A stretch of DNA of 63,643 nucleotides, counting the filler. It is 5 parts of 5 records of this genome, joined end to end, with 100 filler letters (N's around TTAATTAATTAA, not from the genome) between each part and the next. Parts side by side here need not be neighbours in the genome. Positions count along the whole stretch, not along the records: positions 1 to 12,609 come from DRR723986_10791; 4 more parts are not named here. The stretch is one strand, 5' to 3'. This document shows positions 1-63,643 of the stretch, piece by piece (within the stretch, counting starts at the first letter, position 1; every line of letters begins with the position of its first letter). A program made the translations under genes and the position numbers. Under the pieces are notes generated by a model, which was not told the origin of the DNA, ran no database searches, and saw only the letters and a list, made by a program, of their open reading frames with translations.

Positions 1-153
1 TATGCCTGATTGCGCCAATAACTCTGACCGCGAACCACCCAGTTGCTCTGCGGCGAGCAACAATGCATTCACCGGCGCTGTATAAACGCTCCAATCTTTA
101 GGAATCGTTCCGACATCAATCAATGTTCCAGTGACTGAAGCGTCCACTGACAA
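1..153 (-). CDS. Probable AraC-family regulator, N-terminal fragment (runs off window edge)
   Basis: Manual translation from TTG at 153: MSVDASVTGTLIDVGTIPKDWSVYTAPVNALLLAAEQLGGSRSELLAQSGI. Starts 4 nt after the CoA-ligase stop. The 'LLxAAEQLGxxxxELLAQSGI' pattern resembles OruR/ArgR-type AraC N-terminal domains. Not in ORF track. Confidence 0.55.
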   Translation of the reverse strand, partial: MSVDASVTGTLIDVGTIPKDWSVYTAPVNALLLAAEQLGGSRSELLAQSGI

Positions 154-157
154 GTGG

Positions 158-1711
158 TCACACTTTATTTGCCATCATTTCAGGCACCGTTAATCTAAGT
201 TCAAACTTTTTCACTTTGCCCGTAGCATTTCTTGGCAACTCATCCACCAAAACAACATGCGCAGGGTGCTTATAGCGCGCCAACTTGCCGTCACAGTATG
301 CTTTCACATCACCGAGGCTGACCGATTGCCCGGCGGCAGCCACAACCACGGCACAGCCCGTTTCACCCCAACGTTCATCCTCGATACCGATAATGGCAAC
401 TTCCTGAATTGCTTCCATTGCATAGAGAACACCCTCTACTTCAGCGGGGTAGACATTTTCACCGCCGGATATGTACATATCTTTGGCGCGGTCCTGTAAA
501 ATATAGTTCCCTTCATCGTCCTGAATTGCGATGTCACCAGACCGGAACCAGTCACCCACAAAAGACTCAGCGTTTGCCTTGTCATTGTTCCAATAACCGG
601 GCGTTATGGCTGGTCCTCGCATCCAAATCTCGCCTGTTTCACCGCGCGGGACAGGGTTGCCACTCTCATCGGCAACTTTCATTTCGGTATACATAACGGC
701 CTTGCCCGATGTTCCGAAAATACGCGGCACATCTGCGTGACTTGAAATACAATTACTAGCCGACGACTCTGTCATACCGTAACCGTCCAGGATAACAAGG
801 CCGCGCTCATACCACCATTCAACCAGCTCTTTAGGCACACTGGCACCGCCTGCCAAAACCGCAACTAACCTTGAATAATCGGTTGTCGCTGCTTTGGGCG
901 ACATTCGCATGGCATTAAACATGGCTGGCACACCGAGTGTATGGGTAATACCAAGCTCTGCATCGTTAAAGGCATCAAGCGTTGCAGTGGGGTCAAACAT
1001 GCGCATTATAACGGCAGTTGCCCCACTGGATAGTGCTGGCAGGCTGGTGATATTGAGGCCGCCAATATGAAATTGCGGCATCAAGGTTAGCCAAACACTG
1101 TCTGAGGTTGCGCGGGTTGGTGCGACGCCGCTCATATGTGAAAATACGATCATCTCATGAGTGATGATCACACCCTTGGGTTTGCCGGTTGTGCCTGATG
1201 AGTACATCAGCATGCACATATCGCTGATAACTTGCTCTTCGCGCTCATAAATGGGCGTCGATGCCGCGATCGCCGTCTCCATATCTGATGGCCCGCCAAC
1301 ACCGTCAAAACCAATATAGTGCTCGATATCAACCAAGCCCTTCAACTCGTCAATGACGCCAATGAATTCATGGTCGTAGAACATCAACTTCGGGGTCGCA
1401 TCACCAATAATGTAATCCAGCTCGGGCGCGGTTAACCGGTAGTTAAGCGCCAACACAACACCGCCAACCCGCCATGTGGCCAAAACGATATCCAGCACAT
1501 CGGTAGAATTGAGCGCCAAAAAACCAACCCTGTCACCCGGCTTTATACCTTTCGCCTTCAAATGACAGGCAAGGCGACCAATACGTTCATTCATTTGTTG
1601 GTAGGTTTGTCGGCGCCCGCTGGCAAGATCAACAGTCGCCACTTTATCGGGGGTTGTCCCCGCATAGTGATTTACCCAGTCAACGACATACGGCGGCTTA
1701 TAATGTGTCAT
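158..1711 (-). CDS. Long-chain/aromatic acyl-CoA synthetase (AMP-binding family)
   Basis: Adenylate-forming motifs YSSGTTGKPKG, GYGMTE, GDIA, DRAKDMYISGGENVYPAEVE, LPRNATGKV. Confidence 0.92.
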   Translation of the reverse strand: MTHYKPPYVVDWVNHYAGTTPDKVATVDLASGRRQTYQQMNERIGRLACHLKAKGIKPGDRVGFLALNSTDVLDIVLATWRVGGVVLALNYRLTAPELDYIIGDATPKLMFYDHEFIGVIDELKGLVDIEHYIGFDGVGGPSDMETAIAASTPIYEREEQVISDMCMLMYSSGTTGKPKGVIITHEMIVFSHMSGVAPTRATSDSVWLTLMPQFHIGGLNITSLPALSSGATAVIMRMFDPTATLDAFNDAELGITHTLGVPAMFNAMRMSPKAATTDYSRLVAVLAGGASVPKELVEWWYERGLVILDGYGMTESSASNCISSHADVPRIFGTSGKAVMYTEMKVADESGNPVPRGETGEIWMRGPAITPGYWNNDKANAESFVGDWFRSGDIAIQDDEGNYILQDRAKDMYISGGENVYPAEVEGVLYAMEAIQEVAIIGIEDERWGETGCAVVVAAAGQSVSLGDVKAYCDGKLARYKHPAHVVLVDELPRNATGKVKKFELRLTVPEMMANKV

Positions 1712-1846
1712 GGATGCTTCCTCCCCAGAAAGTTAGCTTGGAAAGATGGCCTATAAAGCGTCTTCCTGTCTATCTATTGTTACGCTTTCCGCTAAAATCA
1801 GGCAAAGATAATCCCTGACCATCAACTGCATCTGTCGGAGAGCAAA

Positions 1847-3142
1847 ATGTATCAATGGAAACTGATCCTCGTTTTAGCAATGGCTGCTTTTGGTTCTTCG
1901 CACGCCCATGCAGACACAACCATATACCGTTTTGCCAAAATTATTGACGGTACTGGCGAGGTTTTAAATGGCCGCGATATCGCGGTTGATGGCAAACACA
2001 TCAAAGCTGTAGGTAATAACCTAGACCGTGTTATGGAAGGCGAACTTGTCCTGATGAGTGGCCTTACGACTCTGCCCGGCCTCATTGATGCGCATACGCA
2101 TATCACCTACGGTCTTAACAATTACCCTGAAGGCGACGCATGGGCAGCTTTAGGCGCAGTTGAGCGCGCAGAACGCTATGAAGCATCGAAAATTAATGCC
2201 CAGAAAACTTTGCAAACCGGTGTTACCAGTGTTCGTGATCTGAACGCAGATCAAAATTTGGACTTTGATCTTAAGGCTGCGATAAATGCAGGGGAAATAC
2301 CCGGCCCGCGGATTTACACTTCCGGCCCCGGTATTCACCCTTTTAATGATCCATTGCCAGAAGGCACAGAAACTGCCACAGCCGACTTTTTGCAAAAGGC
2401 TGCAGAAAAACGCATTGCCATGGGCGCAGACTGGATCAAGATTTTTGGTACAACAGGCAGCGCCTCTGACCTGACGAGCAGCGCCTATTATTCAGCAACG
2501 GCCATTAAAGCCGCAGCTGATGCAGCCAAAGCCGCAGGCAAGCGCATAACCGTTCACACATATGGCCCTGAGGCGGTTGATGCGGCCATAGCAGCTGGTG
2601 TTACATCTATCGACCACCCGGTTGGCATGTCGGCTGCACAAATAAAAGCGATGGCGGACACGGGCATAATTTATGTACCAACTATTGACCACAATCGTTA
2701 CTACGCACAGCACGGGGCCGAGTATGGTTATGACGATGCTGTTCGCACTGGTTTGCATGTATTTGTTGGCCGCAACATTGAAACTACTCGGCAGGCACAC
2801 ACAGCCGGCGTTATGATCGCAATGGGGTCTGACGCTGTCTTAAGCGGATTCGGCGAAAACACCTGCGAACTGAAAGCCTTTATCGCTGCAGGTATGACGC
2901 CCGCAGAAGCCGTACAAACGGCAACGATAAACGGCGCCCGGCTTCTGGGCGAAGAGGCAAACTTAGGCAGAATTCAAGCCGGTTATGAGGCTGACTTTGT
3001 TGCTGTTGCTGGAGACCCGCTGACCGATATTGGCGTTGTTACAAACGGTGTTGTCGCTGTAATGAAAGCAGGAGAACTGGTGGTTGACCACCGCCTAAAC
3101 CCGGCGATGGTCAACAAACCTGATTGTGGCACCCTCTATTAG
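1847..3142 (+). CDS. Exported metal-dependent amidohydrolase (Xaa-Pro dipeptidase-like)
   Basis: Signal peptide ending AHA-D; metal ligands DAHTH, WIKIF (Lys), VHTYG, DHP, GSDA; GGAG RBS upstream. Confidence 0.88.
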   Translation: MYQWKLILVLAMAAFGSSHAHADTTIYRFAKIIDGTGEVLNGRDIAVDGKHIKAVGNNLDRVMEGELVLMSGLTTLPGLIDAHTHITYGLNNYPEGDAWAALGAVERAERYEASKINAQKTLQTGVTSVRDLNADQNLDFDLKAAINAGEIPGPRIYTSGPGIHPFNDPLPEGTETATADFLQKAAEKRIAMGADWIKIFGTTGSASDLTSSAYYSATAIKAAADAAKAAGKRITVHTYGPEAVDAAIAAGVTSIDHPVGMSAAQIKAMADTGIIYVPTIDHNRYYAQHGAEYGYDDAVRTGLHVFVGRNIETTRQAHTAGVMIAMGSDAVLSGFGENTCELKAFIAAGMTPAEAVQTATINGARLLGEEANLGRIQAGYEADFVAVAGDPLTDIGVVTNGVVAVMKAGELVVDHRLNPAMVNKPDCGTLY

Positions 3143-3165
3143 GTAGCCAGTTCGCGGCCACCCGC

Positions 3166-6100
3166 TCACTGGCCATCATGATGGTCAGTTTTCCGGTCAT
3201 CGTTCCGGTAAATATCGGGATTATCCCAAGGCTTCGGACCAAACGGCTTCGCCATTGGCCAAATTTCGTCAAGCGTTTCAGCATCACGGAGAACGCCGCC
3301 TTGCATAACATGGCCAATGTCGAGTGTGTTGCGAATGTCATCAAGCGGGTTGGATTTCAACACCACCAAATCACCAAGTTTACCAACTTCAAGGCTGCCA
3401 ATGTCTTCGCTAGCACCAAGGAAATGTGCGCCGTGGCGTGTTGCCACCTCAAGCGCGCCATGAGCACCCATAGCACTTGCCACCATCCAGGTTTCCCAGT
3501 GCGAGCCAATACCATGCTGCTGACCATGTGACCCGATGGCACCGTAACCACCCTCTGCAATAACATCCGCCATGCCTTGTGCAATCATAGGGAAACTATA
3601 ATCTGTCTCTGGTCGCTTAATAGGCCTGCGAGTATTAGGAATCAACTGGCGCCACGGCAACCATTTGCGTTGTTTTGCATCCTGCCAGACATTTGTTTCC
3701 TGCCAGAAATATTCCTCGTTCCAAGCGCCCGGGCCGCCTACAACAAAGGTAGGAGAGTAAACCGCCTTGGCTTGCCCGAAGAATTTGGCCGCATCGCTGT
3801 AAAGCGGGGCATAACTCATGGGATGCTCGAAACCAGTTTGGCCATCCATAATCATCCCCAGATTGTAAGCAAGGTCCGAGCCTTCGGAAGTAACCATAAT
3901 GCCTTCTTTACGAGCGATATCACTAACCCACTGGCGCTGGTCCCGGCGCGGCTGCAAATACTGCTTTGCCATTACAGCACCCCAAGATTTAAGGCGCTTA
4001 ATGTTGTCTTCGGCAACACTGTAACTGGTTAACAGGTTGGTTCTGGCATCATCGCGGTTATACAAAGGGCCACCTGCTGAATAGGTACGGGGGCCAATTA
4101 CCTTGCCAGCCTCAATCAATTCAGCCGCTGAAAAAACATTCTGCGCTGCCACTGCGTTATCAAGCGCTGTGGTCACACCGTAAGCCGTGTAGATGGCTGT
4201 TTCATAGCCGCGCGCCGGGATGATACCGCGGTAATCACGGAAATGGTGGGCGTGCATGTCAACAAAGCCCGGAATGATGGTAGAGCCAGAGGCATCAATT
4301 ACCCGGTCAACACCCGATGTATCGCATGTTCCAACACACGAAATACGACTACCGCTGACAACAATGGTCGCATTTTCAAGCACTTCCTTACCGCGCATTG
4401 TGATAATACGTGCGCCCGTAAGCGCAATAGCACCCTCAGGAATGCGTTTTTCAACCGACAGAGACAGCTTGGTTTCGCTGGTTTCGCCGCTTGCTACATC
4501 ATGGGCATAATAGGTGGACGCAGAGCCAAACTCCAGCGTGCCGCTATCACGCCATGTTGGGAACAAACCGCCAGTTTTGGAAAGTTGTTTAACGGGCAAC
4601 ACACCCCGCCCAGCTGTTTTGCTGATTAAAATGGGCTTTGCCCGCGCTTGCTCATACGGTAGCGGCGAGAGATAAACATTATCCCCCTCCAAAAAAGCCA
4701 CATGACTGCCGTTAGGTGAAATAACCGCCTCATCGGCAAAGTCAAACCGAGCATGTATGCGCGGTGGGTCAATCGAAGGCAACAAAGAAACTGAAACCAA
4801 CTGGGAATACCCTGCAGGTCCATCGCCTTCTGCAAACTCATCATCGCCGTGCAGAGAAAATTCCTCATTTTCTATGCCAGAGCTGGATCCTTTAACACCT
4901 TCAAGATAAAAAATGCGATTGTCCGGCCCCCATGAAGGGCGCGGTAATTGCCCTCGACCACGACCAAACCGGTCACTGTAATCAATGCGGGCAACGGCTA
5001 CTGCGTTATCACCGTCAGCGTCCATGCGAACCACGTCCCAATATGGATTGTGGGTTACTTCGCGGCCTCTTGCATTGGCATTGCCGCTTTTCACAACCAC
5101 CAGCATTTTACCGTCAGCGCTCCAGTCGGGGTGAATATACTCGCTGGCTTGTGTGGTTATTTGTTTCGGACGACCACCGCCAGAGGCGCGCACTGTCCAA
5201 ACCTGCCCGCGCTCAAGGTCATCCCATGTGGTAAAGGCAATGGTCTTGCCATCAGGCGACCAGGCTGGTGAAAACTCAAACGGTACGAAACTGTCTCGTG
5301 TTAGCCGTTTGGCCGTTCCATTGGGAAGGTCCTGAACCCAAATTTTACCAACCGCCTGAAAAGCCAGTTTAGACCCATCAGGCGATGCTGCCGTCCAGCG
5401 TATAAACTGAGATTCGAACGGGTCATCCGTGATACGGAAACCTTTATACGCTTGTTCTGAAATTGTGCGTTCAACTTTGGCGGAAAACGGAATGGTAGAA
5501 ACCTCACCACTTGCAACATCAACGCGGCGAATTTTGCCGCCTTGAGACAAAATAACTGACTTACCGTCTGGCGCGAAACTGTAGCCTGGAAGCACGCGCA
5601 AGGTTTTCATGCCCTCGACCATGTCCTGGGTCACAGGGTCCATCAAAATACGTTCTGTACCACTTTCCATATCCCGCAACCAAAGGGCGGTACGCGGCCC
5701 GAATTTTTGGCCCTTGTGAGATACTGTTCCATCGGGAATGCGGCGAATGAAGGTCATCAATTTGCCGTCAGGCGAAATTTCCGGGGCTGCCGCACCGCCA
5801 CTGGAAAAACGCGACTGCTGCTGGTTAAAGCCGTGACTAACGCTAGTCACATCGCCGGTTTCCAAACTTAAACGGCTTACCTGAATTTCACCCGCGAGAA
5901 AATTCCATTGTCCCCAAGTAGTACCGCCGCTGGTGCGTTTGTGAAAATACAACCATTTACCGTCTGCCGATGGGCTTGGCCATGCCGCTCCAGCCTCTTC
6001 GCGCCCGATAAGTTGAATGCCTTTACCGCCGTCTTTGTGGAACATCCAAATACCCACATCTGGACGACCAGATGGCGAAGGTAGGCCGCGTTTGCGCGTG

Positions 6101-6576
6101 TAAATATAATTGCTATCTGCGCTCCATGTGGGGGTTAAAAAACGAGCGTTCAGGTCTTTAGAAACTTGTCTTGGGTTCGAACCATCGGCATCCATTACCC
6201 ATATGTTATCTTGCCCACCCCGGTCAGAAATAAAAGCAATTGAGGTTCCGTCGGGCGAATATCTGGGATGATAATTGGTGGCAACACCGCTGTCTTGCGT
6301 CAAGCTTACCGCATCACCGCCGTTAATAGGCATACGGTATACATGCGCGAGCAAATCGAAAACCACCCACTGGCCGTCTGGGGAAACATCCACCGACATA
6401 AAGGTGCCCTCATCCGTGGTGAAGGAAATTTGGCGAGTGTCACCGCGCGCGATCGTGGTGTCCCATGCCTCTTTCTTTGCCTCGTGCCCATCAGCATGAA
6501 CAGCTGGCATTATCGCCAGTGTTTGCGCAGCAAGTAGCAACCCGGCTGAACCTAATGATTTGCAAAAATTTTTCAT
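3166..6576 (-). CDS. Exported TolB/PD40 beta-propeller + amidohydrolase fusion protein
   Basis: Signal peptide; repeated SPDG/SADG blades; C-terminal PGFVDMHAH...GSHGQQHG...GSLEVGKLGDLVVL amidohydrolase domain. Confidence 0.9.
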   Translation of the reverse strand: MKNFCKSLGSAGLLLAAQTLAIMPAVHADGHEAKKEAWDTTIARGDTRQISFTTDEGTFMSVDVSPDGQWVVFDLLAHVYRMPINGGDAVSLTQDSGVATNYHPRYSPDGTSIAFISDRGGQDNIWVMDADGSNPRQVSKDLNARFLTPTWSADSNYIYTRKRGLPSPSGRPDVGIWMFHKDGGKGIQLIGREEAGAAWPSPSADGKWLYFHKRTSGGTTWGQWNFLAGEIQVSRLSLETGDVTSVSHGFNQQQSRFSSGGAAAPEISPDGKLMTFIRRIPDGTVSHKGQKFGPRTALWLRDMESGTERILMDPVTQDMVEGMKTLRVLPGYSFAPDGKSVILSQGGKIRRVDVASGEVSTIPFSAKVERTISEQAYKGFRITDDPFESQFIRWTAASPDGSKLAFQAVGKIWVQDLPNGTAKRLTRDSFVPFEFSPAWSPDGKTIAFTTWDDLERGQVWTVRASGGGRPKQITTQASEYIHPDWSADGKMLVVVKSGNANARGREVTHNPYWDVVRMDADGDNAVAVARIDYSDRFGRGRGQLPRPSWGPDNRIFYLEGVKGSSSGIENEEFSLHGDDEFAEGDGPAGYSQLVSVSLLPSIDPPRIHARFDFADEAVISPNGSHVAFLEGDNVYLSPLPYEQARAKPILISKTAGRGVLPVKQLSKTGGLFPTWRDSGTLEFGSASTYYAHDVASGETSETKLSLSVEKRIPEGAIALTGARIITMRGKEVLENATIVVSGSRISCVGTCDTSGVDRVIDASGSTIIPGFVDMHAHHFRDYRGIIPARGYETAIYTAYGVTTALDNAVAAQNVFSAAELIEAGKVIGPRTYSAGGPLYNRDDARTNLLTSYSVAEDNIKRLKSWGAVMAKQYLQPRRDQRQWVSDIARKEGIMVTSEGSDLAYNLGMIMDGQTGFEHPMSYAPLYSDAAKFFGQAKAVYSPTFVVGGPGAWNEEYFWQETNVWQDAKQRKWLPWRQLIPNTRRPIKRPETDYSFPMIAQGMADVIAEGGYGAIGSHGQQHGIGSHWETWMVASAMGAHGALEVATRHGAHFLGASEDIGSLEVGKLGDLVVLKSNPLDDIRNTLDIGHVMQGGVLRDAETLDEIWPMAKPFGPKPWDNPDIYRNDDRKTDHHDGQ

Positions 6577-6648
6577 GACAAGACCTCGCTATTTTTGAAC
6601 CGACGGCGAAGCACTTTAGATATAGCTCCCCCACTATTCCCCCATTAA

Positions 6649-6676
6649 AGTATAACCAGCCTCACAAATTTGACAA
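6649..6676 (-). promoter_or_regulatory. Putative sigma70 promoter for the propeller-amidohydrolase gene
   Basis: Minus strand TTGTCA-N16-TATACT about 70 nt upstream of the ATG at 6576. Confidence 0.4.
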
Positions 6677-6806
6677 GAAATCCGCCCGCAAGGCTTTAGT
6701 TTAGTGAAAAAGCATCCTATGAACGTAAATTCGTAGGTAAAAATATGAAATAGTTGCCCATAATAGGGACTTTACTGTTGAATATTACGTAGCATTCAGA
6801 GGCAGT

Positions 6807-7706
6807 ATGATGTTTGAAGGGTTTACCACTGAAACAATAAAAGGTGCCGGTACAGATATTTTCCTGCGCCGAAGCGGGCCTGACGGCGCGCCTGCCCTTT
6901 TGATGTTGCACGGAAACCCGCAAACCTCTGCCATGTGGCATAAAGTTGCACCGGTGCTGACAAAGAAATTTCAAGTCATTTGCCCCGACTTGCGGGGTTA
7001 TGGTCGTTCAGGCAAACCCCCTTCAACGCCGGATCATGCACCCTATTCCAAGCGAGTAATGGCAGCAGATATGGTGGCTGTTATGAAAAGCCTTGGGCAT
7101 GAACGGTTTTTTGTAGCGGCTCATGACCGCGGTGCTCGCGTAGCGCACAGGCTGGCACTGGATAGCCCTTCATGCGTGATTGCCATGACCTTACTGGACA
7201 TCGCGCCAACAAGGGAAATGTACGCAAAGACTACAGCAGACTTTGCCCAAGCCTATTGGCACTGGTTTTTGCAAACGCAAAAAGCACCCATTCCAGAAAA
7301 TATTATCGGTGCCGACCCCGAAGGGTTTTGGAAGCTCAAGTGCTTCAATCAGGCGGGCAGCCACTTGTTTGACCCGGATGCGCTAACAGAATATCTGAAC
7401 GCATTCAAAGACCCAGCCATGATCCATGCTTCCTGCGAAGATTACCGCGCCGCAAGAACAATAGACATTGAGCATGACAATGCAGACGGCTCTCGTAAAC
7501 TTGAAACACCCTTGCAAGTATTATGGGCGCAGAGCGGCGCGATTGAGAAATGTTTTGAACCGCTGAAATTATGGCAAAGCCGGGCTTCAAATGTGATTGG
7601 CGAGGCAATGAACTGCGGCCACTATATGGCCGAGCAAATACCTGAAGCCATCATTGCAAAACTTACCCGTTTTTTCGCTAACCACATGAATGAGCCAAGC
7701 CAATGA
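6807..7706 (+). CDS. Haloacetate/fluoroacetate dehalogenase-type alpha/beta hydrolase
   Basis: LHGNPQT; nucleophile motif HDRGARVAHR (Asp-Arg-xx-Arg); LLDIAP; YWHWF; CEDYRAA; GHYMAE. This is the residue set of FAcD-type enzymes. Confidence 0.85.
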   Translation: MMFEGFTTETIKGAGTDIFLRRSGPDGAPALLMLHGNPQTSAMWHKVAPVLTKKFQVICPDLRGYGRSGKPPSTPDHAPYSKRVMAADMVAVMKSLGHERFFVAAHDRGARVAHRLALDSPSCVIAMTLLDIAPTREMYAKTTADFAQAYWHWFLQTQKAPIPENIIGADPEGFWKLKCFNQAGSHLFDPDALTEYLNAFKDPAMIHASCEDYRAARTIDIEHDNADGSRKLETPLQVLWAQSGAIEKCFEPLKLWQSRASNVIGEAMNCGHYMAEQIPEAIIAKLTRFFANHMNEPSQ

Positions 7707-9097
7707 CCGCACGCACATTATATGACAAACTGGTTGATGCGCACAAAGTTTGTGACCTGCCCGGCGGCGACATTCTGGTATATGTCGATTTCCACATTAT
7801 GAATGAATATACAAGTCCACAGGCTTTCTCAGGGCTTGAAGCTAAGGGCATACCCGTGTGGCGGCCAGAAGCCCATTTATCTGTGGTGGACCATGTTAAT
7901 GGCACCAGACGGCGAGAAGGCCCGGACGAAGCCTCACGGTTGCTCATTAGCAACCTTGAACAAAACTGCAAGAAACATGGCATTGCACTATACGGTTTGG
8001 GTGACCCTCGCCAAGGCATTGAGCATGTTGTAGTGCCAGAACAGGGGCTGGTAGCACCGGGTATGCTTGTTGCCTGCGGTGATAGTCACACCACCACATA
8101 CGGTGCTTTCGGTGCGCTTGGCTTTGGCATTGGCACGTCTGAGGTGGAACATGTGCTGGCCAGCCAAACGCTGCGCTATCAGCGATTAAAATCAATGCGG
8201 GTGACAATCGACGGTGAAACCGCACCCGGCGTTACCGCCAAAGACATAATTATGCAGGTTATAAAAACCGTGGGCGCGGGGGCAGCTAATGGGTATGCCG
8301 TTGAATTTGCCGGGTCGACCATTCGCGCGCAAGACATGGCCGGACGCATGACAATATGCAACATGGCGGTTGAACTTGGCGCCCGCGCAGCTTTAATTGC
8401 TGCCGACGAAGTAACCCACGCCGCCTGCCAAGGTAAAGAACATAGCGCCTTCATGAGCTATGACCTTAACCAATGGCAATCAGACGCCGGCGCTGCATTT
8501 GATCGCGACATAGTACTTAACGGCGCGGACATCAGTCCGTTGGTTAGTTGGGGCACAAGCCCCGACCAAACATTGCCCGTGGGCAGCCAGCTCCCGCGTG
8601 AAGCGGACATGTCAACACCCGCTGCCAAACAAGCATTACACCGTTCGCTAAAATACATGGGCTTATCCGAAGGCCAACCTTTGACGGGCGTACCAATCGA
8701 CATGGCCTTCATTGGCTCTTGCACAAACAGTCGCATTGAAGACTTGCGGGCAGCAGCAAAGATACTTGCGGGCCGCAAGGTCGCAGACGGCGTGACCGCC
8801 CTAATCGTTCCGGGGTCAATGGCGACGAAACTTCATGCAGAGGCCGAGGGGCTTGATAAGGTTTTTATCGAAGCAGGATTTGAGTGGCGACCAGAGAGCG
8901 GATGCTCCATGTGCCTTGCCATGAACGACGATGTAGCGATGGACGGCGAGCGGGTGGCCTCATCTACCAACCGCAACTTTGAAGGCCGTCAGGGCCGTGG
9001 CGCACGTACACACTTGATGAGTCCCGCAATGGTGGCTGCGGCTGCCGTCGCCGGGCATATTACTGATGTACGTGATTTTGCAAAGAAGGGGGGTTAA
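7703..9097 (+). CDS. leuC: 3-isopropylmalate dehydratase large subunit homologue (divergent paralogue)
   Basis: RTLYDK, CGDSHTTTYGAFGALGFGIGTSEVEHV, RMTICNMAVE, GSCTNSR, GCSMCLAMN, SSTNRNFEGRQG; ATGA overlap with upstream gene. Confidence 0.9.
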   Translation: MTARTLYDKLVDAHKVCDLPGGDILVYVDFHIMNEYTSPQAFSGLEAKGIPVWRPEAHLSVVDHVNGTRRREGPDEASRLLISNLEQNCKKHGIALYGLGDPRQGIEHVVVPEQGLVAPGMLVACGDSHTTTYGAFGALGFGIGTSEVEHVLASQTLRYQRLKSMRVTIDGETAPGVTAKDIIMQVIKTVGAGAANGYAVEFAGSTIRAQDMAGRMTICNMAVELGARAALIAADEVTHAACQGKEHSAFMSYDLNQWQSDAGAAFDRDIVLNGADISPLVSWGTSPDQTLPVGSQLPREADMSTPAAKQALHRSLKYMGLSEGQPLTGVPIDMAFIGSCTNSRIEDLRAAAKILAGRKVADGVTALIVPGSMATKLHAEAEGLDKVFIEAGFEWRPESGCSMCLAMNDDVAMDGERVASSTNRNFEGRQGRGARTHLMSPAMVAAAAVAGHITDVRDFAKKGG

Positions 9098-9102
9098 CCG
9101 AA

Positions 9103-9708
9103 ATGCCAACTGAAATTTCAGGTAAAGCCGCTGCCTTCGCACAACCGAATGTTGATACTGACGTAATCATGCCAAAGCGGTTTCTTAAAACCATCACGCG
9201 CGAAGGCTTGGCAGAGGGCACTTTCGCTGATTTGCGCTTCACAGAAACCGGGTCCACACGACCGGAATTCATTTTAAATACCACTGGTTGGCGCGATGCA
9301 TCAATTTTGGTGGTGGGCAGCAACTTTGGTTGCGGGTCAAGCCGAGAACATGCGGTTTGGGGGCTCAAGCAGCTGGGTATTAACGCCATTATAGGCACAG
9401 ATTTTGGTGGTATTTTCTACGATAATGCCCGCAAAAATGGCCTCGCACTGCCCATCGTTTCAGAAGAAAGCCGCAACAGCCTATTACTCTTGGCAGGCGA
9501 TTTAAGCACAGCACAATTCCAGATCAATATCGCTGAGAAAACTGTAAAGGCAGGCCCGGAAACCTTTACTTTTGAAATGGCCGAAACCGTACAAACTGCC
9601 CTTATTGAGGGCCAAGATGAAACCCTGGACACATTGAAACTGGCGAGCCAAATCAAGGCGTTTGAAATGGCAAACCCAAATAACCTGAAGCTTCAGGTTA
9701 ACAAGTAG
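9103..9708 (+). CDS. leuD: 3-isopropylmalate dehydratase small subunit homologue
   Basis: NVDTDVIMPKRFLK, NFGCGSSREHAVW, FGGIFYDNARKNGL; 5 nt after leuC. Confidence 0.9.
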   Translation: MPTEISGKAAAFAQPNVDTDVIMPKRFLKTITREGLAEGTFADLRFTETGSTRPEFILNTTGWRDASILVVGSNFGCGSSREHAVWGLKQLGINAIIGTDFGGIFYDNARKNGLALPIVSEESRNSLLLLAGDLSTAQFQINIAEKTVKAGPETFTFEMAETVQTALIEGQDETLDTLKLASQIKAFEMANPNNLKLQVNK

Positions 9709-9738
9709 CCTAACCCACCAAGCAGAGTTGGAAAAAAC

Positions 9739-10965
9739 ATGCACAGACATTTATCAACCGTTTTGCTAACTGCAGCTATTTGGATATTTGGTTTTTTCTC
9801 GCCAGCATTGGCAGAAGATTACGCGCTGATAAACGGCAAAATTTTCAACGGCGTTGATAATAAGATTATCGACGGCCAAACAGTTTTCATCCGTGATGGG
9901 AAAATCAATGTTATTGCCAGTGCCGACGTTGATATCAGCCCCGACTACACAGTTATCGACCTGGAGGGGTATTACCTTATGCCAGGCATGTTTGATGTGC
10001 ATACGCACCTGGCAACACTTGCTCAGGCGCGGCGGGCGCTTGTCTCAGGTGTCACTACAGTTCGCAGCGCCAGCGTTAAGGCATATGAAGATGTTGCCCT
10101 GCGCGAACTTGTGCGCAGTGGGGCGCTAGAAGGGCCAGATGTGGTCGCTGCCGGAGTCTATGTTACCCCCAAATTGGGCGAGACAGTTTTGGCCGACCCT
10201 CGCCTCGCGGCTTTGCACGGCGGCGTCAATACTGATGAGGAACTACGAACACTGGTACGGGTTAATATTGACCGCGGTGCTGACGTGATCAAAACCCGCG
10301 GGACCGAACGCGCTGGCCTTGCAACAACCGACCCGCGGCAGCAGGTTTATACCGAACGGCAATTAAAGGTAGTTGTCGATGAAGCCGCCAAACATAATGT
10401 GCCGGTTCTGGTGCATGCACACGGCGATGAAGGCGGCATGGCCGCGGTAAAAGCCGGTGCGCGCAGTATTGAACACGGCACCTATCTTTCAGATGAAACG
10501 TTATCGCTAATGCAGGAACGCGGCACGTGGCTGGTGCCAACCTATGTCACCATGAACGAAATGAACGAAGAGCAATACGATCATGTTCTCAGGTTGCGCG
10601 GCAAGCACATGATACCGCATTTGGAGCGGGTTATTCGCAGCGCCCATAAAATGGGGGTAAAGTTCGCCACCGGGGCCGACAATTATTATGACAATAAGTC
10701 CACCAACCGAATTTCCATCGAGGTTGAGCATTTTACACGGTTGGGCATGAGCAATTTTGAGGCACTGCAAACCGCCACTGTTAGTTCTGCCGACCTTTTG
10801 GGCCTCGGCAACACCACAGGCCAAATTACCGAAGGCTATGAAGCCGATATGATTCTGGTTCCCGCGAACCCGCTTGAAAACATTGCAGCCTTGCAAGACG
10901 TATTGATGGTAATCAGCAACGGTCAAGTTGCCCTTAAACGCATCCCTTTCGGCGTCAGCGAATAA
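9739..10965 (+). CDS. Exported metal-dependent amidohydrolase (Xaa-Pro dipeptidase-like)
   Basis: Signal peptide ending ALA-E; DVHTH, VIKTRGT, HAHG, IEHG, GAD motifs. Confidence 0.88.
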   Translation: MHRHLSTVLLTAAIWIFGFFSPALAEDYALINGKIFNGVDNKIIDGQTVFIRDGKINVIASADVDISPDYTVIDLEGYYLMPGMFDVHTHLATLAQARRALVSGVTTVRSASVKAYEDVALRELVRSGALEGPDVVAAGVYVTPKLGETVLADPRLAALHGGVNTDEELRTLVRVNIDRGADVIKTRGTERAGLATTDPRQQVYTERQLKVVVDEAAKHNVPVLVHAHGDEGGMAAVKAGARSIEHGTYLSDETLSLMQERGTWLVPTYVTMNEMNEEQYDHVLRLRGKHMIPHLERVIRSAHKMGVKFATGADNYYDNKSTNRISIEVEHFTRLGMSNFEALQTATVSSADLLGLGNTTGQITEGYEADMILVPANPLENIAALQDVLMVISNGQVALKRIPFGVSE

Positions 10966-10971
10966 ACCGCA

Positions 10972-12609
10972 TCAATGCGTATGCGCACCGCCCGCGCCTG
11001 ACGGCACCCGTATGGTTTCAACCAAATCCTGCACTTCTTGCGGTGTGCTGGCGGTGAAGTGTTTAACCAAGAACGCTGCACCAATATTCACGAACATTCC
11101 AACAAACCCAATGCCTTCTGGTGAAATACCAAACAGCCAATTGTCCGTAACATTCAACTCTGGCGACACAAACTTAAAGTAAACGATGTAGCTAAAGGTG
11201 AAGGTAAGGCCTGCCAGCATACCGGCGATCGCCCCTTCCTTATTCATGACTTTGGTGAATATGCCCATGATAATAGCAGGGAAAAGGCTGGCAGCAGCAA
11301 GACCAAAGGCGAAAGCAACCACTTGCGCAACAAAACCCGGCGGATTAATGCCGAAATAGCCAGCAATCAAAATCGCTACAATAGCCGCCAACCGCGCGGC
11401 GCGAAGTTCCTGCGCGTCACTAATGTTAGGCATGAAGGTTTTCTTCATGACATCATGGCTGATCGACGATGAAATCACCAATAGCAAGCCTGCAGCCGTA
11501 GAAAGAGCCGCCGCAAGCGAACCGGCAGCCACCAGCGCCACTACCCAGCCCGGCAACCCTGCAATTTCGGGGTTGGCCAGCACCATGATATCACGGTCTA
11601 CATAGGCCTCATTCGCGTTATCGGTTGGCGGGTTCGTAACAGTTCGTTCACCTGAAGCACCGCGCTTATCACCGTCGAAATCAGGTTTGCCGACAAAAGG
11701 CGCGCCAGCGCTATATTGAATAACGCCGTCCGCATTTTTATCTTTCCAGGCAACAAGGCCAAGATCTTCATAGTTTTTGTAAACCTCAGCAACCTCGCTG
11801 TAAGGCGTGTCATTGACGCTGTCGATAAAGTTAATGCGCGCAAAAGCCCCCACCGCCGGTGCGGTGGTATAAAGAATGGCAATAAACACCAAGGCCCACC
11901 CGGCTGATGTACGAGCGTCAGACGCTTTAGGTACCGTGAAGAAACGTACAATAACGTGCGGCAGGCCCGCGGTGCCGAGCATAAGAGCCGCCGTTATAGC
12001 AAAGATATCAACCATTGATTTGCTGCGCTCGGTATAGGCGTTAAAGCCAAGGTCCACCAGCACTGCATCCAACTTTTCCAGCACATACATGCCTGAACCG
12101 TCGGCCACCTCAGACCCCAAACCCAGTTGCGGAATTGGATTGCCGGTTATTAGCATTGAGATAAAGATAGCAGGCACCGTGTAAGCGAAAATAAGCACGC
12201 AGTACTGTGCCACCTGCGTGTAGGTAATGCCTTTCATGCCGCCCAAAACCGCATAGAAAAACACGATGGTCATACCGATGATAACGCCCATGTCGATATC
12301 AACTTCAAGGAAGCGGCTGAACACGATGCCAACACCGCGCATCTGCCCGGCCACATAGGTAAAGCTGATAAAGATCAGGCACACAACCGCCACAAGCCGG
12401 GCTGTGTCAGAGTAATAGCGTTCACCAATAAAGTCGGGCACGGTGAATTTACCAAACTTTCGCAGGTACGGAGCCAGTAGAAGCGCCAGCAACACATAGC
12501 CACCAGTCCAGCCCATAAGGTACACCGAGCCATCATAGCCCAGAAAAGCGATCAACCCTGCCATCGAAATGAAGGAGGCCGCCGACATCCAGTCAGCCGC
12601 TGTCGCCAT
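10972..12609 (-). CDS. Sodium:solute symporter, ActP-like cation/acetate symporter family (5' truncated)
   Basis: MATAADWMSAASFISMAG, GGMKGITYTQVAQY, GTAGLPHVIVRFFTV, DKNADG loop, AALSTAAGLLL; ORF begins at contig edge. Confidence 0.9.
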   Translation of the reverse strand: MATAADWMSAASFISMAGLIAFLGYDGSVYLMGWTGGYVLLALLLAPYLRKFGKFTVPDFIGERYYSDTARLVAVVCLIFISFTYVAGQMRGVGIVFSRFLEVDIDMGVIIGMTIVFFYAVLGGMKGITYTQVAQYCVLIFAYTVPAIFISMLITGNPIPQLGLGSEVADGSGMYVLEKLDAVLVDLGFNAYTERSKSMVDIFAITAALMLGTAGLPHVIVRFFTVPKASDARTSAGWALVFIAILYTTAPAVGAFARINFIDSVNDTPYSEVAEVYKNYEDLGLVAWKDKNADGVIQYSAGAPFVGKPDFDGDKRGASGERTVTNPPTDNANEAYVDRDIMVLANPEIAGLPGWVVALVAAGSLAAALSTAAGLLLVISSSISHDVMKKTFMPNISDAQELRAARLAAIVAILIAGYFGINPPGFVAQVVAFAFGLAAASLFPAIIMGIFTKVMNKEGAIAGMLAGLTFTFSYIVYFKFVSPELNVTDNWLFGISPEGIGFVGMFVNIGAAFLVKHFTASTPQEVQDLVETIRVPSGAGGAHTH

Positions 12610-12709
12610 NNNNNNNNNNNNNNNNNNNNNNNNNNNNNNNNNNNNNNNNNNNNTTAATTAATTAANNNNNNNNNNNNNNNNNNNNNNNNNNNNNNNNNNN
12701 NNNNNNNNN
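12610..12709. other. Artificial contig linker
   Basis: 44 N + TTAATTAATTAA (stops in all six frames) + 44 N. Confidence 0.98.
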
Positions 12710-12756
12710 CCCCTTGCACCCCATGCAAGTGCGCTACCAGGCTGCGCTACATTCCG
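12710..12756 (-). tRNA. tRNA-Pro(GGG), 3' part truncated by contig end
   Basis: Minus strand CGGAATGTAGCGCAGCCTGGTAGCGCACTTGCATGGGGTGCAAGGGG; anticodon arm CTTGC-AT GGG GT-GCAAG; usual position after ihfA-merR. Confidence 0.92.
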
Positions 12757-12782
12757 AGAAGGCTGGATTATACATGAAACGC

Positions 12783-13166
12783 CTAGGCTTTCAGGGCTTC
12801 GCGCAAATTTAGCAATTGTTCTTTCAAAACTTCACGATCAATCAAAATGGGCAGTGGCGCGTCACCGGCAGGACCATTTTTTTCCTGATCCAAACGGTTA
12901 CGTGCACCATTGATGGTGAAGCCATGCTCGTAGAGCAATTCACGAATTCTGCGAATGAACAGCACCTCATGGTGCTGGTAGTAACGGCGATTACCTCGGC
13001 GGGTAATCGACTTCAATTGCGTGAATTCTTGCTCCCAATAGCGAAGCACATGGGTTTTTACGCCACACAGCTCACTGACCTCACCAATGGTGAAATAGCG
13101 CTTGGCCGGAATGGGCGGCAAGCTGGCTGTGGGTGGCGCTCCGTCGGCGTTTACGGTTTTTTGCAT
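12783..13166 (-). CDS. MerR-family transcriptional regulator
   Basis: PAKRYFTIGEVSELCGVKTHVLRYWEQEF...RRYY; conserved gene after ihfA. Confidence 0.93.
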   Translation of the reverse strand: MQKTVNADGAPPTASLPPIPAKRYFTIGEVSELCGVKTHVLRYWEQEFTQLKSITRRGNRRYYQHHEVLFIRRIRELLYEHGFTINGARNRLDQEKNGPAGDAPLPILIDREVLKEQLLNLREALKA

Positions 13167-13203
13167 TGAGTAATTGGCTTGTACTTAAATAATTTAGTGA
13201 AAA

Positions 13204-13572
13204 TTATTCAACCAAAGCTTTAAGTTTCTGGCTGGGATGAAAGGTTACCACTCTACGCGCTGCAATGGGAATCTCTTCGCCAGTTTTTGGGTTTCTGCCA
13301 GGCCGTTGGGGCTTGTCGCGTAACTGGAAATTGCCAAAACCCGACAATTTCACGGAATCGCCGCCTTCCAGTGTGGTGCGAATTTCATCAAAAAATGCAT
13401 CCACGAAGTCTTTGGCTTCGCGCTTGTTCAGGCCCAGGCTGTCAAACAACATTTCAGCCAGTTCAGCCTTGGTCAGGGAGCCCGAGGCCAGACCGTCTTC
13501 AATCAGGTCCATGCGGTCAGAGCGGGCAGTCATTTCGTTGCTTCGGTCGTCGTTCAACACAAATTGATCCAC
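13204..13572 (-). CDS. ihfA: Integration host factor alpha subunit (start uncertain; N-terminal extension)
   Basis: LTKAELAE...GLNKREAK...[30 protein letters not shown]; follows pheT. Confidence 0.95.
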
Positions 13573-13598
13573 AGTGAGTTCTACCTATTTATCAATAT

Positions 13599-16046
13599 TT
13601 ATCGCAAACGGGCCGCACAACGCTGGCCTGCCTGCTCAATCATTTTTTTCAACAAAGGCTCGATGTCTGCATCAGTCAAGCTGCGGTCGCTCGCTTGAAG
13701 GGTCAGCCTGAAAGCCAAACTTTTCTCATTTAGATTCAGACCCTTACCTTCTTCTTTCGGTACGAATTCATCGAAAAGGATAACCGATTTCAGCCAAGCA
13801 AGGTTGTCATCTTTCACTTCCGTGAATGCTTTTTTAAGTTGCGCAGCAGCAATATTTTGCTCTACTACAAATGCCAGGTCTCGAACTACAACCGGCTGCC
13901 TCGAAACTTCCTTGAAAGCAGGCAATTTACGGGTGTTCAAACCATCCAGCAACAACTCAAACACGATCGGAGCCTGTGGCAGATCGTATTCTTGGGCCAA
14001 CCTGGGGTGCAGTTCACCGATAAAACCAATCGGTTGCCTGTTTACCAAAACGCGGGCACAGCGACCTGGATGCAAAGCTGGATGGGGGTTTGTAGCATCA
14101 AATGCTTCAAAATCCACCTTGCGACCATGCAACAGTTGCTCCACATCGCCTTTCACATCGAAAAAGTCGAGTGCACGGTTATTACTTGCGGCCCATTGCA
14201 ATTGGTCTGCCAAGCCATACGCCAAACCGCCGAGTTTCCAGGTTTGCTTGAAGCCCGCGACGGTTTGTGCGCCGTCTTGCACTTTGTCGTCTTTCTCGAA
14301 AACGCGGGCCACTTCAAACACACGCAGGCGGTCTACACGATGACCCAAATTGTGTTTCAACACACCAGTCAGGCTGCCAATCAAGGTAGAGCGCATCACA
14401 CTGAGGTGGCTTGCAATTGGATTGAGCAGGCGAACCGGGTTGGTATTCGCATTGAAATCTGTTTCCCACTGTTCGGGCGTGAAACTGTAGCTAACTACTT
14501 CTTGGTAACCCAGCGCAGCCACTTGACGGCGAATGGCATGGCGGCCAACTTTACCTTCAACAGCAGGCAGCATTTTCAGCTTGCCCATGGGTGCTCGCAA
14601 AGGCAGGCTGTCGTAGCCCACCACACGAATCACTTCCTCGATCAGGTCCTCTTCGATGTTGATGTCGAAGCGATAGCTGGGTGGGTTGACCACATAAGAA
14701 ATCGCCTCTTTTCGCCCGTCGATCGCCTGCCCTTCAACGCTAAACTGGAAGCCCAGTTTGGTAAACACGTCTTTCACCTGCTCCACCGTAAATGGCATGC
14801 CGATCACCATTTCCGCGCGCGCATGGCGCAGCGTCACGGGCTTGCGTGCGGGCAGGTTCAACACCTGGTCCACCACTGGGCCGGCCTGACCACCACAAAT
14901 TTCCAGAATCAGGGCAGTGATGCGTTCGATGTGTTCAGGAATGGTCTGGAAGTCCACGCCACGCTCGAAGCGGTGTGAGGCATCAGACGAAAAATTGAAT
15001 TCACGGGCACGGCCCACAATGGCGTCGGGATGCCAGAATGCCGCCTCCAAGAAAATATTGGTGGTACCTTCGTTCACTGCAGTGTGATCGCCGCCCATGA
15101 TGCCAGCCAGCGCCTCCGGGCCATTGGCATCGCAAATCACTCCCATGTGCGGCTTCAAGGCAACTTCCATCTCGTTGAGCAGCTTCAGTTTTTCACCTTC
15201 GCGCGCCCAACGCACGGTGAGTCCACCCTGCACTTTGTCCAGGTCGAATACATGGCTGGGACGGCCCAGTTCAAGCATCACGTAGTTGGAAATGTCCACC
15301 AGTGCGTTCAAGCTACGCTGGCCCGCGCCTTCCAGACGATCAACCATCCACTGAGGAGTTTTTGCATGGTTGTTCACACCGCGAATAACACGCCCTGCAA
15401 AGCGACCACAAAGGTCAGTGTTTTCCACGGTAACGTCCAACACATCGCTAATGGTGGCGGTCACTGGTACCAACGAAGGTGGGTTCAAAGCTGCACCAGT
15501 GAGCGCGGCCACCTCGCGGGCCACGCCCCAAACGCTTAGGCAGTCGGCGCGATTGGGCGTCATTTTCAGGGTGAACTTCATCTCGTTCAGGCCGAGCAGT
15601 TCACGCACATTGCCGCCCACCGGGAATTCTTCGCTCAGAATGTGCAAACCATCAACATCGCTGGGCACACCCAGTTCTTTGCCAGAGCACAACATGCCAC
15701 CGCTTTCAACGCCGCGCATTTTGGTGGGTTTGATTTTGAAACCACCAGGCAATTCGGCGCCAGGCAAAGCGCATGGCACCTTCAGCCCTTCGGCCACATT
15801 GGGGGCACCGCACACAATTTGACGCACATCGCCTTCGGCCACTTGTACTTGGCACACACTTAAGCGGTCGGCATCGGGGTGCTTGTCTTTCTTAAGAACC
15901 AAACCCACCACCACACCAGAAAACTCCGGGGCGATCGGTTCCAGTTCTTCCACTTCCAAACCCGCCATGGTGAGCTTGTCGCCCAACTCTTGAGTGTTCA
16001 ATGGTGTGTTGACGAGTGACTTCAACCAGGATTCTGTGAATTGCAT
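13599..16046 (-). CDS. pheT: Phenylalanine--tRNA ligase beta subunit
   Basis: MQFTESWL, HPDADRL, IVCGAPNV, TPNRADCLS, RFERGVD, C-terminal anticodon-binding RDLAFVV. Confidence 0.98.
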   Translation of the reverse strand: MQFTESWLKSLVNTPLNTQELGDKLTMAGLEVEELEPIAPEFSGVVVGLVLKKDKHPDADRLSVCQVQVAEGDVRQIVCGAPNVAEGLKVPCALPGAELPGGFKIKPTKMRGVESGGMLCSGKELGVPSDVDGLHILSEEFPVGGNVRELLGLNEMKFTLKMTPNRADCLSVWGVAREVAALTGAALNPPSLVPVTATISDVLDVTVENTDLCGRFAGRVIRGVNNHAKTPQWMVDRLEGAGQRSLNALVDISNYVMLELGRPSHVFDLDKVQGGLTVRWAREGEKLKLLNEMEVALKPHMGVICDANGPEALAGIMGGDHTAVNEGTTNIFLEAAFWHPDAIVGRAREFNFSSDASHRFERGVDFQTIPEHIERITALILEICGGQAGPVVDQVLNLPARKPVTLRHARAEMVIGMPFTVEQVKDVFTKLGFQFSVEGQAIDGRKEAISYVVNPPSYRFDINIEEDLIEEVIRVVGYDSLPLRAPMGKLKMLPAVEGKVGRHAIRRQVAALGYQEVVSYSFTPEQWETDFNANTNPVRLLNPIASHLSVMRSTLIGSLTGVLKHNLGHRVDRLRVFEVARVFEKDDKVQDGAQTVAGFKQTWKLGGLAYGLADQLQWAASNNRALDFFDVKGDVEQLLHGRKVDFEAFDATNPHPALHPGRCARVLVNRQPIGFIGELHPRLAQEYDLPQAPIVFELLLDGLNTRKLPAFKEVSRQPVVVRDLAFVVEQNIAAAQLKKAFTEVKDDNLAWLKSVILFDEFVPKEEGKGLNLNEKSLAFRLTLQASDRSLTDADIEPLLKKMIEQAGQRCAARLR

Positions 16047-16087
16047 CTTTTAATATCCAAAACTGGCTTGTTTAAACCGAATTAAAC

Positions 16088-17095
16088 TTAATTGAATTGC
16101 TGCAGAAAACGAATGTCGTTTTCGTAGAACAGGCGCAAGTCGTTGATGCCGTAACGCAGCATGGTCAAGCGATCGGGGCCCACACCAAACGCAAACCCTG
16201 TGTAGGTTTCAGGGTCGATGCCCACGTGGCGCAATACATTGGGGTGCACTTGCCCGCAACCGGCAATTTCCAGCCACTTGCCCTTGTTGGGGCCGCTGGT
16301 AAACGCCATGTCAATTTCCGCAGAGGGTTCCGTGAAGGGGAAGAACGAAGGGCGAAACCGAATGGTGATGTCGTCGGTTTCGAAAAAGGTTTTCAGGAAA
16401 TCCATGAACACCGCTTTCAAATCAGCAAAGCTGACACCCTGGTCAATCCACAACCCTTCAACCTGGTGAAACATGGGCGAGTGGGTGGCATCGCTGTCCA
16501 CGCGATACACACGGCCCGGCGCAATGATGCGAATGGGCGGAGTATTGGTTTGCATGTAGCGCACCTGCATTGGTGAAGTATGCGTACGCAGCAGGTTGCC
16601 GCCAGTGCCCTCAACATAGAAGGTGTCATGCATGGAACGCGCAGGGTGATTTTCCGGCGTATTCAATGCAGTAAAGTTGTGGAAGTCGGTTTCAATTTCA
16701 GGACCGTCGGCCAAATCAAAGCCAATGGTGGTAAAAATTTCTTCAATGCGCTCAAGCGTTCGCATGGCGGGGTGCAAACCGCCTGTGCCGCGCATGCGGC
16801 CGGGTTTGGTTACATCAATCGCTTGCGCCCGCAGTTTCGCCTGCATGGCGGCATCGGCCAGCGCTTGCCGTTTGGCATTCAACACAGCCTCAACCTGCTG
16901 TTTCAATTGGTTGATTTCCGCGCCACGGGTTTTCTTTTCTTCGGGCGACAGCGCGGCCATGCCTTTAAGCAGCTCGGTGACTTTGCCTTGCTTGCCCAAA
17001 AACTGGGCCTTGATGTTTTCAAGACTGGCTGGGTCTGTTGCCGAGGACATGGCCTGTTCGGCCTCGGTAAGAATGGCTAAAAGCGAAGCATCCAT
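16088..17095 (-). CDS. pheS: Phenylalanine--tRNA ligase alpha subunit
   Basis: [44 protein letters not shown]. Confidence 0.98.
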
Positions 17096-17162
17096 GGGTA
17101 TTGGGTCGATTCTTTTTGAGATTGGAACGGCTTTGAGTAGAGCCCTGAATTGTACCGCCTGA

Positions 17163-17197
17163 AAACAAAAACGGAGCCCGAGAGCTCCGTTTTGTTT
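17163..17197 (-). terminator. Intrinsic terminator after rplT
   Basis: ACGGAGC/GCTCCGT stem flanked by A and T tracts. Confidence 0.75.
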
Positions 17198-17270
17198 AGT
17201 CTTTTCGCCAACTTAAGTGAAAAACCTCAGGGGGCTACACTTGTGACAAATATTTGACTTGGCTGGTGAA

Positions 17271-17627
17271 TTAAGCCTGCGCTGCGCGCACTTGACCCAC
17301 GATGGCAGCAAACGCTGCTTTGTCGGTCACTGCCAGGTCAGCCAATACCTTGCGGTCCAGGCCAATGGCAGCTTTCTTCAAGCCATTGATAAACACGCTG
17401 TAGGTCATGCCGTGTTCACGCACTGCGGCGTTGATTCGGGTGATCCACAGGGCGCGGAATACGCGCTTCTTGTTGCGACGGTCACGGTATGCGTACTGAC
17501 CAGCACGCATCACCGCTTGCTTGGCAACGCGGAATACATTGTTACGACGACCGCGGAAGCCTTTGGCTTGTGCGATTACTTTTTTGTGACGGGCGCGAGC
17601 CGTTACACCACGTTTTACTCTAGGCAT
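17271..17627 (-). CDS. rplT: 50S ribosomal protein L20
   Basis: [16 protein letters not shown]...[23 protein letters not shown]. Confidence 0.99.
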
Positions 17628-17643
17628 TTGTCACTCCTCCCGG

Positions 17644-17841
17644 TTATGCGTAAGGCATCATGTCGCGAACGCGACCGATGTCAGATTTGTGAATCGTTTC
17701 CATGCCGCGCAATTGACGCTTGCTTTTGGTCGTTTTCTTGGTGAGGATGTGGCGCTTAAAGGCGTGACCACGCTTGATCGATCCGCTTGAACGGACCAAG
17801 AAACGCTTGGAGGCGCTCTTTTTGGTCTTCATTTTGGGCAT
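17644..17841 (-). CDS. rpmI: 50S ribosomal protein L35
   Basis: [14 protein letters not shown]...HILTKK...KRQLR; AGGAG RBS supports start at 17841. Confidence 0.98.
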
Positions 17842-17954
17842 CTTGGTGCTCCTATTACTGTTCAATATTTATTGAACCTGCTTGCAGGTGGCTTCGACGA
17901 AGCACTTTTCTAACCTGGTGGGCAATTTGTTGCTTTGTGGTTTTACGCACAATG

Positions 17955-17997
17955 CAGCAAGCCCGCGATTATAACGCGGGTTTGCTGTTCTGGGCAA
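17955..17997 (-). promoter_or_regulatory. Putative sigma70 promoter of rpmI-rplT
   Basis: Minus strand TTGCCC-N18-TATAAT followed by GC-rich CGCGGG; -10 lies in the loop of a 13-bp inverted repeat. Confidence 0.6.
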
Positions 17998-18027
17998 TAC
18001 TTTTGGAAAACTTCAGGCTTTCGGTAA

Positions 18028-18546
18028 TTACTTCTTGCGCGGCGCAATCATCATGACCATTTGGCGACCTTCCATTTTGGGCATTTGCTCAACTACGCCA
18101 ATCTCATCGAGATCGGTGCGAACACGCTCCAACAGTCGGGCCCCAATATCCTGGTGAGCCATTTCACGTCCGCGAAAACGCAAGGTCACCTTGCACTTGT
18201 CACCGTCTTCCAAAAAACGGGTCAAGTTACGAAGTTTCACGTTGTAATCGCCGTCGTCTGTTCCAGGACGGAACTTGATTTCCTTGATTTGAACTTGTTT
18301 TTGTTTGGACTTGGCCTCGGCAGCTTTCTTCTGCTCTTGGTAGCGGAACTTGCCGTAATCCATCAGCTTGGCCACCGGGGGCACTGCCTGAGGCGCAATT
18401 TCCACCAAATCCACACCGCCTTCTTCAGCCATACGCAGGGCGTCTGGTGTTTTAACGATGCCTAACTGCTCACCCTCAATTCCAATGAGGCGCACTTCGG
18501 GGATACGGATTTCCTCGTTAATGCGATTTTTCTTTTCTGCTACGAT
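18028..18546 (-). CDS. infC: Translation initiation factor IF-3, non-canonical ATC start
   Basis: In-frame extension (I)[21 protein letters not shown] upstream of ORF-track start; AAGAGG RBS 6 nt before [20 protein letters not shown] motifs. Confidence 0.95.
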
Positions 18547-18576
18547 GTCTAGCCTCTTTCTTCTGGTTAAATAAAA

Positions 18577-20484
18577 TCAGGCCCGGCTGTTGATTTCACC
18601 CAGCAGGCGCTGAACGAATTGGTCAACAGGCAATGAGCCCAGGTTTTCATTGCCGCGCAAGCGCACGGCAACTTGGTTTGCATCACGTTCCGCATCGCCG
18701 ATTACAGCGATATACGGGGTTTTCTGCATCGTGTGCTCACGGATTTTACGATTGATCTTTTCATTACGCAAATCCGCCTCCACTCTAATGCCTTGTTTTT
18801 TCAACATTTGCACCACATTGTGGGCGTATTCATTGTGCGCCTCGGTGATGGTGGCCACCACCACTTGCACGGGCGACAGCCACAAGGGCATGGCACCTGC
18901 ATGGTTTTCAATCAAAATGCCGATGAATCGTTCCATAGAGCCCACAATGGCGCGGTGAAGCATTACAGGTACGCGGCGGCTGTTGTCCTCAGCCACGTAT
19001 TCAGCACCCAAACGACCAGGCAACTGAAAATCAACCTGAATGGTACCGCACTGCCATGAGCGGCCAATTGAGTCTTTCATGTGGTATTCAATCTTGGGTC
19101 CATAGAAGGCGCCTTCGCCTGGCAACTCAGTCCACTGAACACCACACGCCTTCAAGGCTGCTCGCAAAGAATCCTCTGCCTTGTCCCAGGTCTCGTCAGT
19201 ACCCAAACGAGCCTCGGGGCGCAAAGCCAACTTCACATTGATTTCGTTGAAACCAAAGTCGGCGTAAACCTGCATGGCCACCTGGTTAAACCGGGTAACC
19301 TCTTCCTGAACCTGATCTTCGGTACAGAAAATATGGCCATCGTCTTGCGTGAAACCGCGCACACGCATAATGCCGTGCAAGGCACCCGAGCTTTCATTTC
19401 GGTGGCACGCACCGAATTCACCATAGCGCATGGGCAGGTCGCGGTAAGAACGCAAATCGCTCTTGAACACCTCAATGTGACCAGGACAGTTCATCGGCTT
19501 TAACGCATAGTCGCGCTTTTCCGATTCAGTGGTGAACATGTTTTCTTTGTAGTTCTCCCAGTGGCCCGACTTTTCCCACAACTTGCGGTCCAAAATTTGA
19601 GGGCAACGAATTTCCTGGTAACCACCATCTACGTACACCTTGCGCATGTACTGCTCAACCTGCTGCCACAAAGCCCAACCCTTGGGGTGCCAAAACACCA
19701 GGCCGGGGGCTTCATCTTGCATGTGGAACAAGTCCAGCTGTTTGCCCAGTTTGCGGTGGTCGCGCTTTTCAGCTTCTTCAAGGCGGTGCAGGTAAGCGGC
19801 CAGGTCCTCTTTCTTGGTCCAGGCTGTGCCATAAATACGCTGCAACATTTCATTGTTGGAATTGCCGCGCCAATAGGCACCAGCCACTTTCATCAACTTG
19901 AAGTGTTTCAGTTTGCCGGTATTGGGCACGTGAGGGCCACGGCACAGGTCAATGAACTTGCCTTCGCGGTATAGCGAAATATTTTCATTGCTTGGAATGC
20001 TGGCAATAATTTCGGCTTTGTAGTGTTCGCCCTGGTCTTTGAAAAATTGCACTGCGTCGTCACGCACCCATTCTTCGCGGGTCACCACTTCATCGAGCTT
20101 GGCCAGCTCGGTCATTTTCTTCTCGATCGCTTCCAGATCTTCAGGGGTGAAGGGGCGCTCGTAGGAAAAGTCGTAGTAAAACCCGTCTTCGATCACAGGG
20201 CCAATGGTGACCTGCGCAGAGGGGAACAATTCCTTCACGGCATAGGCAAGCAAGTGGGCTGTGGAATGGCGGATCATGTCCAGCCCTTCGTCGTCTTTTT
20301 CAGTGACGATAGACAGGGTGGCGTCGTTTTCAATGGTGTAAGAGGTGTCAACCAGCGTGCCGTTCACTGTACCGGCCAAGGCAGCCTTCGCCAAACCAGG
20401 GCCAATGCTGGCCGCCACTTGGGCGACTGTCACAGGGTGATCGAAAACACGTTCGGATCCGTCAGGCAGGCGGATTACTGGCAT
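18577..20484 (-). CDS. thrS: Threonine--tRNA ligase
   Basis: TGS domain [49 protein letters not shown]. Confidence 0.99.
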
Positions 20485-20603
20485 AAGTACTTCCCTTACG
20501 ATTGAATGAGCTTGGATGAAATTCTTCGCAACCTTCTATTTTAGCCTTTTGAATGATGCCTGGTCATACAAAAGTGGCTGATTGCGGACAAAAGCTTGTC
20601 CAA

Positions 20604-20732
20604 TCAAACAATTTTGGGTTTGTGAATGCCTTCTTTGATGTCTTTTTTCACTTTCTTGGCTGCTTTCTTCTCTTTGGGAGTACTCAGCGCTTTCTTCTTG
20701 TCCATCTTGTTGCTTTTCTGCTCATGGCCCAT
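20604..20732 (-). CDS. 42-aa lysine-rich small protein (hypothetical)
   Basis: Manual translation MGHEQKSNKMDKKKALSTPKEKKAAKKVKKDIKEGIHKPKIV*; CAGGAG RBS 8 nt upstream; below ORF-track length cutoff. Confidence 0.75.
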   Translation of the reverse strand: MGHEQKSNKMDKKKALSTPKEKKAAKKVKKDIKEGIHKPKIV

Positions 20733-20835
20733 GTTGAACACTCCTGATTGTTTCAAGCGTACAAACGCAAACTTGATTCAGCCATTGTGCTACGGAAAGA
20801 GCAATCGCGACGGTTTAAATTGATTGGGGGAAGTT

Positions 20836-20912
<77 letters not shown>

Positions 20913-20926
20913 AAATAAGAGTGCGA

Positions 20927-20955
20927 AATATACACCAGTGCGCCTGCGGGGGCAA
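20927..20955 (-). promoter_or_regulatory. Putative sigma70 promoter of tRNA-Val
   Basis: Minus strand TTGCCC-N17-TATATT, 14 nt upstream of the tRNA 5' end. Confidence 0.65.
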
Positions 20956-21039
20956 GTCCAAACGCGCTTGACAAGATTTCTGACAAGAACTATTGTCATA
21001 TTCAATTTTTCAAATCCCCATCATCGACAAGGAAAACAG

Positions 21040-21309
21040 ATGGCCATTAAAGTCAGCCCCCAATCGTTTGAATCCATGCGCAAAGTCATGAACGGCTTCT
21101 GGATTGTGGTCCCAGCCTATCTGTTGATTAGCTTGGTGATGCCTTTCCTGTTGGTTTTGGCCGCCTTGTTACTGGTTGCACACACCCTGGAACTGCCAAT
21201 TGCATTCCTTCGACTGCGCGGCAAAAACCTGCCAACCATGGAAGTGGTGTCAAAAACCCTGCTTTACGGCTTTACCTGGTGGCTGCCGAAAAGCCTCGAA
21301 GCCAAATAA
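21040..21309 (+). CDS. Small membrane protein, DUF1145-like
   Basis: AAGGA RBS before ATG 21040; hydrophobic segments with HxLE and terminal LLYGFxWW pattern. Confidence 0.6.
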   Translation: MAIKVSPQSFESMRKVMNGFWIVVPAYLLISLVMPFLLVLAALLLVAHTLELPIAFLRLRGKNLPTMEVVSKTLLYGFTWWLPKSLEAK

Positions 21310-21343
21310 AACGAGTCACAAAACCCAAGAGATGGCGGCTTTT

Positions 21344-21383
21344 TTGTCAAAAAAGAGTCATATAACCGTCACAAGGTAGTCAA
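21344..21383 (+). promoter_or_regulatory. Pho box array (four PhoB half-sites)
   Basis: TTGTCAA-AAAA-GAGTCAT-ATAA-CCGTCAC-AAGG-TAGTCAA, 11-bp period, matches CTGTCAT-N4 consensus; TTTAAT -10 follows after 10 bp. Confidence 0.8.
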
Positions 21384-21430
21384 ATCGAGCGCGTTTAATG
21401 GGTGCCATGACAAGAACATGGACATTAAAA

Positions 21431-22348
21431 ATGCGCTCGAACCAGTTGAATTTCAAGCAGCAACTTGCCGAACAACTGTTTGCGAAAGCGACCACCGAAC
21501 CACACGCTGAGTCAACTGGTCAGCAATACCATTCTGAAGCTGACCCTGCCGCCGACGATCAGGGGTCAAACAAATACCGCACCATCTGGATTTCAGACAT
21601 TCACCTGGGTACACCCGGGTGCCAGGCTGACGCCCTGCTCCACTTCCTGAAACACAATGAAAGTGACACGCTTTACCTGGTGGGGGACATTATCGATGGC
21701 TGGCAGCTGCGAAAAAGCTGGTTCTGGCCACAAAGCCACAACGATGTCATTCAAAAGGTGTTGCGCAAGGCGCGCAAGGGCACGCAAGTGGTGTTTATTC
21801 CTGGTAACCACGATGAAGCCGCACGCCAGTTTGCAGGCATGACCTTCGGCGACATTCCGATTATGGAAAACGCCGTTCACGTGACTGCAGACGGTAAACG
21901 CCTGTGGGTGGTGCACGGTGATGAGTTTGATCAGGTGGTGCGCTACGCCAAGTGGCTGGCCTATCTCGGCGATACGTTGTACAACTTTGCGCTGACTTTG
22001 AACCGGGTGTTGAACAATATTCGAATCAAGCTGGGCTACCCGTATTGGTCACTGTCGCAGTTTCTGAAACAGCAAGTTAAAAATGCCGTGAACTTCATTC
22101 TTGAGTTCGAGCACGCTTTGATTCACGAAGCCAGGCATCGCGGCTACGACGGCGTGGTGTGTGGTCACATTCACAAAGCCGAAATTAAACACGTAGATGG
22201 TTTGCTGTACTGCAACGACGGCGATTGGGTGGAAAGCCTTACCGCGCTGGTTGAGCACCCCTGCGGAAAACTGGATATCGTGCATTGGCCACACCGTGAC
22301 CTGCCAGCCCGCAAACAAAAAGCGCTTGCGCACTCGTTAACGGAGTAA
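21431..22348 (+). CDS. plcP: PlcP-type phospholipase C (LpxH-like metallophosphoesterase); start uncertain (21398/21407/21431)
   Basis: ISDIHLG, LVGDIIDGW, WPQSHNDVIQKVLRKARKG, PGNHDE (GNHD rather than LpxH GNRD), VHGD, CGHIH, NDGDWVES; next to GT4 gene and Pho boxes. Confidence 0.82.
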   Translation: MRSNQLNFKQQLAEQLFAKATTEPHAESTGQQYHSEADPAADDQGSNKYRTIWISDIHLGTPGCQADALLHFLKHNESDTLYLVGDIIDGWQLRKSWFWPQSHNDVIQKVLRKARKGTQVVFIPGNHDEAARQFAGMTFGDIPIMENAVHVTADGKRLWVVHGDEFDQVVRYAKWLAYLGDTLYNFALTLNRVLNNIRIKLGYPYWSLSQFLKQQVKNAVNFILEFEHALIHEARHRGYDGVVCGHIHKAEIKHVDGLLYCNDGDWVESLTALVEHPCGKLDIVHWPHRDLPARKQKALAHSLTE

Positions 22349-22353
22349 GCAAC

Positions 22354-23493
22354 ATGCGAATTCTGATTGCAACCGACGCTTGGGCTCCGCAAGTCAACGG
22401 CGTGGTACAAACGCTAAGCCAAGTGGTAGCGCAACTGACTGCGAAAGGACACGATGTCAGGGTGATTCACCCGGGCTTGTTCAAGACAATACCCTGCCCC
22501 ACCTACCCGGAAATTCGATTGGCTCTTTGGCCATTCACCCGCCTGCGCAATGAGCTTGACCGATTCAAACCCCAGGCGGTGCACATTGTGACGGAAGGTC
22601 CAATCGGCCTGGCAATGCGTTTGCTGGCGCACGGTCGCAAACTTCCATTTACTACGGCGTACCACACTCAGTTCCCGGAGTACGTCAAAGCAAGGTCGGG
22701 TATCCCGATTCGCTTCACTGCCTCCCTGCTTCGCTGGTTTCACAAACCTTCCCGCGCTGTCATGGCGCCCACCATGTCAGTGATCGAAACGTTAAAGGGA
22801 CGCGGTTTGAATAATTGTGTGCTTTGGCAAAGGGGCGTGGATCTGAAACGCTTCAATCCGGAGCAATCCGCGGCCAGCAAGCACATGAGTTACAGCCCAC
22901 GGGACCTGCCCCATGACGACGCTCAACAGGTTGAGTTACTGCGCCGCTTGAATGAATGCAGCGTAGAGAAACCCGTGTTTTTGTACGCTGGTCGCGTCGC
23001 GGTGGAAAAAAATCTGGAGGCGTTTTTAAGCCTGGAGTTACCCGGCGAGAAGTGGATTGCTGGTGATGGACCTGCACGAAAGGCGCTCGAGAAGCAATAC
23101 CAAGAAGCCAAGTGGTTCGGAATGCTAAACCACGCAGCGCTTTCCGAGTTGTACAAACGAGCCGATGTTTTCGTGTTCCCAAGCATGACTGATACCTTTG
23201 GATTGGTGTTGCTCGAAGCCATGGCCAGTGGCTGTCCCGTCGCCGCGTTTCCTGTCAACGGCCCCCTGGATGTAGTTGGTACTTCCGGCGCAGGCGTGCT
23301 GGACTGGAACTTGAAAACCGCTGCCATGGCCGCATTGAAAATTGAACGAGACGTTCCTTTGAAACATGCCAGCACCTTTACTTGGGAAAACTGCGCTGAA
23401 CAATTCCAAGGCTACCTGGCACCAATCGGCTTGACCACCACTGCACCCAAGAAGTTGTCGGCCAACGCCAAGCCTTTGTCTAACCGTCCCTGA
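22354..23493 (+). CDS. agt: GT4 glycosyltransferase, Agt-like diacylglycerol glycosyltransferase
   Basis: TDAWAPQVNGVV, PCPTYPEIRL, TEGPIG, YHTQFPEY, GRVAVEKN, FPSMTDTFGLVLLEAMASG; 5 nt after plcP. Confidence 0.8.
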   Translation: MRILIATDAWAPQVNGVVQTLSQVVAQLTAKGHDVRVIHPGLFKTIPCPTYPEIRLALWPFTRLRNELDRFKPQAVHIVTEGPIGLAMRLLAHGRKLPFTTAYHTQFPEYVKARSGIPIRFTASLLRWFHKPSRAVMAPTMSVIETLKGRGLNNCVLWQRGVDLKRFNPEQSAASKHMSYSPRDLPHDDAQQVELLRRLNECSVEKPVFLYAGRVAVEKNLEAFLSLELPGEKWIAGDGPARKALEKQYQEAKWFGMLNHAALSELYKRADVFVFPSMTDTFGLVLLEAMASGCPVAAFPVNGPLDVVGTSGAGVLDWNLKTAAMAALKIERDVPLKHASTFTWENCAEQFQGYLAPIGLTTTAPKKLSANAKPLSNRP

Positions 23494-23582
23494 AGTCGAA
23501 TGCCCTGTGAATTGCCTATAATAGGCCCTAAATAATAGGCACTAAGTGAAAACTCACAACTCATTCTCAGGAGCAATACAAA

Positions 23583-24368
23583 TTGGGATTCCTAGCCGGT
23601 AAAAAAATTCTCATCACAGGCCTTTTGTCAAACCGTTCAATCGCTTACGGTATTGCAAAGGCCTGCCATGCGCAGGGCGCAGAACTGGCCTTCACCTACC
23701 AAACCGAGCGCTTTCTTGACCGGGTTACGGACATGGCCGCCGAGTTTGATTCCAAACTGGTGTTTCCCCTGGATGTTGCCGAGGATACTCAGATTGAAAA
23801 CCTGTTCACTGAACTGGCCAAGCATTGGGACGGTCTGGACGGTTTGGTGCATGCCATTGGCTTTGCCCCGCGCGAAGCGATTGCAGGTGACTTTCTGGAA
23901 GGCATTTCACGCGAAGCCTTCCGCATTGCGCACGACATTTCAGCCTACAGTTTCCCGGCGCTGGCCAAAGCCGCTTACCCCATGATGCTGGGACGTGAAG
24001 GAGCCTTGCTGACTTTGAGCTACCTTGGGTCGGTTCGCATGGTGCCCAACTACAACACCATGGGCTTGGCCAAAGCATCACTGGAAGCATCGGTTCGCTA
24101 CCTGGCTGAATCACTGGGTCCCAAAGGTATTCGAGTCAACGGTATTTCAGCGGGCCCCATCAAGACACTGGCTGCCGCGGGGATTAAAGGTTTCAGCAAA
24201 ATTTTGCACGCCGTTGAGGAAGCTGCACCCCTGCGCCGAAACGTGACGATTGACGATGTAGGTAACACTGCCGCATTCATGCTTTCCGATTTGGCGCGTG
24301 GCATTACTGCTGAAATTACCTATGTGGATGCAGGCTACAGCACAGTGGTAGGCGGCATGGCAGAATAA
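23583..24368 (+). CDS. fabI: Enoyl-ACP reductase (NADH), TTG start
   Basis: [51 protein letters not shown]. Confidence 0.97.
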
Positions 24369-24411
24369 GGAATCGATTCCTTAAACGTTTCACCACAAGG
24401 CGGTAATTCGG

Positions 24412-25131
24412 GTGAACCAACAGCAAACAAGTTCAACAACCCTCGCAGTGGCGGGGGTTTCAAAAACCCTCGGTGGCGTTAAGCTGTTCACCGACGTCAG
24501 TCTTCAATTGCAACAGGGGCAGTCTCTTGCCGTGATCGGTGAATCGGGGTCAGGTAAATCCACCCTGCTTCATTTAATGGCCGGGCTGGACAAACCTGAC
24601 ACTGGCGAGGTGTATTGGGCAGGCACTGCCATTCACACCCTGAACACCGATCAAATTTCAGCGCGACGACTTCGTCACGTAGGGCTGGTTTTTCAAGCCT
24701 ACTACCTCATGCCGCATTTGACTGCGCAACAAAACGTTGAATTGCCTTTTCTGTTGGCTGGAGAAGAACCCAATCATGCGCGGTGCTCGCAACTGCTGGA
24801 TCAGGTGGGAATGAGTCATAAATCCACAAGCTACCCGCGCGAAATGTCTGGCGGAGAACAACAGCGTGTTGCGATTGCGCGTGCACTGGCACTAAACCCG
24901 CCATTGATACTTGCAGATGAACCGACTGGCAACCTAGACGAGGACAACGCCGAGCGGGTGTTGCGGGTGTTGCTTGACGCATGTTCAGCACAGGGATGCG
25001 CCTTGGTCATGGTGACCCATTCCGTCAAAGCTGCCAGTCATTTGAATCATCGCCTGAATTTGGCCGACCACCATTTGGCCGAAATAAGCAAAATTGACAA
25101 TGTGGCAGCCCATGCGGCCAACAAGGCCTGA
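24412..25131 (+). CDS. ABC transporter ATP-binding protein (LolD/AttE-like)
   Basis: GESGSGKST, MSGGEQQRVAIARAL, LADEPTGNLD, VTH. Confidence 0.92.
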   Translation: MNQQQTSSTTLAVAGVSKTLGGVKLFTDVSLQLQQGQSLAVIGESGSGKSTLLHLMAGLDKPDTGEVYWAGTAIHTLNTDQISARRLRHVGLVFQAYYLMPHLTAQQNVELPFLLAGEEPNHARCSQLLDQVGMSHKSTSYPREMSGGEQQRVAIARALALNPPLILADEPTGNLDEDNAERVLRVLLDACSAQGCALVMVTHSVKAASHLNHRLNLADHHLAEISKIDNVAAHAANKA

Positions 25132-25134
25132 ACC

Positions 25135-27693
25135 ATGGTATTGCCCCCAAGCCTGGCTTTAAAGCTGCAACTGTTTGCCGGCGCCTTGCGTGATCAACCA
25201 GTGAAATGGCTGATCGCTACCATATCGATTGCAGTCGGTGTGGGGCTGGGTTTTGCCGTGCATCTTATTCACAAGCAGGCGCTTGACCAGTTCAACAACG
25301 GGGTACGCCAATTCTCCGGGCAAGCGGACTTGCAGTTGTTACCGCACAGCGCTCTACTGCCCGAGCACACACTTGAGCGGCTTGCCGCGTTGCCCGAAGT
25401 GGCTGTGGCCTCCCCGGTAATCGACATCAACATCGCAGTGCAGGGTTTTGACAAACCTGTGCGCTGGCTAGGGTTGGATGTATTCACAGCCGCGGCGGTC
25501 ACGCCCAACTTGATTGGGCAAAACAGTGATGAAACAAACGACGCCGCGCAACAAGGCGAAATTCCCTTGCTAGGCACAACTTACGTGTTCGTTAGCCCGG
25601 CTTTAAAGGAACTGATGCCCAGCGAACAATATACGCTAACCACGCAACACAACAACAGGAGCCAAGCATGGGAGATCGCAGGCACAGTGCCTGCCGCGGG
25701 TAGCGGGCAAATTCTTGCCGTGGCCGACATTGCCGCCGTGCAGTGGCGTCTGGGAACTCTGGGGCAAATTTCCCGGATCGATTTAAAACTTCAGGAGGGC
25801 GTGACCCCAGCCAGTTTTCAACGGCAATATGGCAACGAGTTTGCTGAATTGGGTCGTCTTGAAACGCCCAGTGAACAAGGCACACGAGGAGCCAGTGTCT
25901 CACAAGCCTATCGCGCCAACCTGTCCATTCTGGCGATGGTGGCCCTGCTCACGGGCGGCTTCTTGACTTTCTCGACGCAAATGCTGGCGGTGGCACAACG
26001 GTCTCGTCAGTGGGCACTGCTGGCGGCTTTGGGCGCGCGCAGCGGCGCCCTGCGCATTCAAGTGTTGTTTGAATCAATGTGCTGCGGTTTGGTGGGTGGC
26101 GTGTTGGGCGTAGGCCTGGGCTGGGGCTTGTCGCTGGCTGTGGTCCGTTATTTGGGTGTTGATCTGGGGGCTGGCTATTTTCAAACTACACAAGGCACGG
26201 TGGCCCTGCCCCTTCTGGATACCCTTTTATTTGCGGGATTTGGCGTGGTGGCTACCCTGTTGGGTGGATTATCACCTGCCTTGCAAACCGGCCAAATGGC
26301 TTTGCACCAACGACTGCGTGCGGGCACGGAGGAAGCTGGCCTTCAGTTTGCCAACAAAGCGCATTGGGTTGGGTTGCTCCTGTGCGGGGTAGCCGCTGTT
26401 TGCTTGTTCATACCACCTTACGGCAATATTCCCGTGGGGGGCTATCTGGCTGTGGCCTTTGGTTTGTTTGGTGGCATCGCCATGATTGGCGTGGTGGTTC
26501 GTGCCCTGATCAGACCGCCCACCCAGCTAAGGGAAGTAGCGGATCTTGCCAAATCGCGTCTGGCCAGTACTCCGAATTTACTGGCGGTGGGCCTGTCCGG
26601 CGTGGTTGCGAGTTTTGCTTTGGTGGTGGCGATGCATGTGATGATCTACAGCTTTCGCCATTCACTTGACCAATGGCTTACCCAAGTATTGCCCGCCCCG
26701 CTGTACGTAAAACTGAACAACGCAAGCATTCCGGTATTTCCGGATGCCTTTCAGAAAAAAGTGGCTGAACTACCTGGTGTAGATTTGGTTGAATTTTGGG
26801 GCCAACAGGCCATTGTGCTTGATCCAAAAAGGCCTGCCGTTGAACTGATTGCCCGGCCCATTTCAGTTCAGGCTGCCGCACAGCGCCTGCCCATGACCGG
26901 AAATACAATCGATGAGCCCAAAGTCGGCACATTGCCAGTGTGGGTCAGTGAACCCATGACGGATTTGTATGGCCTGCAGGCGGGCAGCACCCTAGAACTG
27001 CAACTTGACCAAGGCGTGCGAGTGCCCACCACGGTGATGGGCGTGTGGCGCGATTACACACGCCAACACGGTGCGATTGTTTTACCCAAGGCGGAGTTGC
27101 TGGAGCAATTCAATGTGCAGTTCAAAGACACACAAGGCGCCATCTGGCCTCAACAGAATATCCCCGTCAAAGACATGGTTGCTCGAATTGAACAAGCAGC
27201 CAATACCTCCCCCATCGCCGAGAAAATAGACTTTGCAGAGCCAGGTGAAATTCGACAACTGAGTCTGGATATTTTTGATCGAAGCTTTGCTGTGACTTAC
27301 CTGCTTGAAATTGCGGCCGTGGTGATTGGTCTGTTCGGTGTGGGCACCACGTTTTCTGCAATGGCCTTGCAGCGTAAACGGGAATTCGCATTGCTCGGTG
27401 CCATGGGTGCTAGCCCCCGCTGGGTCTTGAAACTGATTGCGCGTGAAGCATTGATTGCATCACTGGTGGCCGCTTTGGTCGGGTTGACAATTGGACTGGC
27501 CTTTGCGGCCATTCTGATTTTTGTGGTGAACCCGCAATCGTTTCACTGGACCATGGAATGGTTCACGCCTTGGCGAGACCTGTGCCTGATGGTTTCCGTG
27601 CTGGTTGCCATGAGCACCGCCACAGTGACGCTGGCTCTGCGAGACAAACTGGGTACTCGCTTGGTCGAGCAATTGAAAGAGGATTGGGCATGA
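25135..27693 (+). CDS. Tandem FtsX/MacB-like ABC permease (AttF/G-like)
   Basis: Two TM-periplasmic-3TM repeats; QRKREFALLGAMGA; VVNPQSFHWTM. Confidence 0.88.
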   Translation: MVLPPSLALKLQLFAGALRDQPVKWLIATISIAVGVGLGFAVHLIHKQALDQFNNGVRQFSGQADLQLLPHSALLPEHTLERLAALPEVAVASPVIDINIAVQGFDKPVRWLGLDVFTAAAVTPNLIGQNSDETNDAAQQGEIPLLGTTYVFVSPALKELMPSEQYTLTTQHNNRSQAWEIAGTVPAAGSGQILAVADIAAVQWRLGTLGQISRIDLKLQEGVTPASFQRQYGNEFAELGRLETPSEQGTRGASVSQAYRANLSILAMVALLTGGFLTFSTQMLAVAQRSRQWALLAALGARSGALRIQVLFESMCCGLVGGVLGVGLGWGLSLAVVRYLGVDLGAGYFQTTQGTVALPLLDTLLFAGFGVVATLLGGLSPALQTGQMALHQRLRAGTEEAGLQFANKAHWVGLLLCGVAAVCLFIPPYGNIPVGGYLAVAFGLFGGIAMIGVVVRALIRPPTQLREVADLAKSRLASTPNLLAVGLSGVVASFALVVAMHVMIYSFRHSLDQWLTQVLPAPLYVKLNNASIPVFPDAFQKKVAELPGVDLVEFWGQQAIVLDPKRPAVELIARPISVQAAAQRLPMTGNTIDEPKVGTLPVWVSEPMTDLYGLQAGSTLELQLDQGVRVPTTVMGVWRDYTRQHGAIVLPKAELLEQFNVQFKDTQGAIWPQQNIPVKDMVARIEQAANTSPIAEKIDFAEPGEIRQLSLDIFDRSFAVTYLLEIAAVVIGLFGVGTTFSAMALQRKREFALLGAMGASPRWVLKLIAREALIASLVAALVGLTIGLAFAAILIFVVNPQSFHWTMEWFTPWRDLCLMVSVLVAMSTATVTLALRDKLGTRLVEQLKEDWA

Positions 27694-28799
27694 AGCGCCG
27701 GGATGTGTTGAAAGTCGGCTTGGGTCTCCCCCTTCTATCCCATGCAGGTATTGCGCTGGCTGAAGCAGGTATGCAGCGCGTGTATGCCCAACCGAATGCA
27801 GGCATACCGACCACCCTGCCCCGAGACCACGGCGCACACCCTGCATTCCGAACCGAGTGGTGGTACTTCACAGGCTGGTTTGAGAGCCCGGAATTGGGCG
27901 AACCTTTGGGTGTGCAAATCACCTTCTTTAGATCGGCACCCAATGTGAATGTATTAAACCCCAGCGCTTTTTCTCCAAAGCAGTTGTTATTTGCCCATGC
28001 TGCGGTGGCTATGCACTCTGCGGGCAAACTTAAACACGACCAAATCATTCGTCGCGCAGGCAGCGGCGGTGCCTCGATTCAAAGTTCAACCCAACAGGTA
28101 TTGAACATCCAAATGCCTGGCTGGCAATTACAAACCGCGCAAGGCGAGCAGTGGCAATGCAAAATTAACACCCCTCAATTGGCTATCGACTTGCGCATGG
28201 AACAAACACAGGTACCGTGGATGCAAGGCCAGGGCGGCTATTCTCAGAAGGGACCTAAACCCGAACAATCGAGCTATTACATCACCATGCCCCACATGCG
28301 CAGCAGCGGCACAGTTCGCGTGGAGAACAAAACATTGCCAGTGCAAGGCAGCTTCTGGATGGACCACGAATGGTCAAGCACCGTGCTGGCCCCAAATGCA
28401 CAAGGTTGGGACTGGGTAGGTTTGCACGGCAGCCGAGGCGAAGCCTTGATGGCATTCCAAATCCGCGATCGCGACAGTAGCAAAGCACCGGTGTGGACTC
28501 ATGCTGCTCTTCGACATGCAGATGGTAGTGTGCGAAATTTCAGCCAGGTGAAATTTGAGGTGTTGAAACGCTGGAAGTCAACCCGCACTGGCATTGAATA
28601 CCCTGTCTCCCAAACGCTTGTGCTTGACGACCAGCGCTTTGAACTTCTACCCCTGTTCGATGATCAGGAACTGGACGCGCGAGCCAGCACCGGCACGCTG
28701 TATTGGGAAGGCGCGGTGCATGTGAAAAGCGCCAGTGGTTCACCTTGGGGGCGCGGCTACCTGGAAATGACGGGGTATGATCGCCCCATGCAACTCTAA
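27690..28799 (+). CDS. AttH/CrtC-like lipocalin-fold secreted protein with Tat signal
   Basis: MKRRDVLK twin-arginine signal; PRDHGAHPAFRTEWWYFTG, WMDHEWS, GWDW, YWEGAV, GYLEMTGY; ATGA overlap with permease. Confidence 0.88.
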   Translation: MKRRDVLKVGLGLPLLSHAGIALAEAGMQRVYAQPNAGIPTTLPRDHGAHPAFRTEWWYFTGWFESPELGEPLGVQITFFRSAPNVNVLNPSAFSPKQLLFAHAAVAMHSAGKLKHDQIIRRAGSGGASIQSSTQQVLNIQMPGWQLQTAQGEQWQCKINTPQLAIDLRMEQTQVPWMQGQGGYSQKGPKPEQSSYYITMPHMRSSGTVRVENKTLPVQGSFWMDHEWSSTVLAPNAQGWDWVGLHGSRGEALMAFQIRDRDSSKAPVWTHAALRHADGSVRNFSQVKFEVLKRWKSTRTGIEYPVSQTLVLDDQRFELLPLFDDQELDARASTGTLYWEGAVHVKSASGSPWGRGYLEMTGYDRPMQL

Positions 28800-28818
28800 G
28801 CCACTTACCACTCACCGA

Positions 28819-30594
28819 ATGAGCAACACCAATAAACTCCAAACCCTGGGTTCCACCCTGGCCTCCTTGGTCAGCCCACACAAAGCCTGGGCGTTTGCCG
28901 CACTGGGTGCCCTTCTGCTGGGCTCGGCCATGTCACTGACCATGCCGCTCATGTTTCGCTGGTTGATCGACAGTGGATTTCTCGCTGGCAAAAACCCCGA
29001 GGGATTAAACAGTGCCTTTGGCTATATTTTGTTGCTCGTGTTTGTGCTCGCCATGGCCAGTGCGGTGAGGTTTTATTTGGTCACCACGCTGGGCGAACGT
29101 ATTTCTGCCGATTTGCGCAACCGTGTGTACAGCCATTTGCTGGTGCAACGCCCCGAGTTTTTTGAAACCTTAAAAGTTGGTGAAGTTTTATCTCGCTTGA
29201 CTGCTGACACCACGCTGATTCAAACCCTGATTGGCAGCAGTTTGTCATTCTTTCTGCGCAACAGTCTGACCACACTGGGTGGCTTGGTGATGCTGCTGCT
29301 TACAAGCCCTTTGCTTTCAGGTGCTGTGCTGTTGTTGGTAGTTGTGGTGATGATCCCGGTGGTGATATTGGCACGCAGGGTTCGCAAATTGTCGCGGGCC
29401 AGCCAAGACAAACTCGCCGACAGTAGCGCCATTGCTCAGGAAGTTTTGAACCAGATTACCACCGTCCAGGCTTTTAACCAGGAACATGCTGAGGCGTCGA
29501 AATTCACCACCTCAAGTGAGCAAACTTACCAAACCGCGCGCAGACGCACCGTGAACCGCTCCGCTTTGTTGTTCGTGGCGATTGGCCTTGCGTTCGCAGG
29601 CCTGGTGGTGGTGTTGTGGATGGGCGCAAAGGCAGTAGCCAGCGGTGAAATGAGCGCGGGTGAACTGGCCCAGTTTGTCATGTATGCAGCTTTCGTGGGC
29701 GCGGGTTTCGCCGCATTGTCTGAAGTACTCGGAGAATTTCAGCGTGCCGCAGGTGCGGCCGAGCGCCTGGTTGAGTTGCTCAATCTCGACACGACCATTC
29801 ACAAACATGGCCTTCCACCACCTGCGAAACAGGGCGGCTTTTTGATCGAATTCAGTCATGTTGATTTTGCCTATCCATCAGCGCCAGAAAAATTCATTCT
29901 TGAAGATTTCAACTTGAGTATTCAGCGCGGCGAAACGCTTGCCATTGTGGGTCCCTCGGGTGCAGGCAAGTCCACCTTGTTCAGCCTGCTTCTGCGCTGG
30001 TACGACGTTAACCAGGGACAAATATTGATCGAAGGCAAGGCCTTGGAAAGCCTTCATCTGGAGCAATGGCGAGCCAATTGCGCCTATGTGGCTCAGGAAG
30101 CGGTCATTTTCTCGGGCAGCCTGCAAGACAACGTGAGGTACAGCAAACCCGAGGCCACCGCCGAAGAAGTTGACAAGGCACTGGCCGACGCAGCCGCGAC
30201 CAATTTTGTCCACCGAATGCCCGAGGGTTTGGACACCAATGTGGGCGAAAAAGGGGTGCGCCTCAGTGGGGGAGAACGCCAACGTGTGTCCATCGCTCGC
30301 GCCGTGCTTCGCGACGCTGGTTTGCTTTTGCTGGATGAAGCCACGGCCAGCCTGGATGCAGAAAGCGAACAATTGGTTCAACAAGCAATCGAGAAAAGCC
30401 GACACGGCCGAACCACCCTGATCATTGCCCACCGCTTGGCTACCGTAATGGCGGCCGACCGGATTGTTGTGATGAATGAGGGCAAAATCGTGGAGATGGG
30501 TACTCACCGGGATTTGATGGCGCGTCAAGGTTTGTATGCCAAACTGGCTTCGCTTCAGTTTATCAATGAGCATGCACAGAAAGTGATGGCCTGA
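28819..30594 (+). CDS. MsbA-related fused ABC exporter (TMD+NBD)
   Basis: GEVLSRLTADTT, GPSGAGKST, LSGGERQRV, LLLDEATASLD, IAHRLAT. Confidence 0.92.
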   Translation: MSNTNKLQTLGSTLASLVSPHKAWAFAALGALLLGSAMSLTMPLMFRWLIDSGFLAGKNPEGLNSAFGYILLLVFVLAMASAVRFYLVTTLGERISADLRNRVYSHLLVQRPEFFETLKVGEVLSRLTADTTLIQTLIGSSLSFFLRNSLTTLGGLVMLLLTSPLLSGAVLLLVVVVMIPVVILARRVRKLSRASQDKLADSSAIAQEVLNQITTVQAFNQEHAEASKFTTSSEQTYQTARRRTVNRSALLFVAIGLAFAGLVVVLWMGAKAVASGEMSAGELAQFVMYAAFVGAGFAALSEVLGEFQRAAGAAERLVELLNLDTTIHKHGLPPPAKQGGFLIEFSHVDFAYPSAPEKFILEDFNLSIQRGETLAIVGPSGAGKSTLFSLLLRWYDVNQGQILIEGKALESLHLEQWRANCAYVAQEAVIFSGSLQDNVRYSKPEATAEEVDKALADAAATNFVHRMPEGLDTNVGEKGVRLSGGERQRVSIARAVLRDAGLLLLDEATASLDAESEQLVQQAIEKSRHGRTTLIIAHRLATVMAADRIVVMNEGKIVEMGTHRDLMARQGLYAKLASLQFINEHAQKVMA

Positions 30595-30678
30595 ATTTTC
30601 GGGGGACTTACCGATTGGCTAGCTCAACAAGGTAAACTTGTCAGACCAACGAACCCCGAAATTCGCAGCGAAATTACC

Positions 30679-31473
30679 ATGCAACAGTACCTCGACTTGA
30701 TGCAGCACGTGCTGGACCACGGCACCGACAAGATGGACCGCACCGGTACTGGCACGCGGTCCGTGTTTGGTTATCAAATGCGCTTCAATCTGCAAGATGG
30801 TTTCCCGATGGTGACCACCAAGAAGCTGCACACCCGCTCAATCATTCATGAGTTGCTGTGGTTCTTGATGGGCGACAGCAATATTCGATATCTGAAAGAG
30901 AACGGTGTGAGCATTTGGGACGAGTGGGCCGACGAAAATGGTAACCTGGGCCCAGTGTATGGCGTTCAATGGCGGAGCTGGCCCACGGCTGACGGCCGTC
31001 ACATCGACCAAATTTCGCAGTTGATGCAGCAAATTAAAAGTAACCCCGATTCCCGCCGCCACATCGTGAGCGCCTGGAACGTGGCTGAAATCAACAACAT
31101 GAAGCTGCCGCCTTGCCACGCACTGTTTCAGTTTTATGTAGCAGATGGCAAACTGAGCTGCCAGCTGTACCAGCGCAGTGCCGACATTTTCCTGGGTGTG
31201 CCTTTCAACATTGCCAGCTATGCCCTGCTCACCCACATGGTTGCGCAACAATGCGACCTTGAAGTAGGCGACTTTGTATGGACAGGCGGTGATTGCCATT
31301 TGTACAGCAACCACATGGAGCAAGTGGCCGAGCAGCTTAGCCGCAAGCCCTACCCATTGCCTACACTGCAGATCAAACGCAAACCTGACAGTATTTTCGA
31401 CTACAAGTTCGAAGATTTCGAAATTCTGAATTACACTTGCCACCCGCACATTAAAGCGCCAGTGGCTGTTTAA
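30679..31473 (+). CDS. thyA: Thymidylate synthase
   Basis: [38 protein letters not shown]. Confidence 0.99.
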
Positions 31474-31476
31474 AGC

Positions 31477-32043
31477 ATGAAAGTATCCATCGTGGCTGCA
31501 GTGGCCCAAAACGGCATTATTGGCATCAACAACAGTTTGCCTTGGCACTTGCCCGAAGACCTTGCATTTTTCAAACAAACCACTTTGGGCCGCCCGGTAC
31601 TCATGGGTCGAAAAACCTATGAATCCATTAACCGGCCTTTGCCTGGACGCTTGAATGTGGTGCTGTCGAGCAATACACACTGGAAACCTGCCCCCGCCAA
31701 AGATGGCACACCACGCAGCGTAATTACCCACCCAGCTACACTACCCGAAGGCAATTCCACTCAAATTGCCACCGCGACGAGCTTGCCCGATGCACTGAAA
31801 TGGCTCTCCAGCTTTGAACAGGTATTTTTAATAGGTGGAAGTCATTTGTATCAGCAAGCACTAGAGCAAAACTTGGTTGATGAGCTGATACTCACCGAGA
31901 TACATCAAAGCTTTGAGGGCGATGCCAAGTTTCCGCAATGGAATCGCGAGCTGTTCAGGGAAGTTGAACGGATTGCCAATACAGCCACGCCGGAACGCGC
32001 GTGGGGCTTTGATTTTGTAAAATACGCAAAAGTAGACAATTAA
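31477..32043 (+). CDS. folA: Dihydrofolate reductase
   Basis: IGINNSLPWHLPEDL, MGRKTYESI, PLPGRLN, IGG, GDAKFP; 3 nt after thyA. Confidence 0.96.
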   Translation: MKVSIVAAVAQNGIIGINNSLPWHLPEDLAFFKQTTLGRPVLMGRKTYESINRPLPGRLNVVLSSNTHWKPAPAKDGTPRSVITHPATLPEGNSTQIATATSLPDALKWLSSFEQVFLIGGSHLYQQALEQNLVDELILTEIHQSFEGDAKFPQWNRELFREVERIANTATPERAWGFDFVKYAKVDN

Positions 32044-32087
32044 TCCGCGAAGAATTGAACCCTGTAAGGGGTTAGAAGGAGTAAACA

Positions 32088-32360
32088 ATGGCACGTACAG
32101 TGAACTGCATTAAACTGGGTAAAGAGGCGGAAGGCTTGGATTTTCCTCCTGCACCTGGCGAGTTGGGCAAGAAAATTTTTGAGAATGTATCCAAACAAGC
32201 CTGGCAAGACTGGTTGAAACACCAAACCATGTTGGTAAACGAGAACCGCCTGAGCCTGGCGGATGCTCGCGCCCGCAAGTACCTGATGGAACAAATGGAA
32301 AAGCACTTCTTTGGTGATGGTGCCGAACAAGCTGCCGGTTATGTGCCGCCCAGCAACTAA
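32088..32360 (+). CDS. yggX: Fe(II)-trafficking / oxidative damage protection protein
   Basis: [17 protein letters not shown]...[14 protein letters not shown]...GYVPP. Confidence 0.95.
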
Positions 32361-32400
32361 ACAGTCACCCCACAAACATTACCCCGCACTGCAAATGAGG

Positions 32401-32429
32401 AAAGGCCCCTAAGCCAAGGGGCTTTTTTT
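32401..32429 (+). terminator. Intrinsic terminator after yggX
   Basis: GGCCCCT-AAGCCA-AGGGGCT followed by T tract. Confidence 0.8.
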
Positions 32430-32476
32430 ATTGTGCCAGCCGTTGCATACTGAAACTGTCAACCGGAGTTCTCAGC

Positions 32477-32785
32477 ATGACCAGCTTCCAAGACAGCGTG
32501 CTGTTTCGCTATTTTTTCTTTCACTGGCTGTTTCGCGATGCCAGTGTAAAAGAGCTGTATCAACGTTCTGCAGCAATCGCTCACAACAAAGCCAACCGGC
32601 ATCACCTGCTGGCCTATCTACGCCGGTGGATCGCGCTGACATTGATGATGTACTTCGCCGGGATCATGCTGGAACAGTTCAACACGCTGGCTTGCGTGTT
32701 TTTTTACACGGCTGCAGCGCTGTGCACCTGCACCATTGCAAAAATTACAGTGGCGTGGATTTTTCTGGGTAAGCACCAGCTATAA
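32477..32785 (+). CDS. Hypothetical membrane protein (102 aa)
   Basis: GGAG RBS; FRYFFFHWLFRDA motif, two C-terminal hydrophobic segments; flanked by terminators. Confidence 0.7.
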   Translation: MTSFQDSVLFRYFFFHWLFRDASVKELYQRSAAIAHNKANRHHLLAYLRRWIALTLMMYFAGIMLEQFNTLACVFFYTAAALCTCTIAKITVAWIFLGKHQL

Positions 32786-32804
32786 ACGAACCGCAGCGCC
32801 CAAC

Positions 32805-32837
32805 AAAAAGCCCGCAACACATTCAATGAAGCGGGCT
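32805..32837 (-). terminator. Intrinsic terminator after phoU
   Basis: Minus strand AGCCCGC...GCGGGCT followed by TTTT. Confidence 0.6.
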
Positions 32838-32878
32838 GATTTGATCAAGGCAAACGCCTGTTTTCAAACAATCACGGG

Positions 32879-33580
32879 TCAGTTGTCCGAAGCTTCCTGA
32901 GCCACGACTTCCGGGCCTTGGTGGCGAACATCTCGGCCTTTTACCATGTACACGACGTGTTCGGACATGTTTTTGGAGTGATCGCCGATACGCTCAATCG
33001 CTTTGGCGATAAACAAGATCTCGATGGAACGGGAAATGGTACGAGGATCTTCCATCATGAAGGTGATCAGTTGACGCAAAATCGCCTTAAACTCATCATC
33101 GACTTCGATGTCGGCTTTCACCACCTCCGCTGCAGACACCGCATTAACGCGAGCATAGGAGTCTAATACCTTGCGCAGCATGGCAATCGCATTACTGGCG
33201 ATTCGATGCAAATCGACCTTGGGCACGAAATGCTTGCCCGCATCAGCAATCATCATGCCCATGCGCGCCACTTTCTCGGCCTCATCACCAATTCGTTCCA
33301 GATCACGAATCATTTTAATCGCCACAATTACCGAGCGCAGGTCAACAGCTGCAGGCTGGCGACGGGCCAAAATATGATTGCACAACTCGTCGATCTCTAG
33401 TTCGATGTCATTGACTTCTTTTTCGCGACGAATCACGTCTTTGAAAATTTGGGTATCGGCAGCGCCCAATCCCTCGATGGCTGACACGATCTGATTCTCC
33501 ACCAGGCCGCCCATCTGTAGAACGCGAGTGCGCAGCGACTCCAGTTCGGCGTCGTACTGTTTGGAGGTGTGTTCAGTCAT
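32879..33580 (-). CDS. phoU: Phosphate signalling complex protein PhoU
   Basis: EHTSKQYDAEL...MGGLVE, ARRQPAAVDLR, DLERIGD, IERIGDHSKN. Confidence 0.97.
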   Translation of the reverse strand: MTEHTSKQYDAELESLRTRVLQMGGLVENQIVSAIEGLGAADTQIFKDVIRREKEVNDIELEIDELCNHILARRQPAAVDLRSVIVAIKMIRDLERIGDEAEKVARMGMMIADAGKHFVPKVDLHRIASNAIAMLRKVLDSYARVNAVSAAEVVKADIEVDDEFKAILRQLITFMMEDPRTISRSIEILFIAKAIERIGDHSKNMSEHVVYMVKGRDVRHQGPEVVAQEASDN

Positions 33581-33621
33581 TTGTCTTCCTTAACCGGATA
33601 ATTGTTGTAACGATGCAATGT

Positions 33622-33650
33622 GGCACAGGCACATGACAGGAATTTGTCAA
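33622..33650 (-). promoter_or_regulatory. Pho box upstream of phoU
   Basis: Minus strand TTGACAA-ATTC-CTGTCAT-GTGC-CTGTGCC, 11-bp period with one perfect CTGTCAT. Confidence 0.6.
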
Positions 33651-33724
33651 ACCAACCGAATCGCTACTTTATTCTGCCATGTTCTGAACAATTATTCAGG
33701 TCTTCGTCCCGTCTGTATGCGGGA

Positions 33725-34378
33725 TTAAAGGGTTTTTATGCCGTCTGCTGTTGCGATTAACACCACATCGGCCTTGCGTATCGCGAAAAGTCCGTTCGTC
33801 ACTACACCTGGCCAGTGGTTGATCTCCTTTTCCATCGCGATTGGGTCAGAAATTTTCAAACCAGCCACATCCAGAATCACATTGCCATTGTCCGTAACAA
33901 AACCCTCGCGCAGCCTCACCTGCCCACCCAGGGCGGCTAGCTTTCGTGCAATTGCGTTGCGAGCCATGGGCAGGACTTCCACAGGTAATGGGAAAGCCCC
34001 CAATACCTCGACCAGTTTGGATTGGTCAGCGATACATACAAATTTGTCCGAAATGTCCGCGACAATTTTCTCTCGGGTGTTGGCACCGCCACCCCCTTTA
34101 ATCAGACAGTTCGCTGGGTCTACTTCATCCGCACCGTCGACATAAACCGACAGGCTTTCTACATCGTTCATATCAACGATGGGCACACCTATTTCACGCA
34201 GCTTTTTCTCAGACCGCACTGAAGACGAGACCGCCCCTTTCAATTCAATACCCGACTCTGCCAAGGCATCAATAAAACAATCCACAGTGGACCCTGTACC
34301 TACCCCCAGGACCGTGCCAGGTTGAACATAGGCGAGTGCGGCCTTGGCCACCATTTTCTTAAGCGTTAAAGCATCCAT
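33725..34378 (-). CDS. rpiA: Ribose-5-phosphate isomerase A
   Basis: GVGTGST, DGADEVD, IKGGGG, REKIV, FPLPVEV, TDNGN. Confidence 0.97.
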
Positions 34379-34464
34379 GAGGGTTTTGATATTCCTGAGC
34401 GACAATGATTGATTGAGCCGAAGCGCATTCTTGTATTTTACTGGCAGAAGGAAGGCACAAATGG

Positions 34465-34492
34465 AAAAACCAACTGCATGCAGTTGGTTTTT
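34465..34492 (-). terminator. Palindromic terminator after lpdA
   Basis: Perfect 28-bp palindrome AAAAACCAACTGCATGCAGTTGGTTTTT, 27 nt past lpdA stop. Confidence 0.7.
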
Positions 34493-34519
34493 CGGAGCGT
34501 TGAAGCAAAAGTAAAGCGC

Positions 34520-36292
34520 TTACTTCTTTTTCTGGGCTGGCAAGTCAGTGCACACGCCTTTATAAACTTCTGCGGCCATACCGACGCTTTCACACAAGGT
34601 GGGGTGTGGGTGAATGGTTTTACCGATGTCGACCGCATCAGCACCCATTTCAACAGCAAGACACACCTCACCGATCAAGTCACCCGCATTCATACCCACA
34701 ATACCGCCACCCACTACCCGCTTGGTATCCTCATCAAACAACAATTTGGTGAAGCCATCGTCGGCGTTGTTGGCTATGGCACGACCTGAGGCAGCCCAAG
34801 GGAATACTGCCTTGCCCACTTTAATACCTTGGTCTTTGGCCTGGTCCTCGGTTAATCCAACCCAAGCGACCTCGGGGTGCGTATAGGCCACACTCGGAAT
34901 AACCCGAGCATCGAAGAACGCTTTTTCATCCGCAGCAGCCTCGGCAGCCACGTGGGCCTCGTGCACTGCCTTGTGTGCAAGCATGGGTTGGCCTACCACA
35001 TCACCGATTGCGAAAATATGAGGTACGTTGGTCCGCATTTGCTTGTCCACTGGGATGAAGCCGCGTTCGGTGACCGCAACACCCGCTTTCTCGGCACCAA
35101 TTTTCTTGCCGTTGGGTGTACGGCCCACCGAAACCAACACCATGTCATAAAGCTGGGGCTCTTTCGGGGCCTGTTCGCCTTCGAATGTCACCAGAATGCC
35201 CTTTTTCGTGGCCTCTACGCCCACGGTTTTGGTTTTCAACATAATGTTGTCAAACCGTGGCGCATTGCGCTTTTGCCAGACTTTCACCAAATCGCGATCG
35301 GCCCCTTGCATCAAGCCATCCAGCATTTCAACCACATCCAAACGGGCACCCAAGGCCGAGTACACCGTGGCCATTTCAAGACCAATGATGCCTCCGCCAA
35401 TGATCAGCATGCGCTTGGGAACAAAGGGCAATTCAAGCGCACCAGTCGAATCCACAATGCGAGGGTCTTCAGGAATAAAAGGCAAATGCACCGGTTGTGA
35501 ACCTGCGGCAATAATTGCCTTGTTGAACTGAATCACTTGCTTGCTGCCATCGGCCAATGCCACCTCAAGGTGATTGGCACTTAGAAAGCTGCCCACGCCT
35601 TGTACGGTTTTGACCTTGCGGCCTTTGGCCATGCCAGCCAAACCACCAGTGAGCTTGCCAACCACGCTGGCTTTGTGTGCGCGTAATTTATCAAGATCAA
35701 TTTCAGGCCTGGCAAATGCAATGCCGTGCTCGCCCATGTGCTGTGCCTCCTCCAGCACTTGCGCGGTGTGCAAGAGTGCTTTGGAAGGAATACAACCCAC
35801 GTTCAAACACACCCCCCCCAGGGTGCTATACCTTTCAACCAGAATGGTATTCATGCCAAGGTCGGCACTTCGGAAGGCTGCGGAATAACCACCGGGGCCC
35901 GCACCCAACACCAGCACATCGCAAGTGTGGTCAATCTGACCACTGTAACTGCTGGCTGGGCCTGCAGTTGCAACTGGTGCGCTTGGTACGGGTGCAGCAG
36001 CCGGTTGGGGTGCCGCCGCAACTGCTGGTTTTGACTCAGCAGCCGGAGCTGCTGCAGCCGCACCGGCACCACTGATTTCACAAATCTCGCTGCCCTTCGA
36101 GACCTTGTCGCCAACCTTCACCAAAAGCTTGGTCACAACGCCATCATCGGATGCGGGAATTTCCATGCTGGCCTTGTCGGACTCCACCGTGATCAAAGAC
36201 TGCTCCTTGCTCACTTTGTCGCCCACTTTGACCAACACTTCAATAATTTCTACGGAATCAAAATCACCGATATCAGGAACGATCAGTTTCAT
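34520..36292 (-). CDS. lpdA: Dihydrolipoyl dehydrogenase (E3) with N-terminal lipoyl domain
   Basis: VESDKASME lipoyl motif, Ala/Pro linker, [26 protein letters not shown]. Confidence 0.98.
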
Positions 36293-36304
36293 ATGTTCAT
36301 CCCC

Positions 36305-37642
36305 TTACAACAGCACTTTGCGCATGTCGGCCAAAACGCCAGCAAGCTCTGTGGTGAACCGGGCAGCCATGGCGCCATCAATTACGCGGTGGTCGTAACT
36401 CAGGCTAAGAGGCAACATCAGGCGGGGCTCAAATTCCTTGCCATTCCAAACCGGTTTCATGGCCGATTTGGACAAGCCCAAAATAGCCACCTCAGGCGCA
36501 TTAATAATCGGCGTGAACATGGTTCCACCCACACCACCCAATGAAGAAATAGTGAATGTGGCACCCTGCATATCAGCGCCTTTCAGCTTGCCGTCGCGGG
36601 CTTGGGCAGACAATTCACCGAGCTCATTGGCAATCTGTGCAAAGCCTTTTTGATCCACACCCTTGATAACCGGTACCACCAAACCGTTTGGCGTGTCGGC
36701 CGCAAAACCAATATTCCAGTATTTCTTCACAATCAATTTGTCGCCAGCTTCACTCAGCGACGCATTGAAGGCCGGGTACTTTTTCAGAACTGCAACACAA
36801 GCCTTCATCACGAAAGCCAACATGGTCAGCTTAACGCCTTGCTTGGCCAGTGCAGCATTGGTGTCTTTGCGGAATTGCTCCAGATCAGTGATGTCAGCCT
36901 CATCAAACTGCGTCACGTGCGGAATCATGACCCAGTTGCGGTGCAGGTTCGGACCAGACAACTTCTTGATGCGTGAAAGTTCCTGCTCTTCAATTTCACC
37001 GAACTTGGTGAAATCCACTTTTGGCCAGGGCAACAAATCGAGGCCCACACCACTGCCGCCTTTTGCTGCGCCAGCGGAGGCAGAACCCACTCCGGCAACA
37101 GCCGCCTTCACGAAGTTACGGACATCGTCGGGCGTGATTCGCCCTTTCGGACCGGTGCCTTGCACAGCGGTCAAGTTCACACCCAATTCCCGTGCAAATT
37201 TCCGAACTGACGGACTTGCGTGCGGCGCGTTCACAGAGGTTGCGGTTGGGCTGTGTGGCTCAGAAGTGGCTGGTGCCGAAGCCATCACCGGCGCAGGTGC
37301 AGAACTGACCACAGGTGCAACTGCAACCGGCTTGGGTGCTTCATTCTTGGGTTCTTCGGCTTTGGGTGCTTCTTCTGCCTTCAGCGTCGAAGTGGTTGCC
37401 CCGCCTGAAGCTGGTTCCAGAATCAGCATCAGGCTGCCTTCTTTCACCTTGTCACCAATGTTCACCTTCATTTCTTTGACAACACCTGCCTGCGGGCATG
37501 GAATTTCCATACTGGCTTTGTCAGATTCAACGGTGATGATGGATTGCTCCGCCGCCACGGTATCACCGGCCTTCACCAACACTTCAATCACTTCCACCCC
37601 GTCAAAATCGCCGATGTCGGGTACCTTGATTTCGATTGTCAT
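36305..37642 (-). CDS. aceF: Pyruvate dehydrogenase E2 (dihydrolipoyl acetyltransferase), single lipoyl domain
   Basis: [41 protein letters not shown]. Confidence 0.97.
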
Positions 37643-37656
37643 GACTATCGTCCTTT

Positions 37657-40362
37657 TTATGCGTAGGCTGGATTTGGCTTGTTGGGGTTAATGCCGTATT
37701 TCTTGATTGCTTCACCCACGGTGCTCAGTGGAATGTCACCCTGATCAGCCAAAGCCTTCAGCGCCGCAACCGTCACGAAATAACGGTTCACCTCAAAATG
37801 CTCACGCAACTTGGAGCGGAAATCGGAACGGCCAAAACCATCGGTACCCAGCACTTTGTATTCACGGCCTTTGGGCACGAAGGGTCGAATTTGGTCAGCA
37901 AACAACTTCATGTAGTCGGTTGACGCCACAATTGGGCCTTCGGTTTTGGCCAACATTTTTTCAACATAACTTTGTTTGGATTTCTTCTCTGGATGCAGCA
38001 TGTTTTCACGTTCAACATCCAGACCTTCACGGCGCAGTTCGGTAAAGCTGGTCACAGACCAAACATCGGCTGCGATACCCCAGTCATTTTCAAGCAACTC
38101 GGCCGCTTCCAGTGATTCACGCAAAATAGTGCCTGAGCCCAGCAATTGAACACGCTTCTTGCCAGCCTTTTTCAACGCCGACTCACGGCACACATACATG
38201 CCTTTCAAGATCCCTTCTTCGGTGCCCTTCTTCAGGCCTGGCTGAGCATAGTTCTCGTTCATCACGGTGAGGTAATAGAACACGTTTTCCTGATCTTCCA
38301 CCATGCGTTTCAAGCCATGCTGAATGATCACCGCGAGCTCATGGGCAAAAGTGGGGTCATAACTGACACAGTTTGGAATGGTTGAAGACAGAATATGACT
38401 GTGCCCGTCTTCATGCTGCAAACCCTCACCATTCAATGTGGTGCGTCCTGCTGTACCGCCCAAAAGGAAACCACGCGCCTGCATGTCGCCCGCAGCCCAG
38501 GCCAAATCGCCCACACGCTGGAAACCAAACATGGAGTAGTAAATGTAGAACGGAATCATCACGCGGTTGTTCGTGGAATACGAGGTGGCAGCAGCAATCC
38601 AGGAACTGAATGCGCCTGCTTCGTTAATGCCCTCTTCCAGAATTTGGCCTGCTTTGTCTTCCCGGTAGTACATCACCTGGTCTTTGTCGACAGGCTCGTA
38701 CAACTGGCCTTGTGACGAATAAATACCCAACTGGCGGAACATGCCTTCCATACCAAACGTGCGGGCCTCGTCGGGGACAATTGGCACAATACGCTGACCG
38801 ATTTCCTTGTCGCGCACCAGTGCAGTCAATACGCGCACAAATGCCTGGGTGGTCGAAATTTCACGACCTTCCTTGGTGGGTTCCAGCACGGCTTCGAATG
38901 CATCCAGGCCAGGCACTTTCAGTTTTTCATCAGCCTCGCGACGGCGCTTGGGCAGATAACCCCCCAAGGCATGACGACGTTCATGCAGGTACTTGATTTC
39001 TGGCGCATCGTCGGCAGGTTTGTAGAAAGGAACGTCTTCGATAATGTCGTCGGACACTGGAATATTGAAGCGATCGCGGAATTCCTTGATCGATTGAATG
39101 TCCAGTTTCTTTTGCTGGTGAGTGGTGTTTTTGCCCTGACCCACTTTGCCCATGCCGAAACCCTTCACGGTTTTGGCCAGAATGACAGTCGGCTGACCTT
39201 CATGTTTCATGGCGGCGTCGTAGGCGGCGTAAACCTTGTGCGGGTCGTGACCACCGCGGTTTAAGCGCCAGATGTCTTCGTCGGTCATGCGGGCAACCAT
39301 TTCGAGCAACTTGGGGTGCTTGCCGAAGAAGTTCTTGCGCACGTAGGCGCCGTCGTTGGCTTTGCAGTTCTGGTATTCGCCATCCACCATTTCGTTCATG
39401 ACTTTGCGCATCAAGCCATCTTTGTCGCGGGCCAACAATTCGTCCCAGTAGCCGCCCCAAATGACTTTGAGCACATTCCAGCCTGAGCCGCGGAATTCAC
39501 CCTCCAGTTCCTGAATGATCTTGCCATTGCCGCGCACCGGGCCATCCAGGCGCTGCAAGTTACAGTTCACCACGAACACCAGGTTGTCCAGCTTTTCACG
39601 TGCGGCCATGCCGATCGCGCCCAGCGATTCAGGTTCGTCCATTTCGCCGTCGCCACAGAACACCCACACTTTTCGCTTGGAGGTATCGCAAATGCCGCGA
39701 GCATGAAGATACTTCAGGAAACGGGCCTGATAAATACCCATGAGCGGGCCAAGACCCATCGACACCGTCGGGAACTGCCAGAAATCAGGCATCAATTTCG
39801 GGTGCGGATAGCTGGAAAGGCCCTTGCCATCGACTTCCTGACGGAAGTTGTTTAACTGCTCCTCAGTCAAACGACCCTCCAGAAAAGCGCGAGCATAAAT
39901 ACCGGGTGACACATGCCCCTGGAGGTACAACAGATCGCCACCGTGGTTTTCATTCTCAGCATGCCAAAAATGATTGAAACCAACACCAAGCATGGTTGCC
40001 AGTGACGCAAAGGAGGCAATGTGACCACCGAGATCACCGCCATCGGGTGGGCTTTTCTTGTTGGCGCGCACCACCATGGCCATGGCATTCCATCGCATCC
40101 ATGAACGAAGACGTTCTTCGTATTCCATATTGCCCGGGCAACGTGTTTCAAGATGTACCGGAATGGTGTTCACGTATTCAGTATTGGCCGAGAAAGGAAT
40201 AAACGCACCACTCAGGCGCGCTTTGGCAATCAGTTGTTCAAGCAAGTAATGCGCGCGCTCTGGGCCTTCACGCTCCAGCACGGCCTCTAGGGCATCAAGC
40301 CATTCTTGGGTTTCTTGGAAATCGGGATCGTCCGATCCGGGGAAATTGAGTTGCGCTGACAT
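37657..40362 (-). CDS. aceE: Pyruvate dehydrogenase E1, homodimeric type
   Basis: [58 protein letters not shown]. Confidence 0.99.
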
Positions 40363-40544
40363 TGCTTCCTCCTTGGGTCTCTGGGTTCTTTTGCAGAAAC
40401 ACGAGCTTTTGGCTGTATTTCCTGTTGATATTAGAGTATCACACCTAATTTAAAAAGTTTCAAATTATGATTTGAGTTTTCATATTATGGAATATCTAAG
40501 GATTTTCCCGAATCACCCTGAATCCATTTCCCTCATAGGGCTGC

Positions 40545-42926
40545 TTGTTTGTACACTTCAGACATCTTCAGAAATTCGAGACAAAGTCGACCGTGCGCCT
40601 CAGCGATCAACCCCGTACAAGCCCTCTGGTTTGGGCCACCCCGCTGGTGGGCATTATTCTGTTTTTGCTCGCGATGGGCGCTTTCTTCTATACCCTTCAC
40701 TCGGAAGATCAGAATCAGACGCAATTGCGCGTCATTCGTGATGTGGAACTGGCCCGGCAAACCATTCGTACCCGCTTGCTGGCCTCGCAAGAACGCCTGA
40801 ACCAGATTGCTCGCGGGTTTGAGCAGAACAGCACCGATGTGGAAGGTTTCCGCTTTTCAGCCCAAGCGCTGCTCAATGAATTTCAGGAGATCAGCAGCAT
40901 TCTGATCATTGATGAAGAAAGACGGGTGACCAATTTGGCGTTGCCCAGTTTGCGCTCATCCGAAGTACTCCACCCCCTTTACCAAACCATTGAAGATGCC
41001 GAAAGTTATTGGGCATTCAACACGGCCAGGGAAACCCGATTGCCAGTTTTTTCAAGACCGTTTCTTGACCCGTCCGGAAAGGTATTCATCGAAGTACACA
41101 GTCCAATTTTCAGCAAAGGGGACTTCATCGGCACAGTGGCCGCAACCATCCCATTGGGTTCGCTGCTGAACGATGCAGTACCCGAGTCCTTTGTTCAGCT
41201 TTACCTGGTCAGTATTGTGGACGGGGGCGGCAACCCGGTCGCGTCCAATGTCAGTCGATCGATCGACAATGCAAAGTTGAGTCACGAAGTTCCGCTGGAC
41301 CCGCCCGGTCATGGCCTGAAACTTCGTGCCGTGCTTTACAAGACCAACACAGAGTTGTTTTCCAACATGCTTGCATGGGCGGTGTTTGGACTTTCCCTGG
41401 TGATCGTGTGGAGTTTTATCTTGTTGTTTCGACATGCGAAACTTCGCAGTCAAGCTGAGAAGCGTTTGCTGGCCGAAACCAAGTTTCGACGGGCGATGGA
41501 GGACTCTGTAGTTACCGGTATGCGGGCCATCGACATGCAGGGTCGCATTACCTATGTAAACCCTGCTTTTTGCCGAATGACTGGCTACAAGGAAACAGAG
41601 CTGGTTGGTATGGCCCCACCCTTTCCGTATTGGCCTGACCGATCCTATGAAGAACAGCAAACCAACCTGGATTTGATTTTGTCAGGCAATGCGCCACAAA
41701 AAGGCATTGAAGTACAGGTTCGCAGACGGGACGGCAGCGTGTTTGACGCACGCATGTATGTGTCACCCCTGGTCGACAGTGAAGGCCAGCAAAGCGGCTG
41801 GATGACTTCGATGACTGACATTACCGAGCCGCGTCGAATTCGCGACGAACTGGCGGCGGCCCATCGGCGATTTGTTCGCATCCTTGAGGAACTGGATGCT
41901 GCCGTGTGTGTGCAAGGCCCAGACGCCGGCGCTGACGAGTATATTTTTGTGAACAGGCTACATCGCGAGTGGTTTGGCACGGCCACACCACCCCGAATGT
42001 CGAAAAACCGTCGGAACCGGATCAATTTGTATGAACCTTTTGAATGGCTCAACCCGGTCTCTCAGCGTTGGTATGAGGTTCGGAGGCGATCCATTTCATG
42101 GGTCGATGGCGCAACCGTGGTGATGCAAGTGGCCACAGACATTTCTTCACGCAAGGAGGCCGAAGAGATGTCGCGACAGCAACAGGAAAAGTTGCAGTTC
42201 ACTTCCCGATTGATCACCTTGGGCGAATTGGCCTCCTCGTTGGCCCACGAAATTAATCAGCCACTGGCCGCGATTTCCAACTACAACATGGGCAGCGTGA
42301 CCCGACTCAGAGCCGGAAAAGTGAGCCCCGAAGACTTGCTGCCTGTCCTTGAAAAAGTAAATGTACAGGCACAGCGCGCGGGCGATGTGATTCGTCGAAT
42401 TCGCGAATTCGTCAAACAGCAGGAACCCAAACGCGGTCCTTGCCCCATCGGCAAGATCATTGAAGACGCGATCAGCTTTTCCCGCCTTGAGGCCAAGCAC
42501 CAGTCTGCCCGCATTGAGATGAACCTGCCCAATGCACTGATGTCGGTAGTAGCCGATCCGGTGTTGATTGAGCAAGTGCTGATGAACCTGATCAAAAATG
42601 GCCTTGAAGCGATGAGCCACTTGCAGCCTGAGCAAAAATTGATCGAAATTCAGGTCGGTCAATCGGCTCAGTTCGCCCTGATTGAAGTTCGGGATCATGG
42701 CGTGGGGGTGCCCGAAGACATCCGTCAAAGGTTGTTTGAGTCGTTTTTCACCACCAAATCCGATGGAATGGGTATGGGCCTGAACATCTGTCGTACTATT
42801 ATTGAGTATCATCAAGGCCAATTGTGGGTAGAACCCGCGCAAGGCCAGGGCAGTGTCTTCAAGTTCACGCTGCCATTGGCCGAAGACTCGGTGCTTGCGC
42901 ACGTCAACCCACCTGTTATGGAATAA
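40545..42926 (+). CDS. Membrane PAS-domain sensor histidine kinase (Burkholderiales FixL-like)
   Basis: Two TMs flanking periplasmic domain; PAS (YVNPAFCRMTG...PPFPYW); H box LAHEINQPL; G boxes FFTTK.DGMGMGL; divergent from aceE; start uncertain. Confidence 0.92.
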   Translation: MFVHFRHLQKFETKSTVRLSDQPRTSPLVWATPLVGIILFLLAMGAFFYTLHSEDQNQTQLRVIRDVELARQTIRTRLLASQERLNQIARGFEQNSTDVEGFRFSAQALLNEFQEISSILIIDEERRVTNLALPSLRSSEVLHPLYQTIEDAESYWAFNTARETRLPVFSRPFLDPSGKVFIEVHSPIFSKGDFIGTVAATIPLGSLLNDAVPESFVQLYLVSIVDGGGNPVASNVSRSIDNAKLSHEVPLDPPGHGLKLRAVLYKTNTELFSNMLAWAVFGLSLVIVWSFILLFRHAKLRSQAEKRLLAETKFRRAMEDSVVTGMRAIDMQGRITYVNPAFCRMTGYKETELVGMAPPFPYWPDRSYEEQQTNLDLILSGNAPQKGIEVQVRRRDGSVFDARMYVSPLVDSEGQQSGWMTSMTDITEPRRIRDELAAAHRRFVRILEELDAAVCVQGPDAGADEYIFVNRLHREWFGTATPPRMSKNRRNRINLYEPFEWLNPVSQRWYEVRRRSISWVDGATVVMQVATDISSRKEAEEMSRQQQEKLQFTSRLITLGELASSLAHEINQPLAAISNYNMGSVTRLRAGKVSPEDLLPVLEKVNVQAQRAGDVIRRIREFVKQQEPKRGPCPIGKIIEDAISFSRLEAKHQSARIEMNLPNALMSVVADPVLIEQVLMNLIKNGLEAMSHLQPEQKLIEIQVGQSAQFALIEVRDHGVGVPEDIRQRLFESFFTTKSDGMGMGLNICRTIIEYHQGQLWVEPAQGQGSVFKFTLPLAEDSVLAHVNPPVME

Positions 42927-42961
42927 AGCCAATGCTCCACACTCAGCCACGCCCCACCGAT

Positions 42962-43579
42962 ATGCAAGAAACCGTGTTCATCGTGGATGACGATGAGGCG
43001 GTACGGGATTCTCTTCAATGGCTAATTGAAACCGAGGGCTATCAGGTGAAAACCTATGAAGACCCAGAATTGTTTCTGGAGCAACTGGTGTGGCCCCTCC
43101 CGTGTGTATTGTTGCTGGACATTCGCATGCCCAAACTCTCGGGCCTCGAGGTTCAAAAAACACTGAACGAACGTGGCATACCCATTCCCATTGTATTTAT
43201 CACTGGTCATGGCGATGTCACACTGGCTGTGGAAACGATGAAAAATGGTGCAGTTGATTTCCTCGAGAAGCCATTCGATGAAGGCAAAATCAAAGACCTT
43301 ATCCACCAGCACATGCAACTAGCCCACGAGCTTGCCCAAAACGCCAAGCTCGATGAGCAGATCAACAAACTCTATTCCAAATTGACCACACGTGAATTGC
43401 AGGTGCTGGAGCGGATTGTATCGGGCCGGCTGAACAAGCAAATTGCTGATGATCTGAACATCAGTATCAAAACTGTGGAAGCGCACCGCGCCAACATCAT
43501 GGACAAGTTGCAGGTGACCACTGTGGCGGATTTGTTGAAAATCGCCTTGCGCAAATCACCGGAACTGGCACAACCCTGA
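42962..43579 (+). CDS. FixJ-like response regulator (REC + LuxR HTH)
   Basis: IVDDD, LLDIRMP, FITGHGD, FLEKPF, LNKQIADDLNISIKTVEAHRAN. Confidence 0.94.
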   Translation: MQETVFIVDDDEAVRDSLQWLIETEGYQVKTYEDPELFLEQLVWPLPCVLLLDIRMPKLSGLEVQKTLNERGIPIPIVFITGHGDVTLAVETMKNGAVDFLEKPFDEGKIKDLIHQHMQLAHELAQNAKLDEQINKLYSKLTTRELQVLERIVSGRLNKQIADDLNISIKTVEAHRANIMDKLQVTTVADLLKIALRKSPELAQP

Positions 43580-43632
43580 ACACCACCAACGAGGCCCGCC
43601 AGATACCTTTGCTGGGCCTCGTTCAATTGAAC

Positions 43633-43732
43633 NNNNNNNNNNNNNNNNNNNNNNNNNNNNNNNNNNNNNNNNNNNNTTAATTAATTAANNNNNNNNNNNN
43701 NNNNNNNNNNNNNNNNNNNNNNNNNNNNNNNN
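43633..43732. other. Artificial contig linker
   Basis: 44 N + TTAATTAATTAA + 44 N. Confidence 0.98.
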
Positions 43733-43853
43733 TGTTTTCCGAGGCGATCAGCTCGATCTCGTTGCGCTGGCGGCCCAGCTCTTGGGTGATCGACTGGTAA
43801 AGGGCGGGGTCGCGCGTTGCGAGGGATTCGGTAAAGAAACCGGGGTTAGACAT
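43733..43853 (-). CDS. glyA: Serine hydroxymethyltransferase, N-terminal fragment
   Basis: MSNPGFFTESLATRDPALYQSITQELGRQRNEIELIASEN, truncated by contig end. Confidence 0.93.
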
Positions 43854-44027
43854 CAGGCGCTCCGTTTCCATTCAGGTTGCGTTGGCGTTGTCCTAGGGGA
43901 AAACGCCGCCAACAGGAAGTGTTGAAAGCGACGCAGCACCCCTGCAAGGCGGCAGGGCTGGCACAATCGCGCCAGTTATGCTTTTTTCACCCCAAGACAC
44001 CCCGGCGCCCCAATCAAAAGGTCAGAT

Positions 44028-44789
44028 ATGCCCATCGCGATAGCATTTGCCGCCTCTGACGCGCCGCTGGCCCAAACCGCGCGTGCCGCGCTGATCGGCC
44101 AATATGGCAATGTGCCCGAAGAACAGGCGCAGGTGATCGTGGCGCTGGGGGGCGATGGGTTTATGTTGCAAACCCTGCATCGCACCCAAGAGCTGGACGT
44201 GCCCGTTTACGGCATGAATCGCGGCACCGTGGGCTTTTTGATGAATGCCTATTGCGAGGGCGATTTGCTGCGCCGCCTGTCTGATGCCCAGGAAGAGGTG
44301 CTAAACCCCCTGCGCATGCATGCCGAATGCGCCGATGGCAGCCAGCATAATGCCTTGGCCATCAACGAAGTATCGCTGCTGCGCCAGGGGCCGCAGGCCG
44401 CCAAGCTGCGCATCACCGTCGATGGCCGGCTGCGGATGGAAGAGCTGGTTTGCGACGGGGCGCTGGTTGCTACGCCCGCGGGCTCGACCGCGTATAACTA
44501 TTCCGCCCACGGGCCGATTTTGCCCATTGGATCAGATGTTTTGGCGCTGACCGCGATTGCGCCCTTTCGGCCCAGGCGCTGGCGCGGGGCCTTGCTGCCC
44601 AAAAACGCCAAGGTGCGCATCGATGTGACCGAGCCTGAAAAGCGCCCCGTGATGGCCGATGCCGATTCGCGCTCGGTGCGCGATGTGGTGTCAGTGGAAA
44701 TCAGCAGCGCCCCTGAAATTGCCCATCGCATCCTGTTTGACCCGGGCCATGGGCTGGAAGAGCGGCTGATCCGCGAACAATTCGCCTAA
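44028..44789 (+). CDS. nadK: NAD kinase
   Basis: LGGDGFML, GTVGFLMN, AINE, DGALVATPAGSTAYNYSAHGP. Confidence 0.95.
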   Translation: MPIAIAFAASDAPLAQTARAALIGQYGNVPEEQAQVIVALGGDGFMLQTLHRTQELDVPVYGMNRGTVGFLMNAYCEGDLLRRLSDAQEEVLNPLRMHAECADGSQHNALAINEVSLLRQGPQAAKLRITVDGRLRMEELVCDGALVATPAGSTAYNYSAHGPILPIGSDVLALTAIAPFRPRRWRGALLPKNAKVRIDVTEPEKRPVMADADSRSVRDVVSVEISSAPEIAHRILFDPGHGLEERLIREQFA

Positions 44790-45082
44790 TTGCCCGCCGC
44801 CAGCGCGGCAAACAGCTGGCGGTTTTCACAGCCGGCCAGCGCCTGGTCTTCTTTGCGCCTGTTACCCTTTAAAAACGCTTTGCAGGGCTGCACTTGGGCG
44901 CAGCCACGGCAGCGCGTCAGCAACGCGCCCCACTCTTCCAGGCTTAACGCGCCACTGCGCCGTGCGGCCACCAGATCGGCGCCTTGGGCACGGGCCATAT
45001 CCTGCACCAGCCAGAAATGGGTAACGGCATCGCCCAAAACCCGTGGGCGCGTGGGCGAGGATGGTTTGGCATAAAACGTCAT
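44786..45082 (-). CDS. Small Cys-rich protein, DUF6455-like
   Basis: GGAGG RBS before ATG 45082; RCRGC-x5-C...CEN pattern. Confidence 0.75.
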   Translation of the reverse strand: MTFYAKPSSPTRPRVLGDAVTHFWLVQDMARAQGADLVAARRSGALSLEEWGALLTRCRGCAQVQPCKAFLKGNRRKEDQALAGCENRQLFAALAAGN

Positions 45083-45137
45083 CGGCACCTCCCTGTGATG
45101 GCAGGCACCAGACTGGGCCAGCGCGGCGGCGGTGGCT

Positions 45138-45151
45138 TTGATCTTGATCAA
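45138..45151. promoter_or_regulatory. FNR/FnrL binding site
   Basis: Perfect TTGAT-CTTG-ATCAA, 55 nt upstream of the DUF6455-like start codon. Confidence 0.8.
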
Positions 45152-45161
45152 GGCGCCGCGC

Positions 45162-45521
45162 TTAGGCAGGGGCGTGCTGGGCCAACAATGCCTCGACACA
45201 GGTTTGCACATGGCGAAACCGGTCGCCGCCCAGGTGTTTGCCCCCATACCAGCGCGTCACCACCACCGCCAGGTTGCGCCGCTCGGCGCGTTCCAGCATG
45301 CGCAAAATCACCATGCCGGCGCCCGCCTCGCCATCGTCGTTTTTCAGCTGCGTGCCGTCAGTCAGCACCGCCGCCCATGTGTTATGCGTGGCCTTTGCGA
45401 ATTTCTTGTTGCGCTTCAACGCTTTCAGGAAATCGGCAATCTCGGCTTCGGTTTCCACCACCTGCCCAGACACAGCGTAGCGCGAGCCGCGATCGGTCAG
45501 CACATGGGCAATCTGCCACAT
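45162..45521 (-). CDS. YigZ/IMPACT-family protein (N-terminal domain only)
   Basis: DRGSRY, KATHNTWA, DDGEAGAG, VVTRWYGGKHLG. Confidence 0.9.
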   Translation of the reverse strand: MWQIAHVLTDRGSRYAVSGQVVETEAEIADFLKALKRNKKFAKATHNTWAAVLTDGTQLKNDDGEAGAGMVILRMLERAERRNLAVVVTRWYGGKHLGGDRFRHVQTCVEALLAQHAPA

Positions 45522-45523
45522 GC

Positions 45524-46225
45524 CTACAGCCCTGCCGCCACGCGGCGCACGGTTTCAATACGCTGCGCATTCGGGGGGTGGGTGCCCAAAAAGCGGTTCC
45601 CGGGGTCAGGAATGCGGGTGAAAAACGCAGCGCCGCGAATAGGGTCGAACCCTGCGCGCAGGGATATCACCGTGCCCAGCGCATCGGCCTCTAGCTCGAA
45701 ATCCTTGGAATAGGTGCGCGCGCCCACCGTCGCCCCCAGCTCTTGCGCCGATCTGATGCCGTTCACATCTGCCCCGGTCAGGCTGGCAAGACCTGCAAAA
45801 ATCACCGCCCCCGCGGTGGCTGCCTCGCGCTGGCGCGCCAGGTGGCCGGCAATGTGATGCGCGGCCTCGTGGCCCATCACAAAGGCCAGCTCGTCGGCGT
45901 TTTGCACCGTGGCAATCAGCGCCAGGTTAAAGGCCAGCACCGGGCGCCCCTGCGCATCAAGCGTTTGAAAGGCATTGGGCGGCTGGCCGGGCCGGTCATC
46001 GACCACGATCTTGAAATCGCAATTGGCATTTGGCAAGCGCTGGCGGCATTCGGCCTCGGCCACGGGTTCAACCTGCTGCACCACGCTGATAAATTGCCGC
46101 GCGGCCTGATCTGGGGGCAGGCTGGGCACCAAGGCCGGGCGCGGCTGCGGCGCGGGCGTGGGGGCCGTGCCCATACAGGCGGAAAGACTGGCCATCAGGG
46201 CCAAAGATGTCAGCAAACGCAGCAT
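45524..46225 (-). CDS. M48-family zinc metallopeptidase lipoprotein
   Basis: Lipobox LSAC; PNAF; GHEAAHH; ELEAD; THP. Confidence 0.92.
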   Translation of the reverse strand: MLRLLTSLALMASLSACMGTAPTPAPQPRPALVPSLPPDQAARQFISVVQQVEPVAEAECRQRLPNANCDFKIVVDDRPGQPPNAFQTLDAQGRPVLAFNLALIATVQNADELAFVMGHEAAHHIAGHLARQREAATAGAVIFAGLASLTGADVNGIRSAQELGATVGARTYSKDFELEADALGTVISLRAGFDPIRGAAFFTRIPDPGNRFLGTHPPNAQRIETVRRVAAGL

Positions 46226-46344
46226 GCGCGATCCTTACACCAAAGCAAAAACCATATGCCACACTTAGCAGCCTTTGCGCCCAGCGCCATAGCTTGGCGC
46301 ACCAAAGCGCTTGCAGTGGCGAAAAAGGGCCGTAACATGGGGCT

Positions 46345-46578
46345 ATGTTCAGCATCGAGCACGATTTTGACGCCACAGTGATCACCCTGATCGACGAGGG
46401 CCAGGCGCCCTTGGCCGAAGATATCACAATCAATGCCTTTGCCGAATGCATCACCCTGGAACAATACGACGCGCGTAGCGACAGCGTGCAGAAAATCACC
46501 CTGTCGATCACCCAGCTGAATGAATTGGCCCTGGCACTGAACCTGCCCGAGGGGCTTTATTCGCGCCTGCAGCGCTAG
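46345..46578 (+). CDS. Small acidic hypothetical protein
   Basis: 77-aa ORF filling the gap, host-like codon usage, stop overlaps yggU stop. Confidence 0.7.
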   Translation: MFSIEHDFDATVITLIDEGQAPLAEDITINAFAECITLEQYDARSDSVQKITLSITQLNELALALNLPEGLYSRLQR

Positions 46579-46838
46579 GGCTGATAGCGAAACACCTTAT
46601 CGCGCGCGGTTGCGCCGCGCACCAAAACCAGCTGGGTTTTGGCCACGCCCATGGCGCGGGCCAATAATTTACGCACGGCCTCATTGGCTTTGCCATCTTC
46701 GGGGGGCGCGGTGACATAGGCGCGCAACTGCCCCTCGTGCCACAGCAGCCTGTCACGGCTGGCTTTTGGGGTAACGCGCAGGGCAATATCGGTGCCACTG
46801 ACCGCAAGCTGGGATAAATTGATGTGTTTCACTGCCAT
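46575..46838 (-). CDS. DUF167 / YggU-family protein
   Basis: LRVTPKASR, VTAPPEDGKANEAV, GATARDK. Confidence 0.9.
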   Translation of the reverse strand: MAVKHINLSQLAVSGTDIALRVTPKASRDRLLWHEGQLRAYVTAPPEDGKANEAVRKLLARAMGVAKTQLVLVRGATARDKVFRYQP

Positions 46839-46905
46839 GCCAAAGCATGGACAATTCCGCCGCCGAATTGAATAGTTGGCATCACAGGACTGCAGGGGCA
46901 AACAG

Positions 46906-48012
46906 ATGGCGACAGGCTTTTTTCATGACGAGCGGTGTTTTTGGCATTCGGGCGGCAACTATGCCCTGACCCTGCCAGTGGGCGATCTGGTGCAGCCGCT
47001 GGCGGCAGGCGGGCTGCCAGAAAGCCCCGAAACCAAACGCCGGTTGAAAAACCTGGCCGAGGTCAGCGGCCTTTTGGCCACGCTCAAGGTGCAAAGCGCC
47101 GCGCCCGCCACATGGGAAGATCTGGCGCGCGTGCACCCCGAAACCTATTTGCAGGCCTTCAAAGATCTCTCCGATGCGGGGGGCGGTGAATTGGGCCTGC
47201 GCACCCCTTTTGGCAAGGGCGGGTTTGAAATTGCAGCCCTCTCGGCGGGGCTGGCCAAGGCCGCGCTGCATGCGGTGGCCACGGGGCAGCTGGAAAATGC
47301 CTATGCGCTGTCGCGCCCGCCGGGCCACCACTGCCTGCCCGATTGGCCCAACGGCTTTTGCCTGATGGCCAATATCCCCGTCGCCATCGAGGCCGCCCGC
47401 GCCGCCGGTTTGCTGGGGCGTGTGGCGGTGGTGGATTGGGATGTGCACCACGGCAATGGCACCGAAGCCATCTATTACGAGCGCGCCGATACCCTCACCA
47501 TCTCAGTGCACCAAGAGCGCAATTACCCCTTGGATACTGGCGATATCACCGATCGCGGGCGCGGCGATGGCATGGGCAGCAATATCAACATCCCCCTGCC
47601 CCCCGGCGCCGGGCATGACACCTATATGCAGGTGATGCGCCGCATTATCCGCCCCGCGCTCGAGGCGTTTCAGCCCGATGCCATCATCGTGGCCTGTGGC
47701 TATGATGCCAGCGCCTTTGATCCGCTGGCGCGTATGCTGGCCTCGGCCCAAACCTTTCGCGAGATGACCGCTGAAATCAAAGACGCCGCCACCCAGCTGT
47801 GCCAGGGCCGGTTGCTGATGGTGCACGAGGGCGGTTATTCCGAGGCCTATGTGCCCTTTTGCGGCCATGCGGTGCTAGAGGCGCTGTCAGGCAGCCCCAT
47901 CACCGCCCCCGACCCAATGGCCCATGCGGTGGCCGCGCGCCAGCCCAACGCACGCATGCAGGCCGTTTATGCACAGCTGGTCGAAGAGATGGCGCAGGAA
48001 CTGGGCCTTTAG
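46906..48012 (+). CDS. Class II histone deacetylase-like amidohydrolase (HDAH-type)
   Basis: RPPGHH, GFC, DWDVHHGNGT, GYDA, HEGGY. Confidence 0.93.
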   Translation: MATGFFHDERCFWHSGGNYALTLPVGDLVQPLAAGGLPESPETKRRLKNLAEVSGLLATLKVQSAAPATWEDLARVHPETYLQAFKDLSDAGGGELGLRTPFGKGGFEIAALSAGLAKAALHAVATGQLENAYALSRPPGHHCLPDWPNGFCLMANIPVAIEAARAAGLLGRVAVVDWDVHHGNGTEAIYYERADTLTISVHQERNYPLDTGDITDRGRGDGMGSNINIPLPPGAGHDTYMQVMRRIIRPALEAFQPDAIIVACGYDASAFDPLARMLASAQTFREMTAEIKDAATQLCQGRLLMVHEGGYSEAYVPFCGHAVLEALSGSPITAPDPMAHAVAARQPNARMQAVYAQLVEEMAQELGL

Positions 48013-48048
48013 GCCCGCCCAAACGCGTTTGTTTTAGAAAGGATTTTT

Positions 48049-48627
48049 ATGCCCACCCCAAACCCTGCCGCGTTAGAATTTTTGCTCAGCCGCCGTTCGC
48101 GCCCGGCAAAAACCCTAACCACCCCCGTGCCCAGCCGCGAGGCGCTGTTGCCGCTGCTGACCGCGGCCGCGCGCACCCCCGACCATGGCAAGCTGGAACC
48201 ATGGCGCTTTATCGTGCTGGGCCAAGCCGCCCTGGCGCGGCTGGGCCAAACCGCCCGCCTGCGCGCCCAAGAGCTGGGCTATGATACAGAAAAGGCCGAC
48301 AAAGGCGCCAACCAGTTTGAAACCGGCACGCTGGCTGTGGCGGTGATCGAGGTGCAGCGCGACAGCGCCAAAATACCGCCACTGGAAATGACCTATTCCG
48401 CCGGCGCGGCCTGCCTTGCGCTGCTCAATGCCGCCTTGGCGGCAGGTTGGGGCGCCAATTGGCTGTCGGGCTGGCCCAGCCATGATGCGGGCTTTGGCCA
48501 AGCGGCGCTGGGGCTGGCTGAAAACGAACGGATCGCAGGCTTTATCCATATCGGCACCGAAACCGCCGCCCCGCCCGAACGCCCCCGGCCCGACTTGGAA
48601 AAGATCGTGACATGGGCATTGGATTGA
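48049..48627 (+). CDS. Nitroreductase family protein (YdjA-like)
   Basis: RRSRP, AARTPDHGKLEPWRFIV, GWGANWLSG. Confidence 0.92.
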   Translation: MPTPNPAALEFLLSRRSRPAKTLTTPVPSREALLPLLTAAARTPDHGKLEPWRFIVLGQAALARLGQTARLRAQELGYDTEKADKGANQFETGTLAVAVIEVQRDSAKIPPLEMTYSAGAACLALLNAALAAGWGANWLSGWPSHDAGFGQAALGLAENERIAGFIHIGTETAAPPERPRPDLEKIVTWALD

Positions 48628-49328
48628 TCTTCAAAAGCTTTGGCAAAACCTTGGGTCAAATCACCGACCCACGGTTTTCGCGCGTGCTGCTGTTGGGCCT
48701 GGCGCTGACGCTGGCGCTGCTGGTGGGCGCCTATGCGCTGGTTTTGTGGCTGGTGCAAATGCTGGTGGGTGACACGCTGACATTGCCGTGGATTGGCACG
48801 ATCAGCGGGCTTGATACGCTGCTGGGTTGGTCTAGCCTGCTGCTGATGATGGTTTTGTCTGTGTTTTTGATGGTGCCTGTCGCCTCGGCCATCACCTCGA
48901 TGTTTCTCGATACGGTGGCCGACGCGGTCGAGCAGCGCCACTACCCCGGCCTGCCACCGGCCACCCCCCTGCCCATGGGCGAGGCGGTGAAGGACACGAT
49001 CAATTTCTTGGGGCTATTGGTGGCGGCCAACGTGCTGGCACTGGTGGTCTATCTGTTTGTATTCTGGATCCCCTTTGCCCCGGCCCTGGTGTTTTGGGGC
49101 CTGAACGGGGTGCTTTTGGGGCGCGAGTATTTCACCCTGGCCGCCGCGCGCCGCCTGGGCCGCGACGGGGCGCGCCAGCTGCGCAAGCGCCATCGCGGCA
49201 CCATCTGGTTGGCGGGGTTTTTCATGGCCATCCCGCTGAGCGTGCCCTTGATGAACCTTGTGATCCCGATCTTGGGTGCGGCCACCTTTACCCATATTTT
49301 TCACGGGCTGACGAAAAGGGTGGGCTAA
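48612..49328 (+). CDS. EI24/CysZ-like membrane protein
   Basis: Multiple TMs; FLDTVADAVEQRHYP, NGVLLGREYF, VPLMNLVIP. Confidence 0.85.
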   Translation: MGIGLIFKSFGKTLGQITDPRFSRVLLLGLALTLALLVGAYALVLWLVQMLVGDTLTLPWIGTISGLDTLLGWSSLLLMMVLSVFLMVPVASAITSMFLDTVADAVEQRHYPGLPPATPLPMGEAVKDTINFLGLLVAANVLALVVYLFVFWIPFAPALVFWGLNGVLLGREYFTLAAARRLGRDGARQLRKRHRGTIWLAGFFMAIPLSVPLMNLVIPILGAATFTHIFHGLTKRVG

Positions 49329-49345
49329 GAAAAACAGGGGCTGAT

Positions 49346-49374
49346 AAAAAAGGCGGGCTGATGCGCCCGCCTTT
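49346..49374. terminator. Bidirectional terminator between convergent genes
   Basis: AAAGGCGGGC-TGATGC-GCCCGCCTTT with A tract. Confidence 0.7.
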
Positions 49375-49400
49375 GCAAACTGGTGCCATTTTGGCCGGGC

Positions 49401-49679
49401 CTAGCCCGCTTGTGGGCCCATGCGATGGAACAGATCGATATCGCGCACGGTTACATAGCCGCCCAGAATGATCGTGGCCAAAATCGCCCAAACCACCCCG
49501 GCGGCCAAGGTGGTGATCAGCGCTTTTTTCTTCAGGTTATGCACCTCTGGGCTGCTGGCATGGGTGCCGGGCACCACTTGGCCCACGTCACCTTGGGTTT
49601 GCAGGCGAATGGGGATGACAATGAGAAATGTCAAAAACCACAGCACCGCATATAGAACAATCCCCGAGGTGATACCCAT
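49401..49679 (-). CDS. DUF1467-family membrane protein
   Basis: IVLYAVLWFL...TQGD..VVPGTHASSP; coupled to mce. Confidence 0.88.
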   Translation of the reverse strand: MGITSGIVLYAVLWFLTFLIVIPIRLQTQGDVGQVVPGTHASSPEVHNLKKKALITTLAAGVVWAILATIILGGYVTVRDIDLFHRMGPQAG

Positions 49680-50083
49680 TATACCTGCTCCAGCTCGACC
49701 AGACAGCCGTTGAAATCTTTGGGGTGCAAAAACAGCACCGGCTTGCCATGGGCGCCAATCTTAGGCTCGCCCGTGCCCAAAACGCGTGCGCCGGTGGCTT
49801 GCAGATGGTCGCGCGCGGCGATGATATCATCGACCTCGTAGCACACATGGTGAATGCCGCCCGCCGGGTTTTTTTCCAGAAACCCGGTGATGGGCGAGTT
49901 TTCCCCCAAGGGGTAAAGCAGCTCGATCTTGGTGTTGGGCAGTTCGATAAACACAACTGTCACGCCGTGATCTGGTTCGTCCTGCGGCGCGCCTACCTTG
50001 GCGCCGAGGGCGTTTTTATATTGGGCCGATGCCGCCTCGAGGTCGGGCACGGCGATGGCGACATGGTTCAAACGTCCGATCAT
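49679..50083 (-). CDS. mce: Methylmalonyl-CoA epimerase
   Basis: GRLNHVAIAVPDL, HGVTVVF, GGIHHVCYEV, GAHGKPVLFLHPKD, ELEQ. Confidence 0.97.
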   Translation of the reverse strand: MIGRLNHVAIAVPDLEAASAQYKNALGAKVGAPQDEPDHGVTVVFIELPNTKIELLYPLGENSPITGFLEKNPAGGIHHVCYEVDDIIAARDHLQATGARVLGTGEPKIGAHGKPVLFLHPKDFNGCLVELEQV

Positions 50084-50163
50084 GGCGGTTCCTCCGGTTT
50101 GGTTTCTACATGGTTATGCGTGCCGGGCAAAAAAAGGGCAAGCGACAGGGCGCCGCGGCTGGC

Positions 50164-50178
50164 TTAACCAAGCATTAG
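50164..50178. promoter_or_regulatory. CtrA-like binding site
   Basis: TTAA-CCAAGCA-TTAG: one mismatch to TTAA-N7-TTAA, includes TTAACC half-site; AT-rich island in GC-rich intergenic region. Confidence 0.5.
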
Positions 50179-50234
50179 GCATGTCGCGTCATCTTGGGCC
50201 TATCACCGCATTGCACGCCCCACAGGAGGATAAG

Positions 50235-50963
50235 ATGAACGACCGCGAGTTTAGCCCCCTCTCCCAGCCGCTGCCCAGCGCCAACCGCCCCTTGCTGGGC
50301 CTGACCATTCTTGCGGTGGAAGACAGCCACCATGCCTGCGAGGCGCTGCGCCTGATCTGCCTGCGCTCGGGCGCCAGGCTGCGCCGCGCCGATTGCCTGC
50401 GTTCAGCCCGGCGGCATCTGCAGGTGTATCGCCCGGCGGTGCTGATTGTCGATCTGGGCCTGCCCGATGGGTCGGGGTTGGATCTGATTGCCGAATTGCA
50501 AAACGCCCGCCCCCGTATCGGCGCCATTTTGGCCACCTCGGGCGATCCGGCCCAAAACGGGGCTGCACGCAGCGCCGGGGCCGATGGGTTTTTGCCAAAA
50601 CCGCTGGGGTCGGTGGCCAGTTTCCAAGAAACCGTGCTGGGGCTGTTACCCGCCGATCGCCAGCCCATGGGCCCAAGGCGGCTGCCAGACGAGGTGCTGC
50701 ACCCCGACCCAATCGCCTATGGCGATGATATGGCCCATGCCTTGGTGTTGCTGGGCAATACCGAGGCTGCCACAACGCTGGAGTATGCGCTGCAATTTCT
50801 GGCCAGCGTGGCCCAAAACGCCCAAGATACACCGCTGCTGGATCTGTGCACAAAGGTGCAGGCGCTACGCAAGGCCCGCGCCCCCGCAGCCAGCACACAA
50901 ACGGCGCTGGCGCGCCTGGCCGCTGCCGTGCGCGAACGCCAAGATTGCCGCGCTGCGATTTAA
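50235..50963 (+). CDS. Orphan response regulator (REC + helical C-terminal domain)
   Basis: AGGAGG RBS; VEDS, VDLGLPDGSG, ATSG, FLPKP. Confidence 0.85.
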   Translation: MNDREFSPLSQPLPSANRPLLGLTILAVEDSHHACEALRLICLRSGARLRRADCLRSARRHLQVYRPAVLIVDLGLPDGSGLDLIAELQNARPRIGAILATSGDPAQNGAARSAGADGFLPKPLGSVASFQETVLGLLPADRQPMGPRRLPDEVLHPDPIAYGDDMAHALVLLGNTEAATTLEYALQFLASVAQNAQDTPLLDLCTKVQALRKARAPAASTQTALARLAAAVRERQDCRAAI

Positions 50964-50995
50964 ACAAAAACGGCCAGCCCGGGCAGGGCTGGCCG
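50964..50995 (-). terminator. Intrinsic terminator after aspS
   Basis: CGGCCAGCCC/GGGCTGGCCG stem, T tract on minus strand. Confidence 0.75.
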
Positions 50996-51025
50996 CAGCC
51001 ACGCAAACGCGTGGTGAGTATTGGC

Positions 51026-51140
51026 TTATTGATCCTGGGGGATCACGCGCAGGCCCAGTTCCATCAGCTGCTCGGCGCTGGGGTCGCTGGGGGCGTTCAT
51101 CATCAGGTCTTCGGCGCGCTGGTTCATCGGGAACATGATC
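51026..51140 (-). CDS. aspS: Aspartate--tRNA ligase, C-terminal fragment
   Basis: Manual translation [37 protein letters not shown], typical AspRS C-terminus. Confidence 0.9.
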
Positions 51141-51240
51141 NNNNNNNNNNNNNNNNNNNNNNNNNNNNNNNNNNNNNNNNNNNNTTAATTAATTAANNNN
51201 NNNNNNNNNNNNNNNNNNNNNNNNNNNNNNNNNNNNNNNN
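51141..51240. other. Artificial contig linker
   Basis: 44 N + TTAATTAATTAA + 44 N. Confidence 0.98.
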
Positions 51241-51700
51241 CTATGTGCCGCCGCAGGTGATGTTTGCCTCGACCGGGCAGAAACCCGACCGCGGCGATAG
51301 CAAAGACAGCGTGGGCAATATCCGCGATACCGGGGTTTTTTGTATAAATATCGTTGAATACGCCATGCGCGACGCGATGAACATCAGCTCGAAAACCCTG
51401 CCGGCTGCGCGCAGCGAATTTGACGAGGCCGGGCTGGAACGGGCCGAATGCGAAACCATCGCCTGCGCGCGCGTGGCCGCGGCACCTGCGGCGCTGGAAT
51501 GCACGTTGATCGATATCATCCAGCAACGCGGCGAAAATAATTTCCTGGTGCTGGGCGAAGTCACCGGCATTCACATGCGCGATGATTGCCTGGTGGATGG
51601 GGTTTTCGATATAACCCGCTACCAGCCCTTGGCGCGGCTTGGCTATCGCGATTATTCGGTGGTGCGCGATCTTTTCGCGCTGGCCCGCCCCGACGACTAA
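51241..51700 (+). CDS. Flavin reductase family protein (DIM6/NTAB-like), 5' truncated
   Basis: PPQVMF, KDSVGNIRDTGVFCINIV, EFDEAGL, ALEC, PLARLGYRDY. Confidence 0.9.
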
Positions 51701-51709
51701 GCCAATAAC

Positions 51710-51733
51710 GCAGGGCGCGCCCGTGCGCCCTGC
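51710..51733. terminator. Hairpin between convergent genes
   Basis: GCAGGGCGC-GCCCGT-GCGCCCTGC; no clear U tract. Confidence 0.45.
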
Positions 51734-51745
51734 CCGATTGGGGCA

Positions 51746-52336
51746 TCAAGGCTGCAAGGATCGCAGCCAAAATTGCAGCTCTTTGGCGGTTTCACCGGGC
51801 TGATCCACGTCTTTCCAATCAAAACGCGCGCGCACGCCCGGCAGGGGCTGGTAGCCCCGCTTGCGCCAAAACCCATCCAAGGGTTGGTAATCGGCCGGGC
51901 GCAGCGGGTGGTTTTCGGGGCGTTCCACCCCACAAAACGCCACTTTGGAAAAGCCCAAGGCGCGGGCGTGGGCCTCGCGGTGATCAAAAAACTGATGGCC
52001 AATGCCGCGCCCACGATAGCCCGGCAAAAGCACAGATTCGGCGCAGTAGAAAATCTGCGCCATATCAAACCCGCGGCCCGCAAAGGCGGTGGCGAAATCA
52101 TCGGCATGATCGGCCAGCGGCGTGCCCGTGGCCGCGCCTACCAGATCTGTGCCATCAAAGGCCCCCACCAAAACCGCCTGCGCGCTTTGGCGATAGGTTT
52201 GCAGATAGCGGCGCTCGTAGTCTAGATCGCCATCATAAAGATAGGGCCATGCCCGAAACACCGAAATGCGCAGCCGCGCCACATCGTCTAGTGCCGCATC
52301 CAACGCATCCCCGGTCAGGGGGCGCACCGTGATCAT
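51746..52336 (-). CDS. GNAT-family N-acetyltransferase
   Basis: LRISVFRAWPYLYDGD, ESVLLPGYRGRGIG (motif A), FWRKRGY; ATGA overlap with upstream gene. Confidence 0.9.
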   Translation of the reverse strand: MITVRPLTGDALDAALDDVARLRISVFRAWPYLYDGDLDYERRYLQTYRQSAQAVLVGAFDGTDLVGAATGTPLADHADDFATAFAGRGFDMAQIFYCAESVLLPGYRGRGIGHQFFDHREAHARALGFSKVAFCGVERPENHPLRPADYQPLDGFWRKRGYQPLPGVRARFDWKDVDQPGETAKELQFWLRSLQP

Positions 52337-52743
52337 GCAGCCGATACCTGCGCCACCCAATCAGACAGGTTGTAATAGGTCACAACCCGGGTGATTTGGC
52401 CGTTTTCCAACGAAAAGAACGAGCCCGCAGGCAGGCGGTAGGTTTGCCCATGCGCCTGCGGCAGGCCGGCATCGGTGTGCAGATAGGTGCCATTGACCAC
52501 GTATTCCGCCGCGGCACGTGTGCCATCGGCGCTGGCCATAACGACCATATCGGTCAGGTTTTCCTTGTAGCAGCGGCTCATATGGGCGCAAAATTCGGCA
52601 AATGCGGCCTTGCCCAGGCGGATATTGCCCTCGTTCACATGATGGGCCACATCATCTGACAGGCAGGCCAGCATGGCATCGGTATTGCCTGCATTGAAGG
52701 CCGCGAAATAGCGTTGCACGGTGGCTTGGGCAGTATCAGACAT
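52333..52743 (-). CDS. Ketosteroid-isomerase-related / SnoaL-like protein
   Basis: CAGGAG RBS; YFAAFNAG, DDVAHHVNEG, RAAAEYVVNGTY, GQTYRLPAG, ITRVVTYYN. Confidence 0.88.
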   Translation of the reverse strand: MSDTAQATVQRYFAAFNAGNTDAMLACLSDDVAHHVNEGNIRLGKAAFAEFCAHMSRCYKENLTDMVVMASADGTRAAAEYVVNGTYLHTDAGLPQAHGQTYRLPAGSFFSLENGQITRVVTYYNLSDWVAQVSAA

Positions 52744-52844
52744 GGCGCACTCCTGGTGATGATGGGCGTGGGATAGCAGGCTTTTGCAGCGTTTGACTGG
52801 CTGGAAACGGGCATTTTTCTGCCCGGCTGCGACTTTGGCTGCGC

Positions 52845-53306
52845 TTAATCGGGTTTGCGTGGCGGGCCCCAACGGCGGATCAGGTTTTCAACCACTTGAT
52901 CGCGGCTTTGGCGATAGGCGTCCAACTTGGCCTCGCGGGTTTCGCCAAGGCCGGTTGGGTCCATGATCGGCCAATATTCCACCTCTAGGTGAAACACCCG
53001 CGTCAGTTCCAGCGCTTGGCGTTGGCTGGCAGGCGACAGCGCCACCACCAGATCAAAGGCCGACAGATCATCGCCCCATTCTTTCAGCTGCTCGAAACTG
53101 CGCGAGCGGTGGCGCGACAGCTCGACCCCGATTTCCTGGCACACGGCAATGGCAAACCCATCGATTTCCAGATCACTTTTTACCCCGACCGATTGCACAT
53201 AGGTATCGGCGCCATAGAATTTTTTCATGATGCCCTCGGCCATAGGCGAGCGCACCGCGTTGTAATCACAGCAAAAAAGCACCGATTGGGGTAACGCGTC
53301 GGTCAC
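52845..53306 (-). CDS. Low-molecular-weight phosphatase (ArsC/LMW-PTP family)
   Basis: P-loop CDYNAVRSPMAE (CX5R), WPIMDP. Confidence 0.9.
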   Translation of the reverse strand: MTDALPQSVLFCCDYNAVRSPMAEGIMKKFYGADTYVQSVGVKSDLEIDGFAIAVCQEIGVELSRHRSRSFEQLKEWGDDLSAFDLVVALSPASQRQALELTRVFHLEVEYWPIMDPTGLGETREAKLDAYRQSRDQVVENLIRRWGPPRKPD

Positions 53307-53307
53307 A

Positions 53308-53787
53308 TTAACCCCCGAAATGCAAAACGCAGATCAAGGTAAACAGGCGGCGGGCGGTATCGTTATCGATCTCGGCCTTGCCTTCCAGGCGCTCGATCAG
53401 AATGCGCGCGCCCTCGTTATGAATGCCGCGGCGGGCCATATCGATGGTTTCAATCTGGCTGGGGGGCAGGTTGCGCACCGCGTCGAAATAGCTTTCGCAA
53501 ATGGCCCAGTAATCTTTCACAACCTGGCGAAAGGGCGACAGCGACAGGTGGAATTCCGCAGCCTTATCGCCTGCCTCGGTCAAGATATCGAAAACCAGCC
53601 GCTTTTCACGGATCGACAAGCCCACCCTATAGGGGCCTTCGGGCACGATGCGGTCGCAGCGTTTGGGCAGATCAAAGTGGTTTTCTTCCAGCAAATCGAA
53701 CATGGCAACCTTGCGCTCTTGCTCGATTTCCGGTGTGGGCGGCGGCAGGTTCGCGTCGTCCAGTTCGATATGACTGATATAGCCCAT
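53308..53787 (-). CDS. UPF0262 family protein
   Basis: EQERKVAMFDLLEEN, KDYWAICESY, IETIDMARRGIHNEG, TARRLFTLICVLH. Confidence 0.92.
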   Translation of the reverse strand: MGYISHIELDDANLPPPTPEIEQERKVAMFDLLEENHFDLPKRCDRIVPEGPYRVGLSIREKRLVFDILTEAGDKAAEFHLSLSPFRQVVKDYWAICESYFDAVRNLPPSQIETIDMARRGIHNEGARILIERLEGKAEIDNDTARRLFTLICVLHFGG

Positions 53788-53880
53788 GTCATGGTCTCCC
53801 GAAACGTATCTGCTGCGCCTAGCCCATTGGCCGTGCAAAAGCAATGCACCAGCCATGCCAAGCCCCGCGCGCCTTGGGGC

Positions 53881-55182
53881 TTATTCGTTCAAGCGGTTCA
53901 GCCGCGCGCGCACGCTAAGGCCATGCGCCTCGAGGCTTTCTGAGATGGCCAGCGTTTCCGCAGCAGCCCCGATGGCCTTTAGCGCCTCGGGCGTCATTTG
54001 CGCCAGCGTTGTGCGCTTCATGAAATCGAGCACCCCCAACCCCGAGGAAAACCGCGCCGAGCGCGCGGTGGGCAACACGTGGTTCGGGCCGCCCACGTAA
54101 TCGCCAATGGCCTCGGGCGTGAAGGCCCCCAGAAAAATGGCGCCTGCATGGGTGATCTTGGCGCTATAGGCCAGCGGATCTGCCACCAGCAGTTCCAGAT
54201 GCTCGGGCGCCACGCGGTTGGAAAGCGCCGCGGCCATATCCAGATCGGGCACTGTGATGATGGCGCCGTAATCACGCCAGCTGGGCCCGGCGATATGGCG
54301 CCGCTCGAGCGTGGCAAGGTTGCGATCAACCGCCACGGCCACGGCGCGTGCCATGGCCGGGCTGTTGGTGATCAAGATGGATTGCGCGCTTTCGTCATGT
54401 TCGGCCTGGCTGAGCAGATCAAGCGCGATCCAATCGGGGTCGTTATCGCCATCGGCAATCACCAGAATTTCCGAAGGCCCCGCGATCATATCGATGCCCA
54501 CTTTGCCAAACACCCGCCGCTTGGCTGCCGCCACATAGGCGTTGCCCGGGCCGGTGATTTTATCGACCGGCGCGATGGTTTCGGTGCCATAGGCCAGCGC
54601 GGCAATCGCCTGCGCGCCGCCAATGCGGTAAATTTCATCCACGCCCGCCAGCCGCGCCGCCAGCAACACCAGCGGGTTGGCCTGCCCATCGGGGGTGGGC
54701 ACGGTGATGGCCAGGCGCGACACGCCGGCCACTTTGGCGGGAATGGCATTCATCAACACAGACGACGGGTAGCTGGCCAGCCCCCCCGGCACGTAAAGCC
54801 CGGCGGCGCTGACAGGTGTCCAACGCCAGCCCAGCATCGCGCCCGTGTCATCCTGCCAGCTGGCATCTTCGGGCAATTGGCGCAGGTGGTAGGCGCGAAT
54901 ACGCTCGGCCGCCAATTCCAGCGCGGCGCGCTCATGCGCGGGCACCTGCGCCACCAGCGCATCGATTTCCGCATCGCTAAACCGCAGGTTGCCCGCATCC
55001 AGCTGCAGGCGGTCAAATTTTGCGGTCAAATCGACCAGCGCCGCATCGCCGCGGCTGCGCACATCGGCAATAATAGCCGCAACAGCCTGATCCACATCGG
55101 GGCTGTCTTCGCGTTTTGCCCCCAAAAGGGCGGTAAAACGGGCCTCGAAATCGGCTTCGCTGGCATCCAGAAACTGTGGCAT
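53881..55182 (-). CDS. hisD: Histidinol dehydrogenase
   Basis: GLYVPGG, GGAQAIAALAYGT, GPGNAYV, IDMIAGPSE, QAEHD, APEHLEL, GPNHVLPT. Confidence 0.98.
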   Translation of the reverse strand: MPQFLDASEADFEARFTALLGAKREDSPDVDQAVAAIIADVRSRGDAALVDLTAKFDRLQLDAGNLRFSDAEIDALVAQVPAHERAALELAAERIRAYHLRQLPEDASWQDDTGAMLGWRWTPVSAAGLYVPGGLASYPSSVLMNAIPAKVAGVSRLAITVPTPDGQANPLVLLAARLAGVDEIYRIGGAQAIAALAYGTETIAPVDKITGPGNAYVAAAKRRVFGKVGIDMIAGPSEILVIADGDNDPDWIALDLLSQAEHDESAQSILITNSPAMARAVAVAVDRNLATLERRHIAGPSWRDYGAIITVPDLDMAAALSNRVAPEHLELLVADPLAYSAKITHAGAIFLGAFTPEAIGDYVGGPNHVLPTARSARFSSGLGVLDFMKRTTLAQMTPEALKAIGAAAETLAISESLEAHGLSVRARLNRLNE

Positions 55183-55249
55183 TATCGGCAGTCCTTTTTG
55201 GTTGCGCCCCTGATAGCGGCAGGCGCGCCCCGGCTCAAGCCAGCAATGC

Positions 55250-55720
55250 CTAAACCCCGTGGTCGGGGCGGCGCCCCGAGGGTGCGGCATAGGGGCGTGT
55301 GACATCGCGCAGGCTGACATCCAGCGCCTCTAGCTGCAGGCGGATGGCACCATCGCCGGCCAGGGTCAACAGCACCTCGCCCGAAGGTGCCGCGGTTTCG
55401 CGCCATTCCAGCGACAGCAGCGACAGCACCATATCTGCCGCCCCACGCGCCACGCCTTGGCTGGCCACCTTTTGCACCGTGTCAAAAACCAGCAGCGATT
55501 GCACCCGTTCCGGGCCCAATTGGGCGCGGGCGCCATTTTCCCAGCGAAACCTGTTTAGCAAAATCGCAAAGCGGCGCGCCCGCGGCTGCCATGCAATTTC
55601 TGATGCAGGAAATACCGCATCCTGCACCAGCGCCGAGATCACCGCCAGATCATCGCCATCCATCGCGCCCAGATTCAACGGCGCTTCGCGGCCATCCTCG
55701 AAACGCGCATCGTTGCTCAT
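55250..55720 (-). CDS. DUF2948 family protein
   Basis: [34 protein letters not shown]; conserved between murA and hisD. Confidence 0.9.
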
Positions 55721-56988
55721 TGGCCCGACACCCGTTCGATATGGGCACCAACATTGCCCAGCTTTTCTTCTACCCGCTCATAGCCACGATCAAGGTGGTA
55801 GACGCGGTTCACGATGGTTTCGCCTTCGGCAGCAAGCCCCGCCAAAATCAACGAAACCGAGGCGCGCAGATCGGTGGCCATCACCGGCGCGCCCTTTAGC
55901 CGCTCGACCCCGGTTACACGGGCGGTGCCGCCATGCACATCGATCTTGGCGCCCATGCGCATCAATTCAGGCGCGTGCATAAAGCGATTCTCGAAGATCT
56001 TTTCTTCCAGCACGCTGGTGCCCTCTGCGGTGCACAGCAGCGCCATCATTTGCGCCTGCAGATCGGTGGGAAAGCCGGGAAACGGCTCGGTTGCCACGTC
56101 AACCGCGCGCACGCGGCCATTCTTGCGGCTAACTTTCAGCCCATTTGGGGTTTCTTCCACCGAAACGCCCGCGGCATCCAGTTTCTCGCAAAACGCGCCC
56201 ACCAATTCGATGGTGCCACCCAAACATTCAACCGTGCCGCCACAAATGGCTGGCGCCAGCATATAGGTGCCCAGCTCGATTCGGTCGGTCACAACAGGGT
56301 GGGTGGCGCCATGCAGCCGGTCTACACCCTGAATGGTCAGCGTATCTGTGCCCTCGCCCGAAATCTGCGCGCCCATCTTGCGCAAGCACCGCGCCAGATC
56401 CACGATCTCGGGTTCGCGGGCTGCGTTTTGAATAACGGTGGTGCCCTTGGCCAAGGTGGCCGCCATCAGCGCGTTTTCCGTGGCGCCCACAGACACAAAG
56501 GGAAAGGCAATCGTGCCCCCCCGCAGCCGCCCGCCGGGCGCGCGGGCGTGCACATAGCCCTCTTTCAATTCCAGCTCGGCCCCCATCGCCTCGAGCGCCT
56601 GCAAATGCAGATCAACCGGGCGCGCACCGATGGCGCAGCCGCCGGGCAGCGACACAATGGCATGCCCATCGCGCGCCAGCATTGGCCCCAAAACCAAGAT
56701 CGAGGCGCGCATCTTGCGCACAATATCATAATCGGCGCGGTGGTTGGAAATGCTGTGGCTGGTCATCGCCAGCACCTTGCCATCCTGCATCGCCACCACC
56801 TCGGCCCCAAGCGAGCGCAACAGCTGCGTCATGGTGCGAATATCAGACAAGCGCGGCGCGTTTGTCAGCGTCAGCGGCTCTTCGCTTAACAACGTGGCAG
56901 GCATCAACGTCAGACAGGCGTTTTTGGCACCAGCAATCGGGATTTGGCCATTCAAGGCGCCATTTCCCCGCACAATAATCGAATCCAT
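55717..56988 (-). CDS. murA: UDP-N-acetylglucosamine 1-carboxyvinyltransferase
   Basis: [58 protein letters not shown]. Confidence 0.98.
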
Positions 56989-57152
56989 CAGCCTTTGTCC
57001 TTTTGCTCTGCCTCATCACCACCTTGATGGGCCGCCCGGGCACGGGCCTGCGCCTTGCGCCGGGCCATATTGGCCTTTAGCGCCGCTTTCAACCGCGCTT
57101 CGCGGTCGGCATCCTTTTTCGAGGGTGATTTGCCATTGTTTTTGCTGTTCAT
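56988..57152 (-). CDS. 54-aa basic small protein coupled to murA (hypothetical)
   Basis: Manual translation [59 protein letters not shown] overlap with murA start. Confidence 0.75.
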
Positions 57153-57237
57153 GCACTTTGTCTACATGAGGGAAAAAAAAGCGTCCAGTTAAGGCTTGCA
57201 CAGGATTCGTTTTGCGTCTAATCAGCCGCCCACCGAC

Positions 57238-57276
<39 letters not shown>

Positions 57277-57376
57277 NNNNNNNNNNNNNNNNNNNNNNNN
57301 NNNNNNNNNNNNNNNNNNNNTTAATTAATTAANNNNNNNNNNNNNNNNNNNNNNNNNNNNNNNNNNNNNNNNNNNN
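57277..57376. other. Artificial contig linker
   Basis: 44 N + TTAATTAATTAA + 44 N. Confidence 0.98.
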
Positions 57377-57715
57377 CGGGTTCAGGGCTGTCATCGGTTC
57401 CTGAAAAATCATGCCAATTTCGTTGCCGCGAATCTGTTTCATCAGATCTTGTTCGGATTTCGCGAGGTCGATTTCGCCGCCATCACGGCGATCAAACAGC
57501 AGCTGGCCACCAGCAATTTCACCACCGCCGAACTCCACCAGACGCATCAGAGACAGCGATGAAACCGACTTCCCTGACCCGGATTCGCCAACGATACAGA
57601 CTGTTTCGCCGGGGCTTACCTCAAACGAGACGTCTTCCACGCCAACGACAGGTCCATCTTTGGTTTGGAACTCAACCCGAAGATTCTTGATTTGTGCAAT
57701 AGGCTGATCCAGCAC
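57377..57715 (-). CDS. Dipeptide/oligopeptide ABC transporter ATP-binding protein, N-terminal fragment
   Basis: AAGGGAG RBS + GTG; IVGESGSGKSV, RGNEIGMIFQEPMTALNP. Confidence 0.93.
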
Positions 57716-57999
57716 CGGTGCGCTCCCTTTGGCCGCGTAGTTGTTCAAGTGTCAGACGCTAAGGCTCAGACACAGGGAAAGTCAAACCCATAGATATTTT
57801 CCCCACGGCAAGGCTTGCAATTTTCTGAAACTCTGTTTCGATGCGTGGCGTAACCGTTCTCGGGGGGAGAGCGTCATTCACGTAACGTCAACGCGTTACA
57901 TGTTTGGTTTCAAAGCTTTACCCCCTAGACGGCACACGCTTAATCCGCGGCTATTGCGGAGATAATCGAGGCACAAATGTGTCCAACAAGGAGTGTAGA

Positions 58000-59703
58000 A
58001 TGAAACTCAGAGCCTTATTGATGGGTGCGATCGCAAGCACGGCAATGGCCCCGATGGCCATGGCCGAGCGCGGATCGGACGGCAATGTCAGCATTATTTA
58101 TTGGCAGGCGCCCTCGATCATGAACCCGTTCCTGTCGGGCGGTACCAAAGATGTGGAAGCCGCATCGCTGGTGATCGAACCCCTGGCCCGCTATGACGAA
58201 AACGGCACCATGGTTCCGTTTCTGGCATCAGAAATCCCCACCGTTGAAAACGGCGGCGTAAGCGAAGACCTGACCTCGATCACCTGGAAAATTGCACCGG
58301 GAATCAAATGGTCGGATGGATCCGCGTTTACTTCAGCTGACGTTAAATTCACCGCTGATTACTGTATGCACCCCGAAGGTGGCTGTGCACAGGTCACCAA
58401 ATTCGAAGGTGTCACATCGGTCGAGGCCGTTGACGATCTGACGGTCAAAGTCACCTTTGGCGGCGCAACGCCTTTCCCTTATGGACCCTTTGTTGGTGGT
58501 GAAAGCCCCATCCTGCAAAAGGCCCAGTTCGAACAGTGCATGGGTGCCAAAGCGCCTGAATGTACCGAGGCGAACTTTAACCCACTGGGTACCGGCCCCT
58601 TTGTTGTCACCGAGTTCAAACCGAACGACGTGATCACCATGAAGGCCAACGACAACTACCGTGATCCTGCAAAGCCTGCCTTTGCAACTCTGACCTTTAA
58701 AGGTGGCGGCGACGCGACATCTGCGGGTCGAGCGGTGATGGAAACCGGTGAATTTGACTACGCGTGGAACCTCCAGCTGGCGCCCGACGTGATTGCCAAG
58801 ATGGAAGAAGGCGGCAAGGGTACACCCGTTGCAGGCTTTGGTCCGTTGGTTGAGCGTATCATGCTAAACAACACCAACCCTGATCCATCCCTCAGCGCAG
58901 AAGAGCGTTCGGTTATCCGTCCGCACCCCTTCCTGAGCGATCCGGCGGTTTACAAAGCCATGTCTCTGGCGATCGACCGTCCGCTTCTGGTAGAAGTTGG
59001 TTATGGCAAAGCCGGTAAAGTTACCTGTAACTGGATCCCTGCCCCTGCCGCGGTAAATTCTACCACTTTTGATTGTTCGACTCAGGACATCGCAGGCGCC
59101 AACAAGCTGCTGGACGACGCAGGTATTGTTGACACCGACGGTGATGGCATCCGCGAAAAAGACGGTGTTCCATTGTCGCTGGTCTATCAGACCTCGACCA
59201 ACGCTGTGCGTCAGGATTTCCAAGCCCTGATCAAACAGATGTGGAGCGAAATCGGCATTCAGTCCGAGCTGCGCAACATCAGCGGCTCTGTCTTCTTTGG
59301 TGGTGATCCCGGCTCGCCTGACACCTTCCAGAAGTTCTATGCTGACGTTGAAATGTACGCCAACACCTTTAACGGCACCGACCCTCAGTCTTACCTGGCC
59401 AACGGTCTATGTGACAAAGCACCTTCGCCTGCGTCGCAGTGGCAGGGTGAGAACATCAGCCGTTTCTGTAACGATGAATTCGACGCACTGCATGCTGAGC
59501 TGACAACAACAGCTGACATCGCCAAGCGTGCTGAAATTAGCAAACGTCTGAACGACATCATCGTTGAAAACGGTGGCATGATCCCACTGGTTCACCGTGG
59601 TCGTCTGTCGGCACACGCCAACACTCTGGGCGGCGTTGTTCTGAACGTTTGGGACAGCGAGCTGTGGAATGCAGCCGATTGGTACCGCAAAGAAGGTTCC
59701 TAA
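58000..59703 (+). CDS. Peptide ABC transporter substrate-binding protein (family 5)
   Basis: AAGGAG RBS; signal peptide; LASEIPTVENGG, KWSDG..FT..DV.FT, GTGPF, DTDGDGIREKDG. Confidence 0.93.
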   Translation: MKLRALLMGAIASTAMAPMAMAERGSDGNVSIIYWQAPSIMNPFLSGGTKDVEAASLVIEPLARYDENGTMVPFLASEIPTVENGGVSEDLTSITWKIAPGIKWSDGSAFTSADVKFTADYCMHPEGGCAQVTKFEGVTSVEAVDDLTVKVTFGGATPFPYGPFVGGESPILQKAQFEQCMGAKAPECTEANFNPLGTGPFVVTEFKPNDVITMKANDNYRDPAKPAFATLTFKGGGDATSAGRAVMETGEFDYAWNLQLAPDVIAKMEEGGKGTPVAGFGPLVERIMLNNTNPDPSLSAEERSVIRPHPFLSDPAVYKAMSLAIDRPLLVEVGYGKAGKVTCNWIPAPAAVNSTTFDCSTQDIAGANKLLDDAGIVDTDGDGIREKDGVPLSLVYQTSTNAVRQDFQALIKQMWSEIGIQSELRNISGSVFFGGDPGSPDTFQKFYADVEMYANTFNGTDPQSYLANGLCDKAPSPASQWQGENISRFCNDEFDALHAELTTTADIAKRAEISKRLNDIIVENGGMIPLVHRGRLSAHANTLGGVVLNVWDSELWNAADWYRKEGS

Positions 59704-59722
59704 GCCTTTAGCCTCTTGCAAA

Positions 59723-59752
59723 GCCGCGCTCCGATCTTTATCGGGGCGCGGC
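59723..59752 (+). other. Intercistronic stem-loop after SBP gene (mRNA stabiliser or attenuator)
   Basis: GCCGCGCTCCGAT-CTTT-ATCGGGGCGCGGC without U tract. Confidence 0.55.
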
Positions 59753-59802
59753 CTCTGGCACTCTGACCCAAGAAAAAGACTCATAAACAAAGGCGCACCT
59801 GA

Positions 59803-60810
59803 ATGCTGACCTTCACTATCCGACGCTTGGTTCTGGCGGTTCCCACGCTTTTGTTCATCAGTCTTGCGATTTTCCTGCTGCTTGAGCTCGCCCCCGGCGA
59901 TCCAATGGCACAGGTTCCCCTGACTGTTCCGCCCGAAGTCAAAGAAAAAATGCGCCTGGCCCTTGGCCTGGGTGAACCCCTCCATGTCCGATATTGGAAA
60001 TGGATCGTACAGTTCTTCTGGATCGAACCGCAGGTCCTGATTGACCACTATTTTGGCACCACCTACGCCGAAGGCAAATTGCGCGTCATCAGCTGGCAGA
60101 CCCGTTCGCCCGTCATGGACATCGTTGTTCAGCGTCTCCCACAAACCATCTGGGTTGTTGGAACGGCCTATATCGTCGGCATCCTGATCGCGATTCCCAT
60201 TGGTATCTATTCTGCGTACAAACAGTATTCGATGTTCGATCAGGCAGGCACGTTCGTGTCGATGATCGGCTTTTCGATCCCACCCTTCTTTACCGGCCCG
60301 CTTTTGATCGTGATCTTTGCGGTTCATTTGGGATGGTTCCCGTCAGTGTATGACACAACGCATGTGGTCAACGACTGGGAAAGCTTCAAACTACAGTTCC
60401 GACAAATGATCTTGCCGGTTATGGTGCTGGCGCTGCAGACCACTGCGCAGATCAGCCGGTATATGCGCGCCTCGATGCTGGACAACCTCAACCAAGATTA
60501 CGTCCGCACCGCCCGCGCCAAGGGCCTGAGCGAATTTGTTGTGGTCATGGTCCACGTCCTGCGCAATTCGATGATCCCAGTGATCACCGTAATTGCATTG
60601 GGGATGCCCGCGATCTTTGGCGGCGCCATCATCACTGAGGTGGTGTTCAAGGTGAACGGCATCGGTCAGCTTTTGATCACAGCTCTGTTCGCCAACGATC
60701 TACCTATGGTGCAGACCCTCACCTTTATCTTTGCGGTACTGATCGTGCTGTTCAACTTGATCGCAGACATTCTCTACGGTGTGCTTGATCCGAGGATCCG
60801 TTATGACTGA
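59803..60810 (+). CDS. Peptide ABC transporter permease (OppB/DppB-like)
   Basis: APGDP, EAA loop DYVRTARAKGL, HVLRNS, DPRIRY. Confidence 0.94.
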   Translation: MLTFTIRRLVLAVPTLLFISLAIFLLLELAPGDPMAQVPLTVPPEVKEKMRLALGLGEPLHVRYWKWIVQFFWIEPQVLIDHYFGTTYAEGKLRVISWQTRSPVMDIVVQRLPQTIWVVGTAYIVGILIAIPIGIYSAYKQYSMFDQAGTFVSMIGFSIPPFFTGPLLIVIFAVHLGWFPSVYDTTHVVNDWESFKLQFRQMILPVMVLALQTTAQISRYMRASMLDNLNQDYVRTARAKGLSEFVVVMVHVLRNSMIPVITVIALGMPAIFGGAIITEVVFKVNGIGQLLITALFANDLPMVQTLTFIFAVLIVLFNLIADILYGVLDPRIRYD

Positions 60811-61753
60811 TATTTCGATAGAACCGCTTCCCTCCAAACCACCGCGCAACAAGTGGCTGGATATCTGGACCCAATTGGGCAAGCACAAAGGCGCGATGCT
60901 GGGCGGTGGGTTCCTGCTGTTCATCACGTTGGGTGTGTTGTTCGGCCCCTATATCTGGACCATTGATCCGCAAAAGATCGACATCCGGAACCGGGACCTG
61001 CGGCCGATTTTTACCGCGCTGTTTGACAGTGACGCCAAAGTACGATGGGCCAACCCGCTTGGCACAGATCAGTTGGGTCGTGATGGCTTAGCCAATCTGA
61101 TGGCCGGTGGCCGTGCCTCTATGGCTGTGGGCTGGACCGCGATGTTGCTGACCCTGGGCATCGGCACAATCATTGGTGTGGTTGCAGGGTATTTCAAACG
61201 ATTGGACGGGCCGCTGATGCGTCTGACCGATCTGTTCTTGTCCCTGCCGATCCTGCCACTGCTTCTGGTGGCTGTGACCCTGTTCCGTGAACCCCTACGT
61301 GCCAGCTTTGGCCCCGAGGGCGGCATGTTCATTCTGATCGTGTCAATTATCGGTATCACCAGCTGGATGCCCACTGCCCGTATCGTTCGGGGCGACGTCT
61401 TGGCCCTGAAAGAGCGTGAGTTTGTGCTGGCTGCACGGTCCATCGGCACCACCCAGTCAAATATGATTAAGCGGCACATCCTGCCCAATGTTATGTCCCC
61501 AATCATGGTGTCTGCCACATTGGGTCTTGCGACCGCGATCATCACCGAAAGCGCCCTGTCGTTCCTTGGTGTTGGATTTCCATCGGATTTCCCAACATGG
61601 GGTAAGATGCTCGCCGATGCTGTTGACCGGATGGAAAACTTTCCCGAGCGCGTGCTCTGGCCCGGTCTGGCGATCTCGCTGACCGTACTTAGCGTGAACT
61701 ATCTTGGCGACGGCTTGCGTGACGCTATGGACCCCCGGATCCGCGGGCGCTGA
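60803..61753 (+). CDS. Peptide ABC transporter permease (OppC/DppC-like)
   Basis: PLGTDQLGRD, REFVLAARSIG, HILPN, ESALSFLG, GDGLRDAMDPR. Confidence 0.94.
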   Translation: MTDISIEPLPSKPPRNKWLDIWTQLGKHKGAMLGGGFLLFITLGVLFGPYIWTIDPQKIDIRNRDLRPIFTALFDSDAKVRWANPLGTDQLGRDGLANLMAGGRASMAVGWTAMLLTLGIGTIIGVVAGYFKRLDGPLMRLTDLFLSLPILPLLLVAVTLFREPLRASFGPEGGMFILIVSIIGITSWMPTARIVRGDVLALKEREFVLAARSIGTTQSNMIKRHILPNVMSPIMVSATLGLATAIITESALSFLGVGFPSDFPTWGKMLADAVDRMENFPERVLWPGLAISLTVLSVNYLGDGLRDAMDPRIRGR

Positions 61754-61775
61754 TTCAAGCAAAAAAGAACAATTT

Positions 61776-61812
61776 CAGACAGCCGCCCCAATCCGGGCGG
61801 TTGTTTGTTTTT
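61776..61812 (+). terminator. Intrinsic terminator of the ABC operon
   Basis: CAGCCGCCC-CAATCC-GGGCGGTTG followed by T tract. Confidence 0.75.
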
Positions 61813-61967
61813 CAACGACACAGCTGCGCAAAACGTTGTCCATGTGATAGAGCCCGCAACGGAATATCCGTCCAGTGCAGAACACTTAAACACATTCATA
61901 TACCCTTGATTGATAAGAAAATCTGAGCCAATTGGGAAAAAATTCCAATTTCCATGCGGAGATCGTC

Positions 61968-63038
61968 ATGTTCGAGTCATTTGGTTTTGAAGATACCACC
62001 GCCAAAGAGGTCAGCGTTCTGTTTGCCCTTGGAATTGGCGTCCTGTTTGGCCTTTTGGCCGAGCGGAGCCGGTTCTGTTTCCGCCGTGCCGTCGTTGGTG
62101 ATGACCGCCGCGCCGCCTCAGGTGTTTGGCTGATCGCACTGGCCGTCGCCCTGATCGGAACGCAAGTCGCCGTCGCGGCCGAGCTCATCTCCTTTGCCGA
62201 TCACCGGTTCATGGCGTCTGAACTGCCGGTCCTTGCCATTTTGGTGGGTGGTGCCCTGTTTGGTGCGGGCATGGTGTTAACGCGTGGATGCGTGTCCCGG
62301 CTGACTGTCCTTAGCGGCTCAGGCAATTTGCGGGCCCTGCTGGTGCTGGTGGTCTTTGCCATTGTCGCCCATGCCATGCTCAAGGGTGTGTTGGCCCCGC
62401 TGCGCGTTGCAGTCGGATCGATCACCGTGGATCTGGGCGATACTACGTCGCTGGCCGCCCTCCCTGGCGGAGCTTGGGTTTGGAGCGGCCTCATTGCTGC
62501 CGCTGCTTTGGGTTTTGCGCTGCGTTCGGGCAACCGACCACTGGCTCTTTTAGGCGGGGTTTTGATCGGTGCGCTTGTGCCGCTGGCTTGGGTTGGCACC
62601 GGGTTCATCCTGCTCGACGAGTTTGATCCCATCGCCATGGAGAGCTTGTCGTTCACCTCCCCTGCTGCAGACAGCTTGTTCTACACCATCGCCGCCAGCT
62701 CGATCCCAGCTGGGTTTGGGCCGGGTCTGATGGGGGGCGTTCTTTTGGGTGCGCTGCTGTCCTCGCTCATGTTCGGTAGCTTTCAATGGCAAAGTTTTGA
62801 AAACCCACGTCAGACCGGGCGTTACTTGACCGGCGCCGCGTTGATGGGTGTTGGCGGCGTTCTGGCCGGTGGCTGTACCGTTGGGGCGGGTTTGTCAGGT
62901 GTTCCCACGCTGAGCTTTGCAGCCCTGCTAGCGCTGGTGTCCATCGCAGCCGGTGCAACCGCCATACAGGCTGTTATTCAAGGCGCTTCCGGATCTGCCG
63001 GATCCCCAGCCACACCAAACCCACAACCGGCAGAGTGA
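61968..63038 (+). CDS. YeeE/YedE-family sulfur-compound (thiosulfate-type) transporter
   Basis: RSRFCFRRA, GMVLTRGCVS, GGVLAGGCTVG: three conserved Cys motifs; multiple TMs; GGAG RBS. Confidence 0.9.
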   Translation: MFESFGFEDTTAKEVSVLFALGIGVLFGLLAERSRFCFRRAVVGDDRRAASGVWLIALAVALIGTQVAVAAELISFADHRFMASELPVLAILVGGALFGAGMVLTRGCVSRLTVLSGSGNLRALLVLVVFAIVAHAMLKGVLAPLRVAVGSITVDLGDTTSLAALPGGAWVWSGLIAAAALGFALRSGNRPLALLGGVLIGALVPLAWVGTGFILLDEFDPIAMESLSFTSPAADSLFYTIAASSIPAGFGPGLMGGVLLGALLSSLMFGSFQWQSFENPRQTGRYLTGAALMGVGGVLAGGCTVGAGLSGVPTLSFAALLALVSIAAGATAIQAVIQGASGSAGSPATPNPQPAE

Positions 63039-63643
63039 CAAGTGCGGTCAGCAAGCCCTTGCTGACCCCCAACGCCGTTAGCGGATAGAGCAAATACCCG
63101 GCCAACGAGACCGCGTAATAGCTGATCGCCACAACAGAGAGCCCCTCGACGGTGTGCTGCATGCGCAAAGCCATATCGGCCCGGCGGTCCATACTTTCCA
63201 GCAGCGCCTGATTTTGGGCGCTGCGTTCCACATCGACCCGTGTCCGCAACAGCTCACCCGCCCGGATCGCCCGATCCGACAGCATCCGCAACCGGGTTTC
63301 GGTCGAGTTCACGGTCCGCATCGCGGGCTCGTACCGGCGCATCATGAAATCGGCAAAGGTTTGTCGCCCCTCAAACCGTTCCTCTCGCAGGGAAAAGATC
63401 CGCTGGTTAACGATAGCCTCATAGGCTCCGGTTGCCCCAAACCGGAACGAGGACCGCGCCGCCATTGTTTCTAGCTCTGTTGACGTCGACAGCAACTGTG
63501 GCAGCATTTCCTCTGCCGGAGCCGGACCATCGGTCATCTCGTTCATCAACTCAGTGACCCGCGCGTCCAATGCACCAAGCTTTGAGTTCAACTGCTTTAC
63601 GCGCGCAAACCCAAGCATCGACATCGCCTTGTAGGTCTCGATC
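62974..63643 (-). CDS. DUF3422-family membrane-anchored protein, 5' truncated
   Basis: IETY..MSMLG, RFGATGAY, FMMRRYEPAMRT, LLRTRVD, QHTVEGLSVVAISYY. Confidence 0.88.
   Translation of the reverse strand, partial: IETYKAMSMLGFARVKQLNSKLGALDARVTELMNEMTDGPAPAEEMLPQLLSTSTELETMAARSSFRFGATGAYEAIVNQRIFSLREERFEGRQTFADFMMRRYEPAMRTVNSTETRLRMLSDRAIRAGELLRTRVDVERSAQNQALLESMDRRADMALRMQHTVEGLSVVAISYYAVSLAGYLLYPLTALGVSKGLLTALVTLPVVGLVWLGIRQIRKRLE

Follow-up and report, generated by a model that had tools for sequence, protein, structure and literature searches.

The locus comprises four closely spaced genes on the plus strand of the window, by which we mean the whole 63,643-nt stretch of DNA analyzed (filler included). 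The first gene (6807..7706) encodes P0001, a 299-aa alpha/beta hydrolase of the fluoroacetate dehalogenase (FAcD) family (PF00561, 91 bits), and is followed by genes for a LeuC paralogue, the large subunit (P0002, 464 aa, 7703..9097; PF00330, 487 bits), a LeuD paralogue, the small subunit (P0003, 201 aa, 9103..9708; PF00694, 93 bits), and an amidohydrolase (P0004, 408 aa, 9739..10965; PF01979, 132 bits) whose N-terminus resembles a signal peptide. When the junctions were re-read in the sequence, they proved to be as the sequence-only reading had described them: the hydrolase stop and LeuC start overlap as ATGA at 7703-7706 (CCAATGACC), the TAA of LeuC is separated from the ATG of LeuD by 5 nt, and the TAG of LeuD is separated from the ATG of the amidohydrolase by 30 nt. 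The pairing of the hydrolase with LeuCD and the junctions between them are thus confirmed as real. No terminator-like site was found on the plus strand inside 6807-10965. Upstream, the intergenic region at 6577..6806 (plus strand), delimited from the sequence and the ORF map, lies divergently from a 1136-aa PD40/amidohydrolase gene and presumably contains the promoter of the three-gene unit, although a consensus scan of this region returned no convincing plus-strand sigma-70 site. The reported lack of leuA and leuB nearby was also borne out, as a Pfam scan of 52 window ORFs (11 + 41, all of them above small size) detected neither type of family.

The hydrolase-LeuCD pairing extends well beyond this locus. 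An FAcD-like gene lies within 6 kb of LeuC in 67 of the 80 closest LeuC relatives, so the pairing is far beyond chance, and the co-occurrence that the sequence-only reading had proposed to look for is present. Four arrangements account for the 73 linked loci, with the hydrolase upstream on the same strand at 24 loci (23 of them with ≤39 nt between aligned ends), divergent at 9, downstream on the opposite strand at 33, and after LeuD at 7. These loci come from ~20 named genera in three classes, the Alpha-, Beta- and Gammaproteobacteria. The cassette is also carried on Klebsiella, Pantoea and Paraburkholderia plasmids, where the hydrolase and LeuC genes were side by side in all 10 plasmid records common to both plasmid listings. 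The idea that the pairing might be unique to this contig therefore fails. The hydrolase and LeuC trees also have matching clades. Thirteen of the 80 LeuC loci lacked the hydrolase, five of which were shorter than the full 6-kb flanks. Taken together, these data support the hydrolase-LeuCD pairing being a conserved functional unit, and our literature search found no account of it, in keeping with the initial impression that it was undescribed.

The LeuCD of the cassette is, judged by its sequence, a non-canonical paralogue, as had been suspected. Like 3-isopropylmalate dehydratase (EC 4.2.1.33), it is a two-subunit [4Fe-4S] hydro-lyase of the aconitase family that passes the NCBIfam cut-offs and retains the cluster cysteines (C340, C401 and C404 of P0002) and the Asp-His, Asp-Ser-His, Asn...Glu and Asn-Arg motifs, whose roles in P0002 we assume by way of aconitase. 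P0003 scored 150.1 bits against TIGR00171 (cut-off 116.25). P0002, in contrast, passed TIGR00170 only marginally, at 593.4 bits (cut-off 560.25), within the range of the paralogues (571-660) rather than that of canonical LeuC (770-892), and scored higher (688 bits) against NF009116. In a LeuC tree built by FastTree only, canonical LeuC formed a 22-row clade (SH-like support 100) with no linked rows, while P0002 fell outside it in clade A, where 27 of 30 rows were linked. The NEYTSPQ motif (N34, Y36) is real and a signature of the paralogues: N34, Y36 and Y133 were found in 76/76 linked LeuC of the compared groups, as opposed to His, Val and His in 22/22 canonical LeuC. At sites invariant in those 22 canonical proteins, P0002 carries H34N, V36Y, N65V, V107E, H133Y, A140G, G195A, I223V, G230A, TS421-422ST and A444V; P0003 differs from 18 canonical LeuD by I23M, P85V, A87G, D103G, F110R and P116L. 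The changes at LeuC positions 34, 36, 65, 107 and 133, together with P85V and F110R/Q in LeuD, are fixed in the paralogue and lie beside catalytic residues. A further LeuC-like gene was present in all 11 other cassette genomes checked, the second LeuC being 53-54% identical to P0002 in five of them, and G001, the nearest genome among those compared, encodes a 54%-identical LeuC without having the cassette.

P0001 retains the full FAcD active site. Its PDB matches were 3qyj (1.5e-90), 9c9f (2.9e-88), 3r3u (~6.1e-76) and 1y37 (2.6e-75), with weaker matches to the epoxide hydrolases 7ac0 (3.6e-25) and 1ehy (1.1e-18). All eight catalytic and halide-pocket residues named earlier (D107, R108, R111, D131, H152, W153, Y213 and H272) are present and agree in alignments with 3qyj (Alr0039), 9c9f (a deposited fluoroacetate dehalogenase) and 8sdc. 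D107, R108, R111, D131 and H272 were invariant or nearly so among 154 aligned family members, and the H152/W153/Y213 halide pocket is shared by the window's hydrolase and the members of linked clades A and B. In contrast, the linked clade C hydrolases (Sphingopyxis, Duganella) have Trp at position 152 instead of the pocket His, and the Klebsiella plasmid hydrolase, which is not among the sequences of the tree, shares this motif. Residues beyond the equivalents of Asp110, His155, Trp156 and Tyr219 presumably have the catalytic roles of their FAcD counterparts. For these four, roles in fluoroacetate dehalogenase are given in PMC5000767.

P0001 nonetheless differs from the archetypal enzymes. RPA1163 (3r3u) and FAc-DEX FA1 (1y37), both EC 3.8.1.3, share its alpha/beta-hydrolase fold (257-259 bits to P0001), Asp nucleophile, Arg-x-x-Arg carboxylate clamp, His base, acid Asp and His/Trp/Tyr pocket. 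However, RPA1163 maps to an outer clade that is never linked to LeuCD (501 bits to its member L163), whereas P0001 groups with the LeuCD-linked hydrolases in the family tree. Next to the pocket, the P0001 type has N/Y/H37 for Phe, H114 for Tyr, M138 for Tyr, Y139 for Trp, Y150 for Ile, E195 for His and H223 for Leu/Ile, and, unlike fluoroacetate dehalogenase, the cassette hydrolase has a dicarboxylate transporter and a hydro-lyase as genomic partners. Of the hallmarks of alpha/beta epoxide hydrolases (EC 3.3.2.x), which are an HGXP oxyanion motif, an Asp nucleophile and two cap-domain tyrosines, P0001 has HGNP (35-38) and D107; Y213, Y139 and Y150 are conserved in all linked clades, the latter two being candidate partners of Y213 for the tyrosine pair. 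Across an even sample of 401 genomes, only 6 of 89 FAcD-family genes were LeuCD-linked, indicating that the hydrolase family has other roles.

Neighbors were examined at 29 linked loci. The usual companions of the cassette are a LysR regulator, found at 23 of these, and a C4-dicarboxylate-type transporter of varying family, with a carboxylate transporter at 14 (TRAP at 6, TctABC, i.e. TTT, at 3, DctA-type at 4, MFS at 1). The TRAP binding protein is closest to C4-dicarboxylate DctP structures (4o94, 333 bits). TtdR was the best-scoring model for the LysR proteins of Pseudomonas (395 bits), Rahnella (374), Pantoea (307) and Klebsiella (289), all below its cut-off of 398. The regulators are non-orthologous across lineages, being AlsR/HcaR-like in Ruegeria and HypT-like in Sphingopyxis. 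The Klebsiella cassette has an extra FAH-family gene and that of Pantoea adjoins mqo; together with the TtdR-like scores, we counted these toward tartrate and oxaloacetate. In the window's own lineage (the window and loci L012 and L013), a dedicated regulator and a dedicated transporter are both missing. Since no further enzyme was conserved among the examined neighbors, the two steps must reach central metabolism.

Our best reading is that the full cassette combines the FAcD-family hydrolase and the LeuCD paralogue with a LysR activator and an uptake system of the C4-dicarboxylate type, and that it probably breaks down a four-carbon dicarboxylic acid. We give a probability of roughly 0.55 to 6807-9708 being a stripped-down copy of this widespread accessory catabolic cassette, with trans-2,3-epoxysuccinate converted by way of meso-tartrate to oxaloacetate as the favored instance. 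Starting from what is established above (conservation of the linkage, LeuCD being a paralogue with changed active-site surroundings, and the kinds of transporter and regulator), we infer its substrate, step order and products as follows. The two enzymes would be catabolically self-contained, the substrate being a succinate-like C4 dicarboxylate that bears a leaving group at C2 (the evidence fits an epoxide oxygen, a halide or another group) and is taken up from outside. The hydrolase would perform ring-opening or dehalogenation at C2: R108 and R111 would hold the adjacent carboxylate while D107 attacks C2, and H272 and D131 would hydrolyze the alkyl-enzyme ester to give, with inversion, a 2-hydroxy (vicinal-diol) dicarboxylate. 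The Fe-S LeuCD paralogue could then eliminate water in the anti sense to yield a cis-enol, the tautomerization of which would supply central metabolism with a 2-oxo acid, in the favored instance enol-oxaloacetate and then oxaloacetate. By our derivation, meso-tartrate would be the 3-hydroxy analogue of (2R,3S)-3-isopropylmalate, and its anti-dehydration would give a cis (maleate-type) enol, which is how the products of aconitase-family enzymes are configured. Counted against the epoxide is that the window's clade preserves the complete H152/W153/Y213 pocket seen in true defluorinases; counted against the C4-dicarboxylate cassette more generally are the low linkage among FAcD genes, the LeuC loci without a hydrolase, the non-orthologous regulators and the transporter-less lineage of the window.

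Known enzymes offer partial parallels to this C4-dicarboxylate route. The cis-epoxysuccinate hydrolases (CESH) and trans-epoxysuccinate hydrolase (EC 3.3.2.4) resemble the hydrolase in its proposed hydrolytic opening of epoxysuccinate to tartrate. Known CESH enzymes differ from it in fold, being either HAD-like or Zn-dependent barrels, and CESH[L] is related to haloacid dehalogenase, a precedent for a dehalogenase scaffold opening epoxysuccinate. To our knowledge, EC 3.3.2.4 is an orphan with no gene assigned; the term "trans-epoxysuccinate" did not turn up in our literature search. The E. coli ttdR-ttdAB-ttdT system for L-tartrate use is a functional analogue only: it has a dicarboxylate carrier, a regulator that the cassette LysR resembles (most closely in Pseudomonas, just under the cut-off) and a two-subunit Fe-S dehydratase forming oxaloacetate, a product only proposed for the cassette. 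Unlike the aconitase-family cassette enzyme, TtdAB belongs to the class-I fumarase family and has no hydrolase partner. According to a preprint (bioRxiv 10.1101/2023.06.17.545066), the substrate of TtdAB is (R,R)-tartrate, and meso-tartrate merely inhibits it and other known Fe-S tartrate dehydratases.

An unlikely alternative is that the hydrolase is a true dehalogenase acting on 2-halosuccinate, 3-halomalate or haloacetates, with the LeuCD paralogue handling the hydroxy-acid product, or, as a variant, that the pair forms a fluoroacetate/fluorocitrate detoxification unit. The intact catalytic and pocket residues favor dehalogenation, as do the proximity of deposited fluoroacetate dehalogenase structures to linked hydrolases (9c9f, for which we found no publication, is the nearest PDB entry to the linked Pseudomonas hydrolase L043, at 418 bits) and the annotation "Haloacetate dehalogenase H-1" on one plasmid. 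However, an aconitase-type enzyme cannot act on glycolate, the product of a haloacetate, and the D- or L-malate from halosuccinate needs no LeuCD, or leads to maleate, which goes no further unless an isomerase is present. The Trp substitution in clade C and Klebsiella and the unlinked position of RPA1163 also argue against it. As for detoxification, uptake transporters and LysR activators point to nutrition instead, a fluoride riboswitch was looked for in the window and at six cassette loci with no hit, and no fluoride-exporter family was found among the scanned neighbors. Of the halo-acid interpretation first offered for the locus, the part that stands is sequential action on a substituted dicarboxylate, which the di-/tricarboxylate-type transporters favor, while haloacetate or fluorocitrate detoxification fits poorly.

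It also seems unlikely that the LeuCD paralogue works ahead of the hydrolase or independently of it, as a hydratase/isomerase of an unsaturated or branched dicarboxylate, with the hydrolase at a different step of the same pathway. Aconitase-family paralogues include maleate hydratase and dimethylmaleate hydratase, and candidate substrates would be maleate/D-malate, citraconate/citramalate or a tricarboxylate such as hydroxycitrate. Consistent with this, a TctABC tricarboxylate-type transporter occurs at three loci, and same-clade LeuC paralogues without a hydrolase lie beside other organic-acid genes, the contexts of nine such loci and the sampled unlinked locus L191 being GntR plus TRAP, D-2-hydroxyacid dehydrogenase, AtuA and PrpD. 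Set against this, the Asp nucleophile and Arg clamp suggest a leaving-group carbon next to a carboxylate rather than an ester or lactone, the isomerase, lyase or CoA-transferase needed is not conserved in the cassette, and the TRAP binding protein belongs with those for C4 dicarboxylates. That LeuCD is the host's ordinary leucine-biosynthesis enzyme with the hydrolase beside it by chance is very improbable: both subunits exceed the LeuC/LeuD cut-offs and every public database name seen for these proteins was "3-isopropylmalate dehydratase", but the separate clade and low score of P0002, the changes at residues invariant in canonical LeuC and LeuD, the lack of leuA and leuB nearby, the additional LeuC-like genes of the other cassette genomes, the cassette-free G001 and linkage conserved in three proteobacterial classes all argue against it.

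The amidohydrolase is a local neighbor outside the conserved cassette, although it may be co-transcribed with the three-gene unit. A homologue was found at only 2 of the 80 related LeuC loci (adjoining in L013, 4.4 kb away in L012) and was absent from the other 78. P0004 scored 216 bits against NF051886 (Xaa-Pro dipeptidase), under the cut-off of 500, and has paralogues within the window at 1847-3142 and in 3166-6576.

Four open reading frames follow one another on the plus strand of the window: an alpha/beta hydrolase of the fluoroacetate dehalogenase (FAcD) type (P0001, 6807-7706), a LeuC-like protein with the aconitase large domain (P0002, 7703-9097) whose start overlaps the hydrolase stop in an ATGA, a LeuD-like protein with the aconitase small domain (P0003, 9103-9708) beginning 5 nt later, and, after another 30 nt, an amidohydrolase (P0004, Amidohydro_1, 9739-10965; all families by Pfam). 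The ORF map and the sequence agree exactly with the genes and junctions described in the sequence-only reading, and no terminator-like site was detected on the plus strand inside the four-ORF unit (6807-10965). A Pfam scan of the 52 larger ORFs in the window also bore out the absence of leuA and leuB families. The grouping of P0004 with the other three genes did not hold, as the amidohydrolase gene adjoins them only in locus L013 and is separated from them by an efflux cluster in locus L012. We therefore regard P0004 as a neighbour of the cassette and not a conserved member; in the window, L012 and L013, the three enzyme genes stand alone amid secreted amidohydrolase genes.

The amidohydrolases at 1847-3142, 3166-6576 and 9739-10965 are three paralogues surrounding the cassette that resemble Xaa-Pro dipeptidases (sub-threshold NF051886 scores of 76-216 bits); one of them forms part of a 1136-aa protein that also contains PD40 beta-propeller repeats. 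L012 has the same amidohydrolase neighbours as the window. An ORF for a VC_2705-family sodium/solute symporter (10972-12609, minus strand) begins at profile position 41 of 547, and its homologue in L013 has 591 aa; its true start may lie upstream or its N-terminus may be truncated.

When species-representative genomes were scanned with P0002, a P0001 homologue was found in the flanks of 67 of the 80 closest loci (tblastn, 42-81% identity); five of the 13 loci without one (L025, L033, L047, L075 and L090) do not extend over the entire 6-kb flanks. Together with six loci from an even sample of genomes, this gave 73 linked loci, in which the two genes are arranged in four ways. The hydrolase gene lies directly upstream on the same strand at 24 loci of Rhodobacteraceae and relatives (23 with at most 39 nt between aligned ends), as it does in the window, and divergently upstream at nine (Rahnella, Ewingella, Dyella, Ahrensia, Roseibium and Rhodomicrobium). 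It lies 1.6-3.4 kb downstream on the opposite strand at 33 loci of the Pseudomonas fluorescens group, and directly after leuD at seven (Sphingopyxis, Duganella, Herbaspirillum and Azotobacter). Kin among the 73 loci are not independent; the variation in order and orientation over three proteobacterial classes argues that the linkage is functional rather than inherited.

The earlier impression that this pairing lacked a description stands, in that our literature searches found no paper combining the FAcD and LeuCD-type families. These searches returned nothing relevant joining fluoroacetate or haloacetate dehalogenase with isopropylmalate or leuC, joining maleate hydratase with isopropylmalate, or on trans-epoxysuccinate, and LeuCD is not mentioned in the available main-text passages of a preprint on FAcD gene context (synteny; 10.1101/2025.07.23.666183). 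All P0002 relatives carry the public name "3-isopropylmalate dehydratase large subunit"; among named organisms, Kordiimonas aquimaris comes closest (80% identity). The cassette is real, conserved and apparently undescribed, and consists of known enzyme families with altered specificity acting on a putative substrate.

LeuC and LeuD are well known to bind each other, and both members of the pair differ from the housekeeping leucine-biosynthesis type. In a LeuC tree of 112 rows, built with FastTree only and leaving relations among the linked clades unsettled, canonical LeuC forms a 22-row clade (SH-like support 100) in which no row is linked; most of its sequences come from genomes with a single LeuC match, and it also takes in L001 and those copies from cassette genomes that are 53-54% identical (L097-L101). 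Linked rows make up 27 of 30 in clade A, which includes the window, 45 of 56 in clade B and two of four in clade D. The residues N34, Y36, V/I65, E107, Y133, G140, A195, V223 and A230 are common to every linked LeuC protein in clades A and B and to all four rows of clade D, at positions where canonical LeuC is invariant in 22/22 (H, V, N, V, H, A, G, I and G, respectively). Several of the substituted residues presumably lie next to motifs that are catalytic in aconitase (Gln, Asp-His, His and Asp-Ser-His). Relative to 18 canonical sequences, LeuD shows the changes I23M, P85V, A87G, D103G (Glu in the small clade D), F110R/Q and P116L. Judged from sequence, the replacement of the LeuD Phe by Arg or Gln and the new LeuC Tyr and Glu would suit a substituent that is polar instead of isopropyl.

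Profile scores also separate the two types: the paralogues score best against NF009116 (681-801 bits) and reach 571-660 bits against TIGR00170 (cut-off 560), compared with 752-779 and 770-892 bits, respectively, for canonical LeuC. A further LeuC-like gene was present in all 11 of the other cassette genomes examined; the second copy in five cassette genomes (G002-G006) is 53-54% identical to P0002, and six sample cassette genomes have two LeuC-like matches each. The nearest genome compared, G001, has only a LeuC with 54% identity to P0002 and lacks a close FAcD-like gene. Members of these LeuC paralogue clades also occur without the hydrolase (L037, L038, L041, L053 and L191), beside other organic-acid genes: GntR and TRAP, D-2-hydroxyacid dehydrogenase and class II aldolase, AtuA, or PrpD. 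The paralogue group may hold several specificities.

P0001 matches solved FAcD-family structures (3qyj, 9c9f, 8sdc/8sdd, 3r3u and 1y37) with E values of 1e-90 to 1e-75, and it keeps the catalytic and halide-pocket residues previously ascribed to it (D107, R108, R111, D131, H152, W153, Y213 and H272), which include the Arg clamp, the His base and the acid Asp. For the Rhodopseudomonas palustris archetype RPA1163 (3r3u), the available text of one report assigns roles to Asp110, His155, Trp156 and Tyr219 (PMC5000767). Across the even sample of 401 Pseudomonadota genomes, an FAcD-like gene was found in 68, at 89 places (E 1e-40 or better), and with 8 kb fetched per side, LeuC and LeuD were nearby at only six of these 89. 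Tallies of LeuC-like and FAcD-like genes in sampled genomes include one genome flagged as unpublished (G389), on which no specific claim rests.

In a FastTree tree of 158 FAcD-family members, which leaves out duplicate loci (L092-L096) and weak G001 matches (L005-L011), all 75 linked rows fall inside one 109-row subtree. The other 49 rows are all unlinked and include the clade nearest RPA1163 (501 bits to L163). The entry 9c9f, deposited under the name fluoroacetate dehalogenase, has its closest match in the linked Pseudomonas type (418 bits), as 4nvr has in the Sphingopyxis-type hydrolase (402 bits); a literature search for PDB 9C9F found no relevant paper. After four further long-branch rows were dropped, analysis of clade-specific substitutions revealed no additional positively charged residue, shared by the clades, that could indicate a second-carboxylate site, R136 being confined to clade A.

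Neighbours were examined at 29 linked loci using Pfam, NCBIfam or record annotation. A LysR regulator lies beside the module at 23 of them and a carboxylate transporter at 14 (TRAP DctPQM at six, TctABC at three, DctA-type at four and MFS at one), and no other enzyme recurs among the neighbours of the 29. C4-dicarboxylate DctP structures are nearest to the Ruegeria TRAP binding protein, and we take these entries to hold succinate or malate. The L-tartrate activator TtdR is the best model for the LysR of Pseudomonas, Rahnella, Pantoea and Klebsiella (395, 374, 307 and 289 bits, respectively, against a cut-off of 398), and the regulators of other cassette lineages belong to different LysR subgroups.

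The two genes lie side by side in all 10 plasmid records common to both plasmid listings. On a Klebsiella pneumoniae IncFIB/IncHI1B plasmid (NZ_CP050827.1, 1-12419), a cassette flanked by IS903/ISKpn24 encodes an MFS transporter, LeuC, LeuD, an FAH-family protein, the FAcD-like hydrolase and a TtdR-like LysR. Oxaloacetate decarboxylases and tautomerases are among the members of the FAH family. The Klebsiella plasmid hydrolase recurs at 99% identity or above on 56 plasmid records, one such cassette having been inspected in full, and Klebsiella accounts for 61 of 205 matching plasmid records, with human, bovine-milk and chicken sources. A Pantoea megaplasmid also carries the pairing. In a marine MAG (L018, 560-10619), the whole cassette (TRAP DctPQM, hydrolase, LeuCD and LysR) sits between two DUF6538 plus phage-integrase genes, suggesting a mobile island. 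Plasmid FAcD-like genes of Komagataeibacter, Acetobacter and Pseudosulfitobacter, considered as tartrate-niche examples, were set aside as they have no LeuCD linkage, and a Sinorhizobium plasmid match (H1) is a record without annotation.

A hydrolase with an Asp nucleophile and an Arg clamp would attack the leaving-group carbon next to a carboxylate and yield a 2-hydroxy acid with inversion, and an aconitase-type LeuCD paralogue would dehydrate a 2-hydroxy-dicarboxylate to a cis-alkene. Since the cassette itself supplies C4-dicarboxylate uptake and lacks a third enzyme, these two steps should reach central metabolism. We favour, at odds slightly better than even (roughly 0.55), a two-enzyme catabolism of a C4 dicarboxylate bearing a leaving group at C2, which the hydrolase would convert to a 2-hydroxy dicarboxylate and LeuCD to a 2-oxo acid. 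The halide pocket, intact in the hydrolase clade of the window, would suit instead an enzyme acting on a halo-dicarboxylate or haloacetate, which we consider unlikely.

Within the two-enzyme C4-dicarboxylate scheme, the most economical route would run from 2,3-epoxysuccinate through tartrate to enol-oxaloacetate. By derivation, (2R,3S)-3-isopropylmalate with hydroxyl in place of isopropyl would be (2R,3S)-tartrate, that is, meso-tartrate, whose anti-elimination would give the enol in its cis form, matching the geometry of the products of the aconitase-type family. Hydrolysis of trans-epoxysuccinate to meso-tartrate (EC 3.3.2.4) was reportedly described for a Pseudomonas enzyme in the 1960s, and we know of no gene assigned to it. 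According to the available portions of two preprints, meso-tartrate only inhibits class-I fumarase and L-tartrate dehydratase (10.1101/2023.06.17.545066), and Salmonella does not ferment it (10.1101/2023.12.08.570695), which together leave a slot for a distinct meso-tartrate dehydratase. That trans-epoxysuccinate is the substrate is a tentative proposal, and it is equally tentative that the cassette encodes two long-orphan activities, the trans-epoxysuccinate hydrolase (EC 3.3.2.4) on an FAcD scaffold and the pseudomonad meso-tartrate dehydratase on a LeuCD scaffold.

If true, part of the "defluorinase" family would natively serve the catabolism of epoxy- or hydroxy-dicarboxylates. Such a non-fluorine function, in a family now being searched for PFAS-defluorinating enzymes, would go some way to explaining why FAcD-like genes occur in 68 of the 401 Pseudomonadota genomes sampled. 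Among proteins now called LeuC or LeuD, thousands would then be mis-named tartrate-type dehydratases, and a large, widespread LeuCD paralogue group, named for leucine biosynthesis in every database seen, would gain a function; metabolic models and the prediction of auxotrophies are affected by such names. The orphan tartrate and epoxysuccinate steps would acquire testable gene candidates, and the module would be a small catabolic cassette that is mobile and that Klebsiella plasmids of clinical and bovine origin carry as well.

Elsewhere in the window, positions 44000-56000 have a GC content of 0.59-0.64, compared with about 0.50-0.55 in the remainder, and carry housekeeping-type genes (NAD kinase, histidinol dehydrogenase, a murA-like EPSP-synthase-fold gene, UPF0262 and DUF2948); this segment could represent an island, a compositional domain or a chimera of the assembly. 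A tRNA gene (20839-20912, minus strand), upstream of the thrS-infC and pheST region, is the one sequence in the window to reach the Rfam gathering score.
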